Assembly: GCA_963737655.1 (NCBI GenBank)
Contig: CAVTTN010000002.1
Coordinates: forward strand, 5,779,188 to 5,843,187
Reading direction: 5' to 3'
DNA length: 64,000 nt
From: an uncultured Planctomycetota bacterium
GTDB taxonomy: Bacteria > Planctomycetota > Planctomycetia > Isosphaerales > Isosphaeraceae
The translations under genes were made by a program, and so were the position numbers. Of the stretch, positions 1 through 64,000 are shown in pieces (positions within the stretch are counted from its first letter, which is position 1; each line of letters starts with the position of its first letter). Under the pieces are notes generated by a model that saw only the letters and a program-made list of their open reading frames with translations, had not been told where the DNA came from and did no database searches.

Positions 1-699
1 GACCCGACGACGGGCAACTGGTACACCTACAACTCCTCGACCCACACGCAGAGCGGCCCGACCCAGGTCGGCGGGCCCGGCTACGTCCCCGTGCCGGGCG
101 ACTATAACGGCGACGGCAAGACCGACTTCGCCGTCTTCAACTCCAGCAACGGCGACTGGTACTACCGCAATTCCAGCTCCGGGGCCCTGGTCGGCCCGAT
201 CCAGGTGGGCGGGCCGAACTGGATCCCCGTGCCCGGCGACTACGACGGCGACGGCAAGACCGACATGGCCTCGATCAACCCCGGCGGCTCGCTCGACGCC
301 TGGTACTACCTCGCCTCCTCCACCAACACGCTGCAAGGGCCCATCTCCTTCGGCCCCACCGGCTGGAACGCGGTGCCCGGCGACTACAATGGCGACGGCA
401 AGACCGACATCGCCGTCTTCGACCCGGGCAGCGGCAACTGGTACTATCGCTCCTCGGCCGACGGCTCGACCGTCGGCCCGATCCAGGTGGGCGGGCCGAA
501 CTGGATCCCCGTGCCCGGCGACTACGACGGCGACGGCAAGACCGACATGGCCTCGGTCAACCCCGGCGGCACCGTGGCCGCCTGGTACTACCTCCCGTCC
601 TCGACCAATACCCTCCAGGGCCCGATCTACTTCGGCGCCCCCTCCTGGACCCCCCTGGAAGCCCCCGATTTCATCCGCTACAAGAGGATCCACGGCTGA
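1..699 (+). CDS. FG-GAP/VCBS-repeat protein, C-terminal part (5' end lies outside the window)
   Basis: Frame 1 is open from base 1 (DPTTGNWYTYNSS...) and runs into listed ORF 91..699. It has four PGDY(N/D)GDGKTD motifs. The ~94-aa unit starting at 91 is repeated from 373. Confidence 0.8.
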   Translation, partial: DPTTGNWYTYNSSTHTQSGPTQVGGPGYVPVPGDYNGDGKTDFAVFNSSNGDWYYRNSSSGALVGPIQVGGPNWIPVPGDYDGDGKTDMASINPGGSLDAWYYLASSTNTLQGPISFGPTGWNAVPGDYNGDGKTDIAVFDPGSGNWYYRSSADGSTVGPIQVGGPNWIPVPGDYDGDGKTDMASVNPGGTVAAWYYLPSSTNTLQGPIYFGAPSWTPLEAPDFIRYKRIHG

Positions 700-708
700 T
701 CGGCCCGG

Positions 709-736
709 GCCGCGCCGGGGGCATCCCCGGCGCGGC
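709..736. terminator. GC-rich hairpin between convergent genes
   Basis: Perfect 12-bp stem GCCGCGCCGGGG / CCCCGGCGCGGC with a 4-nt loop GCAT, between gene ends at 699 (+) and 771 (-). There is no U-tract, so terminator function is only inferred. Confidence 0.45.
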
Positions 737-770
737 CGTCAGCCCCGGCGAAACCGGACCTCGACCGGTC

Positions 771-1736
771 TCAGTCCTCGGGGCCCGCGTCCGGTTCGGC
801 TTCGGCGTCCCCTTCGTCCTCGCCCGGGTCGAGCGTCCCGAACCGGGCCTTCAGGGCGTCGGCCAGCGAGAGGAACTCCTCGACGTTCATGGCCTCGGCG
901 CGGATCGAGCCGTTCAGGCCGAGCGATTCGAGGAGGGCGTCGACCTCGGGCTTGGTCCATCGGCCCTTCCAGGCGGTGAAGAGGACGCCTCGGAGGTTCT
1001 TCCGGCGGTGGAGGAACACGCGGCGGACCGTCGCCACGAACCAGTCGAGGTCGGCGATCGCGGCGCGTTTCTCGGGGCTGGGGCGGACCTTCACCACGGC
1101 CGATTCCACCTTGGGCTTCGGCCAGAACACCTTGGGCGACAGGACCCGGACGATCTCGACGTCCGCCAGGGCCTGCGTGAGGATCGACAGGCCGCCATAG
1201 GCGGATGTTCCCGGCTCGGCCCGGAGCCTCTCGGCCATCTCCAACTGGATCGTGGCGACCATCAGCGACGGCCTCGGCTCGTCGCTCAGCAGGAGGTTGC
1301 TCAGGATCGGCGTGGCGACGTTGTAGGGCAGATTGGCCACGAGCTTGAACGCGAGGCCGGGCCTCACGGCCAGCCCGGCGCGGACGTTGTTCAGGACGTC
1401 GGGGTTGATCGTGTGCTTGTTCGCGAGCGCATCGGCATTGATCACGCGGACATTCAAGCGCCCGCTGACGGCCTCGCGGGTCAATCGGGCCATCGCCGGG
1501 TCGATCTCGACGGCCACGACGGCGGAGGCGGACTCGGCCATCATCGCCGTCATCGCCCCGGCGCCGGGGCCGACTTCCAGGATCACGTCGTCGGGCCCGA
1601 TCTCCGCGGCCCGGGCGATCAGCTCATGGATATTCAAATCGATGAGGAAGTTCTGCCCATAGCGATGCTGGGGGAAGATCCCCCGCCGGGCGAACAGGTT
1701 GCGAAGGTAAGACATCGTCTGGCGATGGGCGGTCAT
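771..1736 (-). CDS. rsmA: 16S rRNA (adenine1518/1519-N6)-dimethyltransferase
   Basis: MSYLRNLFARRGIFPQHRYGQNFLIDLNI..., SAM-binding EVGPGAGAMT, LVANLPYNV. The start is ATG 1736 (MTAHRQT) or 1715 (MSYL). The upstream part of listed ORF 771..1799 runs into a repeat element. Confidence 0.9.
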   Translation of the reverse strand: MTAHRQTMSYLRNLFARRGIFPQHRYGQNFLIDLNIHELIARAAEIGPDDVILEVGPGAGAMTAMMAESASAVVAVEIDPAMARLTREAVSGRLNVRVINADALANKHTINPDVLNNVRAGLAVRPGLAFKLVANLPYNVATPILSNLLLSDEPRPSLMVATIQLEMAERLRAEPGTSAYGGLSILTQALADVEIVRVLSPKVFWPKPKVESAVVKVRPSPEKRAAIADLDWFVATVRRVFLHRRKNLRGVLFTAWKGRWTKPEVDALLESLGLNGSIRAEAMNVEEFLSLADALKARFGTLDPGEDEGDAEAEPDAGPED

Positions 1737-1750
1737 GAGGCGGCGATCCC

Positions 1751-1835
1751 GTAGGGTGCATGCAATGCACCGTCGTGTAGGGTGCATGAAATGCACCAAC
1801 CAGCGGCGGGCAAGGCCCGCCCACCGCTCTCGTCT
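1751..1835. repeat. REP-like element, family A (GTAGGGTGCATGnAATGCACC)
   Basis: Two tandem GTAGGG + 7-bp-stem hairpins (GGTGCAT/ATGCACC) at 1751-1771 and 1777-1801, then the hairpin GGCGGGC-AAG-GCCCGCC at 1806-1822. The same module recurs at 17826-17976, 20061-20085 and 37027-37047. Confidence 0.85.
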
Positions 1836-1877
1836 TCCCCGACATGAAGGAACGAAGGGGTCTGCGCGAGGCGGGCA

Positions 1878-2495
1878 TCACCCGCCGACCACCTCGGCGG
1901 ATCGCATCCACCCGACGTGGAGTTTCTCCAGGTGCTTGGCCAGCATGTCGGCCTCGATGTTCACGCGATCGCCTGTTTTGAGCGTCCCCAACGTCGTGAC
2001 CGCCAAGGTGTGGGGGATCAGCATCACGGAGAACCCCTCGGGGCCGACGTCCACCAGGGTGAGGCTCACGCCGTCGATGGCGATCGACCCCTTGGGGACC
2101 ATCAGGCGGGGCCATTCCGGGTCGATGCGGAAGGCGAGGAAGTCCCACTCCCCCTCGGGCCGGCGCTCGACGAGCTCGGCGGTCGTGTCCACGTGCCCCT
2201 GGACGAAGTGCCCTCCCAATCGGTCGCCCACGCGCAGGGAGCGTTCGAGGTTCACCGGGTCGCCCGGCCGGCGGTCGCCCAGGTTGGTGCGGGCGAGGGT
2301 CTCGGGCCCGGCCTGGACGTCGAAGAGCTCGCCGTCGGCCGAGACGACGGTCAGGCAGCAGCCGTTGACGGCCACGCTCTCGCCCAGGGCCAGGCGGTCG
2401 GCCAGGTCCGGCCATCGGATCGTCATCCGCAGCCCGGCCCCCTCCGGTTCCCTCGTCTCGACCCGCCCCAACGCCTCGACCAGCCCCGTGAACAT
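1878..2495 (-). CDS. ribE: riboflavin synthase alpha chain
   Basis: MFTGLVEALGRVE..., two lumazine-binding repeats (GESVAVNGCCLTV and GSIAIDGVSLTL), IPHTL. ATG at 2495. Confidence 0.9.
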   Translation of the reverse strand: MFTGLVEALGRVETREPEGAGLRMTIRWPDLADRLALGESVAVNGCCLTVVSADGELFDVQAGPETLARTNLGDRRPGDPVNLERSLRVGDRLGGHFVQGHVDTTAELVERRPEGEWDFLAFRIDPEWPRLMVPKGSIAIDGVSLTLVDVGPEGFSVMLIPHTLAVTTLGTLKTGDRVNIEADMLAKHLEKLHVGWMRSAEVVGG

Positions 2496-2665
2496 CCTCG
2501 CCCCCCTGCCCTGCCCTGACCCGGCCCGCGAATCGCGATCCCCCATGATACCGAAACCGCCCGGCCGGGCCGAGGTCGTTGCCCGGCGGCCCCGGCCGGC
2601 TTAGGATTGGGGAGGACGATGACGCCAAGAGACGTGGATTTGATCTCAGCCCGGGAGCCCCGACG

Positions 2666-3031
2666 ATGGCCACGGAGACTTCGAGCTTCTTCGACGTGAC
2701 GGACCGAGGCGCCGTGACGATCGTTCACGTCCTGGAGCCGACGATCCGCCACCCCGGCCAGGCCGAGCAGTTCGGCGCCGACCTGAACGCCCTGGTCGAT
2801 CGCGACGGCCGCAACCGGCTGGTCGTGGACTTCCACCGCAACCATTATCTCGGGAGCACGGCGTTCGCCGTCCTGATCGGCCTGGCGAAGAAGGTCGAGG
2901 CCGCCCGGGGGAAGCTGGCCCTCTGCTCGCTCGATCCCGACGTCCTCGTGGGCGCGAACATCATCGGCCTGGGCAAGATCATCCCGATCTTCGAGGGCGA
3001 GGCGGACGCGATCGAGGCGGTGTCGTCGTGA
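2666..3031 (+). CDS. STAS-domain anti-sigma-factor antagonist
   Basis: MATETSSFFDVTDRGAVTIVHVLEP...LVVDFHRNHYLGSTAFAVLIGLAKK...LALCSLDPDV is a SpoIIAA/RsbV-like layout. ATG at 2666. Confidence 0.75.
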   Translation: MATETSSFFDVTDRGAVTIVHVLEPTIRHPGQAEQFGADLNALVDRDGRNRLVVDFHRNHYLGSTAFAVLIGLAKKVEAARGKLALCSLDPDVLVGANIIGLGKIIPIFEGEADAIEAVSS

Positions 3032-3134
3032 CGAGGACGGCGGTCGGCGAATCCGATCCGGTCCCAGCTCGAGCGGCTCCCCGGGAAAGGCCGAGGCGCA
3101 GCGAGCGGATCATTCGCGGACGGGGGGATCGCAG

Positions 3135-4241
3135 ATGGCGAAGGCGAAAGCCGAGGAGTTCCACGCCCCGGAGCCGCTCGATCCGGAACAGTTGTTGGAG
3201 GTCTGGCAGAGGGCCAGGGAGATTCCCGGGTTCTCCAACCCCTTCCCCCAGAACTGGGCCTACCGGGTTTCGAAGAAGAAGGGGTGGGTCCCCTCCCTGG
3301 CCGGCGCCCCGGGGGTGACGGCGACCCGGCAAATCCGGCTCGACGCGAACCTGAACCGGGCGAAGGTGACGGCGAAGGTCCTGGCCCAGGCCTACAGCGA
3401 TCTGGCCGGGCTCGAGCCGCCCCCGGCCGAGGGCTCGCCGCGGCTGGACTTCTACGTCTCCTGCGATTTCGACCTGCTCGGGGTGCCGAATTACCCCGAC
3501 GAGACGCGCGAGGTCAGCTTCTCGCTCTCGACCATGGAGGGCGCCCCCTGGTTCCACTTCTCTTGCAGCACCTCCTTCGGCTGGACGACCGACGCTCACG
3601 AGGAGAACCGGATCCTCTTCGGGACCGAGCGGGCCCTGCAGGAAGACCTGATCGGCCGGGTGATCGCGTCGAGCCGGCTCCCTCTGCGGATCGTCCCGGC
3701 CGGCAAGTCGTTCGGCGTGGAGCACTTCGAGGGCGCCTGGACGGGCCACTGGGACGAGCCGAAGGAGTACGGCCCGGGGGGCCTCGGTTGCCCCCTCCCC
3801 GGCGATTCCCCGGCCGACCTGGTCGGGCGGGCGCTCGACGGGCTGGCGGTCATGACCCCGGTGGGCCCGCCCCGCTACACCGCCCACCTCTACCTGGAGG
3901 CCCGGCCGAAGGCGGCCGACCCGTGCCCGGGGCTGTACCGGCGCCTCCAGGGCTTCCGCTGGCCGGTCGCCTCCACCAGCCTGTCCACCGTGTTCCGGAT
4001 CGGGTCGCCCGAGGGCCTCGACGGACTCCGGCCGGCCCTGCCAAGCCCTCGGGCCGCCCTCAAGCTGAACCTCGCCCGCTTCCGCCCGGTCGGCCAGCCG
4101 GCCCGAGGACCCGCGACCACCCTGGTCGTCAAGACCCGGCAGGACGGCCACCACCTCAGCCTCCTCGTGCCTCCGGGGCACGAGACGAAGCGCCTGCGCA
4201 AGACCCTGGAGCACGACCTGCGACTGGTCCTCAAGCCTTGA
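3135..4241 (+). CDS. hypothetical protein
   Basis: 368-aa ORF with a normal amino-acid mix (W/F/Y/K present) and a purine-rich stretch upstream of ATG 3135. I recognise no motif. Confidence 0.55.
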   Translation: MAKAKAEEFHAPEPLDPEQLLEVWQRAREIPGFSNPFPQNWAYRVSKKKGWVPSLAGAPGVTATRQIRLDANLNRAKVTAKVLAQAYSDLAGLEPPPAEGSPRLDFYVSCDFDLLGVPNYPDETREVSFSLSTMEGAPWFHFSCSTSFGWTTDAHEENRILFGTERALQEDLIGRVIASSRLPLRIVPAGKSFGVEHFEGAWTGHWDEPKEYGPGGLGCPLPGDSPADLVGRALDGLAVMTPVGPPRYTAHLYLEARPKAADPCPGLYRRLQGFRWPVASTSLSTVFRIGSPEGLDGLRPALPSPRAALKLNLARFRPVGQPARGPATTLVVKTRQDGHHLSLLVPPGHETKRLRKTLEHDLRLVLKP

Positions 4242-4336
4242 GGGCCGGGCGGACGGGCGTTTAGAATGAGGCCCGATCGACCGTCCCTCTTCTTTGCTCT
4301 CCTCTGCTCTCCCATCCCGTCCCGGAGGACCGACGC

Positions 4337-5249
4337 ATGACACCTCCCGTGAACCGTCGCGACTTCCTCGCCCAGACCGCCGCCGGGGCCGCCGCCCTGG
4401 CCGCCGCGTCGTCCGCTTCGGCCTCGGCTTCGGCCGCCCCGTATCCTCGCGCCTCGCTGCCGAAGACGGCGACCGACAAGGTCACCCTGGGCAAGACGGG
4501 CATCCAGGTCTCGCTCGTCGGGATGGGCACCGGCAGCGTCGGCGTGGGCCAGGCGAGCAACCAGACGCGAATGGGCGTGAAGGAGTTCACCCGGGTCGTC
4601 CGCCACGCCCTGGACCGCGGCGTCTGCTTCTTCGACGTGGCCGACCAGTACGGCTCCCACACCTATCTTCGCGAGGCCCTCAAGGGCGTCGATCGCGACA
4701 AGTACGTGATCCAGACCAAGAGCCACGCCACCGACCTGGCCAACTGCCGGTCGCACATCGAGCGCTACCGGATGGAGCTCGGCGTGGACATGATCGACAT
4801 CGTCCTTTTGCACTGCATGACGGAGAAGGACTGGCCGGCGAAGCACGTCGGCTCGATGGAATACTTGATGAAGGCCCGCGAGCAGGGGATCATCCGGGCC
4901 CACGGCACGAGCTGCCACGGGATGGACCCGCTGCGGACCTCGGCCAAGGACCCGTTCGTCCAGATCGACCTGGCCCGGATCAACCCCGAGGGGCTGATCA
5001 TGGACGACCGCAAGCCGGATGAGGTCGCCAGCGAGCTCCAGGAGATGCACGACGCCGGCAAGGGCGTCGTCGGCATGAAGATCCTCGGCGAAGGCCGGTT
5101 CAAGGAGCCCGAGAGAGCGCGATGCGTCGCTGAGGTTCGTCCTGGGCCTGGGCACCGTCGATGCCTTCATCATCGGCTTCGAGACCACGGCGCAGATCGA
5201 CGACCTCCTGGACCGGACCGAGAAGGCGATCGCCGGCCTGAAGAAGTGA
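4337..5249 (+). CDS. Tat-signal aldo/keto reductase (frame broken at ~5111-5120 as assembled)
   Basis: Tat motif NRRDFLAQTAAGAAALAAA and AKR-like FFDVADQYGSH, IVLLHC. The frame from 4337 continues after ~5113 in the next frame (RDASLRFVLGLGTVDAFIIGFETTAQIDDLLDRTEKAIAGLKK, stop 5247-5249). Confidence 0.8.
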
Positions 5250-5276
5250 CGACGCGAGAACGCCGCGCCATCACAG

Positions 5277-5312
5277 CCCTTGTAGGGTCCGCGATTGCGG
5301 CCCCTACAAGGG
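5277..5312. terminator. hairpin with GTAGGG/CCCTAC arms downstream of the AKR gene
   Basis: 11-bp stem CCCTTGTAGGG / CCCTACAAGGG enclosing an inner CCGC..GCGG pairing, 28 nt after stop 5249. Confidence 0.5.
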
Positions 5313-5359
5313 CGTTTGAGCCGGAAAACGAACCCGCCCGCCCCGAGCGGAGGCGCCCC

Positions 5360-6214
5360 ATGAAGACCGCTCGCGATCCCTCATCCCACGCCCGGTCTCT
5401 CCAGTGCATGGAGATCCTCGGCGGGGCCGGGGCCCGGGAGGAGCTGTTCTCGACCCCCGGCCTGGATGCCTGGCTGTTCAGCCGGCCCTATCATGGCGAG
5501 AGCCAGGGCGGGGACGTCCATTATTTATCGTTATGCGGCGGAGGAGTGATCACCCGGTTCGTCCTGGCCGACGTCTCGGGCCACGGCCAGGCGGTGGCCG
5601 AGTTCTCGGCGGCTCTGCGGAGGATCGTCCGCAAGAACATCAACCGCAAGAGCCAGGGGCACCTCGTCGCGGCCCTGAACCGCGAGTTCTCCGCGATGGC
5701 CGAGCTCCGGCGATTCGCCACGGCCGTCGTCGCCACCTATCTCGCCACCAAGCGGACCCTGACGGTCTGCAACGCCGGCCACCCGCGCCCCCTGCTCTAC
5801 CGGGCCGAGAGCCGGGAATGGTCGATCCTCGGCGCCGATTCCGGGGCCGCCCGGGGGGCGAATCTGCCCCTGGGGATCGACGACGCCTCGGATTACGAGT
5901 CGTTCGCCGTCGATCTGAAGCCCAATGACGTCGTGATCGCCTTCACCGACGCGATGGTCGAGGCCCAGGACGAGGGCTCGAACCTCCTCGGCGAAGCCGG
6001 CCTGCTCGACCTGGCCCGGGGCCTCGACCCGACCGACCCCTCGACGATCGGCCCGGCGCTGGTCTCGGCCGTGGAAGGATATCGCCGGGGGGAGACGGCC
6101 GACGACGACCTGACGGTCCTGGTCCTCCGCCACACCGCCCAGGGACCCAAACGGCTCTCGGTGGGGGAGAAGCTGGACGTCTACGCGAAGGTCTTCGGGC
6201 TGAAGGCGGTGTAG
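5360..6214 (+). CDS. PP2C/SpoIIE-family protein phosphatase (RsbU-like)
   Basis: GGDVHYLSLCGGG, LADVSGHGQAVA, VCNAGHPRP, AFTDAMVEA, DDLTVLVL. ATG at 5360 (or 5408). It lies in the same frame as the upstream AKR N-terminus, which explains the listed 625-aa ORF. Confidence 0.85.
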   Translation: MKTARDPSSHARSLQCMEILGGAGAREELFSTPGLDAWLFSRPYHGESQGGDVHYLSLCGGGVITRFVLADVSGHGQAVAEFSAALRRIVRKNINRKSQGHLVAALNREFSAMAELRRFATAVVATYLATKRTLTVCNAGHPRPLLYRAESREWSILGADSGAARGANLPLGIDDASDYESFAVDLKPNDVVIAFTDAMVEAQDEGSNLLGEAGLLDLARGLDPTDPSTIGPALVSAVEGYRRGETADDDLTVLVLRHTAQGPKRLSVGEKLDVYAKVFGLKAV

Positions 6215-6296
6215 GCGCGCCAATCCTGGCCAAACCGGCCGAGTCCCGGCCTGGGAGGCCAGGGCGCGGCCCGTCGTGACCGTTGAAAAGGCGGCT

Positions 6297-6836
6297 TCAC
6301 GTCTCCTGCCACGACGACTCGAAAATCGACTCCATCTCCGCAAGGACTGGCCCGAGGGCCGACCACTCCTCGGGAAGCCGGTTCCACCAGGCGATCCGGG
6401 CCCGGCAGAAGGATTTGCCGACGTGGAGCTCATAGCTCGTGCCGTCGAGCCCGACCGGCGGTTCGGCCACGGCCAGGGGGATCGGGATGGCCTGGAGACG
6501 ACGGACGACCCCCTCAATCCTGGTCGCGTCGATCGGCGCCGAGACCACTTCGACGGTCGGCCTGTAGGGACGGGGATGCTTCAAACGCTCCAGGGGCGAG
6601 CCGAAGGCCCCGGAGTCCAGGTCCATCCGCCAGCACGAGCGAAAGAGGCGAGGCTGGGCCGGACCGCCCGGGACGGGCCACGAGCGGACATCCCAGCCGA
6701 CCGAGTTCTCGAAGGAGGGGAGGACCACGAGGCGACACATCAGGAGGCCGTCGGCTCCGACGAAGGCGCCGGAGCGGAGGCCGTCGCACGCGGCCTCCCG
6801 AACGGCAAAAAACTCGTCGAACTGCTCGAGGTCCAC
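6297..6836 (-). CDS. hypothetical protein
   Basis: 179-aa ORF (GTG start) with non-degenerate composition (W, F, C, E-rich C-terminus). No motif recognised. Confidence 0.5.
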   Translation of the reverse strand: MDLEQFDEFFAVREAACDGLRSGAFVGADGLLMCRLVVLPSFENSVGWDVRSWPVPGGPAQPRLFRSCWRMDLDSGAFGSPLERLKHPRPYRPTVEVVSAPIDATRIEGVVRRLQAIPIPLAVAEPPVGLDGTSYELHVGKSFCRARIAWWNRLPEEWSALGPVLAEMESIFESSWQET

Positions 6837-7037
6837 GCGATCGCCTCCCCGTTGTCTAACCCCGGGCCGCGAGGAGTTTGGCTCCCTCGCGGTGGGCCAG
6901 CCATTCCCGGAACGTTGGGAACCGGTCGGGATCGGGCCGTCCGTTGCCGGGCCTCGGCTCGTCGGGGTGGGCGGCGATCTCGTCGGCCCCGGTCGTCGTG
7001 GCCGCCCTCCCGCGATGTCGAGATGTTCGATGGCTTT

Positions 7038-7316
7038 TCAGGGAGTCGAGGTCCCGGTCCGGCTTTGGAGATAGGCCTCAACCGCCTTCTTCGACTCGGA
7101 CAGGCCCGCCCCGGTGGCCTGGCGGTACTCGCGGATGGCGGCGATCTTCTCGCCCCGATCGGCGAAGGCCCGGGCCCGCTCGGGGAAGCCGGCTTCTTCC
7201 TCCGAATCGGCGAGCCCGAGGCTCTCCAGGATCAGGTCGAGCTTGCGTTCCACCCTCCGCAATCGGGCGGCGTCCTCGGGGGTGAATTCGGGGGAACGGC
7301 CGAGCAGGTCGAACAT
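7038..7316 (-). CDS. small protein with ribosomal L7/L12 C-terminal-like domain
   Basis: 92 aa from ATG 7316 (MFDLLGRSPEF...). EKIAAIREYRQATGAGLSESKKAVEAYL resembles the L7/L12 CTD. The upstream part of the listed ORF is Arg/Pro junk. Confidence 0.6.
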   Translation of the reverse strand: MFDLLGRSPEFTPEDAARLRRVERKLDLILESLGLADSEEEAGFPERARAFADRGEKIAAIREYRQATGAGLSESKKAVEAYLQSRTGTSTP

Positions 7317-7422
7317 CGTCGGTCCTCGGGTCGCGATCGGGCGGAGATCAGGCCCTCCGGGGAGGGGATTCGACCCGAGGGCCGTTCTATTGGACCGATC
7401 GCGACCGGGGGCCGATCCCGGG

Positions 7423-7668
7423 TCAATCCAGGCCGCACATCCCCGACCCGCACCCGCCCATCCCGCACGGGCCGGGCGAGGGGCCGGCGTCGCCCATCGG
7501 CAGGGACGACGAGGCCGAGCCATTCACCTTCGCCGCCGCCGGGACGCTGAATTGCTTGTTCAGGTCGATATTGCCGCACTTCGGGCAGTGCGGGACGTCC
7601 GACGACGAGCGGACCAGCGTCTCGAACTCGTGGTGGCAAGGCTCGCAGCGGTATTCGTAGATCGGCAT
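7423..7668 (-). CDS. FmdB-family zinc-ribbon protein
   Basis: MPIYEYRCEPCHHEFETL...HCPKCG with a Gly/Cys-rich tail. Confidence 0.85.
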   Translation of the reverse strand: MPIYEYRCEPCHHEFETLVRSSSDVPHCPKCGNIDLNKQFSVPAAAKVNGSASSSLPMGDAGPSPGPCGMGGCGSGMCGLD

Positions 7669-7795
7669 CGGAAGAAGCCCTCGAAATCGGTCGGTTTCCG
7701 GGTATTTTGGGGCGAGGTCTCGGCCCTGTCAATGTCGAGGGATTCCGAGGGCGAAGGCGGCCCTATTCTCCGACCGGATCTGGTAGGATACGCTC

Positions 7796-8644
7796 ATGGA
7801 TGAGGTTCGGACGACGCGGGCCGTGGTTCCGAGGGATGACATGGGCGAGCCGAAGACCGATTGGGGGAAGCAGCTCGTCGAACAGATGCAGGGCCTCGCC
7901 ACGGACTTCCGCGACTTTCGCACGGAGATGGCCGCGTTCCGCGAGCAGATGGAGCGGGTCGCCACGGAGTTCCGCGATTTTCGCACGGAGATGGTCCCCT
8001 TCCGCGTCAAGGCCGAATCGCACGTGGCCACCGTCGTCGGCTCGGTCAAGCTCGCGATCCCGATCCTGATCGCCTGCCTCGCGGCCTACATTTATCTGGC
8101 GGTCGAAGTCCGCATCGCGACTTCCAAGGCGGACGGGCTCAAGGAGTCCATCGACGGCTTCAAGAACGATATGCACCGCACTCTCGAAAGGCTGGAAGGC
8201 AAGCTGGAGCGCGGCCAGGCCACCGGCCCTCCGTCCCAACCTCCCCGAGAGGACTGGACTTACGTCTGGGTCGAGGGGGGCCATTTCGAGAGGGTGGATG
8301 GGGATCGGAACGCTCTGGGCGCGACTTATCGGCTCGATGAGAACCGCCATCCGGGGGTGTCCTGGGTCGGCCTAACCGGCTCGGTCCTGATGCCCGACTC
8401 CGACCCGGCGCAGCCCAACGTCGATGCGAAGAAGGCGGAGGCGATCCGGGGGCTTTCCGGGGCCTCGGCCATCTATCTGGGCGGACATGACTTCCAGCTT
8501 CGTTTCGCCGACCAGGATGGGCGGTTGACCGATTCCGCCCTCGCCTACCTGAAGGCGGTCAATCCTCGGCTCCTGTTCCGCTTCCCGTCCGTGAAGTCGC
8601 CCCCCTCCGAAGGGAATGCGGGCCGGGGGCCGCTCCCCCGATAA
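7796..8644 (+). CDS. hypothetical coiled-coil/membrane protein
   Basis: Internal repeat ATDFRDFRTEMAAFREQMERV / ATEFRDFRTEMVPFRV, one hydrophobic segment (LAIPILIACLAAYIYLAV), and a C-terminal domain of unknown type. Confidence 0.55.
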   Translation: MDEVRTTRAVVPRDDMGEPKTDWGKQLVEQMQGLATDFRDFRTEMAAFREQMERVATEFRDFRTEMVPFRVKAESHVATVVGSVKLAIPILIACLAAYIYLAVEVRIATSKADGLKESIDGFKNDMHRTLERLEGKLERGQATGPPSQPPREDWTYVWVEGGHFERVDGDRNALGATYRLDENRHPGVSWVGLTGSVLMPDSDPAQPNVDAKKAEAIRGLSGASAIYLGGHDFQLRFADQDGRLTDSALAYLKAVNPRLLFRFPSVKSPPSEGNAGRGPLPR

Positions 8645-8672
8645 GGGTGAGTCACCCCAGGACCGTTATCTG

Positions 8673-9359
8673 ATGAACCTTCGACCCCTGACCCGCGAGG
8701 AAGTCCGCTCGATCGACCGGCTTGCGGCCGGGACTTATGGCCTTCCGACCCTCGTCCTGATGGAGAATGCCGGACGGGGGGCGGCGGAGATCCTTCGTCG
8801 CGAGGTCCCGGCCCCGGCCCGGGCAGTGATCGCCTGCGGGATGGGGAACAATGGGGGGGATGGGGGCGTGGTGGCCCGCCATCTGGACGCGGCCGGGTAT
8901 CGCGTGACGGTCGCCCTGTTCGGCGAGACGGGCTCCCCCTCGCGGGATGCGTCGGTCCAGATCGGCATCCTGTCGGCCTCGGGGGTCGCGATGGCGACGG
9001 CCCCGGCCTCGCCGGCCGCGCTCGACGCCCTGTTCGCCGGGGCCGATTGGATCGTCGATGGCCTGCTCGGGACCGGGTTGAGCCGGCCGGTCGAGGGGCC
9101 GTTGCGCCAGGCGATCGCGGCCATGAACCGGTCGGGCCGGCCGATCCTGGCCCTGGACCTGCCCTCGGGCCTGGATTGCGACTCGGGCGAGCCGTTGGGC
9201 GAGGCGGTCCGGGCGGCGATCACCGCGACGTTCGTGGCGCCGAAGGTCGGGTTCTCCCGGCCGGGGGCCTCGGCGTTCACGGGGCGGGTCGAGGTGGTGG
9301 AGATCGGCGTGCCGAGGCGGATCCTGGGGCCGTTCGCGGCCGAGGCCGAGACGGGCTGA
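8673..9359 (+). CDS. NAD(P)H-hydrate epimerase (YjeF N-terminal domain)
   Basis: LMENAGRGAAE, CGMGNNGGDGGVVARHL, DGLLGTGL, LALDLPSGLD. ATG at 8673. Confidence 0.85.
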   Translation: MNLRPLTREEVRSIDRLAAGTYGLPTLVLMENAGRGAAEILRREVPAPARAVIACGMGNNGGDGGVVARHLDAAGYRVTVALFGETGSPSRDASVQIGILSASGVAMATAPASPAALDALFAGADWIVDGLLGTGLSRPVEGPLRQAIAAMNRSGRPILALDLPSGLDCDSGEPLGEAVRAAITATFVAPKVGFSRPGASAFTGRVEVVEIGVPRRILGPFAAEAETG

Positions 9360-9393
9360 CCGAGGGGGGCGGAGGGCCCTCGGGCCGGCCTCG

Positions 9394-9930
9394 TCAGTGA
9401 GTCGCCTCGGCCGGAGGGCGGATCATCGTCCCGGGATTGGGGGCGGGGCGGTTGGGCGAGCTTGGGCGAGCCTCGCGGACCTCCGGGGAGGAGTCGGCGA
9501 CGGCGGTTTCCTCGACCGGCGCGGCGACCGGCGGGGTCGGGGCCGGGCGGGCGGCCTTCGTCGAGGACTTCGGGCCCAGGGCCAGGGGCCCCCCGGGTCG
9601 AACGGCCGTCCAGGAGCCGAACGCCACGAGGGCGAGGCAAGCGGCGAGACCCAGGGGGATCGGGCGGAACAGGGGGAAGCGGATGGGCCGCTCGCGCCTC
9701 CGCTCGCGGATCTCGCGGGCGAGGTCCGGCCAGAGCGGCCGAGGTTCGGCTAAGGGGACGGCGAAGCCTCCGGCGACCCGGAGGAGGCCGACGGACCGCC
9801 TCAGCCCGTCCAGGCGGCTGCGGCAGTCTCCGCAGCCGATCAGGTGGCGCTCGGCCCTTCGGCGCTGGGCCCGGTGAGCTCCCCCCGGCGAGCAGGGGGA
9901 GCCTGGGCCGGGCCCAGGAGCAGACGTCAT
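9394..9930 (-). CDS. anti-sigma factor (zf-HC2-like, one transmembrane segment)
   Basis: HLIGCGDCRSRLDGL motif and TM segment PIPLGLAACLALVAF. ATG 9930 overlaps the sigma-gene stop (ATGA), indicating translational coupling. Confidence 0.7.
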   Translation of the reverse strand: MTSAPGPGPGSPCSPGGAHRAQRRRAERHLIGCGDCRSRLDGLRRSVGLLRVAGGFAVPLAEPRPLWPDLAREIRERRRERPIRFPLFRPIPLGLAACLALVAFGSWTAVRPGGPLALGPKSSTKAARPAPTPPVAAPVEETAVADSSPEVREARPSSPNRPAPNPGTMIRPPAEATH

Positions 9931-10622
9931 TCCACATCGCAAGCCTCCTCGGCATCGCCGGGCGTTTCGGGATCGGTCGGGGCGCCCTGACGGCGCTCCC
10001 AGTGCTGGCGGAACAGGTCGCGGGCCTTGGAGAGCCTCCAGCGGATCGTCGCCTCCCGACGGCCGACGATCGCGGCGACTTCCGCCGAGCTGAACCCCTC
10101 CAGGTCTCTCAGGACCAAGATCGTGCGGTACGGTACGGGTAAACGATCGAGAACGAAGCGGACTTCCTGCACCAATTCTTCGCGGAGCCGGGGGTCGGGG
10201 TCGGGCACGTCGATGGCCCGGGCCGCCCCGGGGCGGGGCCGGTCGATCGACGAGGCCGGGGGGCCGTCGTGGCGGCGGAGCTGGTCCAGCCCCAGGTTCA
10301 CCCCCACCCGGAACAGCCAGGGGCCGAACCGGCGGGACGTGTCGAACCGATCCAACCGATTGTAGACTTTCCAGAACGTTTCCTGGGCGAGGTCGCGGGC
10401 GAGCTCCTCGTCGTGGACGAGGCGATACAGGACGCGGAGGAGCTTGCGTTCGTAGCGGGCGACGAGGACGGCGAAGGCCGAGTCGTCGCCGTCTCGGGCG
10501 AGCTCGACGAGCCGGGCGTCCCCGGCGTCCTCGGGTCGAGGCGAGGGGGCAGGAGAGGCCTCGGCGCCTCGACGGGTCGTGTGGTCCGGCCCGGGACGGC
10601 CCGGATCGGCGGAATTCCGCAT
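9927..10622 (-). CDS. ECF (sigma-70 family) RNA polymerase sigma factor
   Basis: Region 2 FAVLVARYERKLLRVLYRLV...DLAQETFWKVYNRLDRFD and region 4 YRTILVLRDLEGFSSAEVAAIVGRREATIRWRLSKAR. ATG at 10622. Confidence 0.9.
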   Translation of the reverse strand: MRNSADPGRPGPDHTTRRGAEASPAPSPRPEDAGDARLVELARDGDDSAFAVLVARYERKLLRVLYRLVHDEELARDLAQETFWKVYNRLDRFDTSRRFGPWLFRVGVNLGLDQLRRHDGPPASSIDRPRPGAARAIDVPDPDPRLREELVQEVRFVLDRLPVPYRTILVLRDLEGFSSAEVAAIVGRREATIRWRLSKARDLFRQHWERRQGAPTDPETPGDAEEACDVE

Positions 10623-10707
10623 CGCATGTCCCTCCGGCCGCGCAGTATCATACGGGGGCGGGCCTCTCCGCGTTGGAGGTTTTTCCGGGATCGGATCGTC
10701 GCCCGCC

Positions 10708-11641
10708 ATGCCCGGCCCGTTTCTGGACGTCCGGCCGTGCCCCGAGGAGGACCGCCCCGCCGCCCTGGCGGTGCTGTACCGGCGGATGCCGGAGTCCCTG
10801 CGCCCCCGGCTCGTCCGCGACGCCCTGGAGGACGCGGCCGACGGGCTGATCGACCTGACGGGCCTCTGGGTGGCGTCGGCCCGGGGCCGGATCGCCGGCG
10901 TCCTGCTCTCCCAGACGCTGGTGGGCCAGGCCGGGGCGGTCTGGGCCCCGGAGGTCGTCTCGCCGTGGGGCCGGCGGCGAGTGGCCGCGGCCCTGGTCCG
11001 CTCGGCCCTGGAGGACATGACCCGTCGCGGCCTGCGGATCGCCCAGGCCCTGGTCGATCGCACCGGCCCGAGGTCCGCCAGCGGCGACCTGATCCGCGGT
11101 GGGATGCCCCGAGTTACCCATCTAACCTACATGGCCCGCCCGACCAAGACGCCGCTGCTCCTCCCTCCCTCCACCCCGCAATTCCGGTGGGCGAGCTACG
11201 GGCCGGAGACCGACGGCGAGTTCCGGGCCATCCTGGGGGCGACCTACGAGGGCAGCCTGGACATGCCCGAGCTCGAAGGGGTCCGCTCGCTCGATGACGT
11301 CCTGGCCAGCCACCAGGCCAGCGGCCGGTTCGACCCGAGGCGATGGCGGATCGGCCGGCTCGACGGCGAGCCCGAGGCCGGCGGGATCGTGTTGTTGACC
11401 GATCAGCCCGAGCGCGAGTCGTGGGAGGTCGCCTATCTCGGCCTGGCCCCCAGGGCAAGAGGGCGAGGGGCTCGGCCGGGCCGCCCTGGCCCATGCCCTG
11501 GACCTGGCCCGGGGGATCGTCCCTCGCCTGGAGCTCGCCGTGGACGCCCGCAACAAGCCGGCCGAGCGGCTCTATCGCAGGGCCGGGTTCGTCCCGTTCG
11601 ACAAACGGGCCGTCCACCTGAAGATCCTGGCCGCTCCGTAG
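10708..11641 (+). CDS. GNAT-family acetyltransferase (frame broken at 11467-11470 as assembled)
   Basis: After the GGGG run, the next frame gives GNAT motif A and its tail: RGRGLGRAALAHALDLARG...ELAVDARNKPAERLYRRAGFVPFDKRAVHL, stop 11639-11641. Confidence 0.7.
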
Positions 11642-11690
11642 TGGGGTCGAGCGGGGGCGGCCCGCCGAGGACGCGAGATCCTTGCTTTGG

Positions 11691-11828
11691 GGAGAACTCC
11701 AGGCAATTCACCACCAAGCCACAAAGAGCACGAAGGAGGACACAAAGAAGAGCGTGGATTGGGTACGTCTTTGTGGCTTCCTTCGTGCTCTTTGTGGCTT
11801 CGTGGTGAATTGCCTGGAGGTTTCTCCG
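11691..11828. repeat. long imperfect palindrome (family E)
   Basis: ~48-nt arms GGAGAACTCCAGGCAATTCACCACCAAGCCACAAAGAGCACGAAGGAG / ...CTTCGTGCTCTTTGTGGCTTCGTGGTGAATTGCCTGGAGGTTTCTCC with 2-3 mismatches or indels. Confidence 0.85.
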
Positions 11829-12335
11829 GAGCGCGAGACCCGGCATCGCTTGCCCGCGACGGCCGACCCCACGTTCGGAATCATCGCGAGCGACGCCCTC
11901 GACGATCACCCAATCCGCCGGCCTCGCCATGCTTCGGGACCAATTCCTAACATCAACACAACTTCCCTTGGAAAATCGTGGATTCAATGCGGCCCCTCGA
12001 AATGTCCGCGACCGGGGCGGGTTTCGGGCCGGTCGGGTCGCGGAGCGATTGGCCGCATCCCCTGAAATGCCCGGAGCTTGCGATTTTCTCATCATGATCT
12101 GCGAACATGCGGTGAATTGTGTGCGCACGACCGACTGCGCACGCGAATCCGGCCTGATTTCCGACCTTTTCGCGATTTTTCGACGAAAAGTGTCGTCAAC
12201 TTCCCGGCGATGGACTCTTGCCGACCTTTGATTTATCCAATTTTTGTTCATGCTAATCTATGATAGCTTATCGGAGTCCAAGATCAGGAGGAACGCAGGC
12301 TTCCCATTTCTCCCGATCACACCAGACCAACGGCG

Positions 12336-12423
12336 GGGTGGCATGCTGACGTCCGCGTAAGCATGTCTTCGATTCGGGCCGCATCCTCGAAGACATGCTT
12401 ACGCGGACGTCAGCATGCCACCC
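12336..12423. repeat. perfect 37-bp-stem palindrome (family C, GGGTGGCATGCT core)
   Basis: Left arm 12336-12372 GGGTGGCATGCTGACGTCCGCGTAAGCATGTCTTCGA is the exact reverse complement of 12387-12423. The loop is 14 nt. Confidence 0.95.
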
Positions 12424-12565
12424 GGCCAGCCACCCCGGAAGTCTCGATTCGAGAGTGGGGCGGGCCGTCCCTCTCGCCGCGAGAAGGGATGTCCAGGACC
12501 GGCCGTTTCGGATACAATGGAACAGTAGTTTCGAGGGATTTCGCGACCCGGGAGGGATCGACCCC

Positions 12566-15243
12566 GTGAGCACCGCCTTGCCGCCGCAGATGCCGCACCT
12601 GCCGACCCCTCCGCTGAACATCGAAGAAGAGCTGAAGGAAAGTTATCTCAATTATGCGATGTCGGTCATCGTCAGCCGGGCCCTGCCGGACGTCCGCGAC
12701 GGCCTGAAGCCCTCGCAGAGGCGCATCCTGGCGGCGATGCTCGACCTGGGCCTCACGCCCGGGGGCTCGACCAGCAAGTGCGCGGGCATCGTCGGCGAGA
12801 CGATGAAGCGCTATCACCCGCACGGCGACAACTCGATCTATCCCACCCTGGCGAGGATGGCCCAGTGGTGGAACATGAGGCATATCCTGATCACCGGGCA
12901 GGGGAACTTCGGGTCGATCCACGGCCTGCCGCCGGCGGCCATGAGGTACACCGAGGCGAAGCTCAGCCCGGTGGCCGCCGAGATGCTGGAAGACATCAGG
13001 CTCGACACGGTGGACTTCCAGCCGAGCTACGACGAGAAGCACTCCGAGCCCCGCGTCCTGCCGTCGAAGTTCCCGAACCTGCTCGTGAACGGCTCGGGCG
13101 GGATCGCGGTGGGGATGGCGACGTCGATCCCGCCCCACAACCTCGGCGAGGTCTGCTCGGCGGTCGTCGCCCTGATCGACAACCCGGCGATCACCCTGGA
13201 CGAGCTCCTGGACCACATCCCCGCGCCGGACTTCCCCACCGGGGGCACCATCTGCGGCCGGTGGGGCAGCCGGCAGGCGTATGAGACCGGCCGGGGGAAG
13301 GTCATCGTCCGCGCCAAGTACGAGATCGAGGAGCACAAGGACGGCCGCTCGCAGATCATCTTCACCGAGATCCCCTACCAGCTCACGAAGGAGCCCCTGC
13401 TCAAGAAGCTGGCCGAGCTCGTCAACGACGGCCGGATCACCGGGGTGACGGACGTGGTGGACGAGTCCGACCGCAAGCAGCCGGTGCGGATCGTGGTGAA
13501 GGTCAAGAAGGGGGAGGACGCCAACGTCATCCTCAATCAGCTCTTCCAGTTCTCCCCGCTCCAGGACTCGTTCAGCATCATCATGCTGGCCCTGGTCGAT
13601 GGACGGCCGCGGACGCTCCCGCTGAAGGAGCTCCTGCGGCTGTTCGTGGAGCACCGGGTCACGGTGATCCGCCGGAGGACGCAGTTCCTCCTGAAGCGCG
13701 AACGGGCCCGGCCCACGTCGTTGAGGGGCTGTTGATCGCCCTGCACTACATCGACGAGATCATCCGGGTGATCCGCTCGTCGGCCAACCCGCCGGAGGCC
13801 CGGGCGCGATTGATGGGCATGGAGGTCTCGGCCCAGGTCCTCCAGAGGGCCCTGGACGACCCCAACGCCCGGGCCGCCGCGAGCCTGACGAAGTTCCAGG
13901 CCGACGCCATCCTCGCCATGAGGCTCCAGCAGCTCACCGGGCTGGAGGCCGACAAGCTCGTCAGCGAGTACCGGGCCCTGAAGGCCGACATCGCCGGCTA
14001 CGAGGCCATCCTCGCCGACGAGCACCGCATCCTCGCCATGATCCAGGACGACATGCGCGAGCTGAAGGCCAAGTACGCCGACGGCCGCCGGAGCCTGGTC
14101 TCCGACGAGGAGCTCGGCGACTACGACAAGGAATTGCTGATCCGCGAGGAGTACATGGTGGTGACCGTCACCAACGACGGCTACATCAAGAGGCTCCCGC
14201 CCAGCACCTACCGGGCCCAGGGTCGCGGCGGACGCGGCGTCTCGGCCACGAACACGCGCGAGGGCGACTTCCTCGAACACATGTTCGTGGCATTGACCCA
14301 CGATTATATTCTTTTCTTCACCGATCGCGGCAAGGTCTACTGGCTGAAGGTGTATGACATCCCGATGGCCTCGCGCACGAGCGGAGGCCGGGCGATCGTC
14401 AACCTGCTGCAACTGGGCGAGGGGGAGAAGATCACCGGGCTGATCCCGGTCCGCGAGTTCTCCGAGGACGAATGCCTGTTCATGGTCACCCGGCGGGGGA
14501 CGGTCAAGAAGACCGACCTGACCGCGTTCCGGAGGCCCCTGGGCCGGGGGATCATCGCCCTTGGCCTGGACGAGGGGGACCAGCTGATCGGGGTGGCCCG
14601 GACCCGGAGCGGGGACCAGGTCGTCCTCTCCACCCGGGACGGCATGGCGATCCGGTTCGACCAGACGGACGTCCGGTCGATGGGCCGTCAGGCGTATGGC
14701 GTGAAGGGGATCAACCTGGAAGAGGGGGACGAGGTGATCGGGATGGTCGTCGCCAGCGGCCAGGACGACGCGGCGAGCCTCCTGACCGTCTGCGCCAAGG
14801 GCTACGGCAAGAGGACGGCCCTGACGGAGTACCGGAGCCAGTCCCGGGGCGGCAAGGGTCTCATTGACATCAAGACGACCGACCGCAACGGCCCGGTCGT
14901 GGCGATCGCCAAGGTGACCGACGCCGATGAGGTCATGCTCACGACGACCGGAGGGATGGTCATCCGCACGAAAGTGGCGGACATCAGCACGATCGGCCGG
15001 AACACCCAGGGCGTCCGCCTGATCCGGGTCGAGGAGGGGGACACGGTCGGCTCGCTCGCGAAGCTGCCCGAGGACGAGCTCAACGGCGGAGACGAGCTGG
15101 AGGGCCTGCCCGACGAGGCCCCGGCCCCCTCGGCGGCCGACGGCGACGGCCACCCGCCCCACATCCTCGACGACGGCGTGGGCCGGGCGGAGGCCGAGGA
15201 CCACATCGACGACCCGGACGCCAACGGCGAGCCCGACGCCTGA
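12566..15243 (+). CDS. gyrA: DNA gyrase subunit A (frame broken at 13710-13711 as assembled)
   Basis: [42 protein letters not shown] and C-terminal beta-pinwheel repeats. The start is GTG 12566 after GGAGGG, or ATG 12590. Listed ORFs 12395..13735 and 13732..15243 join as [21 protein letters not shown] if one G is added. Confidence 0.95.
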
Positions 15244-15293
15244 TCGCGATGCGCCGGGCCGGGCCGGGCCCGGCCGTGTTGACGTGATGATCC

Positions 15294-15329
15294 GGTTGGC
15301 ATGCTCGCGGAGACGTGGGCATGCCAACC
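15294..15329. terminator. hairpin downstream of gyrA
   Basis: 11-bp stem GGTTGGCATGC / GCATGCCAACC with a 14-nt loop, between convergent gene ends. It shares the GGCATGC core with family C. Confidence 0.5.
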
Positions 15330-15338
15330 CCGCCCCGA

Positions 15339-15665
15339 TCACCCGCGCCGGCCTCGTCCGAGGAGATGGACGATCGTGCCGACCGCCGCGCCGATGAGGA
15401 TGCCCCACCCGCAGGTGACGAAGTAGAACCCGAACGGGCCGAGCAGGAGGGCCCGGTCTTGCTCGTCCGCGAGCGAGGGCCATCCCTGGCCGGAGGCCGC
15501 GCGGATCGCGGCGAGGACGGCGCCGATCCCGAGGAGGAGGGCGGCCGGGGGCCCGGCGATCAGGGTGGTCCACTTCAGGCCGAAGCCGACCCCTCGGCGG
15601 ACCGACCGGCCGAGGATGCCCGGCGGCTCGTCGGCGGGTCGGGCGTCGTCCGCGAGGGGGGCGGC
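15339..15665 (-). CDS. possible small two-TM membrane protein (no canonical start in frame)
   Basis: Open frame from TAG (15666-15668) to TGA (15339-15341). It has GC3-rich codons and two hydrophobic segments (LIAGPPAALLLGIGAVLAAI, LLLGPFGFYFVTCGWGILIGAAVGTIVHLL). It is absent from the ORF track because it has no ATG or GTG. Confidence 0.3.
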   Translation of the reverse strand, partial: AAPLADDARPADEPPGILGRSVRRGVGFGLKWTTLIAGPPAALLLGIGAVLAAIRAASGQGWPSLADEQDRALLLGPFGFYFVTCGWGILIGAAVGTIVHLLGRGRRG

Positions 15666-15729
15666 CTAGGGGTTCGCGAGGCCCTCGCCCGGGGCCGAGC
15701 CGGCGGCGGGGCCCGGCCCCGCTCCCCCC

Positions 15730-16455
15730 TCATTTCTTCTTCTTCTTCAGGGCCTCGGCTTCCTCGCACTTCAGGAGCGTGGTCTTGCCGTCGAGGTACC
15801 ACTTGCCTTCGAGATAGATCATGGCGAGGTGGAGGATGTAGGGCGGAGGGGCGGGGGCGTCTCCCCCGGGTGAGGGGGCGATCAGGCTGGCCTGGGCGTC
15901 GAGCGGGACGTCGGTGACCAGCTCCGAGGGCGGCACGAGGCTGACCATGATGTTCTCGCTCGTGCCGGTGCCGTTGTCGCCGACCCGGGGCCGGAAGGTC
16001 TCGACCCACTTGGCCACCTCCCCCTGCGACCCGCCGGAGGCCATGTCGTTCAGGGTGTTCATGTCCTTGTCGATGAACGCCCTGGCGACCACGTTCATCT
16101 TCATGAGGAGCCGTTCCTCGTTGCTCAGCGCCGGCGGCTTCATGTTCATGAAGCCGACGTAGGCCGCGCCGAGCAGGACCAGGCCGCCGAGGGTGTACCA
16201 GACGGCCCGGGGCAGCTCGCTGATCTTCTCGGCGACGATCCCGATCGGGTCGAGCGGCTCGTTGTCGGGCCGGGCCTTCTTGCCGGCCTTGCCGCCCTTG
16301 CCCCCCCGGGACGACGGGGGCTCGCCCAGGACGGGCTTGCCGGTGGCATCGAGATAGAAGACCGCGTCACACTTCTTGCAATGCATCCGGGTGTTGAGCC
16401 GATCCAGAGGGACGTTGCCCCTCCGTCCGCAGCTCGGACACGACATCGGGATCAT
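15730..16455 (-). CDS. zinc-ribbon (MJ0042-type) membrane protein
   Basis: MIPMSCPSCGRRGNVPLDRLNTRMHCKKCDAVFYLD, one TM segment (VWYTLGGLVLLGAAYVGF) and a K-rich C-terminus. ATG at 16455 or 16446. Confidence 0.65.
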   Translation of the reverse strand: MIPMSCPSCGRRGNVPLDRLNTRMHCKKCDAVFYLDATGKPVLGEPPSSRGGKGGKAGKKARPDNEPLDPIGIVAEKISELPRAVWYTLGGLVLLGAAYVGFMNMKPPALSNEERLLMKMNVVARAFIDKDMNTLNDMASGGSQGEVAKWVETFRPRVGDNGTGTSENIMVSLVPPSELVTDVPLDAQASLIAPSPGGDAPAPPPYILHLAMIYLEGKWYLDGKTTLLKCEEAEALKKKKK

Positions 16456-16865
16456 GAAGGCGCTCCGAAGTGGCGGACCCGCATCGCCCCGGGGCCTCGG
16501 TCCCCGGGGAGCCTCATTGTCGGCGGCCGGAGGAGGCCGCCGTCCTCGCCCTGTGCTAGCGTCGGATGCCCTTATTGTGGCATGGGGCGTGCCGAACTTC
16601 GAGTCCCCAGTGTCGGACTTCTCGACGATCCTGCCCATCGCGCGGTCCCCCTGGCCCGTGGACGCGCCGATCCGGGCCCAGGCCCGGACGGTCTTGCCCG
16701 ATCCGCCGCCGTGGGATAGGGTGGCGTCCCTCCCGGCCTGAGCTGGCCCGGCCCGGCCCGACGAACCTCGGCGGGCGATCCCGAGGGGAACCCTAGGTCC
16801 GGGTCCGGCGCGGCGCCCGGCGAATCGTCCGAGACCGAGACCGCGTCCTCCGAGGCGAGCCCGTC

Positions 16866-17837
16866 ATGCGAGCCCTGATCACCGGAGCGACCGGATTCGT
16901 CGGCGGCCACCTGGTCGAGCACCTGGCCGACCGGGGCGACTCGATCGTCGGCCTGTCGGCCTCGGGGCGATGGCCCGACCCCCTGGCGCACCTCGGGCGC
17001 TCGCCCGGCTCGAGGCCTGCGACCTGGCCGACGTCGATCCGGCCGACCTGGCCGACCGGATCGCCCGGAAGCAGCCCGAGGCGATCTATCACCTCGCCGC
17101 CCAGGCCAACCCCCAGGCCAGCGTGGCCGACCCCCGAGGCACCTGGGCCCTGAACCTCGGCGGCACCCTGAATCTGCTCGAGGCGGTGAGGGCCTCGGGC
17201 CTGGCGCCGAAGGTCGTGATCGTCGGCTCGGGCGTCTCCTACGGCAACCCCCCGCCGGAGCTCCTGCCGGTGGGCGAGTCCTGCCCCCTGAGGCCGAACA
17301 ACCCGTACTCGGCGAGCAAGGCCGCGGCCGACCTGCTGGGGATCCAGCACTTCCTCGGCCTGGGCACGCTCTCGGTGATGGTCCGCCCGTTCAACCACGC
17401 CGGGCCGAGGCAGTCGTCCACCTACGTCCTCGGCGGGCTGGCCCGGCAGGTGGCCGAGGTCGAGGCTCGGGATCAAGCCCCGGGTGGAGGTCGGCAACCT
17501 GGAGATCGTCCGCGACTTCACCGACGTCCGGGATGTCGCCAGGGCCTACCGCCTCCTCGCCGAAGACGGCCAGCCGGGCGAGATCTACAACCTCGGGACC
17601 GGCCGGGGGACCAAACTGGCCGACGCCCTGGAGTTCCTCAAGACCAGGGCGAAGGTGCCGATCGAGGTCTTCGTCGATCCGGCGAGGGTCCGGCCCGTCG
17701 ATCAGCCCTTGCTCGTGGCGGACGCGACCAAGCTCCGCCAGGCCGTCGGCTGGGAGCCCCGGTTCACGATCGAGCAGACCCTCGCGGACATGCTCGACGG
17801 CTGGAGGGCCACGCTCTCCAGGCCGTCGGGTGCATGA
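16866..17837 (+). CDS. NAD-dependent sugar epimerase/dehydratase, GDP-mannose-dehydratase/reductase-like (two frame breaks as assembled)
   Basis: [20 protein letters not shown] (Rossmann fold), YSASKAA (YxxxK) and [16 protein letters not shown]. Three listed ORFs (16866.., 16970.., 17484..) join with breaks at ~16995-17005 and 17468. Confidence 0.8.
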
Positions 17838-17976
17838 AATGCACCAACCTCACGGCGGGCGAAGCCCGCCCACCGCGTCTCGGGACGTCCTGCCCTCAAA
17901 AGGAGGGCGGCCGGTGGCCGCCGCAGGGTTGGTGCATTTCATGCACCCGACATGACGGTGCATTTCATGCACCCGA
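17826..17976. repeat. REP-like cluster, family A (one forward and two inverted copies)
   Basis: GGGTGCATGAAATGCACCAACC at 17828-17849 plus GGCGGGC-GAAG-CCCGCC, with inverted copies GGTTGGTGCATTTCATGCACCC (17929-17948) and GGTGCATTTCATGCACCC (17958-17973). The stop codons of both flanking genes lie inside the hairpins. Confidence 0.9.
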
Positions 17977-18519
17977 CGGGGATTTGAACCACCACAGCAA
18001 GAACGCCCCCTGAGCGGCCACCACGGCGGCGAAGGGCAGGAGGAAACCGAGCTTCCTCGTCTTATGTCGGAGAGTGAGCATCGCCAGGAGGGCCGCCGGG
18101 GAGCCGCCGATCAGGGCCAGCCCCAGCAGCACGAGCTCGGGGACTCGCCGTCTCTGGCGGAGGGCCCGGTGCTTGTCCCAGGCATAGACGGCCGCCGTCG
18201 TGGCGTTGACGGCCCCGAGCCAGGCCCAGAGGCCCGAGACGTACATCCCCAGGACGGCCGATCCGCCCACCACGGCGCCGATCAGCCCGACCGCGGCGAA
18301 TTGCGACGGGGTCAAGGACCTCCGCCCCGGCTCCACGCGGGTGGCCCTCGGGCCCTTCTCGGTCGGTTCGGCCAGGAACCGGACGATCTGGCCGACTCGC
18401 AACCGCGCGCCCCCCTCCACGGCCGAGGCGTGGACGAAGACGTCCTTGGGATACCCCCGGGCCCGGACGAAGCCGAAGCCCTTGGCCTCGTCGAAGCTGA
18501 CGACCACCCCGCGATCCAT
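17965..18519 (-). CDS. cold-shock domain + DUF1294 membrane protein
   Basis: VVSFDEAKGFGFVRARGYPKDVFVH (CSD), then AVYAWDKHRALRQRRRVPE...GGSPAALLAMLTLRHKTRK (DUF1294). ATG at 18519. The rest of listed ORF 17965..21657 is an artefact. Confidence 0.85.
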   Translation of the reverse strand: MDRGVVVSFDEAKGFGFVRARGYPKDVFVHASAVEGGARLRVGQIVRFLAEPTEKGPRATRVEPGRRSLTPSQFAAVGLIGAVVGGSAVLGMYVSGLWAWLGAVNATTAAVYAWDKHRALRQRRRVPELVLLGLALIGGSPAALLAMLTLRHKTRKLGFLLPFAAVVAAQGAFLLWWFKSPSGA

Positions 18520-18648
18520 CGTCTTCAATCCTTTCGCCCCGGCCGAAGGAGGTTTGCGGTCCCGCCCCGGCCATGATACCGTCACCTCCGTCGAGGCCCA
18601 CGGCCCTCCCTCCTCTCCCCTCCCGAATCGGCCCGCGAGCGCGCCCTC

Positions 18649-20064
18649 ATGACGAGCCCGGACTCCTTTCCCCCCGCGCCCTCCCCGCTGGACCGGGCCC
18701 GGGCCAAGGCCTACCGGAGGCTGCTGCCCATCTTGTTCGCCTGCTACGTGATCGCGTATGTCGATCGCAACAACCTCTCGATCGCGATCGAGACGATGCG
18801 GCAGGACATGCCGGCCTTTGACAACGACGTCCTCGGCACCGGCGCCGGCGTCTTCTTCCTCGGCTACTTCCTCCTGGAGATCCCCGGCAGCATCCTGGTG
18901 GAGAAGTGGTCGGCGAGGAAGTGGATCAGCCGGATCATGGTCTCGTGGGGGATCGTCGCGGCCCTGACGGCCCTGGTCAAGACCCCGGGGCAGTTCTACG
19001 CGCTGAGGTTCATCCTCGGGCTGGCCGAGGCGGGGTTCTTCCCCGGGGTGATCGTCTACCTGACCCACTGGTTCCCCAACCGGGACCGGACCCGGGCCCT
19101 GGCCTGGTTCCTGATCGGCACGCCGGTGGCCCAGGCGATCAGCCCGCTGATCTCCTATCCCCTGCTGTCGATCGGCACGGTCGTCAAGCCCGACGGGACG
19201 ATGGTCAGCAACCCGCTGGCGCCCGGCCTCCACGGCTGGCAGTGGGTGTACATCGCCTGGGGGATCCCGGCGGTGGTCCTGGGCCTGGTCGTCCTGGGGG
19301 CCCTGACCGACCGGCCGAAGGACGCCCGATGGCTCGACCCCGAGGAGCGCGACGCCCTGGAATCGGAGCTGGAGCGCGAGAGGGCCGAGAAGGCCGGGGG
19401 CAATCGGCACATGAGCCTGGGCCAGGCGCTGAAGAACCCCAAGGTCCTGATCCTGGCCGCCGCGTACTTCTTCATCGTCACGGGCAATTACGGCGTCGAG
19501 TTCTTCCTGCCGACGATCCTGGGCAAGTGGTTCACGCTCACCAACACGCAGAAGATGGGGCTGCTGGTCCTGCCGGCGGCCGGGTCGCTCGTCGGCCAGC
19601 TCTTCATCGGCTGGAACTCCGACCGGACCAAGGAGAGGAAGGCCCACGCCGCGATCCCGATCTACCTCGGCGCCGCGGCCCTGGCGCTGACGGTCGTGGC
19701 CCGCCACCCCCTGCCCCTGATGATCGTCCTGTTCACCGTGGCGGCCTCGGGCCTGAAGGCGTACCTGCCGGCATTCTGGTCCCTGCCCAGCCTGTTCCTG
19801 ACCTCCACGGCCGCCGCCGGGAGCATCGGCCTGATCAACTCCGTGGGCAATCTCGGCGGGTTCGTCGGCCCCAAGGCGATGGGCTATCTCAACAAGTGGA
19901 TGGAACAGAAGATGAAGGACGGCACCCTGCCCACGGACTTCAACGCCTACATGCCCGGCATCCTCGTCCTCTGCGCCTCCATGACCATCGCCGCCACGAT
20001 CATCCTCCTCCTGCCCATCGCCCGACGCCCCTCGGAAAAGCCTTCGCCCCTCGACGCCCCGTAG
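18649..20064 (+). CDS. MFS transporter (anion:cation symporter-like)
   Basis: YVIAYVDRNNLSIA, GLAEAGFFPGVIVYLTHWFP, about 12 hydrophobic segments. Confidence 0.9.
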   Translation: MTSPDSFPPAPSPLDRARAKAYRRLLPILFACYVIAYVDRNNLSIAIETMRQDMPAFDNDVLGTGAGVFFLGYFLLEIPGSILVEKWSARKWISRIMVSWGIVAALTALVKTPGQFYALRFILGLAEAGFFPGVIVYLTHWFPNRDRTRALAWFLIGTPVAQAISPLISYPLLSIGTVVKPDGTMVSNPLAPGLHGWQWVYIAWGIPAVVLGLVVLGALTDRPKDARWLDPEERDALESELERERAEKAGGNRHMSLGQALKNPKVLILAAAYFFIVTGNYGVEFFLPTILGKWFTLTNTQKMGLLVLPAAGSLVGQLFIGWNSDRTKERKAHAAIPIYLGAAALALTVVARHPLPLMIVLFTVAASGLKAYLPAFWSLPSLFLTSTAAAGSIGLINSVGNLGGFVGPKAMGYLNKWMEQKMKDGTLPTDFNAYMPGILVLCASMTIAATIILLLPIARRPSEKPSPLDAP

Positions 20065-20085
20065 GATGCATGAAAGGCACCAACC
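20061..20085. repeat. degenerate family A REP copy
   Basis: GTAGGATGCATGAAAGGCACCAACC. Its TAG (20062-20064) is the MFS stop codon. Confidence 0.75.
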
Positions 20086-20156
20086 ACCGACACGCGGCGG
20101 TCGCCAGGCCGCCTCCCTCCTCCTCGGGTCGGCTCCGTGAGGCACGGGACCGGGGA

Positions 20157-21633
20157 TCATGCCCCCGACAGGACGCGATAGAGCACGAACGCCCGGTCCC
20201 ACCGGGTCGTCGGCCCCCTGGCCACCACCTCCACCCGACCCATTCGCTCCAGTTCCGGCAAGTCTCGCTCCCGGGCGATCACCGCGAAGGCCCCCGAGGG
20301 CCGATGGGCCCGCAGGTCGTCCGGCGACGATCGCCAGAGGGCCGGGCGGTTCAGGGAATACAGCCGGATCGGCAGGTCGTGGGGCATCGGGCCGAACGGC
20401 GAGGGGTACGGCAGGCGGTCCCAGTCGTCCTGGAGCAAGACCAGGGGCTCGCCCGGCCGGACCAGCCGCCCGGCCCTCTCGTAGAACGCCCACTCCGCCC
20501 CCCGGCGATCGAGCCGAGGGGCCAGGACGGCGAAACCCGCCGCGAAGGCCACTCCCACACCCAGGGTCGCGACGATCACCCGCCCTCGGAACCGCCCGAT
20601 CGAGGTCCCCCGGCGCTCCCGGAGCCTCTCCAGCCCCAGGGCCGCCCAGATCGACCACGGCGGCAGGGCATGGACGAGGTAATGCGCGTTCTTGACCGTC
20701 GCCAGCGAGACCAGGACCGCCGGCACCACCGCCCACGCCCAGAGCAGCCGGTCCGGCCCGCATCGTTCCCGGACGGCCCTCCTCAGCGAGATCCGGCCGC
20801 CGACGAGGGCCAGGGGGGTCCAGGGGAGCGTCTGCCAGAACGGCGAGGCGAGGTAGTCCGCCCAGGTTTCGCCCGCGAACTGGGTCGGGCGGCTGGCCAG
20901 GCGGTCGGTCACGTGGACCAGCCACAGGCCCATCGCCTCCGGGTGCCGGGCCAGGACCAGCAACGGCCACGCCAGGGCGATCAGGGCCGCCGAGGCGATC
21001 CCGACCGGCGTTTTCAGCGCCCGGAACGTCGGGCCGTCGCGATCCCAGATCAGGACGGCCAGGGTCGCCGCCGCGATCAGGGCCGCGCCGAAGCCGATCC
21101 CCTTGACCAGGGCCGTCCCCCCGATCAGGGCGAAGAACGCCCCCCGCCAGGCGATCGACCCGCCTCGGACCCGGTCCAGGGCCGCCATCGCCCCGACGAT
21201 CAAAGCCGCCAGGAGGATATCGGCCTCGGCCAGACGCCCGCGGAAGGCCGTCCACACGGTCGAGCCCCTGGATCAAACCGGCCCAGAGGCCCACGTCGGG
21301 CCCGAACCTCCGGCCGGCGATCGAGGCCACGCCGAGGGCCAGGGCGATCGCCGCCAGGGCGGAAGGTAGCCTCGCCGAGACCTCGGAAATCCCGCCGGAG
21401 AGTCGTCCCGAGGCGGCGATCAGCCAGGTCCCCAGCGGCGGCTTCTCCAGCCACGGGCGGCCGTCGAGCCGGGGGACCAGCCCGTCCCCCGAATCGAGCG
21501 TCTCCCGGGCCGATTGGGCCCAGATCGCCTCGTGATACGACAGCCGGGACGCCCCCAGGCCCGTCAGGACGGTCAGCGCCGACAGGCCGACCACAAGCAG
21601 GATCGCCCGGCGGGAGATTCCGAGATCGAGCAT
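20157..21633 (-). CDS. GT39/ArnT-like glycosyltransferase (frame broken at 21265-21268 as assembled)
   Basis: The N-terminus MLDLGISRRAILLVVGLSALT...YHEAIWAQSARE...KPPLGTWLIA (in the frame of ORF 17965..21657) continues as GSTVWTAFRGRLAEADILLAAL... (ORF 20157..21257) if one C of CCCC is removed. The protein is polytopic. Confidence 0.8.
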
Positions 21634-21659
21634 GGTCGGGCCGTCCCTGGGGCACACCC

Positions 21660-21718
21660 GTCGGGCCGGCCTCGGCCTGCCGTCTTCGCGGGTCCCGGCA
21701 GGCCGAGGCCTGCCCGAC
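21660..21718. repeat. REPIN-like inverted doublet, family B
   Basis: GTCGGGCCGGCCTCGGCCTGCCG - 13 nt - CGGCAGGCCGAGGCCTGCCCGAC, a close relative of 38416-38474. Confidence 0.9.
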
Positions 21719-21849
21719 GAGACCCGTCGTGCGCCATCCGTTCGTGAACCGCTCGAAGCGAGAGGCGGGCATCCTACCGAAGCCCCCGCCGCGGGTCATC
21801 CCGAGTTCCGGGGCGAGAATCGAGCGTAAAGAACGTAAAACTTGTGACT

Positions 21850-22413
21850 TTACGCTCGATCCGTTTCTATCCGCGAGAGGAAGGGCGGAGGGACCGCGTC
21901 CACCAGCCACACGCCGTTGCCCGATCGGTAGAACGTCCAGCCCTGGGCCTGCATGGCCGGTGCGTCCACGACCAGGACGGCCGGCCTCCCGTGGCGGGCC
22001 CCGACCCTCCGGGCCGTCTCGGGGTCGGGCGAGAGGTGGACGTGGTGCCGGCGCATCTTCCGGAGCCCGTCGCGGAGGATCGCCGGCACCGTCGCCTCGC
22101 CCGTCCCGTGGTACAGGACGCCCGGGGGCCCGGCCTCCTCCAAGCCCAGGTCCACCTCGACGCTGTGCCCCTGCTGGGCCCGGATGCGGAGGCCGGTTTC
22201 GTCGAAGGCGAAGCGCTTCTTGTCGTTGCGCGCGACGACCTCCTCCAGCCCGGCGCGGTCCAGGCGGATCCCGCGGGCGTTCAGGGCCTCCAGGAGGTCG
22301 GCCACCTCGACCCACCCGCCGGGGGCCAGCGTCAGGCCGATCTTCTCGGGCCGATGGCGGAGGTGCATGCTCAGGGCCTTGCTGATCTTGACCAGTCGTT
22401 CGTCGTTCATCAT
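21850..22413 (-). CDS. kptA: RNA 2'-phosphotransferase (Tpt1/KptA family)
   Basis: LVKISKALSMHLRHRPEKIGLTLAPGGWV, FAFDETGLRIRAQQGHSV, LYHGT, RRHHVHLS. Confidence 0.9.
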   Translation of the reverse strand: MMNDERLVKISKALSMHLRHRPEKIGLTLAPGGWVEVADLLEALNARGIRLDRAGLEEVVARNDKKRFAFDETGLRIRAQQGHSVEVDLGLEEAGPPGVLYHGTGEATVPAILRDGLRKMRRHHVHLSPDPETARRVGARHGRPAVLVVDAPAMQAQGWTFYRSGNGVWLVDAVPPPFLSRIETDRA

Positions 22414-22466
22414 GACCGGGCATTCGCGACGGTCGGGCCGATTATTCCGAGCGATTCCCTCAACGT

Positions 22467-22621
22467 CCGCCGGGGGAAAACCCGTCGATAACCCGTCGCG
22501 CCCGGGTGCAGGGCGCGACGACCGCCGACCGGGCGATCCTCCCGGCCCCGGGACCGGGCGCCCCGGCGTCGGCGCATGCCGGGCGGCGCGACGGGGTTAT
22601 CGACGGGTTTTCCCCCGGCGG
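22467..22621. repeat. 35/36-bp inverted repeat (family G) in the kptA-dnaN divergent intergenic region
   Basis: CCGCCGGGGGAAAACCCGTCGATAACCCGTCGCGCC (22467-22502) pairs with GGCGCGACGGGGTTATCGACGGGTTTTCCCCCGGCGG (22585-22621) with one 1-nt indel. The spacer is ~82 nt and GC-rich. Confidence 0.9.
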
Positions 22622-22902
22622 GGAACTCGGATTGCGTGCGAGTAAGTCGTTTGCTATCCTGGCTTTGTTCGAGAGCCTCCCGCGCCATCGACGGCGCCGG
22701 GCCGGCCCTCCGGAGATGACGATGAGGGCGCCTCTCCCTTTCCAGGAGGGAATCCGGGGGACGGGCGGGCGCCCTCGACTCGAAGGGACTGGACTCCACG
22801 GAGCGAACCGGGCGAGGCCCGGGTCTCTCGTCCCGTCGGCCCGGGTCGGCCGATCGACGGGGCATCCAAGCCGAGGCATGGCAAGGCGGGGGAATCGCCA
22901 GA

Positions 22903-24021
22903 ATGAAGGCCCTGTGCAACCGCGAGGGATTGCTCGCCGGGTTCGGGATGGTCGCCGGGGTCGTCCCGGCCCGGAGCCCCAAGCCGATCTTGCAGAACGT
23001 CAAGCTCGTGGCCGATGCCGACGAGGGCTCGATCCTGATGGCCACCGACATGGAGGTCGGCATCCGCTACCGGGTCCTCGGCGTGAAGGTCGATCGCCCC
23101 GGCTCGGTGATCCTGCCCACGCAAAAAGTCCAGTCGATCTTGCGGACCAGCACCGACGAGGAGCTGGCCGTCGAGGCCGATGACGACAAGCTGATCGTCC
23201 GCGGCCTCCACGCCCAGTTCAAGCTGCCGAGCGAGGACCCCGCGCTGTTCCCCGAAGTCCCGGACTTCGCCGCGGCGAGCTACCACGTCGTGGCGGCGGC
23301 CGACCTGAAGCGGCTGATCCGCCGGACCATGTTCGCCACCGACGTCGAGAGCACCCGCTACGCCCTGGGCGGCGTCCTCGTCGAGCTCACGGGCGAGTCG
23401 ATCACGATGGTCGGCACCGACGGCCGCCGCCTGGCCCGGATGAGCGCCCCGGCCGAGGCCGAGAACGGCGCCGCCCCGCCCTCGGGCAACCCCGTGGTGC
23501 CGGTCAAGGCCCTGAAGCTGATCGAGAGGAACCTCGACGACGACGACCCGCCGGTCCACCTGGCCATCCAGTCCGGCACGGCGGTCCTGGTCCGGACCGA
23601 GAGGGCCGTGATCTACAGCCGGCTGGTCGAGGGCCGGTTCCCCCGCTATCAGGACGTGTTCCCGGCCTCGGTGGAGGTCAAGGTGCCGTTGGAGGTCGGG
23701 TCGTTGCTCTCGGCCGTGGAGCAGGCCTCGATCGTCACGAGCGAGGAGAGCCGGGGGGTCGATTTCCGGTTCGGCGACGGGATGCTGAAGCTCACCAGCC
23801 AGGCCGCCGACGTCGGCTCCTCGGACGTGGACCTGCCGATCAAGTACGACGGCCCCCCGGTGGAGATCACCTTCGACCCGAGGTACCTGACCGACGCCCT
23901 GAAGACCCTCGAACCGACCGCCGCGCTCACGGCCGAGCTGATCGACCACAAGAACGCCGCCGTGTTCCGGTCGGAGGACGGATACTCCTACGTGGTGATG
24001 CCCCTGACCCGGGAGCGGTGA
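22903..24021 (+). CDS. dnaN: DNA polymerase III beta sliding clamp
   Basis: REGLLAGFGMVAGVVPARSPKPILQNVKL, ATDMEVGIRY, FPRYQDVFP, three-domain length (372 aa). Confidence 0.95.
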   Translation: MKALCNREGLLAGFGMVAGVVPARSPKPILQNVKLVADADEGSILMATDMEVGIRYRVLGVKVDRPGSVILPTQKVQSILRTSTDEELAVEADDDKLIVRGLHAQFKLPSEDPALFPEVPDFAAASYHVVAAADLKRLIRRTMFATDVESTRYALGGVLVELTGESITMVGTDGRRLARMSAPAEAENGAAPPSGNPVVPVKALKLIERNLDDDDPPVHLAIQSGTAVLVRTERAVIYSRLVEGRFPRYQDVFPASVEVKVPLEVGSLLSAVEQASIVTSEESRGVDFRFGDGMLKLTSQAADVGSSDVDLPIKYDGPPVEITFDPRYLTDALKTLEPTAALTAELIDHKNAAVFRSEDGYSYVVMPLTRER

Positions 24022-24090
24022 TCCGAGGAGACGTCCCGGCGGCCTCCCCGCAGTCGGCAGGCGCCGAGTCCTCCCTGATCCGAGGCCGAG

Positions 24091-24368
24091 ATGAACTTCC
24101 TCCATTACGAGATGGACGCCGGACCCGACGATCCTATTGAAGTGTCGATCGACCATCCGGCGAACGTCCAGTTGATGGACCCGCCGAACTTCCGGAACTA
24201 CAAGAACCGAAAGGAATTCCGATACTTCGGAGGGCACGCCGAAGCCTCGCCGGTCCGGCTCCCGCCCCCTCGCCAGGGGCACTGGCACCTGGCCATCGAC
24301 CTGGGCGGGGGCCCGGGTCGATCCGGGCCACGGTGGCGGTGGTCCACGATCCCGAGCCGGGGGAGTGA
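24091..24368 (+). CDS. DUF1883-like protein (frame broken at 24315-24317 as assembled)
   Basis: MNFLHYEMDAGPDDPIEVSIDHPANVQLMDPPNFRNYKNRKEFRYFGGHA...GHWHLAIDLGG. With one extra G the frame ends IRATVAVVHDPEPGE, stop 24366-24368. Confidence 0.65.
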
Positions 24369-24387
24369 CCGTGGTATCGCGGGTCGG

Positions 24388-24690
24388 ATGGCCCGATTCT
24401 TCGTCCGATGCGTCGCGTACGGCCTCCCGTTCGCCGTGCCCGTAGTTGCGGTCCTGGGCCGGGGTCGGAGTCCCTTGGCGGCCGACCTTCTCCTGGTTGG
24501 GTACGCGTCCCTGGGGCTGGTCCAGCTGTTTTGTCGGCCTACTGCGCTTGAGTACCGAGTCCTCATGATGTTGGCGGTCTTCTGGCTGGTGGTCACGGTC
24601 CGGCCGGTTCTCTTTCTGGACCGAGCATCCTCGACACGCGCCGGATGGGGCAGCCTGACTCCGCTTCGCGGGGAGCCATTTGGAACCTGA
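24388..24690 (+). CDS. possible small membrane protein
   Basis: ATG 24388, 100 aa, three hydrophobic segments (FFVRCVAYGLPFAVPVVAVL, LLLVGYASLGLVQLF, VLMMLAVFWLVVTVRPVLFL). It is the tail of listed ORF 24091..24690. Confidence 0.4.
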   Translation: MARFFVRCVAYGLPFAVPVVAVLGRGRSPLAADLLLVGYASLGLVQLFCRPTALEYRVLMMLAVFWLVVTVRPVLFLDRASSTRAGWGSLTPLRGEPFGT

Positions 24691-24739
24691 GCCTCCGTGG
24701 TGGGGTCCCCGGGCCTGGAATTCTGACGGAGTAGGGATC

Positions 24740-25000
24740 ATGAGCCTGCCAACCATCGAGCTGTCCCCCGATCTGGATGCCCGGCTCGAAGCCTTCGCCG
24801 CGAGCCGGGGCGCGAGGAAGGAAGACATCGTCCGCGCGGCCCTGGAGCGGTATCTGGGCGCCAACCCGACGCCGGACTCCGGCCCGGTCCCGCCCGGGGG
24901 TTCGGTGCTCGACCTGGTCCGCGACCTCGTCGGCAAGCACGAGGGGCCGGGGGACCTCTCGTATAACCCGAAATATCTGGAAGGATTCGGTGAGGAGTGA
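24740..25000 (+). CDS. ribbon-helix-helix antitoxin (VapB-like)
   Basis: MSLPTIELSPDLDARLEAFAASRGARKEDIVRAALERYL. Its stop overlaps the toxin start (GTGA). Confidence 0.75.
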   Translation: MSLPTIELSPDLDARLEAFAASRGARKEDIVRAALERYLGANPTPDSGPVPPGGSVLDLVRDLVGKHEGPGDLSYNPKYLEGFGEE

Positions 25001-25407
25001 ACCTGCCGACGATCCTGGACGCCGGCCCCCTCGTCGACCGGCGCGATCGCTACCACGCCTGGGCGACCGCCCGATTCGAGGAGTGCGGCCGGGCCCTCCT
25101 GTGCTGCGAGGCGGTCGTCGTGGAAGCGTGCTTCCTCCTTCGAAGGGTCCACGGCGGCGCCCGCTCCGCCCTGGAATTGGTGGAGCGAGGGGCCGTGTCG
25201 GTCCCATTCCACCTGGAAGACGAGGCCGCCGCCGTGGCCGCCCTGATGGACCGATCCTCCAACGTCCCGATGTCCCTGGCCGACGCCTGCCTCGTGAGGA
25301 TGGCCAAGGTCACCCCGGGTGGGCGCATCTTGACCCTCGATAGCGACTTCCGGATCTACCGGATGGATGGCCGAACTCCTCTGCCCGCGATCTTGCCCGA
25401 TGCCTGA
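24997..25407 (+). CDS. PIN-domain toxin (VapC-like)
   Basis: ILDAGPLVDRRDRYH..., CEAVVVEACFLL, LTLDSDFRIY. GTG start at 24997. Confidence 0.8.
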   Translation: MNLPTILDAGPLVDRRDRYHAWATARFEECGRALLCCEAVVVEACFLLRRVHGGARSALELVERGAVSVPFHLEDEAAAVAALMDRSSNVPMSLADACLVRMAKVTPGGRILTLDSDFRIYRMDGRTPLPAILPDA

Positions 25408-25471
25408 TCCGGTTGTCTCGGACCCCCGTGGCGCGTAAAATGAATAGACGTTCACATTGCGAGCGAAGGAC

Positions 25472-25837
25472 ATGACGCCCGCCGACGGCAAGGGCCCCAG
25501 GCCCCTGGGGGACATCCTGGGCTCGATGTTCGCGACCCGGGGGCTGGGCCGGCTCCGGGCGGCCGGCGAGCTGGAGGAGGCGTGGGCCTCGGCCGCCGGA
25601 GACGCCGCGGCGGCCCAGACGAAGGTCGGGGCGGTCCGTCACGGCGTGTTGACCGTGACCGTGGCCCACCCGGCCCTCCTGGAGGAGCTCTCGGCGTTCC
25701 GCAAGGCCGACCTGCTCGCCAGCCTCCGCCGCGACGCCCCGGCCTCGGCGATCCAGGACATCCGTTTCCGCGTCGGGCCGATCGATCCCCCGCCATCCGC
25801 CGAGCCCCCCGCCCGACGACCCCGCCGCAAGGCGTGA
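25472..25837 (+). CDS. dciA: DUF721/DciA-family protein
   Basis: PLGDILGSMFATRGLGR..LEEAWASAAGD..A..TKVGAVRHGVLTVTVAHPALLEELSAFRKADLLASL..IQDIRFRVG, in the typical position just upstream of gyrB. ATG 25472 after GAAGGA. Confidence 0.75.
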   Translation: MTPADGKGPRPLGDILGSMFATRGLGRLRAAGELEEAWASAAGDAAAAQTKVGAVRHGVLTVTVAHPALLEELSAFRKADLLASLRRDAPASAIQDIRFRVGPIDPPPSAEPPARRPRRKA

Positions 25838-25925
25838 GACGGCCCCGCCCGCGATCCTTCCCGAAGACCTGAGAACGAGACGAGCGATCCGATTCGATCC
25901 GATCCGAAGCGAAGGGACCCCCGAA

Positions 25926-28446
<2,521 letters not shown>

Positions 28447-28573
28447 GAATGAGTGAGGGCCGCACGCCCGGGCCCATTCCCCCGTGGGGCGGGCATCCCA
28501 CGGGGTTCGGAGGCCGATCGCCCGAAGTCCCCTCCCACGCGTCATCCTCGCCATCCGACCGGGAGATCTTCCG

Positions 28574-28912
28574 ATGGAGACCTCGGCCCGAGACCGCCAG
28601 ATCCTCCGCGACATCCTGAACGACTTCGCGGCGATCCCTTATACCTACGGGGACTTCTGGAAAGAAGTGGTGTTCGACGACGAGAACGACCGCTACCTCC
28701 TGATGTCGCTGGGGAGGGACGTCGATGGGCGGTGGGTCCACCACTGCGTCTTCCACGTCGACCTGATCCGAGGCAAGTTCTGGATCCAGCACGACGCCAC
28801 CGACCGCCCGATCGCCTCGGAGTTGGAGGCCGCGGGGGTGCCCAGGGACCGGATCGTCCTGGGCTTCCGCGAGCCGGAATACCGGGAGTTCACCGGCTAC
28901 GCGGTGGCTTGA
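28574..28912 (+). CDS. xisI: XisI-family protein
   Basis: ILNDFAAIPYTYGD...VVFDDENDRYLLMSLGRDVDGRWVHHCVFHVDLIRGKFWIQHDATDRPIASELEAAGVPRDRIVLGF. ATG at 28574. No xisH partner was seen. Confidence 0.8.
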   Translation: METSARDRQILRDILNDFAAIPYTYGDFWKEVVFDDENDRYLLMSLGRDVDGRWVHHCVFHVDLIRGKFWIQHDATDRPIASELEAAGVPRDRIVLGFREPEYREFTGYAVA

Positions 28913-28992
28913 ACCGAGGATCTTGCGAGGCCCCGGCGATGACCAGGCTCTCCCCCGTCGACGACCGCCCCCGGGCCGAGGAGTCGGCCCCG

Positions 28993-30187
28993 ATGCTCAA
29001 GCGGGTGCGCATCCGCAATTACAAGAGCATCGCCCATTGCGACGTCGAGCTCGGGCCGTTCACCCTGATCGTGGGCCGCAACGGGGCGGGCAAGAGCAAT
29101 TTCCTGGATGCGCTGCGGCTGGTCTCGGAGGGGCTGAACGGATCGCCGACCTGGGCTTCGGAGGCGGATTATCCTTGGGGCGGGATCGCGGATCCCGGGT
29201 GCCTCCTGGAACCCGTAGAGGCCGAGCCTCTGGTCGGCCCTTCCTGGCGGGGATGAGGCGATATACAGAGTGAAGTTAGGAATCCGACCGATCGCGGGAG
29301 TGACGGTGCTTGAGGAGAGCCTGGAGGTCCGCGACCGAGACGGAGGCCGGGCCCATTACGCGTGCGCCGGGGGGCACGTGGTCGAGTCCTCGCAGCCCTT
29401 CTTGCCGCCCGCGGTCCCCGATCGTCTCTACCTGGCTCGGGCCTCGGCCGTCCAAGAATTCCGCCCGGCCTACGATGCGTTTTCGTCGATGGGGTTCTAT
29501 GATCTCGATCCCGAGGTCATGCGCAAGTCGCGGGGCGAAGCGGGCGGATTGATGCTGGCGAGTGACGGGGCGAATGTCGCATCAATCCTGGATTATTTGG
29601 ACCGCGTGTCGCCTCACGGCCGCGAGGGCCTCCGGCCCTGGTTCTCGACGATCATCCCGGAATTTCGAGACGTTCGATTCCAGCAGTACGGGCCGTACAC
29701 GACTCTGGTCTTCGATCGCTCCGAATCCTCCGAAGGTCGGGCGAACGCCTTCTATGCTCACGGAGTGTCCGACGGCACGCTCCGGGCGCTCGGGATTTTG
29801 GTGGCCGTTAACCAGTTGGCAGGAGACGGCTCACCGATTAGACTAGTCGGCATCGAGGAGCCCGAGACCGCCCTGCACCCGGCGGCGGCCGGGGCCTTGA
29901 TGGACGCCCTCCGCGAGGCGTCGTCCCGCACGCAGGTTCTGGTCACGACGCATAGCGCGGACCTGCTCGACCGCTACGATCCCGAGACCGACGGCCTCCT
30001 GCTCGCCACCATGAGCGGCGGGGTGACCCGCCTGAGCGGGATCAGCCCCGCGAGTCGGCGGATCATCCAGAGGCACCTCGACACGGCGGGCGGACTGCTC
30101 CGCATGGATCATCTTGAGCCGGACCCCGCCGACCTCGATCGGCAGGAGCGAGAGCCACCGGGCCCCGGCCCGACGGGAGAAGCGTGA
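28993..30187 (+). CDS. ABC/AAA_15-21-type ATPase of an OLD/PARIS-like two-gene module (frame broken between 29219 and 29253 as assembled)
   Basis: MLKRVRIRNYKSIAHCDVELGPFTLIVGRNGAGKSNFLDALR (Walker A). After the break: IYRVKLGIRP..., SDGTLRALGILVAV, IRLVGIEEPETALHP (Walker B) and VLVTTHSADLL (H-loop). Confidence 0.8.
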
Positions 30188-30190
30188 GCG

Positions 30191-30878
30191 ATGGCGCGCC
30201 TGCGGATCGCGCCCATCGTCGAAGGCGACGGCGAAGTCGAGTGCATCCGCATCCTCCCGGAGCGCCTGTGGTATGAAGAGTTGAACGGCGAATATATTTA
30301 TGTTCGAAGGCCGATCCTGAAGAACAAGGGGACGCTCATCGACGAAGGTGGCCTGAAGAGGGCCGTGGGCATCGCTCTGGAGGAATTGCAGGGCGATTCG
30401 GTGCGCGCCGTCCGAGGACCCCAGCTCAATCCTGATCCTGATCGACGCCGACGACGGTTGCCCGGCGGGACTCGGGCCCCGGCTCCTCGGCTGGGCCCGG
30501 GAGGTGGACGACCGGGCGGACGTCTCGTGCGTCGTGGCGAACGTCGAATATGAGACCTGGTTCGTCGCGGCGTGGGAATCGCTGGCCCGGGCGGGGCTGA
30601 TCCGGCCGGGCGAGGGCGAGGCGCCTCCCTTTCAACCGGAGGGACAGCGGCTGCGGAAGAAGTGGATCGAAGATCGGTTCGTATCCCGAGGAGAGCGAGA
30701 AGGCGCCCGGGGCGGACCTGGGACCCGGGGGCGGTACAGCCCGACCCGCGACCAGGCGGCCATGACGCGGGCGATGGACTTGAGAGCGTGCCGGCGGCAT
30801 TCGCCGTCGTTCGACAAGCTCTGCCGGGAGCTGGCCAGGAGGCTCGGCGGGGGCGCGGAGGAGAGGGTGATCACGTGA
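30191..30878 (+). CDS. DUF4276-like (Toprim-like) partner protein (frame broken at ~30405-30412 as assembled)
   Basis: MARLRIAPIVEGDGEVECIRILPERL..., then in the next frame SSILILIDADDGCPAGLGPRLLGWA...VSCVVANVEYETWFVAAWESL...SPSFDKLCRELARRL. It starts 3 nt after the ATPase stop. Confidence 0.7.
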
Positions 30879-30960
30879 TTTCGTTTCGTAATTCGACCAA
30901 GGCACCGAGCCGGGCAGTCGGCCCCGCCGGGCGGGCCCGCTGGAGTGGGAAGACGCGCTG

Positions 30961-33900
30961 ATGGGGATTGCCCAGAAGGTCTCTCGGGAGTTCGCCGACG
31001 GGGTCCGGGCCCGCGGCCAGTCGTATTTCGCCAAGGGTCGGGTGGCCGTGACGTCGGCCAAGGCCGGCGAGATCGTGGTCGCGAAGGTCCGGGGCACGGA
31101 GGCCTACAAGGTCAAGCTCCGGGTCCGGGGGACGCGGCTGCATGCCTCGTGCACCTGCCCGTACTTCGGGCCCGAGGGGGAGCCGTGCAAGCACCTCTGG
31201 GCCACGATCCTGGCGGCCGACGCCAAGGGCCTGCTCCAGGCGGTGCCGGTCCGGCCTTTGAAGCTCGTGCCCGATGTCCGGTTTCACATCCAGCAACAAC
31301 CGCCGGGCCACTCGCCCCAGGGGCCTCCGCCCGAGAACGGGCCCCCGCCGGGCCCGGGGCCTTCGCCCTATCTCGGCCCTCCGCCCTACGGGCCGCCCTC
31401 GCCGCCCCAGGCCCACGGCCGGGGCACCCGGCCTCCTCATCCGCCCAAGGGCGGGGCGTATCGCGGCCCGGGCCCGGGAGGGGGCAACGGCCAGCCTCCG
31501 TACCGGGGCGGCCCGGGCGCACCCATCTCAAGAACGGCCAGCCCGACCCCTCGGCCCGCCATCGCCACCGGGGCCACGGCAAGCACCCCGGGCCCTCGGC
31601 CGGGCCCGGGCCGCAAGCCCAGGGGCCTCATCGCGGCCAGAAGGCCCGCGACGTCAACGCCAAGAAGGCCGAGGGCAAGAAGGCGTCGCTGTTCTACGTC
31701 CTGGACGCCCCGGCCACCCTGAACCAGAACGCCGTGGTCATCACCCTGGGCCGTCGCCAGCGCAAGCCGGGCTCGGAGCGCGCCGTCCTCCGCCCGTGGT
31801 GGCCGACGAACACCCCGGGCGCCTGGAGGCCCGAGCCCGAGGACCGCGTGTTGATGGCCTTCCTGGAGGAGGCGCAGCCCGCCCCCACGGCCTCGACCCC
31901 GGCCCTGGGCTCGATCGTCAACGGCGCCGTGGGCAACCCCGCCGCCGCGCCGACCCCCCGGCGGTTCGTCCTCCGCCCGGAGGTCCAGGCGCAGATGGTC
32001 GAGCGGCTCTGCCGGACCGGCCGGTGCCGCCTGAGGAGGACCGAGGACGAGGACGATCCGCCCACGCTCCGCTGGGATGACGGCCGCCCCTGGCGGTTCG
32101 TGATCGACGCCCGGGTGGCCGACCCCGCCGCGAAGCGCTGGAGCTGGCGGGGGCCCTGCGCCGCGAGGACGACCGGATGGACCTGGCCGAGCCCCTGGTC
32201 CTCCTGCCCGGCCTGGTCGTCCAGGGCGTGGGCCGCGCCGCCCGGTTCGACGACGCGGGCGTCTTCGCCTGGATGCTCCGGCTCCGCCACGAGAAGGAAA
32301 TGGCGCTGTCCGAGGCCCAGCAAGACACCATGCTCGGCCGGATCCTGGGCGAATCCCGCGTCCCGCCCGGCGAGCTCGTCGAGGGGCTGAAGCTCGAGGA
32401 GGTCGATCTCCCGCCCACCCCCTGCCTGACGATCCGCACCCCCCGGCAGAACTGGGGGTCGGACAACCTGATCGCCGAGCTGGAATTCGACTACGACGGC
32501 GCGAAGGTGGGCTCGTTCCCGCCCGGCAAGATGGCCGTCCAGACCGACCGCCGCCGGGCCATCCGCCGCGACGTGAGGGCCGAGAACCGCGCCAAGGAAC
32601 GCCTGGACGAGCTGGGCTTCCGCGAGGCCAAGGATTTCCGGGTCGAGCCCGGGACGATGGAGGTCGCGCCCAAGAAGGTCCCGGGCGCCACCCGAGACCT
32701 CGTCCTGGAGGGCTGGCGGGTCGAGGCCGAGGGCATCCTCTATCGCCCGGCCAGCGACTTCAAGCTCGCCGTGAGCACCGGGATCGACTGGTTCGAGCTC
32801 TCCGGCCGGGTCGATTTCGGGGGCCAGGAATTGCCCCTGCCGGAGATCCTCGCCGCGGCCCGCCGGGGGGAGACGATGATCGCCCTGGGCGACGGCTCGA
32901 TGGGGATGCTCCCCGAGGACTGGCTCAAGAAATACGGCCTCTTGGCCGACCTCGGCTCGGCCGACGAGGAGGGGAAGCTGCGGTTCGGCAAGGCCCAGGC
33001 GGGCCTGCTCGACGCCCTGCTCGCCGCCCAGCCCGGGAGCAAGTGCGACACCGCCTTCACCAAGGTCCGCAAGAACCTCCACGCCTTCGAGGGGGTCGAG
33101 CCCCTGGACGCCCCGCCCGGGTTCCAGGGCGAGCTGCGCCCCTATCAGGAGGAAGGGCTCGGCTGGCTCGACTACCTCCGCGCCTTCGACTTCGGCGGCA
33201 TCCTCGCCGACGACATGGGCCTGGGCAAGACGATCCAGGTCCTCGCCCTGTTGCAACGGCGGAGGGCCCGGAGGCAGGCCCGAGGGCCGTCGCTGATCGT
33301 GGTCCCGCGCTCCCTCGTGTTCAACTGGCTCCAGGAGGCCGCCCGGTTCACGCCGAAGCTCCGCGTCCTGGACTACACCGGCCCGAACCGGCACGCCCTC
33401 CGCGAGGAATTCCGCCATCACGACCTGATCGTGACCACGTATGGGACGCTGCGATCCGACGTGGTCGAACTCTCCGACATCACCTTCGACTACGCGATCC
33501 TGGACGAGGCCCAGGCGATCAAGAACTCCGAGAGCCAGGCCGCCAAGGCCGCCCGGCTGCTCAAGGCCCGGCACCGCCTGGCCATGAGCGGCACGCCGAT
33601 CGAGAACCACCTGGGCGAGCTCTGGTCGATCTTCGAGTTCCTCAACCCCGGGATGCTCGGCACGGCGTCGGTCTTCAAGAGGAACGCCGGGGGGGCCTCC
33701 GGCCAGGACGAGCAGGCGAGGATGCTCCTGGCCAAGGCCCTCCGCCCGTTCATCCTGAGGAGGACCAAGGGGCAAGTCGTCAAGGACCTGCCCGAGAAGG
33801 TCGAATTGACCCTGTATTGCGACCTCGAACCGGCCCAGAGAGGGCTGTACGAGGACCTCCGGGCCCACTATCGCAACGCCCTGTTGAGGACCGACGCCGA

Positions 33901-34513
33901 CGCCCTGAAGGGCTCGAAGATCGAGGTCCTGGAGGCGCTCCTCCGGCTCCGCCAGGCCGCCTGCCACCCGGCCCTGATCGACCCGTCCCGCGCCGACGAC
34001 GCCTCGGCCAAGCTCGACATGCTCCTGCCGCAACTGGCCGAGGTCGTCGAGGAGGGGCACAAGGTCCTGGTCTTCTCCCAGTTCACCAGCTTCCTCGCGC
34101 TGGTCAAGAAACGGCTCGACGCCGAGGGGCTCGACTACGAATACCTCGACGGCCGGACCCGGGACCGCGAGGCCCGCGTCAATCGGTTCCAGAACGACCC
34201 CAAGGTCCCGATCTTCCTGATCAGCCTGAAGGCCGGTGGGCTCGGCCTGAACCTCACGGCGGCCGAGTACGTGTACCTGCTCGACCCCTGGTGGAACCCG
34301 GCGGTGGAGGCCCAGGCGATCGACCGCTCCCACCGGATCGGCCAGACCAACAACGTCTTCGCCTACCGCCTGATCGCCAAGGACACCGTCGAGCAGAAGA
34401 TCCTCGACCTCCAGCAGAAGAAGCGCGACCTGGCCGACGCCATCCTCAACGCCGAAGGCCGGGGGGTGATCCAGGGCCTCACGCGAGACGACCTGGAATT
34501 CCTCCTGAGCTGA
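30961..34513 (+). CDS. SWIM zinc-finger + SNF2/Rad54-family helicase (two frame breaks as assembled)
   Basis: SWIM CTCPYFGPEGEPCKHLWA, a Pro/Gly-rich linker, and SNF2 motifs LRPYQEEGLGWL, ILADDMGLGKTIQ, LDEAQAIKN, LVFSQFTSFL, GGLGLNLTAAEYVYLLDPWWNPAVEAQAIDRSHRIGQ. Breaks at ~31522 (position uncertain) and 32136-32141. Confidence 0.85.
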
Positions 34514-34573
34514 GCGCCGGCGCGGGCCGGCGATCTCCGAAAAGCGCGTCGATTTGGTGATTGCATCCGGCCG

Positions 34574-34601
34574 GCGACGCCCCGATAATGAGGGGCGTCG
34601 C
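34574..34601. terminator. hairpin downstream of the SNF2 gene
   Basis: 10-bp stem GCGACGCCCC / GGGGCGTCGC with an 8-nt loop GATAATGA, 60 nt after stop 34513. No U-tract. Confidence 0.4.
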
Positions 34602-34729
34602 GGGAGTGTCCGCGAGACGATCGAATCGACCCGGAATCGCTTCGCCTGCGAGAGGGGACGTGCCCATCCCGATGGACCGGGTGCCCGACGGCGCGGCCGC
34701 GACGACGCGGGGCGGGGCTGGAGGGGGCG

Positions 34730-37030
34730 ATGGACGAACGCTCCGCCTCGCTCGGTCTGGACATCGGCACGCTCGGCCCGGGGCTGGATACGGCCATCGA
34801 GACGACCGTCACGGCCGAGGCCCCCACGCCCGGCCGCCTCGATGACGAGCCCGACACCGGCCGGGACGATCCCCGGCGCCCCGGCTTGGTCCGGCTCGAC
34901 CTGTCGTTCCTCCGCCCGTCGAGTCGTCGGGGGAGCCTGGGCAAGATCGGCGACCATGACGTCTTCGACGTCCTGGGCCGGGGCGGGATGGGGATCGTCC
35001 TGAAGGCCCGGGACAAGGCGTTGAGCCGGGTCGTGGCGGTGAAGGTGCAGGACCCGGCCCTGGCCGTCAACCGCCGGAGCCGCTGGCGGTTCTTGCGCAA
35101 GGCGCGAGCCGCCGCGGCGATCAACCATCCCAACGTCGTGACGATCCACGCCGTGAACATCGTCGCCGGCCTGCCGTACCTCGTGATGGAGTACGTCGGC
35201 GGCGGGTCGCTCCGCCAGAGGATCAAGGTCGGGCCGCCTTTGGAGCCGGTGGAGGTCCTGAGGATCGGCCACCAGATCGCCCTGGGCTTGGCCGCCGCCC
35301 ATGCCCAGGGGGTGATCCACCGCGACATCAAGCCGGCCAATATCTTGCTGGAAGCCGGGCTGGACCGGGTGAAGATCACCGACTTCGGCCTGGCCGTCGC
35401 CGGCCTGGCGGTCCCCGAGGGGGAGCGCGTCGCCGGGACCCCGCCGTACATGAGCCCGGAGCAGGTCCGCGGCGAGAAGCTGGACCTCCGCAGCGACCTG
35501 TTCAGCCTCGGCTGCGTCCTCTATGCGATGATCGCCGGCCATTCGCCGTTCCAGGATGCCCGCCCGGCCGAGTCGATCCGCCTGGTCTGCGAGCTGGCTC
35601 CGCCCGCCCCGGCCTCCGCCTGCCCGTGCTGCCCGAAGGGCCTGTCCGACCTGATCCTCCGGCTCCTGAGCAAGGCCCCCGACGACCGCCCCGGCTCGGC
35701 CGCCGAGGTGGCCGAGAGCCTCCGGGCCCTCCTGGTGGAGGCCAACCGCTCCGAGTCCGGCGAGGTCCCGGCCGAGCCCCCTCCGCCCGTCCCCGCCCCG
35801 GCCGAGCCCCCTCCGCCCGTCCCCGCCCCGGCCGAGCCCCCTCCGCCCGCCCCCGCCCCGGCCGAGGCCGCCGAGCCTCGCCCCGAGGCGCCGACCCGGC
35901 CTCCTCGCCCGGTCCTCCTGACCGGGCTGGCCGGCGTGGTCCTGGCCTCGGCGTTCGCCGCCGGGGTCGCCGCCTCCCGCCGCACCGGCCCCGAATCCGA
36001 CCCGGTCGGGCCGGCCTCGACGGCGCCCCGGGCCTGGATCGTCGATCCCTCCGGGGTGAAGGGCCCGAAGGACCTGGCGGCGGCCCTGAGGCGGGCCGGA
36101 CCGGGCGACATCCTCCGTCTCGGCCCGGGCGTCCACGACGGATCGGCCCGGATCGACGACCCGTCCCGGCTCGCGGGCCTGACGATCGAGTCCGACGGCC
36201 GGGCCGTCCTCTCGGCGAGCGATTCCCCGGCGGTCGTGGCGATCTCGGGCGTCCCGGGCGTGACGATCCGAGGGCTGACCATCGAGACCCGGGCGGACCA
36301 GTTCGCCCTCCAGGTCACCGGGGACGTCGACGGGCTGACGATCGACCGCGTGACGTTCGTCTCCCCCGAACGCTCGCAGTGGACCCAGGTTTACTTGAGC
36401 GACGGGGCCCGGGGCTCGGAAGCCCGGCCGATCGTGGTGAAGAACTCGGAGTTCCACGTCGGCAGCAAGGGGGGCGTGACCATCGAAGGGGCCCCGGACG
36501 GCCTGCCGGTCCGCGGCGTCCTCCTGTGGAACAACCGCTTCTTCGGCCCCAAGGAGCAGGTCCACGTCCTCCAGCACGTCCGGGACATCGAGATCCGGGG
36601 GAACCTGTTCATCGGCGGCCAGCCCCTGACGCTCAACCTGCCCGGCTCGAAAAAGGCGCGCCACGTCCGGATCGCCAACAACACCTTCTTCCAGGCCGTC
36701 CGGTGGCTCCACCCGGCCGATTCGGACCCCGAGCAGGAAGGGATCGCGATCGTCAACAACGCGATCATCGCCTCCGACGGCCTGGACCTCGGAGACGGCA
36801 AGCTGACCCGGATGGCCCGGGGAGGGTGGGACTTCCACCACAACCTCTGGGAGCCGGCCAGCGCCGGGAGGGGCGGGTCCGAAGGCCCGATCGCCCGGCG
36901 GAGGGCCGCGCTCCCCGTCCTCTCCCGGGACCCCCAGAGCCCCCGATTCCTCCGCCCGGTCCCGGGCTCGACCCTCTCGCGAGAGGGGGCCGGCGGCGAC
37001 TGGCCGGGCCACGTCGGCGCCTTCCCGTAG
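34730..37030 (+). CDS. membrane Ser/Thr protein kinase with extracytoplasmic right-handed beta-helix-like domain
   Basis: GRGGMGIVLKA, VAVKV, HRDIKPANILL, DFGLA, GTPPYMSPE. These are followed by a PAPAEPPPPV x3 linker, a TM segment (VLLTGLAGVVLASAFAAGV) and repeats of the NN..F / beta-helix type (IANNTFF, IVNNAII). Confidence 0.85.
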   Translation: MDERSASLGLDIGTLGPGLDTAIETTVTAEAPTPGRLDDEPDTGRDDPRRPGLVRLDLSFLRPSSRRGSLGKIGDHDVFDVLGRGGMGIVLKARDKALSRVVAVKVQDPALAVNRRSRWRFLRKARAAAAINHPNVVTIHAVNIVAGLPYLVMEYVGGGSLRQRIKVGPPLEPVEVLRIGHQIALGLAAAHAQGVIHRDIKPANILLEAGLDRVKITDFGLAVAGLAVPEGERVAGTPPYMSPEQVRGEKLDLRSDLFSLGCVLYAMIAGHSPFQDARPAESIRLVCELAPPAPASACPCCPKGLSDLILRLLSKAPDDRPGSAAEVAESLRALLVEANRSESGEVPAEPPPPVPAPAEPPPPVPAPAEPPPPAPAPAEAAEPRPEAPTRPPRPVLLTGLAGVVLASAFAAGVAASRRTGPESDPVGPASTAPRAWIVDPSGVKGPKDLAAALRRAGPGDILRLGPGVHDGSARIDDPSRLAGLTIESDGRAVLSASDSPAVVAISGVPGVTIRGLTIETRADQFALQVTGDVDGLTIDRVTFVSPERSQWTQVYLSDGARGSEARPIVVKNSEFHVGSKGGVTIEGAPDGLPVRGVLLWNNRFFGPKEQVHVLQHVRDIEIRGNLFIGGQPLTLNLPGSKKARHVRIANNTFFQAVRWLHPADSDPEQEGIAIVNNAIIASDGLDLGDGKLTRMARGGWDFHHNLWEPASAGRGGSEGPIARRRAALPVLSRDPQSPRFLRPVPGSTLSREGAGGDWPGHVGAFP
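35771..35860 (+). repeat. 30-bp x3 tandem repeat inside the kinase linker
   Basis: GCCGAGCCCCCTCCGCCCGTCCCCGCCCCG at 35771, 35801 and 35831 (third copy has one T>C), encoding AEPPPPVPAP. Confidence 0.9.
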
Positions 37031-37047
37031 GGTGCATGCAAGGCACC
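37027..37047. repeat. family A REP copy
   Basis: GTAGGGTGCATGCAAGGCACC. Its TAG (37028-37030) is the kinase stop codon. Confidence 0.8.
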
Positions 37048-37090
37048 ATCTTCGGCATTCCACCCCATTCCCGCCCCCAGGAGAGGCCCG

Positions 37091-38419
37091 ATGCGGGACC
37101 ATTCTCACGCTGAGGAGCGGACCCGGGAAGATCCCACGACCCTCGCGGTCCCCAGCGGTTATCACGGGTCGGCGGCCGTCCCCTCGGGCTATCACGCCTC
37201 GGGGAGCGCCGGCCACTCGTGCGGGTCGCCCGAGACCCTCTACGCCTGGGGGCCCGAGCAATCGAGGATCGCCGGGGCCGGCTGGGGGCCGGGCCCTCAC
37301 CTGAAGCCCGGGCCGATCGGCGACCGCCCGGCCGAGCCGTTGAAGGTCGTCCACGTCGGCCCCTGTTTGATGAGAGGGGGCGCCGAGCAGTGGCTCGTGG
37401 AGCTCACCCGGTTCCTCGACCCCTCCCGGGTCCGGGTCCTCCGCACCATCGCCACCCAGCCCGGGGCGATCGACCCGACGTTCGCCGCCGGCCTCTCGAT
37501 CCCGATCGAAAACGGCGGCCCCGACGACGTGACCCGGGCCGTCGAGGAGGCCGACGTCCTCCTGTGCTGGGGAGTCCCTCTCGACGACGTCCTGAACGGC
37601 CACAAGCCGGGCCTCTGCGTCTTCGTGGCCCACGGCGACGGCCCGTACACCCAGGAGCTCGTCCGGCACAGCGGGGGGAGGGCCGACCACTACGTCGCCG
37701 TGAGCCATCGGGTCCGCGACACCACGTTGTTCGGCCTCCCCTCGACCGTGATTTACAACGGGGTGGACAGCGCCCGGCTGGCCCGGACCCGCCCTCGCGA
37801 GGAGGTCCGCGCCGGGTTCGGCTTCGGGCCCGAGGATTTCGTCGTCGGCTACCTCGGGCGGTTCTCGGCCGAGAAGCGCGTCCCCTTGCTGATCGAGGCC
37901 GCCTCGGGCCTGCCCCCCGAGGTCAAGGTATTGCTCGTGGGCTGGGGGGCGCAGCTCCCGGAGCTCATGGCGATGGCCAACCGCCGGATGCCGGGCCGGT
38001 TCGCGGTCGTCACGGCCGGGGGCTACCTGGGCGATTACTACTCGGCGATGGACGCCTTCTGCCTCCTCGGCACCGAGGAAGGCTTCTCGCTGGCCATGCT
38101 CGAAGCGATGATGTGCGGAATCCCCCTGATCGCCACGCCGGTCGGGGCGGTCCCCGAGCTGATCGTCGATCGGATCAACGGCCAGATCGTCTCGCCCAAG
38201 GCCGACGCGGTGAAGGAGGCCATCGACCGCCTCCGCAAGTACCCAAGATGGGCCGCCGGCCTCGCCGCCGAGGCCAGGACCCTGGCCGACCGCCAGGGCC
38301 ACGCCGTCCGGATGGCCCGGGATTATGAAGACCTGCTAGAACGCCTGTGGATGGAGAAGAACGGGGCCAGGACACTTCAAGGCGGATCACGGCCGGGTTC
38401 CGCACAACGAATCTTGTAG
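37091..38419 (+). CDS. GT4-family (GT-B) glycosyltransferase
   Basis: VVHVGPCLMRGGAEQW, GRFSAEKR, TEEGFSLAMLEAMMCGIPLIATPVGAVPELI (E-x7-E). The true start may lie downstream of ATG 37091. Confidence 0.85.
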   Translation: MRDHSHAEERTREDPTTLAVPSGYHGSAAVPSGYHASGSAGHSCGSPETLYAWGPEQSRIAGAGWGPGPHLKPGPIGDRPAEPLKVVHVGPCLMRGGAEQWLVELTRFLDPSRVRVLRTIATQPGAIDPTFAAGLSIPIENGGPDDVTRAVEEADVLLCWGVPLDDVLNGHKPGLCVFVAHGDGPYTQELVRHSGGRADHYVAVSHRVRDTTLFGLPSTVIYNGVDSARLARTRPREEVRAGFGFGPEDFVVGYLGRFSAEKRVPLLIEAASGLPPEVKVLLVGWGAQLPELMAMANRRMPGRFAVVTAGGYLGDYYSAMDAFCLLGTEEGFSLAMLEAMMCGIPLIATPVGAVPELIVDRINGQIVSPKADAVKEAIDRLRKYPRWAAGLAAEARTLADRQGHAVRMARDYEDLLERLWMEKNGARTLQGGSRPGSAQRIL

Positions 38420-38474
38420 GGCAGGCCTTGGCCTGCCGTCTCCGCGAATCTCGGCAGGCCAAGGCCTGCCCTAC
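38416..38474. repeat. REPIN-like inverted doublet, family B
   Basis: GTAGGGCAGGCCTTGGCCTGCCG - 13 nt - CGGCAGGCCAAGGCCTGCCCTAC, with perfect arms. Its TAG (38417-38419) is the GT4 stop codon. Confidence 0.95.
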
Positions 38475-38536
38475 GTGTGCTCAATCCGTTCGTGGACCGC
38501 TCTAGCCCCGCCGATCGGACCGAGGAGGCCGTCCCG

Positions 38537-41500
38537 ATGAGCGAGCCGACCCCCACCGATTCCGCCCTCACGCCGGGGTCGGACGAAATGGCCGGGCCTT
38601 CGGCCGAGACGGCCCCCCATGCCGAGGCGATCCGCCGATCCGGCGGGGCCACGACCCCCGGCAGGCCTCCGGCCGACGAGGATCCCGCGGCCCGGTTCGG
38701 GCGGTATCAGGTCCTCGAAAGAATCGCCTCGGGCGGCATGGGGGCCGTCTACCGCTGCCGGGACGACGACCTCAACCGCGATCTGGCGCTAAAAATCCTG
38801 CTCGCCGGGCATCGCGACCGACCCGAGCTCGACCGCCGGTTCCTCGAAGAGGCCCAAATTTGCGGCCAGTTGCAGCACCCGGGGATCGTCCCGATCCACG
38901 AGATGGGCCGATCCGACGACGGCCGCCCGTTCTTCGTGATGAAGCTCGTCAAGGGCCGAACGCTCTCGAAATTGCTGCAAGAACGATCCGACCCGACCGA
39001 CGGCTTACCCCAATTCCTGAAGATTTATGAACAAATCTGCCAGGCCGTGGCCTACGCCCATTCCAAGGGCGTGATCCACCGCGATTTGAAGCCCCTGAAC
39101 GTGATGGTCGGCGCGTTCGGCGAGGTCCAGGTGATGGATTGGGGCCTCGCCAAGGTCCTCGGCCGCCGCGACGAAGGGCCGACCGACGCCGGGCTCCAGG
39201 CCAGCACGGTCCGAACGGTCCGCACCGAGGACGGCGGCGACGCCACGGGCCACGGCTCGTTCCTCGGCTCGCCCCCCTACTGCCCGCCGGAGCAGGCCCG
39301 GGGGGACGTCGCCAGCCTGGACGAAAGGGCCGACGTCTTCGCCCTCGGCTCGATCCTCGCCGCGATCCTGACCGGGGAGCCGGCCTACACCGGCCGATCG
39401 TCGCAGGAGTTGCTCACGAAGGCCATCACCGCCGACCTCGCCGACGTCCGCCTCCGCCTGGATCGATCCGGCGCCGAGCCGGAGCTGATCGCGATCGCGA
39501 CCCGCTGCCTCGCCCCGATCGCCGCCGACCGCCCCCGGGACGCCGGCGCCGTGGCGTCGCTGGTCTCGGCCCACCTGGCGGGTGTCCAGGAGCGGTTGCG
39601 GCTCGCCGAGATCGCCCGGGTCGAGGCCACCGCCCGGGCGGAGCACGAGCAAAAGGCCCGCATCCTCCACGAAGCCATCGCCCACGAGGCCCAGGCCCGG
39701 GCCGTCCAGGAGAGGAGGGCCCGGAGGCTCACGGCGGCCCTGGCGGCCTCGATCCTCCTGGCCGGAGCGATCGGCGGAGGCTCCTTCCTCGCCTTCCGGC
39801 TCGACCGCCAGGCCAAGCTCGCCGAGTCCGACCGAATCCTCGGAGAAGCCCTGACCCGGGCCGAATCCGCCCGAGACGAGGCCCGCCGCGCCCCCCCGGG
39901 AGACGCGAACGCCTGGCCCCGGGCCATCCGAGCGGCCGAAAGTGCCCGCGACGCCCTCGCCGGCCGCCCGGCGAGGCCCGAGCTCGCCTCCCGGATCGCC
40001 CAGGTCGTCGCCGACGCCCAGAGGGCCGAGGCCGATCGCCGCTTGGCCGACCGCCTGGACGAGGCCCGCCTCCGGGGTGCCGCCCTCAAGGACAATCACT
40101 TCGACACCGAAGCGATGCTCAGGGACTACGCCGCCGCGTTTCGCGAGGCCAGCCTGTCGCCCGGCGAGCGCCCGGCGTCGGAGATCATCGCCCGGCTGGC
40201 CGGCTCGGCCGAGGCCGCGAGGATCGCCGGGGCCCTGGATGACTGGATCAAATACCCCGCGGCCGAGCCGATTCGTGACGACCTCGTGGCGGTGGCCGAG
40301 GGGATCGACCCGGCCAGCAACGCCCTGCGCCGCGCGATCCGCTCGGCGGATCGGGCCACGCTCGTGGGGTTGACGACCGGCAACGCGGCCCTTCGCCTGT
40401 CGCCGGCCGGCGCGGAGTCGGCCGCCTGGGCCCTGATGCAGATGGGGCTTGCCGAGGAGGCCATCGGCGTGCTGTCCAGGGCCCGCTCGCGCCAACCGGG
40501 CGACTTCTGGCTGAACCAAGACCTCGGGATGGCGCTCGCCGAGGCGTCACCGCCCCGGCTGGAGGAGGCCGCCCGCTACCTGACGGCCGCCGCGGCGCTG
40601 CGGCCGGAAAGTCCCGGCGTCCACCTCAACCTCGGAATCCTGCTGTCGGACACGGGTCATGAGGCGGAGGCAGAAGGACCGTTCCGCGAGGCGATCCGCC
40701 TCGAACCGAAGTACGCCGAGCCGCACTTCAACCTCGGCTACGTGCTGTTGAAGACGGGCCGGGTGTCGGATGCCGAGGCGGAGTTCCGCGAGGCGATCCG
40801 CCTCGAACCGAAGCTGGCCAGGGCGCACTGCAACCTCGGCAACCTGCTGTCGGAGACGGGCCGGGTGTCGGATGCCGAGGCGGAGTTCCGCGAGGCGATC
40901 CGCCTCGAACCGAAGCTGGCCAGGGCGCACTGGAACCTCGGCGTCCTGCTGTCGGAGACGGGCCGGGTGTCGGATGCGGAGGCGTCGTACCGCGAGACGA
41001 TCCGCGTCGACCCAAGGCTCGCGAATGCACATTACAACCTCGGCGTCCTGCTGTCGAGGTCGGGCCGGGTGTCGGACGCGGAGGCGGAGTTCCGCGAGGC
41101 GATCCGCCTCGAACCGAAGCTGGCCAGGGCGCACTCCAACCTCGGCGCCCTGCTGTCGGAGACGGGCCGGTTGTCGGATGCGGAGGCGTCGTACCGCGAG
41201 ACGATCCGCCTCGACCCAAAGGACGCCACGGCGCACTCCAGCCTCGGCGTCCTGCTGATGAGGTCGGGCCGGTTGTCGGATGCGGAGGCGTCGTACCGCG
41301 AGGCGATCCGCGTCGACCCAAGGCTCGCGAATGCACATTACAACCTCGGCGTCCTGCTGTCGAGGTCGGGCCGGGTGTCGGATGCCGAGGCGGAGTACCG
41401 GGAGGTGATCCGCCTCGACCCGGAATACGCCGAGGCGCACTGCAACCTCGGGCGTCTCCTGCGCCGACAAGGTCGCTTCCGCCAAGCCCTGGAGGAGTTG

Positions 41501-42097
41501 AGAACGGGCCACGAGCTGGGCTCGGCTCGCCCGGGATGGACCTATCCTTCGGGGGAGTGGGTCCAGGAATGCGCCTCGCTGATGGCGCTGGAGGAGCGGC
41601 TCCCGGCCCTGCTCCGGGGCGAGGATTCCCCGAAAGACAATGCCGAGCGGTTGACTCTCGGGCAGGTTTGCTACAGCACCAAGAGGTACGCCGCCTCGGC
41701 GCGGTTGCGGGGCGAGGCGATGGAGCGTGATCCCAGGCTCGGCGAGGATCGCAAGGCCGGGCATCGTTACGACGCGGCGTGCTCGGCGGCTTTGGCCGGG
41801 TCGGGCCAGGGGATTGATGAGCCGAAGCCCGATGAGGCCGCCCGCGCCGGGTTGCGGGCGAAGGCTTTGGGATGGCTTCGCGAGGAACTGGCCGCGTGGG
41901 CGAAGGTCGTCGAGGGGGGCAAGGCCGAGGATCGGGCCGTCGTGGCGAAGACCCTGGACCACTGGAAGGCGGACGCCGACCTCGCCGGGATTCGCGACCC
42001 CGAGGCCCTGGCGAAGCTCCCGGAGGCGGAGCGGGAGGCGTTCCGCAAGCTCTGGGCGAACGTTGAGGTGCTCTTGATGGGAGTAGCGGGGCGGTGA
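38537..42097 (+). CDS. Ser/Thr protein kinase with TM segment and nine TPR repeats
   Basis: ASGGMGAVYRC, LALKIL, HRDLKPLNVMV, DWGLAK. These are followed by a TM segment (LTAALAASILLAGAIGGGSFLAF) and nine 34-aa TPR units. ATG 38537 after GAGGAGG; the listed GTG 38477 lies inside the repeat. Confidence 0.9.
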   Translation: MSEPTPTDSALTPGSDEMAGPSAETAPHAEAIRRSGGATTPGRPPADEDPAARFGRYQVLERIASGGMGAVYRCRDDDLNRDLALKILLAGHRDRPELDRRFLEEAQICGQLQHPGIVPIHEMGRSDDGRPFFVMKLVKGRTLSKLLQERSDPTDGLPQFLKIYEQICQAVAYAHSKGVIHRDLKPLNVMVGAFGEVQVMDWGLAKVLGRRDEGPTDAGLQASTVRTVRTEDGGDATGHGSFLGSPPYCPPEQARGDVASLDERADVFALGSILAAILTGEPAYTGRSSQELLTKAITADLADVRLRLDRSGAEPELIAIATRCLAPIAADRPRDAGAVASLVSAHLAGVQERLRLAEIARVEATARAEHEQKARILHEAIAHEAQARAVQERRARRLTAALAASILLAGAIGGGSFLAFRLDRQAKLAESDRILGEALTRAESARDEARRAPPGDANAWPRAIRAAESARDALAGRPARPELASRIAQVVADAQRAEADRRLADRLDEARLRGAALKDNHFDTEAMLRDYAAAFREASLSPGERPASEIIARLAGSAEAARIAGALDDWIKYPAAEPIRDDLVAVAEGIDPASNALRRAIRSADRATLVGLTTGNAALRLSPAGAESAAWALMQMGLAEEAIGVLSRARSRQPGDFWLNQDLGMALAEASPPRLEEAARYLTAAAALRPESPGVHLNLGILLSDTGHEAEAEGPFREAIRLEPKYAEPHFNLGYVLLKTGRVSDAEAEFREAIRLEPKLARAHCNLGNLLSETGRVSDAEAEFREAIRLEPKLARAHWNLGVLLSETGRVSDAEASYRETIRVDPRLANAHYNLGVLLSRSGRVSDAEAEFREAIRLEPKLARAHSNLGALLSETGRLSDAEASYRETIRLDPKDATAHSSLGVLLMRSGRLSDAEASYREAIRVDPRLANAHYNLGVLLSRSGRVSDAEAEYREVIRLDPEYAEAHCNLGRLLRRQGRFRQALEELRTGHELGSARPGWTYPSGEWVQECASLMALEERLPALLRGEDSPKDNAERLTLGQVCYSTKRYAASARLRGEAMERDPRLGEDRKAGHRYDAACSAALAGSGQGIDEPKPDEAARAGLRAKALGWLREELAAWAKVVEGGKAEDRAVVAKTLDHWKADADLAGIRDPEALAKLPEAEREAFRKLWANVEVLLMGVAGR
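40604..41521 (+). repeat. nine tandem 102-bp TPR-coding units, units 2-8 near-identical at DNA level
   Basis: Units such as PKLARAH(C/W/S)NLG.LLSETGR(V/L)SDAEA(E/S)(F/Y)RE(A/T)IRLE. For example, ~41001-41090 and ~41301-41390 are almost identical nucleotide strings. Confidence 0.9.
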
Positions 42098-42118
42098 GGG
42101 GGAATCTTGCGGGGTCCA

Positions 42119-42436
42119 GCTCTCGAACCTGGAATGTCTCGGGTGCCCCCGGTTCTCGAACCGGGACGGCGCAGCCGCAAGAGGCCAATCCGAAGCCGCT
42201 CACCATGCCTCTTGCGGCTGCGCCGCCCCGGTTCAAGAACCGGGGGCACCCCGATAACTCCACGGAGGAGCCATGGTCTCGCTCCGGAATCTGGACCTTC
42301 CCGGGTGCCTCCGTTTTTGAACCGGGGCGGCGCAGCCGCAAGAGGCCATTCCAAAGCCGCTCACCCTGCCTCTTGCGGCTGCGCCGCCCCGGTTCAAGAA
42401 CCGGAGGCACCCTTGGGAAGATCCAGGTTCGAGAGC
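42119..42436. repeat. composite nested palindrome: two ~110-nt hairpins enclosed by a 15-bp outer inverted repeat (family F)
   Basis: Hairpin 1 has arms 42141-42185 and 42207-42251 (43/45 pairs). Hairpin 2 has arms 42303-42346 and 42368-42412. The outer arm GCTCTCGAACCTGGA (42119-42133) pairs with TCCAGGTTCGAGAGC (42422-42436). Confidence 0.9.
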
Positions 42437-42549
42437 GACACCCGCTGGACCCAATCTTGCGGCTTGAGGGGTTTCGCGGTGGCCTGGCGGTGGCTTGCCG
42501 GGGATAATGGTCGGCGCGCCGATGCCCTTCCTCTGGAGGATCTCCGACG

Positions 42550-43053
42550 ATGACCGCTCGCCTGATGCCCGTGATGGGCCTTGCCCTGATGGTCCTCGTC
42601 GCCGGCTGCGACGAGCCCAAGAAGAAGTCCGCCAAGGCCCCGGTCAAGTCTCGAGAGACCATCGGCAAGACCACTCAGAATGTCCTGAAGCTCGACGACG
42701 AGCTCAAGAACGGCGCCGTCCTGGCCTCCACCACCATCGCGGCGACCGACCCCCTCACGCAGTCGGCCGACGCCTACAAGACCACCGTCGGCAAGATCGG
42801 CGCGATGGCCGTCGAGCAGGCGATCCAGATCCGCAACGCCCAGTCGATCCAGGACCCCAAGCCGCTGTCCTATGACGAGTTCATGGCCGAGATCATCAAG
42901 AAGGGCCAGAACGACGGGATCAACCTCGCCATGCTGCCCTACTACCAGGAATACGCCTGGGACGAGGCCACGCAGAAGCTCGTGGTGATCGAATATCCCA
43001 AGAAGAAGAAGGACTTCCAGGACCAGCAGGACGAGAAGCTCGGCCGGAAGTGA
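42550..43053 (+). CDS. lipoprotein, hypothetical
   Basis: Signal peptide with lipobox MGLALMVLVAGC|D, followed by a K/E/Q-rich soluble domain. Confidence 0.7.
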   Translation: MTARLMPVMGLALMVLVAGCDEPKKKSAKAPVKSRETIGKTTQNVLKLDDELKNGAVLASTTIAATDPLTQSADAYKTTVGKIGAMAVEQAIQIRNAQSIQDPKPLSYDEFMAEIIKKGQNDGINLAMLPYYQEYAWDEATQKLVVIEYPKKKKDFQDQQDEKLGRK

Positions 43054-43828
43054 CCGCCTCGTCGCTCGGGCCGGAGATGGAACCGCCAAGCCGCCAGGAG
43101 CGCCAAGGGGGGAAGAGGAGAGGGGACGAGAGGAGGATCTCCAGAACTCTCTTCCTTTCCCCTCCTCCCCCCCTGGCGCTCCTGGCGGCTTGGCGGTTCC
43201 ATCTCACCGCATCCGATTGTTCGCGCATCCCCCCGAGGTCGATCTGCCCCGGGCTGATCCTGGTGATCTTCCAGACTTTCGGCTCGACCTCCTTCAGCCC
43301 GAACGACCAGCCCATCCCGCTCGGCGGGGTGGCGAAGGGCTGGAACGGCTGGAGCTTCTGGCCCATCGTGTGAGCCAGGAATTCGGCCGTGGCGACCCGG
43401 GAGATCGGCCGGACCTCGGCCTTCAGCCGGGTGATCCTCAGGTAGTCGAACTTGAAGTCGCGGAGGTTCTCCTTCAGCCACTCGGCCATCCTGTCGCCGC
43501 GAAGCTGCCCGGTCACGATCGAGATCATCCGGTTGGTGGACTCGCTGCCGACTTCCAGGGTGCAGCTCGGGTCGAGATAGGCCGCCGCCGCGTCGCCGTC
43601 GGACTCCGCCACGGCCTTGGCCAGCCCGTACACCACGTCCTCGACCCGCTCGTTGTCCGTGACCCAGACGTATTCGATCCCCACCACCAGCAACGCCAGG
43701 CCCAGGGCGATCCCGGCGCGGATCAGGTACTTCCCCTGCTGGGTGATCTTCAAGGCCACGAGGAACACCAGCCCCAGCGCCGCCAGGCCGCCGGCCAGGT
43801 ACGTGGGATCTTCCGAGAGGTACTCCAT
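42920..43828 (-). CDS. hypothetical membrane protein (3' end uncertain: the frame reads through repeat 43075-43205)
   Basis: ATG 43828 (MEYLSEDPTYLAGGLAALGLVFLVAL...), two TM segments, then a soluble domain up to ...KITRISPGQIDLGGMREQ. The last ~90 codons are low-complexity, lie in the repeat and overlap the convergent gene 42550..43053. Confidence 0.55.
   Translation of the reverse strand: MEYLSEDPTYLAGGLAALGLVFLVALKITQQGKYLIRAGIALGLALLVVGIEYVWVTDNERVEDVVYGLAKAVAESDGDAAAAYLDPSCTLEVGSESTNRMISIVTGQLRGDRMAEWLKENLRDFKFDYLRITRLKAEVRPISRVATAEFLAHTMGQKLQPFQPFATPPSGMGWSFGLKEVEPKVWKITRISPGQIDLGGMREQSDAVRWNRQAARSARGGGGERKRVLEILLSSPLLFPPWRSWRLGGSISGPSDEAVTSGRASRPAGPGSPSSSWDIRSPRASAWPRPRRIPGSRAAWRG
43075..43205. 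repeat. inverted repeat family D (AACCGCCAAGCCGCCA... arms, purine/pyrimidine core)
   Basis: GAGATGGAACCGCCAAGCCGCCAGGAGCGCCAAGGGGGG ... CCCCCCTGGCGCTCCTGGCGGCTTGGCGGTTCCATCTC (one 1-nt indel), enclosing a GA-rich then CT-rich core. Confidence 0.9.
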
Positions 43829-44058
43829 GACGGACGGCTCCTCGGGGCGAGAGGTGGGATGGGCGACGGCCTCGGACAGATGTGATACACCCATTCTAGG
43901 GCCGCCCCGGGCGTCGGCAAGGGGCCCGATCTCCCTCGATCGGTCGGTCGGGCGTGGCTAGGATGGAGGCCGGGCCCGATCCTCGACCCTTGCCCATTGG
44001 AATTCCGGCTCCCGCCCGGTAATCCTCTCACGACGCGGCCGAATCCGGAGCGCGAATC

Positions 44059-44340
44059 ATGGCCACGACGACCGAAATCCCCGCCAACCCGGTCTCGATC
44101 CTCGGCCGGGTGATCTCTCCCGAAGGGGAGCCCCTGCCCCGGGCCGCCGCCGAGGCGATCCTGACCTGGACCTTCGGCGAAAACGACCGCAAGAGGATGA
44201 ACGAGCTGGGGGCGAAGGCCCGGGAGGGGACGCTGTCCCCGGCCGAGGAGGCGGAGCTGGACGGCTACCTGACCGTCGGCCACCTCCTCACCATGCTCCA
44301 CTCCCGGGCCCGTCGAGCCTTGAATGCCGCCCATGACTGA
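44059..44340 (+). CDS. small antitoxin-like protein upstream of the HNH gene
   Basis: 93 aa (…LTWTFGENDRKRMNELGAKAREGTLSPAEEAELDGYLTVGHLLTMLHSRARRAL). Its stop overlaps the ATG of the next gene (ATGACTGA). Confidence 0.6.
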   Translation: MATTTEIPANPVSILGRVISPEGEPLPRAAAEAILTWTFGENDRKRMNELGAKAREGTLSPAEEAELDGYLTVGHLLTMLHSRARRALNAAHD

Positions 44341-44748
44341 ACGGGGCCGAGGATCAGCGATCGCAACGACGCGGTCCGACGGCGGGCCCGGGGCCGATGC
44401 GAATACTGCCGGATGCCCGAGGCGCTGGTCCCGTTCGGTTTCGAGATCGACCACGTCATCGCGAGCAAGCATGGCGGCGAGACGGCCCTGAAGAACCTCG
44501 CGCTCGCCTGCCCGTCCTGCAATCGTTACAAGGGCCCGAACATCGCGGGGATCGACCCCGTCTCGGGCCGGACGGTCCGGCTCTTCCACCCCCGCCGCGA
44601 TCGCTGGACGAAGCACTTCGAATGGGACGGGCCAAGGCTGATGAGCCTCACCCGGATCGGGAGGGCGACGGTGGAGACCCTCCGGATCAATCATCCGATC
44701 TCCGTCGCCACGAGAGAGGATCTGCTCGCCGAAGGCGTCTTCCCCTGA
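44333..44748 (+). CDS. HNH endonuclease (probable frame break at 44343-44346)
   Basis: AVRRRARGRCEYCRMPEALVPFGFEIDHVIASKHGGETALKNLALACPSCNRYKG. The CEYC zinc ligands lie upstream of listed Met 44413 in a frame with no start. ATG 44333 is one frame off. Confidence 0.75.
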
Positions 44749-45895
44749 CCGGGACGTCCCGCGGTCGCGATCGCCCAGAGGCACCTCAACGCGATCAGCC
44801 CGGCCGCGAGGATGGCCGCGATCGCCCACCAGGGGCGGCCGTCGGGGGCGAAGATGAAGAGGGTCCGGCCCGTCTTGACGTCCCAGACCCTCGACGTGCC
44901 GTCCTGGCTGGCCGAGGCGACCCTGGAGCCGTCGGGCGAGAACGCCACCGACCAGACCGGGTTCATCACCGGCGGGTCGGTCAAATGGACATAGCTTCCC
45001 CAGCTCTGGAGCTCGGTTTTCACCCGGCTCGTCTCGTGCCCCGAGAGGCTCGCGAGCTTCTGGCCGGTGGTCGCGTCCCAGACCGTCACGGGCACCTCGT
45101 CCCCTCCCGCCGCGACGAGCTTCCCATCTCGGGAGAAGGCCAGGGCCCGGGTGAATTCGGCGTCGAGGATCGGGCCGGGCGAGTCGGTCTCGAGGTCGAA
45201 AAGCTGGACGGGGAACCCCCGAAGCCCCCGGCCGGGCATGGTGACCTTCGCGGCCATCGTGGGGCCCGTGGGCGAGAGCGCCATCGCCTCCCACGACGCC
45301 GAAAGGGCCTTCAAGGGGACGAGGTGGCCGTCGGCCAGGTCCCAGACCTTCATCGGCAGCCCTCCGGCCGCGACGAACCGGCCGTCGGCGGAGATGGCCA
45401 CGGACGAGAGGCCGTATTTCTCCCGGGCGATCACCCGGCGGACCCGCGTCGGGACGTCCAAAACGCTGACCTCGCCGTCGCCCCCGGTCGCCGCCAGGCT
45501 CCGGCCGTCGGGCGAGAACGCGAGGCACCAGGCCCAGGCCCCCTGATCGGGGAACGCGGCGACCTCCCGGCCGGTCGCCGAGTCACGGAGCCGGACCACC
45601 CCGTCCGAACCCGAGGTGGCCAGCGACGAGCCATCGGGCCGATACGCCAGCCCGAGGAGCTTCCCGGCGCACCGGACCCGCCACCGGAGCCGCCCGGTCG
45701 CCGAGTCGTGGACCTCCACGACCCCGGAATTCGTCGGGCCCCGGACCACGCCCGCCACGGCCACGCTCCGGCCGTCGGGAGAGAACCTCACCGTGACGAG
45801 CGACCGGACCTCGGCCCGGTCAAGCCCCAGGCCGCCACCATCGCCGAGGCGCAGGCGATCGTTCCGACGAGGGGGAGTCGACGGGATTGGGACAT
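44691..45895 (-). CDS. WD40/beta-propeller repeat protein with signal peptide and C-terminal TM (frame break at ~45821)
   Basis: Repeats of the FSPDG(R/S).(V/L)A..G.DG.V.(V/L)WD type. The signal-like MSQSRRLPLVGTIACASAMVAAWGL (ATG 45895) is one frame off from listed ORF 44691..45791. Confidence 0.8.
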
Positions 45896-45953
45896 CTGTC
45901 CGAGGATAGCCCGGGAGGCGATGGAGGGCAAGACGGGTGCGAGAGCGGCGCCT

Positions 45954-47369
45954 TTACACGGCCAGCTCGCGCTCCAGGGCGTTGAGGACGTCGCCCATCG
46001 TCTCGAAGCCGGCGAGGAGGCGGTTGCGTTGCTCGTCCTTCAGCCAGGAGGCCACCTTCTTCTCGGCCGAGATCACCGTCGAGTGGTTCCTCCCGCCGAA
46101 GAACCGGCCGATCTCGCTGAAGGCGGCGCCGGTGTGCTTCCTGGCGAGGTACATGGCGAGCATCCTCGGGTGCGCCACGGCGTGGGACCGGGCGTCGGAC
46201 TTCAGCGCCTCGGGGTCGAGGTTGAAGAGGCGGCAGACGGCGCGTTCGATGTCCTTCAGGGCCACGGCCTGGGCGGTGTGGCGGATCGTGTCGCGGAGGG
46301 CCGTCTTCGCCAGGGCGAGGTCGAGCCTCTTGCCCGAGAGCAGCGCGTGGGCGATCAGGCTATGCAGGGCGCCTTCCAGCTCCCGGACGCTCGACCGCAG
46401 GCTATCGGCGAGGAACGCGAGGACGGCCTCGGGCACCGGGACCCCCCGGGCGGCGGCCTTGGCGCGGAGGATCGCCTTCCTCGTGGCCGGGTCGGGCATG
46501 TCGAGCTTCACGACCATCCCGCCGAGGAACCTCGTGGCGAGCTCGTCGGTGAGCTTGGCGACCTGCCGGGGGTGCCCTTCGCTGGCCAGGACGATCGGCG
46601 CCCCCTCGGCCACCAGGGCGTTGAAGGTGTGGAGGAACTCGTCCTGGGTCGCCCTCTTGGCGGCGAGGAAATGGACGTCGTCCACGATCAGGGCGGCGGC
46701 GCCTCGATAGCGAGCACGGAAGGCGTTCAGGCCGCCGGACCTCATCGCGTCGAGGAATCCATTGGTGAACGCCTCGGCGGTGACCTGGACGACGTTCCGC
46801 CCGGGGTTCGCGGCCCTCATCGCCTGGGCGATCCCGTCGAGGAGGTGCGTCTTGCCCAGCCCGACGGCCCCGTGGATGACCAGCGGGTTGAACGCCGATC
46901 CCATCGACCGGGCCATCTCCACCGAAGCGGCCAGGGCGAGGCGGTTGCCGGGCCCGGCGATGAAGTCGTCGAGCCTCCGGGGCGGGCGGCCCTGGGGGCG
47001 CGGCTTCTCGCGAGACGGTTCGGACTTCGTCGGCAAGGGGACCGTCGGAGAGGGCCGGTGGGCCGGGTCGGACGGCCGATCGATCTCGATCAGGTGGCCA
47101 TCGGGCCGGGGCTCGGCCTCCGCGTCGATCGAGAACGCCAGGCGCATCGGGCGGCCGACGACCGCCTCGGCCGCCTCGACGAGGCTGCCGGCGAAGTGGC
47201 CGCGAATCCTCTCGCGGAAGAAGCCGTTGGGCACGTCCACCGTCAGCGAGTCGCCGTCCACCCCGAAGCGGACCCCCTCGCCGAACCACAGGCCGAATTT
47301 CGCCTCGCCGATCTTCTCGGCCACGGCCTCGCGGAGGCGAGACTCGACGGCCATCTGGGTTGAAACCAT
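45954..47369 (-). CDS. dnaA: chromosomal replication initiator DnaA
   Basis: FNPLVIHGAVGLGKTHLL (Walker A), LIVDDVHFL, SSVRELEGAL and the domain IV motif HPRMLAMYLARKHTGAAFSEIGRFFGGRNHSTVISA. The frame is intact. Confidence 0.95.
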   Translation of the reverse strand: MVSTQMAVESRLREAVAEKIGEAKFGLWFGEGVRFGVDGDSLTVDVPNGFFRERIRGHFAGSLVEAAEAVVGRPMRLAFSIDAEAEPRPDGHLIEIDRPSDPAHRPSPTVPLPTKSEPSREKPRPQGRPPRRLDDFIAGPGNRLALAASVEMARSMGSAFNPLVIHGAVGLGKTHLLDGIAQAMRAANPGRNVVQVTAEAFTNGFLDAMRSGGLNAFRARYRGAAALIVDDVHFLAAKRATQDEFLHTFNALVAEGAPIVLASEGHPRQVAKLTDELATRFLGGMVVKLDMPDPATRKAILRAKAAARGVPVPEAVLAFLADSLRSSVRELEGALHSLIAHALLSGKRLDLALAKTALRDTIRHTAQAVALKDIERAVCRLFNLDPEALKSDARSHAVAHPRMLAMYLARKHTGAAFSEIGRFFGGRNHSTVISAEKKVASWLKDEQRNRLLAGFETMGDVLNALERELAV

Positions 47370-47609
47370 GACCCCCTCCCGGAGCGCTTCTCGGCGCGGA
47401 CGAATCGATGATGCGGCCGGCGCGGGATGTCCCGATCGCCCGGAAGGGGGAAGCTCTGGAGGTCGCGTCGAGGCGAAGGTCCGCCGGCCGAGGCAACTAT
47501 GCGCGCCGGCCGATGCGAGTCAAAGCGCCCAGGGGCCATTCTCCGGGCCCGAAGGCGCGATCGGGCGCGGAGTTCCGACGATGAGGCGCCTGGCGAGGGA
47601 CCAGAGGAC

Positions 47610-47822
47610 TAACCGCCAAGCCGCCAAGATCGCCAAGGAGGGGAGGAGGGAAGGAGAAGAGGAGAGGAGGGAGGGAGAAGAGGAGAGGAGGAAAAGAGTC
47701 GAGAAGAGGAGAAGAGACGAGAAGAGAGAAGACGAGAAACTGCTTTTCACTACATTTCCCATCTCCTCTCCTCCTCTCCTCTTCTCCTCCTCACCTTGGC
47801 GATCTTGGCGGCTTGGCGGTTA
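47610..47822. repeat. inverted repeat family D, large copy upstream of dnaA
   Basis: Perfect 29-bp arms TAACCGCCAAGCCGCCAAGATCGCCAAGG (47610-47638) and the reverse complement at 47794-47822. They enclose a ~95-nt polypurine (GA) tract followed by a polypyrimidine (CT) tract. Confidence 0.95.
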
Positions 47823-47870
47823 ATCTCCCCCGCCTCCCCGAACGATCTCGGCGGTGAGTCTCCCTCTCCC

Positions 47871-49622
47871 CTACTTCTTCGCATAAGCCCGAACATAGTC
47901 CACCAGCATGACCGACGGGTCCGGCGTCCGGTCGATCGGCCATCCTCCGCCCAGGGCCAGGTCCACCATCAGGTAGAGCGGCACCTTGGCCTCCTTCGGC
48001 GTCTTGCACCGGCGGAGCTCCACCCGGTCGAAGTAGAAGATGATGACGTCGTCTTCCACCGAGACCCCATAGGTGTGGAAATCGTCGGTCATCCCCGAGA
48101 CGACCGACGGCTCCCCCTCGGCCCAGTGGAAATTGCCGGGGCCCCAGAGGTGGAGCGTGGTGTGGAGCGCGTTCGGGCCCACCCCGTATTGCTCCACCAC
48201 GTCGATCTCGACCTGCGTGATCGTCTTCCTGTCGCGGGGCTCGACCAGTTGCGGCACGCCCATCAGCCAGAACGCCGGCCAGGTGCCCAGGCCCTTCGGG
48301 AGCTTCGCCCTCATCTCGAAGTAGCCGAACTTCTGCGAGAACCCCTGCCCTTTGGGATCGACCGAGCAGATCAGGCCCGACCGCCATCGGCCCTCGACCT
48401 TCTTCGCCTCGATCTTGAGGATTCCGTCCGAGACGGAGAACGGCGAGTTCGGCCCGGGGTCGCCGAACCCGGCGTCGCCGAAGTCCCCCGCATACGGCGT
48501 GTGGGCGATCCACCGAGTCCCCGGCCCCCAGGCCGAGATGCTCAGCGGCTCGCGGAAATCCTCGTCGAACGTGAGCTTGTAGGCGTCCAGGTTCAACGAA
48601 GGTGACCCGAGCTTCGGCAACGGGGCCGAGTTCGAGACCGTGAACGAGCCGACCCGGTACGCCGTCGCGTCGCCGGGGACGGCCGACACGCCCGGGCCCG
48701 TCTTGAGCGGCTTGCGGCCTCCCGCGCTGGCCTTCGGGTCATACAGGCCGAGGACGACCTGATATTCCCCCTCGGCGGCGTCGGTCGGCACGATCACCGT
48801 CTTCGCATACTCGACCTTCCCCGACCACTTCGCGGTGGGGACCGGCGGCTCGTGGTCTCCCTGGAAGGCCATCCGGCCCTTCGAGTCGCGGAAATGGACG
48901 AAGACGGTGCAGTCGCGGCCGGTGGGCTCGGCCTCCCAGCGATAGGTAATTCGCGTCCCGAAGCCGGGACGGCACGAGGTCGGCGACGCGGAGCAGGCGA
49001 GGACCGTCGGCTCCTTCATCGACGGGACCACGGCGCTCAGGTCATCGATCCAGAGACTGCCCAGGCCGGGCGTCTCCGGGCCGACCGAGTCCCTGCCGAC
49101 GTTCAGGCCGAGGCCCGCAGGCCCGCCATGCCACGACCCGTCATTGGCGCCTCCCCAGTGCTCGCCGCCGACGAGGTCGCGGACCTTCAGGACGACCTCC
49201 CGCCAGCCATCGGGCCCGGCGGGGGGCAGCGCCACGCCCTTCTGATGGCACTGGCCGGTCCCGTCGACGAGCCTCACGCCGACCTGATTCACGTTCGCGG
49301 TGCGGACCCAGAGGCGGAACTCCTCGACGTCGGGCAGGCCGGCCGGATCGAGGTCCTTCCAGACCCCGACGTAGGCCCCGCCGCCGCGGAAGTCGGCATC
49401 GAGCTTGTAAGACGCCTTCCCGCCGTGGGCCCGCGTCGAGTCGCGGACGAGCGACCCCTTCGCCCCGGGGAACTCCTCGCCTCCGACGAACTTCCAGCCC
49501 CTGGGCTCGGCCTCGAAGTCGTCGAGGGGGACGGGCTTCGATGGGCCCTGGGCCGAGGATCGCCCGGCGAGGCCGACGAGCAGCGCGAGCGTGACGGTCC
49601 GAATCACCTTGTTCCTGAGCAC
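47871..49622 (-). CDS. secreted glycoside hydrolase family 16 (beta-glucanase-like) with N-terminal beta-sandwich domains
   Basis: Signal peptide MLRNKVIRTVTLALLVGLAGRSSAQG and GH16 catalytic motif EIDVVEQ, with WPAFWLMG, FHTYGV, YLMVDLALGG. Confidence 0.9.
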   Translation of the reverse strand: MLRNKVIRTVTLALLVGLAGRSSAQGPSKPVPLDDFEAEPRGWKFVGGEEFPGAKGSLVRDSTRAHGGKASYKLDADFRGGGAYVGVWKDLDPAGLPDVEEFRLWVRTANVNQVGVRLVDGTGQCHQKGVALPPAGPDGWREVVLKVRDLVGGEHWGGANDGSWHGGPAGLGLNVGRDSVGPETPGLGSLWIDDLSAVVPSMKEPTVLACSASPTSCRPGFGTRITYRWEAEPTGRDCTVFVHFRDSKGRMAFQGDHEPPVPTAKWSGKVEYAKTVIVPTDAAEGEYQVVLGLYDPKASAGGRKPLKTGPGVSAVPGDATAYRVGSFTVSNSAPLPKLGSPSLNLDAYKLTFDEDFREPLSISAWGPGTRWIAHTPYAGDFGDAGFGDPGPNSPFSVSDGILKIEAKKVEGRWRSGLICSVDPKGQGFSQKFGYFEMRAKLPKGLGTWPAFWLMGVPQLVEPRDRKTITQVEIDVVEQYGVGPNALHTTLHLWGPGNFHWAEGEPSVVSGMTDDFHTYGVSVEDDVIIFYFDRVELRRCKTPKEAKVPLYLMVDLALGGGWPIDRTPDPSVMLVDYVRAYAKK

Positions 49623-49722
49623 GGTTCGCCCTCACGATCGGGGACATCCGGGTCAGCCTCTCCCGGCCGATCGTCCTCGTCCCAGAGCGAGGACCGATCG
49701 GCGAGTCGCTGCCCGGAGGGGT

Positions 49723-50292
49723 TCAGAGAAGTGCCGCGAATTCTCGGAGACTCGCGACCGTCTCGGCCAGCCCTTGCCGTTCCAGGGTCGCCAGATAGTC
49801 CTCCACCGACCTCGGAGGTCTCTTCAGACGGGCGCGGACGATCTTGACGGATTCACACACCGACGATTGATGGAGTTCGAGTTCGTTCGCGACGAAATCG
49901 TCGGGGTGGAGGGCCTCGATGCCATACGGCGCGAGGGCGGTTTCGGGGAAGTCCTTGAGGTTGAACGTCACGATGGCATCCGCGTGACATCGGACGGCCG
50001 CGGCCAGGACGTGCCGGTCCTCCGGGTCGGGCAGGACGAGTTCGGGGAGGATCTTCTCGTAGCCGGTGACCAGGCAATCGCGGACGTTCCGGTTCATCAG
50101 GTCGCGGGTTCGTTCCAACGGCCCCAGGGTGAGGTCGCCGCGAACGGCCAGGAGATTCCGGATCCATTCGTCATGGATGCGATCCGTCCAGCGCGCCCGG
50201 AAGAGGTCGGCCGAGGCGAGCTGCATCAGCAGGTCGCGCAGAGGGGCCGGATAGAGCACGCAGGCGTCGTAGACGACCGTCAGCACGGCCAT
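49723..50292 (-). CDS. PIN-domain toxin (PIN_3-like)
   Basis: VVYDACVLYPAPLRDLLMQLA...DPEDRHVLAAAVRCHADAIVTFNLKDFP. It lies 3 nt downstream of the antitoxin gene. Confidence 0.85.
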   Translation of the reverse strand: MAVLTVVYDACVLYPAPLRDLLMQLASADLFRARWTDRIHDEWIRNLLAVRGDLTLGPLERTRDLMNRNVRDCLVTGYEKILPELVLPDPEDRHVLAAAVRCHADAIVTFNLKDFPETALAPYGIEALHPDDFVANELELHQSSVCESVKIVRARLKRPPRSVEDYLATLERQGLAETVASLREFAALL

Positions 50293-50295
50293 TTT

Positions 50296-50799
50296 CTAAT
50301 AACCCATGTCGAGCTCTTGGGCCTGGGCCGCGAGCTCGTCGAGGGTCAGGGATCGGGCCTCGTCGGTCCGCCTCTTGTAGTCCATCAAGTCGACGAACTT
50401 GACGCGACGGTGCCTGCCGACCTTGCGATGCGGGATCTCCCCGCCGTCGAGCAGCTTGCAGAGGTAGGGTCGCGAGACGTTCAGCAGGTCGGCGGCCTGC
50501 TTCGTCGTCAGCTCGGCGTGGACCGGGGTCAGGGTCACCGCGTGGCCCTGGGCCATCTCCGCGAGGATGCCGCCGAGCAGGCGCAACGCCGACGCCGGGA
50601 TCGGGAGCGGCTCCCCGGCCGGCTTCCCCGAGACCCGAACGACGAGTTCGGCGGTCCGAGCGGGGCCGTTCCCGTCGTTCGGCATCAGGAGATCGGCCAG
50701 CGCCGGGCCGAGCCGTCGGCTCGATTCCCGGGCCAACCGGCTTTCCGCCTCGGTCGGGGGTCGCGGGATGGGCCGGGCGGCCGTCTTCGGAGCCGCCAT
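50296..50799 (-). CDS. excisionase/MerR-type HTH antitoxin
   Basis: ELTTKQAADLLNVSRPYLCKLLDGGEIPHRKVGRHRRVKFVDLMDYK. ATG at 50799. Confidence 0.8.
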   Translation of the reverse strand: MAAPKTAARPIPRPPTEAESRLARESSRRLGPALADLLMPNDGNGPARTAELVVRVSGKPAGEPLPIPASALRLLGGILAEMAQGHAVTLTPVHAELTTKQAADLLNVSRPYLCKLLDGGEIPHRKVGRHRRVKFVDLMDYKRRTDEARSLTLDELAAQAQELDMGY

Positions 50800-50877
50800 G
50801 TCTCTGCCTCCTGAGCGAGGACCCGGACGGGATGGGGCACCGGCCCCGCCCTTCCCCTCCTCGGGCGCATTATCCGC

Positions 50878-50898
50878 CGCAATCGCAATAAACGCAAT
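50878..50898 (-). promoter_or_regulatory. possible operator: three ATTGCG repeats upstream of the antitoxin-PIN operon
   Basis: The plus strand reads CGCAATCGCAATAAACGCAAT, which is ATTGCG-TTT-ATTGCG-ATTGCG on the coding strand, 80-100 nt upstream of ATG 50799 in a locally AT-richer patch. Confidence 0.3.
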
Positions 50899-51025
50899 GG
50901 CCGAGATCGGAGGATCCACGCTCGGCGGTCCCAGGATCGACCGGGCCGACCGGTGCCATCATGGCCGGAGGGTGGGCTACCCCTTCTGGGGGCCCACCAC
51001 TCCGGGAAACGCCTTCGGGCGGCCT

Positions 51026-54000
51026 TCAATCGATCTGGATGTCCCCCTCGCGCCTCCCTTTCTTCCTCGTCCTCCTCGTCCATCTCGGCCTCTTCCTGCT
51101 CCTGGGCGTCGGCCGAGGCGATCTCTCCGGGCGGGGTGTTGGGGTCGGGCTCGACCCGGACGCTCTGCGCGTATTCCTTGCCATCGACGGTGAGGACGAT
51201 CCGGTACATGCCGGGAGGGACGGGCCTCAGGCCGCCCCCTCCGCCGAATCCTCCGCCTCCGCCTCCGAACCCGCCGCCCCCGCCGCCGGGGCCCGATTCC
51301 ATGTCCTGGGAGCCGGCCGCTTCCTCGCCGGGCGTCTCGCGAGGGGGGGCGGCCTTCCTCGTGGTCATGTCCCAGGTCGTCCGGTGGAGGCCCGGCGCGT
51401 TCTCGGTCCGGAGCTCCCGGATCGTGGTGCCCTCGTGGTCGAGCACCTTGATGTTGATCTTCTCGGCCTTCTTCGCCAGGTAGTAGTCGACTCGGGCCCC
51501 GGGCTGCGGGTTCTGGCCGACGTACTGCCGGTTCGTCCCCCCTCGGACCGGCGACGGCCGCCAGCGGATCGCCGAGACCGGCCTGTACAGGTGGGCCGGC
51601 TCGGACAGGATCTTGGGCGTGGTCTGGCGGATCGGCGTGACGTCGAGGATCCACAGGCTCCGGCCGTGGGTCGCCGCCACGACCTCGCCGGCCGTCGGGT
51701 GCTGGGCGAAGTCGTGGATCGCCACCGTCGGCAGGTTCGCGTTGATCTTCGACCACGTCTTGCCCCGGTCGATCGACGCGTAGGCGAAGAACTCGGTGCC
51801 GAGGTACAGGACGTCGGGGTTGAACAGGTCTTCACGAAGGCAGCGGGTGGGGCCGGTCGGCAGGTCGCCCTTCAGGGGCTTCCAGGTCTTGCCGTAGTCG
51901 TCGCTGACGTAGGGCATCGGCTCGTCGTCGTCGGAGCGGTGGCCGTCGAAGGCGGCGTAGACCCGGCCGTTGGCGAACCGGGAGGCCTCGATCGTATCGA
52001 CGTACCTCGGCCCGGCGAGCTTCACGTTCTTCGAGATCTCCTCCCACGCCTTGCCGCCGTCCTTCGTGACCCAGAGGTGGCCGTCGTCCGTGCCGACGTA
52101 GAGGACGTTCGGGTCCCTCGGGGATTCGGAGATGGCCGTGGCGCTGCCCTGGTCGGTGCGGGTCAGCTCGGGCGAGATCAGCTTGAGGTCCTCGCCCCGG
52201 TCGAGCGACCGGAACAGGTAGTTGCCCGCGCAGTAGAAGATTTTCGAGTTGTGATGCGAGACGATGAACGGGGTGTTCCAGTTGAACCTCATCGGCTTGC
52301 GGTCGGGGTGGCGGGGGCGGATCGCGGCGGTCTCCCTCGTCCGGAAGTTGCGGCGGACCATCGCGCCGCCCTGGCTGGTGAAGTAGACCTGATCGGGGTC
52401 GTCGGGGTCCACGACGGCGCCGAAGCCGTCGCCGCCGCCGACGGAGACCCAGTCCTCGTTCACCGGGCCGGACCGCGAGTGGGTGAAGCTGGGGCCTCCC
52501 CAGGTCCCGTTGTCCTGGAGGCCGCCGTAGACCCTGTAATCGCGGCGCGTGTCCACGGCGACGCCGTAGAACTGGCCGATCGCGGACTGATTCAGGTGGT
52601 CCCAGTTCTCCATGCGATCATAGGTGGCATAGTAGCCGCCGTCGCACCCGAGGACCATGTGGCGGCCGTCCTTCGGGTCGATCCAGAGGGCGTGGCCGTC
52701 GGCGTGGACGCCCTTGCCGCCGTCGTTGCGGAACGTCTTGCCGCCGTCCTTCGAGCGGTAGAACTCGATCCCCAGGACGTACAGCAACTCGGGGTCGCTG
52801 GGGTCGATCCGCACCTGGCTAAAATACATCGGCCGGGGGTTGATGCTGTTGACCCGGCTCCAGGTCGCCCCGCCGTCGGTGGACTTGTAGACGCCGCCGG
52901 TCTGGTAGCCGTCGGGGCCCTGGCGGTCCTGGACGTTCTCCCTCTGGCTGTTGAGCTGGCCGGCGAACGGGCGGGTCGGGTCGATGTTCCCCTGGGCGTT
53001 GGGCGGCCTCCGGGCGAACTCGACCTCGACCTCCTTCTTCTGGTCGCCCCTCTTGATGCCGAGCTTGACCTTCTCCTCGGGCTTCTTGTCGCGGATCAAG
53101 TCCATCACGGCCGCATACGTCTTCACGGGCTTGCCATCGACGGTCTCGAGGACGTCGCCGGACTCCAGCCCGGCCTTGGCGGCGGGGCCTTCGGGCACGA
53201 CGGTCCTCAAGACGGCGCGGTCGGGGTCATTGCCGCCGACGATCCCGAGGTAGCCGCCGCCCCCGGGCGTGCGGTTCGGCGGGCCGAAGCCGTTCTTCTC
53301 GCTCTCGACGATCGCGACGACGAGGTTCGGGTCCTTGCGGTGCCAGTCCAGGCCGATCCGGCCGAGGTTGCACTCGGGGAGGCCCTTGGTGACCTTCACG
53401 AACGACTTGCCGCCGTCGGTCGTCCGGTACAGGCCCGAGCCCGGCCCCCAGCGCTTGGCCGGCTCGTTCACGTCGAACTCGTCTCGCTGGCGCTCGTACG
53501 TGGCGACCATGAGCGTCTCGGGGTCGAGCGGGTGCATCCTCATGTCGATCACGCCGGTCTTGAAGTCGACGTAAAGGACGCGCTCCCACGTCTTCCCGCC
53601 GTCGCACGTCTTGTACAGGCCGCGGTCCAGGCTCGGGCCGTACAGCCGGCCCAGGGCGCCGACGTAGACGATGTTCGGGTCCTTGGGATGGATCAGGATC
53701 TTGCCGATCTGATACGTATTCTTGAGGCCCATGCAGGTCCACGTCTTGCCGCCATCGACCGACTTGTACACGCCGTCGCCGAACGAGACGGAGTTCCTCG
53801 GGTTGTTCTCGCCGGTGCCGACCCAGACGACCTTCCTGTCCGAGGGGGCCACGCAGACGTCGCCGATCGAGACGGTGGATTCCTTGTCGAACTGGTGCTC
53901 GAAGGTCACGCCGTTGTTCTCGGTCTTCAGGAGCCCGCCGCCGCCGGTGGCGACCCAGAAGGTGCAGGGGTCGGCCTCGAACACGGAGAGGGCGACGACG

Positions 54001-54317
54001 CGACCGCCCATGTTCGCCGGGCCGATCGGCCTCCAGGCCAGGCCCTTGACCCACTCGGGCGAGAGCGAGGTGGATTCGACGGGCTTCGGCGAGTCCTTCG
54101 GCTCCTCCTTCGGCGCCTCGTTGGTCTTCGGGACGTCGGCCGGCTTCGGCTCATCCTTCGGTGAGGTGCCGGTGGCGGACTTCGCGGCCTCCTGGCCTTT
54201 CGTCTGCTCCTGGGCGTTCGCCGAGGGCACGGCGACGGCCAGGGCCGCCAGGATCAGGACCAATCGCCCGACCGTCGGCGCGGTCGGGATGCGGTCATCG
54301 CTCGGGAGGGGCGTCAC
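51026..54317 (-). CDS. secreted sortilin/VPS10-BNR (Asp-box) beta-propeller protein with inserted PDZ domain (frame break at 51043-51047)
   Basis: Signal peptide and Asp-box motifs (YKSVDGGKTW, YKTCDGGKTW, YRTTDGGKSF, YKSTDGGATW, SKDGGKTF, TKDGGKAW). PDZ domain VPEGPAAKAGLESGDVLETVDGKPV. Removing one C of the C5 run gives ...EEEREARGDIQID, stop 51026-51028, and removes the overlap with gene 50296..50799. Confidence 0.85.
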
Positions 54318-54506
54318 GGTGGGGGCTCCAGGAGGGGCGACGGCGAGACTCGGATCGATCGCGACGGCCTGGCTTGAGGGGAGAGGGCGCGGCCCAGCCT
54401 TCGGCGAGTCGTAAGAAAGAGCGTCAGAGATCGGCCGCCCGTCCCGAGTTGTGGGCGAGGGGGCCGGCCCCTATGATAGCGGAAAAGTCGCCGAAAGGAG
54501 GCAGTC

Positions 54507-54836
54507 ATGGCCCCCCGGATCGTCGAAGGCATCTACGGAGACGGCCGAATCCGCCTGGACGAGACCCCCGAGGGCCTCGCCGAGGGGACGCGCGTCCAGG
54601 TCGTCTTCCCCGAGCCGACCGTCTCGGAAGCGGAACGTCAAGCGGCCTGGGATCGGGCGAGGGCCCGCATGGAGGAGGGGTTCCCGCTCGGTGGAGGCCC
54701 CTACCCCAGGAGGGAGGAGCTTTATGACCGCACTTATCGTTTTGATCAAGGAAATCGTCGACACGAATGTCCTCGTCTAGGCCCTGGACCCGCTCTCGGG
54801 TGCCAAGCAGAAAATCGCGCTGGCCCTTCTCGATGA
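54507..54836 (+). CDS. antitoxin (DUF104-like), C-terminal end uncertain
   Basis: MAPRIVEGIYGDGRIRLDETPEGLAEGTRVQVVFPEP...PRREELYDR. The frame as assembled runs on over the start of the PIN gene. Confidence 0.55.
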   Translation: MAPRIVEGIYGDGRIRLDETPEGLAEGTRVQVVFPEPTVSEAERQAAWDRARARMEEGFPLGGGPYPRREELYDRTYRFDQGNRRHECPRLGPGPALGCQAENRAGPSR

Positions 54837-55209
54837 CCTCCGAAGGCGCGGTGTCCTGGCCCTCACGGCCCAGGTCTTGAACGAGCTTTACAACGTCGTG
54901 ACCCGTCTGAACAAATCCCCATCGCTCTCCCACGTCCGGGCGGCGACGATCGTCCGGGATTTGGCGGCCTCGACCGTGGTCTTCCCGCTGACCTCGGCCG
55001 TGACGTTGCGGGCCCTGGACGCCATCCCTCGCCACGGCCTTTCCTTCTGGGATGCCCTGGTCTGGGCCGCCGCCAAGGAGAATGGGGTCCGGGTGATCTA
55101 TACCGAGGATTTCCAGGACGGCCGGGACGTCGAGGGTGTCCTCTACGTCAACCCGTTCCTCGCCGAGGCCGCCGGGCCGCCCCCGTCGGAGGCTATTCCT
55201 CCGGCTTGA
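54724..55209 (+). pseudogene. PIN-domain toxin (VapC-like) with in-frame TAG at 54778-54780
   Basis: MTALIVLIKEIVDTNVLV-TAG-ALDPLSGAKQKIALALLDDLRRRGVLALTAQVLNELYNVV...FWDALVWAAAKENGVRVIYTEDFQDG. It is all one frame, and the TAG sits where the PIN motif DTNVLVYA expects Tyr. Confidence 0.8.
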
Positions 55210-56121
55210 GGGCCTCATCGAGGTCCATCGCCGAGGTGATCCGGGGCTCGGGGCCCTTCAGCGAGTCGAGGTCGGCCTCGTCGCCCTTCTTGAGGTATTC
55301 GGTGCGGACGGTGCCTTCCTCCTTGCCGGGCAGGTAGGCGACGACGTAGGAGTCGCCCAGGACCGTCAGCCGGCCGCTCCGGAGGACCAGGGCCGTCCGT
55401 TCGTCCACGCCGAAGCCGAGGTGGCCGGGATGCTTGGCCAGGAGGCCGAGGAGCCGGTTCATCCTCTTGCGTTGCAGGAAGTGCTGATCGACGATCATGT
55501 CTCGGAGGAGGTCGAACCCCTTGCCCTCGACGGCCTGGGTCCGGCCCGAGACGATCATCACGCGGGAGAGGATCGCCGCCCCGGCCGAGGTCCCGCCGAT
55601 CACTCCGCCCCGGGCGAGGAGGGCCTGGAGCCTCGTTTCGACCCGGGTGCCGACGTAGGCGTCGGCCAGGGCCGATTGCTTCCCCCCGCTGATCCAGACG
55701 GCGGTGGCCTTCTCCAACGGGGCGGAGAACGCGGGGTCGTCGGCCGTCTGGCGGGACCGGGTGTGGAGGAGCCGGACGTTCTTGAGGCCGAGGTCTCGCC
55801 AGGGCTTGAGGTAGACGGCTTCGACCTGGGGCGAGTCGGCCAGGGCATGGGCGGTGGGGATGACGACCAGATCGGCCTCGGCTCCGCCGGCCATCTCCAC
55901 GAACCGGGCCCGGACCTCGTCCGGGAGCTTGCCCCCTCCGCAGACGAACACGGCCCCATGACCGGGCCCTCGGGCGCGACCGGCATCGGGCCCTCGCCGA
56001 CGACCCGCCAGGCCAGGGACCGGCCCGTCAGCCCCAGGACCAGGGCGACGACGGCCAAGAACGCATAGATCGCCACCTTCCCAGGAGGCCGCCCCGGCGC
56101 CGCGATCGTCCGGATCGCCAT
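55193..56121 (-). CDS. cyanophycinase-like peptidase S51 with N-terminal membrane anchor (frame break at 55961-55969)
   Basis: VWISGGKQS, GGVIGGTSAGAAIL (Ser nucleophile), DQHFLQRKRMNRL. The N-terminus MAIRTIAAPGRPPGKVAIYAFLAVVALVLGL (ATG 56121) is one frame off. Confidence 0.8.
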
Positions 56122-56228
56122 CGATTCCCCTCCGCCATGCCGATCTCTGTCCCCGACAGGGGATTGTAAGGCCCGGGCGCCGATGCGTCCAGGCGGCTCG
56201 GGGCCGGCCTCGCCGCGAGGTGCCCGGG

Positions 56229-58310
56229 TCATCGAGAGACGGGCGATCCCCCCGGCGAGGCGGCCAGGGCCTCGCCGTCCTCGGCCCCCCTCGGGCCCCC
56301 CGGGGCCAGGTGACGTCGCCAGCGTTCCCGGGATCGCGGGTCGTCGCCGCAGAGCCAGGGGGACGACAGGCCCAGGCCCGCGGCGAAGAGGCCGAGCCCG
56401 GCGAACGCCGGCGCCAGGTGTTTCAGGTTGTGGTAGCCCACGACCATGTGGACGGCGATCGCGGCGCCATAGCCGGGGATCCCCGCCAGGAGGAAGGTCC
56501 ACCACAGCCAGCCCTCGCCCCGGCGGAATCCCCAGAGGGCGGCCAGGAGGAAGGCCGTCCCCGAGGCCACGAGCATCCCTCCCAGCATCGCGCGGTCGTG
56601 GGCGATGAGCGGGACCAGCCGAGGATGGGCCGCCCGGATCGCCTCGGCCGAGGTGCCGAGGAATTCCAGGTCCTCGGGGACGAAGACCCGGGTGATCCCG
56701 ACCCCGGCGATCACGGCCCCGGCCGTCAGGAAGGCGGAGGCCTGCACGACGAACGCGAGCTGGCCCCACTGGCCCAGTCGCCATCGCCAGCCGTCGTCCA
56801 GGTCGGGCGCCGGGACCCCCCGGGGCGGGTCCAGCCGCGAATGGACGCCCAGCAACAGGAGCTGGAACAGGATCGCGGTCACGAACGCATGAAACGGATC
56901 GAAATATCCGAACCCCAGGAACAGGAAGAAGCTGGCGAAGCCGATCGAGGCCGACCAGACCACGGCGACCTTCGCCCAGTGCCGCCCCCGGCGGCTGCCG
57001 AGCAGCGACAGGCCGATGTAGAGGACGCCGAGGGTCATCATCACGCCGGCCAGGGTCACGCGGTCGTGCGCCAGGAACCGCAGGAGGTGGTCGTTGATCG
57101 CGTGGATTTGCGGGAGGGTCAGCGTCACGAATCCTTCGTCGTAGGGGAGCATGACCCGCGTCGAGGCGATCGCCAGGGCCAGGACGCCCCCGCCCAGCAT
57201 GCCCAGGCCCATCAGCAAGGTCCAGAACCACGAGGCCTCGGCGGCCCTCAGCGGCGGGGCGATGGGCGCGGGCGATCCCGAATTCTCGCGGGCGAAGAGG
57301 ATCGCCTCATTCGCGCGCTTCGGCAGCCCGGGGCCGGAAAAGACCAGCCCGCTGTCGACCTCGACGAGGTCGGCGCCGGCCTCGCGGAGCCCCAGGGCGT
57401 CCTCGGGCGAATGCACGCCTCCCGAGCATGCGATGGCGAACGCCTCGCCCATGGCCCGGCGGATCGTCCGGACGGTCGCCAGGGTCGGCTCGCGGGCCGA
57501 CGGCCCCTTCACCGGGCCATCGATCAGGACGCCCCGGACGCCGGCCTCGGCCCAGCGTTCCAGGCGATCCTCGTCGTCCCCGAGGGCCGGATCGGGCGGG
57601 ACGTGGAGCAAGACCGGCGCGGTCGGGGCGACCTCCCTGGCGAGGTCCATCAACGGGCCCGGCGCGACCCCGGGACCGACGGAGAGGACGAAGATATCGA
57701 CGAGGTCGGCGAGCCGCGCCATCATCGGCCGGAGCTCGCGCCGGACCGTCTCGCAATCCGCCCCGCGATCGAAGACCAGGCGGGCGAGGCGGGGGATCGC
57801 CCGCTTCGGGCCCCCCTCCAATCGCCGGGCGAGCGCCTCGAACCCCGGATTCCTGGGCGGATCGGCCATCACGAGCGATTCGGTGGCGAGGTCGCGCCGG
57901 ACGTCGTCGGCCGAGGCCCTCGGGGCGAACGAGACGGGCCCGACCTCGACGAAGCCGAACCCGAATCGCGAGAGGGCCGGCAGGGCCAGGGCGTGGACAT
58001 CGACCCCGCATCCCAGGCCGACCGGGCTGGGGAACGGGATGCCGATCACGGTCGTCCTCAGGCGATCGGACGGGCCCATGTGGCCGAGGAAATCGATCAC
58101 GGCCGGTCCCAGGGGCATCCTCGCGAGCAGGCCCATCGCCCCCAGGGTCAGGTCGCGGGCGAGGAGGCCGGGCATCCGGAAGAGCACCGGGCGGAAGACG
58201 GTGCGATAGGACCAGTCGGGCACGGCGGCCTCCCGCGATCCAAAGGGTTCCCCGGCGGTTTGACGTAGCCTAACCGAGCCGCCGAAGGGGAGCGAGGGGC
58301 GCGTCCTCAT
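56229..58310 (-). CDS. dihydroorotate-dehydrogenase-like TIM-barrel domain fused to a polytopic membrane domain
   Basis: N-terminal half: GIPFPSPVGLGCGVD, FGFGFVEVGPVS, ACSGGVHSPEDALGLREAGADLVEVDSGLVFSGPGL. C-terminal ~330 aa have about 8 hydrophobic segments. The frame is intact (693 aa). Confidence 0.75.
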   Translation of the reverse strand: MRTRPSLPFGGSVRLRQTAGEPFGSREAAVPDWSYRTVFRPVLFRMPGLLARDLTLGAMGLLARMPLGPAVIDFLGHMGPSDRLRTTVIGIPFPSPVGLGCGVDVHALALPALSRFGFGFVEVGPVSFAPRASADDVRRDLATESLVMADPPRNPGFEALARRLEGGPKRAIPRLARLVFDRGADCETVRRELRPMMARLADLVDIFVLSVGPGVAPGPLMDLAREVAPTAPVLLHVPPDPALGDDEDRLERWAEAGVRGVLIDGPVKGPSAREPTLATVRTIRRAMGEAFAIACSGGVHSPEDALGLREAGADLVEVDSGLVFSGPGLPKRANEAILFARENSGSPAPIAPPLRAAEASWFWTLLMGLGMLGGGVLALAIASTRVMLPYDEGFVTLTLPQIHAINDHLLRFLAHDRVTLAGVMMTLGVLYIGLSLLGSRRGRHWAKVAVVWSASIGFASFFLFLGFGYFDPFHAFVTAILFQLLLLGVHSRLDPPRGVPAPDLDDGWRWRLGQWGQLAFVVQASAFLTAGAVIAGVGITRVFVPEDLEFLGTSAEAIRAAHPRLVPLIAHDRAMLGGMLVASGTAFLLAALWGFRRGEGWLWWTFLLAGIPGYGAAIAVHMVVGYHNLKHLAPAFAGLGLFAAGLGLSSPWLCGDDPRSRERWRRHLAPGGPRGAEDGEALAASPGGSPVSR

Positions 58311-58408
58311 TGCCCGGCCGGGGCGCGGTCCTTATGATGTCGGGATTGCGGGCAAAGGCCGGGCCGAGGGGTCGGCCCGCCGCGACGTCCCGAAGGCCCC
58401 GAGCCGTC

Positions 58409-59914
58409 ATGGGCACCATCTTCACCACCGATTACCTCGCCCTGGACCTCGGCGCCGAGAGCGGCCGGGGGCTGCTCGGCCGGTTCGACGGCGAACGCCT
58501 GAGCCTGGAGGAGGTCCACCGCTTCCCCAACGGGCCGGTCCGCCTGGTCAATACGCTGGTCTGGCCCCTCCCCCGGCTCTGGGACGAGTGCAAGACGGCC
58601 CTCCGCAAGGCCGGCGCCGGCCGGGGGCTGGACGGCGTGGGCGTGGACACCTGGGGCGTCGATTTCGCGCTGATCGGCAAGGGCGAGACCCTCCTGGGCA
58701 ACCCCGTCCACTATCGAGACGCCCGGACCGAGGGGATGCTGGACCTCGCCTGCTCGCTCGTCCCCCGGGAGCGGATCTATGAGGTCTCGGGCCTGCAATT
58801 CCTCCCCCTGAACACGCTCTATCAGCTCCTGGCGATGAAGCAGGCCGGCTCCCCCCTGCTGGACATGGCCGAATCGCTCCTGATGATGCCCGACCTCTTC
58901 GGCTGGCTCCTGACCGGCCGGAGGGCCGTCGAGAGGACCGACGCCTCGACGACCCAGCTCATGGACCCCAGGACCGGGACGTGGTCCGACGAGTTGATCT
59001 CCGGCTTCGGCCTGCCCCGGCGGATCTTCGGCGACCCGATCGAGCCGGGGACCGTGCTCGGGCCGCTCCTGCCGAGCGTCGCCGAGGAGGTGAACCTCCG
59101 GGACGTGAAGGTCCTGGCCACCGCCGGGCACGACACGGCCGCCGCCGTCGCCGCCGTCCCCACCCTCGGCCGGTCCGACCCGCCGGATTGGTGCTACCTG
59201 AGCTCCGGGACGTGGTCGCTCCTGGGCGTCGAGTCTTCGAGGCCGATCATCAACGACGCCACCTACAAATACAATTTCACGAACGAGGGGGGCGTCCTCG
59301 GCACCACGCGGCTCCTCAAGAACATCATGGGCCTGTGGCTGGTCCAGGAGTGCCGGCGGACCTGGGCGCGGTCGGGCAAGGATTATACGTATGACGAATT
59401 GATCGCCAAGGCCGGGGCCGCACGGCCGTTCTCGGCGATCATCGAGCCGGACGACCCCTCGTTCTACGCCCCGGGCGACATGCCCGCCCGGATCGCCGCC
59501 TTCTGCGCCCGGACCGGCCAGGCCGCGCCGGTCGGCGACGGCGCGATCGTCCGCTCGGCGCTGGAGGGCCTGGCCCTGAAGTACCGATGGACGATCGAGA
59601 AGCTCGAAGAGGTCACCGGGGGGACGATCCGGACGATCCACGTCGTCGGCGGGGGGTGCAAGAACGCCCTGTTGAACCAGTTCACGGCCGACGCCTGCAA
59701 CCGCCCCGTCGTGGCCGGGCCCGTCGAGGCGACGGCGATGGGCAACGTGTTGATCCAGGCGATGGCCCGGGGGCGGATCGGCTCGCTCGGCGACCTCCGG
59801 GAGATCGTCGCCCGGTCCTTCCCGGTCGCCACCTACGAGCCGAAGGACACCGCCGCCTGGGACGAGGCCGCCGCGAAGTTCGCGAGCCTCGCCCCGGGCC
59901 GATCGGGTGCCTAG
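58409..59914 (+). CDS. rhaB: FGGY-family sugar kinase, rhamnulokinase-like
   Basis: LALDLGAESGRGLLGRF, EVHRFPNGPV, GVDTWGVDFALI, YRDARTE, LQFLPLNTLYQL, GHDTAAAV, IHVVGGGCKNALLNQFTADA. ATG at 58409. Confidence 0.8.
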   Translation: MGTIFTTDYLALDLGAESGRGLLGRFDGERLSLEEVHRFPNGPVRLVNTLVWPLPRLWDECKTALRKAGAGRGLDGVGVDTWGVDFALIGKGETLLGNPVHYRDARTEGMLDLACSLVPRERIYEVSGLQFLPLNTLYQLLAMKQAGSPLLDMAESLLMMPDLFGWLLTGRRAVERTDASTTQLMDPRTGTWSDELISGFGLPRRIFGDPIEPGTVLGPLLPSVAEEVNLRDVKVLATAGHDTAAAVAAVPTLGRSDPPDWCYLSSGTWSLLGVESSRPIINDATYKYNFTNEGGVLGTTRLLKNIMGLWLVQECRRTWARSGKDYTYDELIAKAGAARPFSAIIEPDDPSFYAPGDMPARIAAFCARTGQAAPVGDGAIVRSALEGLALKYRWTIEKLEEVTGGTIRTIHVVGGGCKNALLNQFTADACNRPVVAGPVEATAMGNVLIQAMARGRIGSLGDLREIVARSFPVATYEPKDTAAWDEAAAKFASLAPGRSGA

Positions 59915-59940
59915 AATCCTCGGGAACCGTCTCGAAGGAT

Positions 59941-60042
59941 CGGGTTCCGGGTGGCATGCTTACGTCTTCGTAAGCACGTCTTCGGCCGAATGCCGGACTG
60001 CGGACATGCTTACGAAGACGTAAGCATGCCACCCGGAACCCG
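59941..60042. repeat. perfect 36-bp-stem palindrome (family C)
   Basis: 59941-59976 CGGGTTCCGGGTGGCATGCTTACGTCTTCGTAAGCA is the exact reverse complement of 60007-60042. The loop is 30 nt. It lies between convergent genes. Confidence 0.95.
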
Positions 60043-60087
60043 ACGTCAACCCGATCGGATGCGACACTTTCCACCATCGGGCCTCGA

Positions 60088-60849
60088 TCAAGCCTCGGCC
60101 TTCTTGCGACGGCGGATCGCCCGGCCGGCGGCCGTGAGGGTCCCGATGCCGAGGAGGGCGAGCGAGGACGGCTCGGGGACGACCCCCCCTTGCACGGGCG
60201 TCCCGGGGAAGGTCGGGATCAGCGGGTCGGCGCGGATGCTGAAGTTGTCGGCCTCGAACCCGGTGCCGAGGTTGCCGTTGTTGAAGACGATCTCGTCGAA
60301 CGTCGTGCCGTTGGTGCCGATGAAGTTCAGGTAGGCGAACTTCTCGCCGCCGTCGGTGCCGTAATAGGTGGGGTTGCCGTTGTACGACGAGTCGAGCTGG
60401 CCGAGGGCCGCCGCCGAGTCGAAGCTGCCGAGGAACTGGCCGTTGGAGTAGAACGAGACGCTGTTGAACGGGTCGGCCGCCGACCACCACATCCCGAAAT
60501 ACGCCTGGGGGGCGTTCAGGGTGAGCGTGGCCTGGAGTTGCCCGCTCTCGGCCCCGATCACGAAGTAATGGCCGGCGCCGCCCGCTCCGCCGTACTGGTC
60601 GGCCTCGTGGATGTTCAGGCCGGGGCCCGGTGCGGAGAAGGTGCCCACGGCCGTTTGCAGGGACGTGTACGATCCGGTGGAGATGCCGTCGAAGGTCTCG
60701 GTGACGGCCCCCGAGACCTGGGTGGTCTCGACCCCGGCGGCCTCGGCCGTCAACATCAGGTCGGCCCGCGACGTCGTCGCCAGGCCCATTGCGAACAGGA
60801 AGGCCGCCGCCGGGGCGGCCTGTCGGAAGAAGGCGCGTACTCGGTTCAT
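60088..60849 (-). CDS. PEP-CTERM sorting-domain protein
   Basis: Signal peptide (AAPAAAFLFAMGLATTSRA) and C-terminal VPEPSSLALLGIGTLTAAGRAIRRRKK. ATG at 60849. Confidence 0.85.
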   Translation of the reverse strand: MNRVRAFFRQAAPAAAFLFAMGLATTSRADLMLTAEAAGVETTQVSGAVTETFDGISTGSYTSLQTAVGTFSAPGPGLNIHEADQYGGAGGAGHYFVIGAESGQLQATLTLNAPQAYFGMWWSAADPFNSVSFYSNGQFLGSFDSAAALGQLDSSYNGNPTYYGTDGGEKFAYLNFIGTNGTTFDEIVFNNGNLGTGFEADNFSIRADPLIPTFPGTPVQGGVVPEPSSLALLGIGTLTAAGRAIRRRKKAEA

Positions 60850-61075
60850 CGCTGCTCGCTCATACCATCCCGGAGAATCCCCGGCCGCCTCGCCGGGGAC
60901 GGTCGCCCCTCCTGGGCACGATCCGATTCCCTCCCGGGCCGCTGGAAGGCCCGGAATCACTCTAGGCCGATCGCCGGGGATCGTCCGGGACGTTGCTTGG
61001 AATCCTCATCTCGGATCAAGAATCGACAAGTTTGGTCATAGAATTCCATCCCGCGATGGCTTTCCTCGCCGCGGC

Positions 61076-62709
61076 TCAATCCCCGTCGCGGAGGGTCAGC
61101 CGGGCGACGATCGGAGGTCGAGCGACGACCTCGGCCAGCCCCTCGGGCATGGGGCGGTCGGCCAGGATCTCGACCCCGGCGACGGCCCGGGGCTCGATCG
61201 CCGAGAAGACGCGATCGACGACCGTTCCCGCCGGGTCGCTGACCAGGACGAACCCGCCGGAGGGCCCCGAGGCCGTCGCCCGGACGATCATCCCGGGCTG
61301 CACCTCCGGGCCGAGGCGACGGCCTCCGCCGAGACGTCCTGGCCGATCAGGAGCCAGTCTCCCGAGCCCGGGGGGATCGACTCGATCGACCCGGGGCGAG
61401 GGGCCGCGACGATCCGGACGGCCGACCACTCCCCGCTCGCCCCTCGGGACCGGACCAGCAAGTGATCGGGCCCGGCGCACCCCTCGACCCGATCGACCGT
61501 GAGCTTCCGGGACCTCCGGTGGAGGACGGCCACCGGCGGGACGTCTCCGGGCCGGGGGGGCAGGTCGCGATAATCCAGGCGGAAGTGGCTGTCGAGGTGC
61601 TCGGCCAGGGCGCGGACCTCGGCCGCCGAGGCGTGAGGGAGCAGCCACAGGTCCATCCCGAGGTCCGACAGGGCCCAGCCCAGCCCGGCGAGCCGCTCGG
61701 GGAACGGTCGGCGGGCGTCCTTCAGATTGAGGAACGCCACGTCGAGCTCCGAGCCTTCGCGGCGGCTTCCGGCGGAGACGAACTCGGCCGCCGATCGGCC
61801 TCGGAGCCATCGGCCGATCGCCCCGAAGAACCCGGCGCCGGGGTCCAGCCCGCGGAACAGGCCGCGGAGCCTGGCCGCGACCTCGGGCCCGGCGATCTGC
61901 TCCGCCTCCCGACTCTCCAGCCACAGCGCAATGGCCGAGATCCGGATCCCCTCGTTCAGGAACCGGGAGCCGGCCGGCGCCCCCTTGACCCGCTTGCCCC
62001 CCTCGGCCGAGACCGAGGCGTGATGCAGGGCCACCAGCCGCCAGTGGTTGTCGAACACCGGGCTGCCCGAGGAGCCGGGCTCGGTGTCGCAGGCGTATTG
62101 CAGGACCACCCGATCGGCCTTGACCACGTGATTATCCCGGAGGGCCACCTGCTTCGGCCTTCCCCGGGGGTGCTGGATGATGTTCACCGGGTCCGAGGCG
62201 TCCACCCGCCGGCTGTCCCTCTCCAACACGATCGCGCCGAGGGCCTCCAGGCCCTTGACCCCGCAGAACGTGAAGTCCAGGCCCGATTCGGTCACGAACA
62301 GGGATTGCGGGTCCAGCGTGGCCTCGATCGGGAAGACCGGCGGGTCGAGGTCTTCGGGCCTCTCGGCGTCGTACAGGGCGATGGCCCGGGCCGCCCAGGC
62401 CGTGGCCGGGTCGGGCAGGACGTGATGGTTGGTCAGGAGGACGTCCGGGCCGACGAGGAACCCCGTCCCGCTCGCGCCGTCGCCCCGGACGATCTTCACC
62501 ACCGAGCGCCCCCGGAGGTCTCCGGTGCGGAGGAAGACGAAGGGCAGCAATTCATTCTCTTCGAGGATGAGCTCCGGGCGGACCACCGGGCCGCCCGAGA
62601 ACTGGAGGGCCGGGCCCGGAGGGGCGACCCGGGGCCGTCGGGAGCGGCGATCGTAACCGGACAGGAATCGGCCATTGAGCGGGGATTCGTCCCGCGAATA
62701 CCTGGGCAT
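61076..62709 (-). CDS. trypsin-like serine protease fused to an uncharacterised C-terminal domain (frame break at 61308-61312)
   Basis: GTGFLVGPDVLLTNHHV (His), IIQHPRGRPK, CDTEPGSSGSPVF (Ser). There is no signal peptide. The C-terminal ~240 aa continue in ORF 61076..61924 (PEVQPGMIVRATASGPSGGFVLVSD...). Confidence 0.75.
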
Positions 62710-63047
62710 GATCGACGGCCTCTTAACGCAACACGACTCGAACCGACCGCGGGCTGGACTCGACGTGGCTCCCAGGCCCCGGACGATGGCTCGCCGTGGA
62801 GAAGGCCCTCCGATCTCAGGGGGATGATCCGATCCGTCGGACGGCCGGAGGCGCCCGCTCGCCCCGGGGCATGTCGGGCACCCGTCGCGAGCGAATCCTC
62901 AACGCACCGTCCCTTGCTAGCATCGAGACGGGGATCGGCGAGGGATTGCCAAAGCGGGACTCCCGGGCAACTCCGAGGGATTTCGTTGTCACGGGCCGAT
63001 CGCGCTGGTAGGCTCGGGGCGAGGCGAGGCGAAGGGGGGCCGGCGCG

Positions 63048-64000
63048 ATGACCGAGACCGTCGAGACGCCGAGACGATCGCCGATCGGGACGGCGCTGAG
63101 GGCGCTGATCCTGCCGGCCGTCTGGCTGGAGAGGGCCGAGGGCGGCGACGGCTGGCGTTGCTGCTCGCCTATGGCCTGATCGCCGGGTTCCTGGTCCTGG
63201 TGGGGCTGAGGATGGCCGCGCTCCGGGGGCTGCCGGACGTCGGCGACCCGTTCGCGGAGGATCGGATCGCGGAAACGCGGCTCCCCGCCGTCGATCCAGC
63301 CGCGCTCCGCGAGGCGGTCGGGCACTACCGCCGGGCCGCCGAGCTGTTCCGCGGCCTGCCTCCGGGCCGGGACCTCCGCAGTGGCATGCTTCCCGCGACG
63401 CCGGCCAACCCCTTCGGCGAGTTCGCCGCGAAGGACTTCGAGGTCACCGACTCCCTGAACCGCGACCGGGGGGATGGGCCCGGCGTGGCGGTCCGCTATC
63501 GCGACTGGCTCGACGCCAACGGCCCCGCCCTGGCCGAGTGGCGGGAATGGGCCGAGAGCCAGCCGGACGCCGCGGCCCAGGCGTCTCGGGCCGGCGCCCC
63601 GGGCCCCTCGGCACGCTCGCCTTCTCCAACAATCACGGCTTCCCCGGCCTGGCGATGCTCGACGCCCTCCGCCGCCAGTCTCAGGGCGACCCGGCCGGCG
63701 CCTGGGAGGCGCTCCGGCTCTGCCTCCAGTCGGTCCGTCGGGTCGAGTCTCCGGCCCTGTTCGGCCCCGGCGATCGGACGACGGCCATCGTGGTCCCGTC
63801 CCTCCTGATCGCCTTCGATCGCTGGTCGAGCGACCCGAACGTCGATGCCGCGATGCTCCGCCGGGCCCTGGAGGATGTCCTCGCCATCGACGCCCCGAAT
63901 CCCGACCAACGGGCCGCCCTCCGCGACGAATACGACCGGGTGATGAAGGCCATCGAGAGTCCGGGCGAAGCGATCTGGAAGTCGATCGAAGCCGAGCTCA
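63048..64000 (+). CDS. hypothetical membrane-anchored protein, 3' end outside the window (two frame breaks as assembled)
   Basis: ATG 63048 (MTETVETPRRSPIG...), then RRRLALLLAYGLIAGFLVLVGL (TM) in the frame of ORF 63158. After ~63600 a third frame (LGTLAFSNNHGFPGLAMLDALRRQSQGDPAGAWEAL...) stays open to base 64000. Confidence 0.5.

Follow-up and report, generated by a model that had tools for sequence, protein, structure and literature searches.

What is the pair of genes that directly follows gyrB and an XisI gene in this planctomycete DNA, and how long has it been there? From the sequence alone, the original prediction described an ABC-type ATPase gene paired with a DUF4276-like gene and proposed an uncharacterised conflict system. 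We analysed the locus within the window, the whole stretch of 64,000 nucleotides, and in related genomes. The motifs quoted for both proteins, the 3-nt gap between the genes, and gyrB, XisI and SWIM-SNF2 as neighbours were all recovered by direct reading of the sequence and by Pfam searches.

The gene pair and its family

The locus has the following features, and each gene of the pair carries one frame break.

25926..28446, + strand: gyrB, conserved on the 5' side of the cassette slot
28574..28912, + strand: orphan XisI gene (Pfam XisI, 5.7e-32), between gyrB and the pair
28939/28993..30187, + strand: HEC-01A-type ABC ATPase (A), 415 aa once frame-corrected
29074-29097, + strand: Walker A of A, GRNGAGKS
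29843-29866, + strand: Walker B of A, LVGIEEPE
29936-29956, + strand: H-loop of A, VLVTTHS
30191..30878, + strand: HEC-01B-type DUF4276 protein (B), presumed Toprim-like nuclease, 228 aa once frame-corrected
30221..30223, + strand: Glu11 of B
30444..30452, + strand: DxD motif of B, D85-A-D87
30961..34513, + strand: SWIM-SNF2 helicase (Pfam SWIM), conserved on the 3' side of the cassette slot

The first gene encodes an ABC ATPase of the OLD/AAA_15-21 class, as its motifs, Pfam matches and predicted ABC head fold all agree. MLKRVRIRNYKSI is read in A from position 28993, and the frame ends at a TGA stop (30185-30187). The ATG at 28939 (MTRLSPVDD...), 26 nt past the XisI stop, is a likelier start than the ATG at 28993, because the ~18-aa N-terminal extension of homologues also aligns in the window. 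Across 120 homologues, invariant positions lie in Walker A (G46, N48, G49, G51, K52 and S53), in an SDGT signature-like motif just upstream of Walker B (S277, D278 and T280), in Walker B itself, which has the OLD-family 'EEPE..LHP' form (E306, E307, P308 and E309), and in the H-loop (T336 and H338); the window protein retains every one of them. Pfam assigns A to AAA_15/AAA_21/AAA_23, and its AF2 model (pLDDT 87.9) resembles the ABC heads of SMC, Rad50 and PtuA (Foldseek, E of 2e-14 to 6e-12, of the order of 1e-14 at best). The predicted ABC ATPase is thus borne out.

The second gene encodes a DUF4276 protein that contains IAPIVEGDGEVE, ILILIDADDGCP and ANVEYETWFV. Frame-corrected and at full length, B scores 39.6 bits with Pfam DUF4276 (8.4e-10), over the gathering threshold of 30.2, which confirms the proposed family. 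It keeps all residues that are invariant among 121 DUF4276 homologues, including E11, D85, C113, E121, W158 and Y182; E11 is followed by an equally invariant G12, and D85 opens a motif with the consensus DADxD. The AF2 model (pLDDT 90.9) predicts a beta-alpha-beta-alpha-beta-alpha-beta core (strands 3-10, 35-38, 78-85 and 111-116; helices 13-30, 52-68 and 91-105) followed by a helical C-terminal part. Within this predicted core the strand order is that of Toprim and acidic residues sit at strand ends, with the conserved Glu after strand 1, where Toprim domains have their catalytic Glu, and the DxD after strand 3.

A check for a Toprim fold had been suggested, and its outcome is divided: strand order and the placement of Glu and DxD agree with Toprim, whereas significance was not reached against either the PDB or the GyrB Toprim domain. 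Foldseek returned no PDB match to the B model below 1e-3, and a profile search of PDB sequences with B returned none. In hhalign, B aligned to the GyrB Toprim-domain alignment over 13 columns only (probability 0.7%), and the DxD strand was the sole stretch aligned. The best annotated BFVD match of the model, second overall, is a phage RloB-like protein (probability 0.99, E 8.8e-3, TM 0.46-0.49), and faint OLD-like_TOPRIM matches occur in 3 of the 121 B family members. Published work places DUF4276 in the Toprim superfamily and ties it to Mad4 of MADS (PMC12065111, PMC11464382), with RloB and DUF4276 reported together as new Toprim members (PMC12065111); the earlier view that the partner had no experimentally defined role is superseded to that extent. 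A metal-dependent nuclease of Toprim type is the most likely identity of B; this assignment draws mainly on the literature (PMC12065111, 10.1101/2024.01.29.577857), and the structure and profile comparisons made here were not significant.

Several observations indicate that the two genes form one unit. A and B are co-oriented on the + strand, 3 nt separate the A stop (30187) from the B ATG (30191), and the gap holds no terminator-like site. B comes immediately after A at 69 of 80 metagenome loci; among the 11 loci lacking a B match, 8-9 are on contigs that end too early for B. Pairwise identities of the two proteins co-vary (r = 0.915, Mantel p ~0.001). A and B are separate ORFs, each with its own start and stop, both in the window and at every related locus.

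PADLOC searches with the frame-corrected proteins matched A to HEC-01A (PDLC04178; 7.9e-113, 375.5 bits; residues 16-402 to model positions 5-390 of 399) and B to HEC-01B (PDLC04196; 2e-47, 159.7 bits; residues 5-219 to model positions 3-193 of 197). These are the best PADLOC models for both proteins, far ahead of any other, and the locus has the HEC-01 gene order of adjacent genes on the same strand, A then B. By these profile matches we classify the pair as one HEC-01 cassette, a member of a catalogued candidate anti-phage family, so that its kind is already known. HEC-01, for Hma-embedded candidate 01, is an ABC ATPase + TOPRIM candidate in PADLOC-DB (Payne et al., bioRxiv 10.1101/2024.01.29.577857). 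Its discoverers assayed one representative and saw no protection against their phages (10.1101/2024.01.29.577857), and a cold-seep HEC-01 protected E. coli from one or more of T4, T5 and T7 (PMC12881386). These two published phage tests, one negative and one positive, leave the activity of the family unsettled (PMC12881386). In the sense of unknown, the term 'uncharacterised' consequently does not hold for this system, since the pair is a catalogued candidate (bioRxiv 10.1101/2024.01.29.577857) whose representatives have been tested against phage (PMC12881386).

A divergent cassette in a fixed slot

The pair had been pictured as wedged into a core neighbourhood, and its presence or absence in relatives bears on whether it is a recent insertion. 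A GyrB-based contig scan was swamped by a universal peptide pattern, and L001 was the only close relative in its 80 loci; synteny was assembled instead from contigs that encode individual homologues. On four Isosphaeraceae-like contigs (L081, L083, L166 and L167) the pair is intact and lies between gyrB and SNF2, and L001 holds an eroded relic of the pair in the same slot. In L084, a distant, Pirellulales-like Planctomycetia genome, the pair also comes right after gyrB. It is missing from L002, a close relative of L084, and from the remainder of ~20 other planctomycete gyrB loci, and 0 of 80 loci of the wider family lie near gyrB. The slot between gyrB and SWIM-SNF2 is long used, and the pair is not a fresh insertion there: several relatives have the slot filled and another keeps a relic.

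The neighbours of the cassette are conserved. dnaN, GyrB and SNF2 are 71-88% identical among the genomes with the pair after gyrB, and the window SWIM-SNF2 protein is 65-88% identical to the products of single genes (1179-1249 aa) of L001 and L083. In the same genomes, by contrast, A is 45-57% and B 43-56% identical; between L166 and L167, GyrB is 86% identical, A 52% and B 43%. Nucleotide identity drops at both cassette borders from 75-89% to 43-55% within ~150 nt. A pair 43-57% identical between flanks that are 71-88% identical, with borders this sharp, is what marks a hypervariable conflict cassette. The same post-gyrB slot in related planctomycetes thus holds sequence that is about half different, which is the unusual trait of this locus. 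This hypervariability between conserved flanks, together with the PADLOC HEC-01A/B matches, fits the ATPase + small-nuclease architecture and the conflict-system reading originally put forward.

In the window, no integrase accompanies the cassette, which stands alone among housekeeping genes, and no defence island surrounds it, including among the genes downstream of SNF2, where kinases and a glycosyltransferase follow the helicase. Nor is there a defence island at cassettes outside the gyrB slot on the long contigs L085, L168, L169 and L170. Cassette GC is 0.64-0.70 against ~0.70 in the flanks, and composition gives no clear foreign-DNA signal because this offset is only slight. Direct repeats of 22 nt that agree at 19/22 positions flank the cassette (28971-28992 and 30905-30926); since L081, L083, L084, L166 and L167 have no comparable flanking repeat, we take them as chance. 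XisI is a neighbour, not a required part of the cassette: it is missing from L081, L083, L084 and 80 of 80 metagenome loci. The window has no XisH, and the relatives L166 and L167 have xisH-xisI at the same spot.

A broader interpretation is that HEC-01 cassettes in Planctomycetota may dock preferentially on the 3' side of gyrB, and do so in two orders or more, that of the Isosphaeraceae-like genomes and that of the Pirellulales-like L084. The cassette would be read through from gyrB, for which the overlap of the gyrB stop with the ATPase start in L083 may be cited; expression or triggering of the pair would be linked to gyrase expression or to topological stress on DNA, such as phage attack on gyrase; and the conserved gyrB end would serve as a homology arm for allele exchange. 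Taken together, these proposals strike us as very unlikely to be right.

Comparison with known ATPase-nuclease systems

HEC-01 itself is the closest counterpart, matching in full-length models and in its two-gene make-up, with an ABC ATPase gene first and a DUF4276/TOPRIM-like gene second. The window cassette differs in that it is not embedded in an Hma (helicase-methylase-ATPase) locus and occupies a fixed slot after gyrB. The SNF2 neighbour had suggested Hma embedding, an idea we rejected, as downstream there is neither a methylase nor an Hma ATPase, and SNF2 belongs to the conserved core genes. The match of SNF2 to HmaA is weak (2.8e-17) and it fits DpdE/ZorD helicase cores better; the PADLOC matches to DpdE/ZorD span the generic helicase core only.

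In the Mad3-Mad4 module of MADS (methylation-associated defence system), too, the ATPase is an ABC protein of AAA_15/21 type and its partner is DUF4276; both are classed with the ABC ATPase + TOPRIM systems (PMC11464382, PMC12065111). We rejected MADS because A scores 83.2 bits with NCBIfam MAD3 (NF047739) against a cut-off of 420, and neither a methyltransferase nor other mad genes are adjacent; with PADLOC mad3, A gives 4.6e-25, against 7.9e-113 for HEC-01A.

PARIS has separate genes, an ABC ATPase followed by a Toprim nuclease, and its ATPase is both sensor and scaffold; by analogy it probably offers the best mechanistic model for the window pair. The pair is not a PARIS system, however. 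AriB, of ~35 kDa, is a Toprim of the DUF4435 family; B is a DUF4276 protein and in PADLOC matches no models but those of HEC-01B; DUF4435 is found in 0 of 121 members, and A reaches 1.2e-26 with AriA at best, well under HEC-01A. PARIS is also often carried on phages or satellites, whereas no close homologue of the pair was found on viral contigs (IMG/VR), where the best match is 25% identical.

OLD class 1 and GajA share the OLD-type ATPase motifs (Walker B of the form EEPE..LHP) and a Toprim nuclease whose site combines Glu and DxD, but they fuse ATPase and Toprim in one polypeptide where the window has two genes. The separate ORFs, and the lack of an adjacent UvrD-like gene (GajB of Gabija), led us to reject both OLD class 1 and Gabija; A gives 5e-23 with the Old model and 2.5e-17 with GajA (PADLOC). 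Septu was rejected since B is a DUF4276 protein with no HNH match, PtuB being an HNH nuclease, and PtuA resembles A at the fold level only. Among annotated proteins, the B model is structurally closest to one of the RloB-like proteins, which accompany ABC ATPases at type I R-M/Rlo loci; at the sequence level B has no match to Pfam RloB, and the structural E of 8.8e-3 is above the usual significance line.

Proposed function and competing explanations

Our best overall explanation, to which we give a probability of about 60%, is a HEC-01 cassette of an ATPase and a probable Toprim nuclease, seated in a long-used gyrB slot, with frame breaks that are assembly errors. By analogy with PARIS, OLD and Gabija, A would be an ATP-driven sensor or scaffold that keeps B inactive. 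A phage or other mobile-element cue would change the state of the ATPase and so free or activate B, which would cut DNA or RNA via the acidic site Glu11 / Asp85-x-Asp87 / Glu121; this cleavage would stop the invader or the infected cell. Weighing against the explanation are the HEC-01 representative that failed to protect (10.1101/2024.01.29.577857), the non-significant Toprim comparisons, the lack of a surrounding defence island and of close homologues on viral contigs, and the ATPase frame break in the deposited genome.

That the pair is instead a decaying pseudogene remnant, with both breaks real, is unlikely, even though the eroded cassette of L001 shows that decay occurs at this very place. 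The single break predicted for each gene was confirmed by tblastn with intact homologues. In A, two frames are joined by a single shift, one extra base between 29226 and 29240 (P0002-P0004 as queries); in B, the break lies between ~30400 and 30417, and dropping base 30413 restores the frame. The ATPase break is present in the deposited genome, whose annotation calls only P0001, a truncated 293-aa fragment. Essential gyrB, however, has a similar density, with 2 breaks, near 27000-27044 and 28135-28141 (intact GyrB of L001, L083 and L167 gives three frames in tblastn), as do SWIM-SNF2 with at least 2 and an upstream 231-aa gene with 1. Neither A nor B has an in-frame stop beyond its single shift, and both keep every family-invariant residue. 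Given the similar break density in these neighbours, the breaks in A and B are most likely assembly errors, a possibility already raised in the original prediction.

The cassette could also be of a selfish or addiction type, or could act against plasmids and other non-phage elements; it would then persist at the gyrB flank because its loss is costly and not because it protects against phage. Its isolation among housekeeping genes, away from any integrase or defence island, would suit such a role, as would the HEC-01 that showed no anti-phage effect (10.1101/2024.01.29.577857) and the toxin-antitoxin-like cassettes (an RHH gene with its partner, and XisH/XisI) that share the dnaN-gyrB backbone. 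We nevertheless regard this as rather unlikely, since the cassette can be lost, as the relic in L001 shows, an antitoxin-like small protein is absent, another HEC-01 protected against phage (PMC12881386), and all characterised relatives of the architecture (PARIS, OLD, Gabija and MADS) are anti-phage (PMC11464382). The dnaN-gyrB position also suggested a housekeeping role, with the pair as a DNA-repair or replication accessory of the dnaN-dciA-gyrB cluster analogous to RecF (an ABC ATPase) and RecR (with a Toprim domain). The pair does directly follow gyrB in the window, in L081, L083, L166 and L167 and in the distant L084, with overlapping genes in L083, and recF is absent between dnaN and gyrB in the loci with the pair after gyrB. 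A, however, scores 34.5 bits with NCBIfam RecF (TIGR00611) against a cut-off of 172, over the P-loop region only; the distribution is patchy, with loss in L001, ~20 planctomycete gyrB loci lacking the pair and no wider-family locus near gyrB; and 43-57% identity of the pair at 73-86% for GyrB does not fit a conserved housekeeping role. We rejected this analogue on these three grounds and hold it to be extremely improbable.

The HEC-01 cassette adds no new class of system, as HEC-01 is searchable in PADLOC and DUF4276 has already been proposed as a Toprim nuclease. The frame breaks of this assembly should not be taken as gene decay. For the family, ~50% divergent alleles in one fixed slot, together with one relic, give independent evolutionary support for HEC-01 as a conflict system. 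The Isosphaeraceae-like alleles form a natural comparative set and provide ready panels for specificity tests in a family whose activity is disputed.

Layout and family of the gene pair

Two co-oriented genes, an ABC ATPase (A) and a DUF4276 partner (B), form a cassette on the forward strand:

28939-30878, + strand: genes A and B, from sequence reading
29074-29097, + strand: Walker A of A, GRNGAGKS
+ strand, within A: signature-like motif, SDGT
29843-29866, + strand: Walker B of A, LVGIEEPE
29936-29956, + strand: H-loop of A, VLVTTHS
30185-30187, + strand: stop of A, the ABC ATPase, whose protein reading includes MLKRVRIRNYKSI
30191, + strand: start of B, the DUF4276 partner, 3 nt past the A stop; B contains IAPIVEGDGEVE, ILILIDADDGCP and ANVEYETWFV

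All the motif and position details quoted in the original prediction are present in the sequence, and its reading of an ABC-type ATPase with a DUF4276 protein is borne out by PADLOC and by Pfam (ATPase, AAA_15/AAA_21/AAA_23; partner, DUF4276, above gathering score). ATG 28939, 26 nt past the XisI stop, is the likelier ATPase start, because an N-terminal extension of ~18 aa in ATPase homologues aligns with the window too; this extension is predicted to be disordered. Frame-corrected, A is 415 aa and B 228 aa long. An imperfect 22-nt direct repeat (19/22; 28971-28992 and 30905-30926) flanks the cassette almost exactly; it is probably due to chance, since none of five related loci has a comparable flanking repeat.

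After frame correction, both proteins matched end to end the PADLOC models of HEC-01 (Hma-embedded candidate 01), a two-gene candidate anti-phage system. HEC-01A (PDLC04178) matched the ATPase at E 7.9e-113 and HEC-01B (PDLC04196) the partner at E 2e-47, far above every other system (AriA, E 1.2e-26; mad3, 4.6e-25; Old, 5e-23; GajA, 2.5e-17). The pair shows every testable feature of HEC-01 and lacks the defining features of the other systems compared: unlike MADS, it scores below the MAD3 cut-off and adjoins no methyltransferase; its partner is neither the DUF4435 AriB of PARIS nor the HNH nuclease of Septu; in contrast to OLD and Gabija, the ATPase and the Toprim-like protein are unfused and there is no GajB; the ATPase is far below the RecF cut-off; and the cassette is not embedded in an Hma (helicase-methylase-ATPase) system. 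The pair therefore belongs to the already known, still poorly understood HEC-01 kind, and the novelty originally claimed for it falls away. In NCBIfam, MAD3 (83 bits against a cut-off of 420) and RecF (34.5 against 172) were rejected as identities for the ATPase. ATPase relatives numbered more than 6,800 among scored candidates; the partner family comprised 2,920 clusters at 50% identity with E <= 1e-3 (1,815 with E <= 1e-10), and among the matches listed nearly all partner clusters were stand-alone proteins of ~200 aa.

Conserved residues and predicted structures

A retains all invariant positions of a 119-homologue alignment (G46, N48, G49, G51, K52, S53, S277, D278, T280, E306, E307, P308, E309, T336 and H338), and B those of a 120-homologue alignment (E11, G12, D85, C113, E121, F124, W158 and Y182). 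AlphaFold gave confident models of both (pLDDT 87.9 for A, 90.9 for B). The A model matched the ABC heads of SMC, Rad50, RecN and PtuA (E 2e-14 to 6e-12), which at the level of predicted structure confirms A as an ABC rather than an AAA+ ATPase. The B model consists of a beta-alpha-beta-alpha-beta-alpha-beta core and a helical C-terminal part, with the invariant Glu ending strand 1 and DxD ending strand 3; this predicted core layout is the Toprim arrangement. Foldseek returned no PDB match to the B model below 1e-3, a profile search of PDB sequences with B found nothing, and hhalign of B against a GyrB Toprim-domain alignment aligned only the DxD strand (probability 0.7%). The best annotated viral structure match to the B model was an RloB-like protein (probability 0.99, E 8.8e-3, TM 0.46-0.49), and 3 of 121 B-family members gave faint OLD-like_TOPRIM matches.

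The gyrB slot and its neighbourhood

The closest homologues with usable contigs, L166 and L167, share the order gyrB-xisH-xisI-A-B-SNF2. Two Isosphaeraceae-like contigs, L083 and L081, have gyrB-A-B-SNF2, the start of A overlapping the gyrB stop in L083. An Isosphaeraceae MAG (L001; identity to the window 79% for dnaN and, depending on the segment, 69-83% for GyrB) reads dnaN-gyrB-[1.25 kb]-SWIM-SNF2, with recognisable cassette relics in the gap, namely a Walker B region (LVRLVGIEEPATAFHPAAPGAWMDA) and a DxD region (VLFRDADNDCPGLLAPAL). A distant Planctomycetia genome, L084, has gyrB-A-B and unrelated genes beyond; its GyrB is 54% identical to that of the window and 80% to that of its close relative L002, whose gyrB locus is without the pair. 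The slot is thus filled in several related genomes, contrary to the recent insertion that the original word "wedged" suggests. The pair was absent from ~20 other planctomycete gyrB loci, and 0 of 80 metagenome loci of the wider family lay near gyrB. Other long-contig family members stood alone after mraY, AMMECR1 or a beta-eliminating lyase gene, with no integrase and no surrounding defence island, and no close homologue of the pair was found in viral contigs. That HEC-01-type cassettes dock preferentially at the 3' flank of gyrB in Planctomycetota, perhaps with co-transcription, is highly improbable. In two family members away from gyrB, the ATPase follows mraY in a cell-wall (dcw) cluster with a downstream gene of 123 aa that has no DUF4276 match (L085, 8001-9651), or stands alone without a DUF4276 gene (L169, 7001-8260); these may be partly decayed cassettes.

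Among genomes with a gyrB-linked pair, identity is 71-88% for the flanking dnaN, GyrB and SNF2, 45-57% for A and 43-56% for B; between L166 and L167 it is 86% for GyrB, 52% for A and 43% for B. The A and B of distant L084 are no more different than those of close relatives. Sliding nucleotide identity falls from 75-89% to 43-55% within ~150 nt at both cassette borders, and inside, high identity is kept only at Walker A and Walker B islands. A neighbour-joining tree, which carries no support values, places the window with the database proteins P0008, P0010 and P0016 in one clade of 17, and P0020 and P0029 elsewhere. Across 67 loci, the divergence of A closely tracks that of B (r = 0.915, Mantel p ~0.001). 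Together, the conserved flanks, the divergent cassette and this co-divergence mean that a linked A-B unit at a stable chromosomal position undergoes rapid diversification or allele replacement.

Around the pair, XisI (28574-28912) is an orphan: only ~130 nt separate gyrB from xisI, and the window has no XisH match. xisH-xisI lies between gyrB and the cassette in L166 and L167, and neither gene occurs in L081, L083 or L001. The dnaN-dciA gap (24091-25407) holds further small variable cassettes:

24091-24690: DUF1883 protein (Pfam 3.6e-22)
~24740-25000: RHH/CopG-like gene
24997-25407: 136-aa gene overlapping the RHH/CopG-like gene

The latter two have a toxin-antitoxin-like arrangement; a Pfam search of the 136-aa protein gave no match. 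In relatives the gap carries a small gene and PIN pair. The SWIM-SNF2 helicase (30961-34513) is a conserved core gene (65-88% identity in relatives) with a proline-rich, low-complexity linker (especially 31250-32150, GC 0.75-0.78) whose length varies between genomes; its core strongly matches PADLOC DpdE and ZorD (up to 8.7e-146), and other Dpd or Zorya genes are absent. Downstream lie two Ser/Thr protein kinase genes (34730-37030; 38477-42097, with a long TPR array) and a glycosyltransferase between them, none common to relatives' loci. A 2202-aa ORF antisense to SNF2 and kinase genes (31694-38302, - strand) is, like many other long overlapping ORFs of the window, an artefact of the 70% GC content.

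Frame breaks and proposed function

tblastn with intact homologues located a single frame shift per gene: one extra base between 29226 and 29240 in A, and a shift between ~30400 and 30417 in B, where dropping base 30413 restores the frame. Aligned with the intact GyrB of three relatives, the window gyrB (25926-28446) falls into three frames, so this essential gene has two breaks (near 27000-27044 and 28135-28141). SWIM-SNF2 has at least two (one somewhere in 31275-31674, one near 32150) and one more lies in a gene of 231 aa that is upstream of dnaN (20689-21532), giving, with those of A and B, at least 7 in ~14 kb. The two breaks in 1.9 kb of A and B exceed the ~14-kb average and lie within the single-gene range (gyrB, two in 2.5 kb). 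Over the stretch with gyrB, SWIM-SNF2 and 20689-21532 the assembly has about one indel error in every 2 kb, so gene decay cannot be argued from a frame break there. The deposited ATPase call, P0001 (293 aa, 100% identical, on a 7.6-Mb contig), shows that the ATPase break is already there in the deposited genome; it is therefore an error of the public assembly and not of window extraction. Judged from these alignments, the breaks in A and B are most likely a property of the assembly, as the original prediction had allowed. That A and B are real pseudogenes in this genome is accordingly quite unlikely: there is no positive evidence of decay, and gyrB and other neighbours have breaks of their own.

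We give almost no weight to a RecF/RecR-like housekeeping role, which a hypervariable cassette between conserved flanks fits badly and the low RecF score opposes; the divergence pattern is typical of immunity genes. The cassette's evolution is of the conflict type, and the conflict hypothesis held for this divergent, co-inherited cassette between conserved flanks. A selfish or non-phage conflict cassette is an unlikely form of it. We favour a defence module (probability about 0.6): A is an OLD-type ABC ATPase with every catalytic motif intact and is co-inherited with B, whose Toprim-like core carries an invariant acidic Glu/DxD/Glu set and which is tightly coupled to A. Published experiments on HEC-01 are few, with mixed outcomes: it failed to protect in the original screen, which used BASEL and classic coliphages (10.1101/2024.01.29.577857), and a representative from a cold seep gave protection from at least one phage among T4, T5 and T7 (PMC12881386). 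On the model of PARIS, OLD and Gabija (PMC11464382), such a defence module would work through its ATPase, which would sense an invader-derived cue and control the putative nuclease B; B would then cut DNA or RNA.
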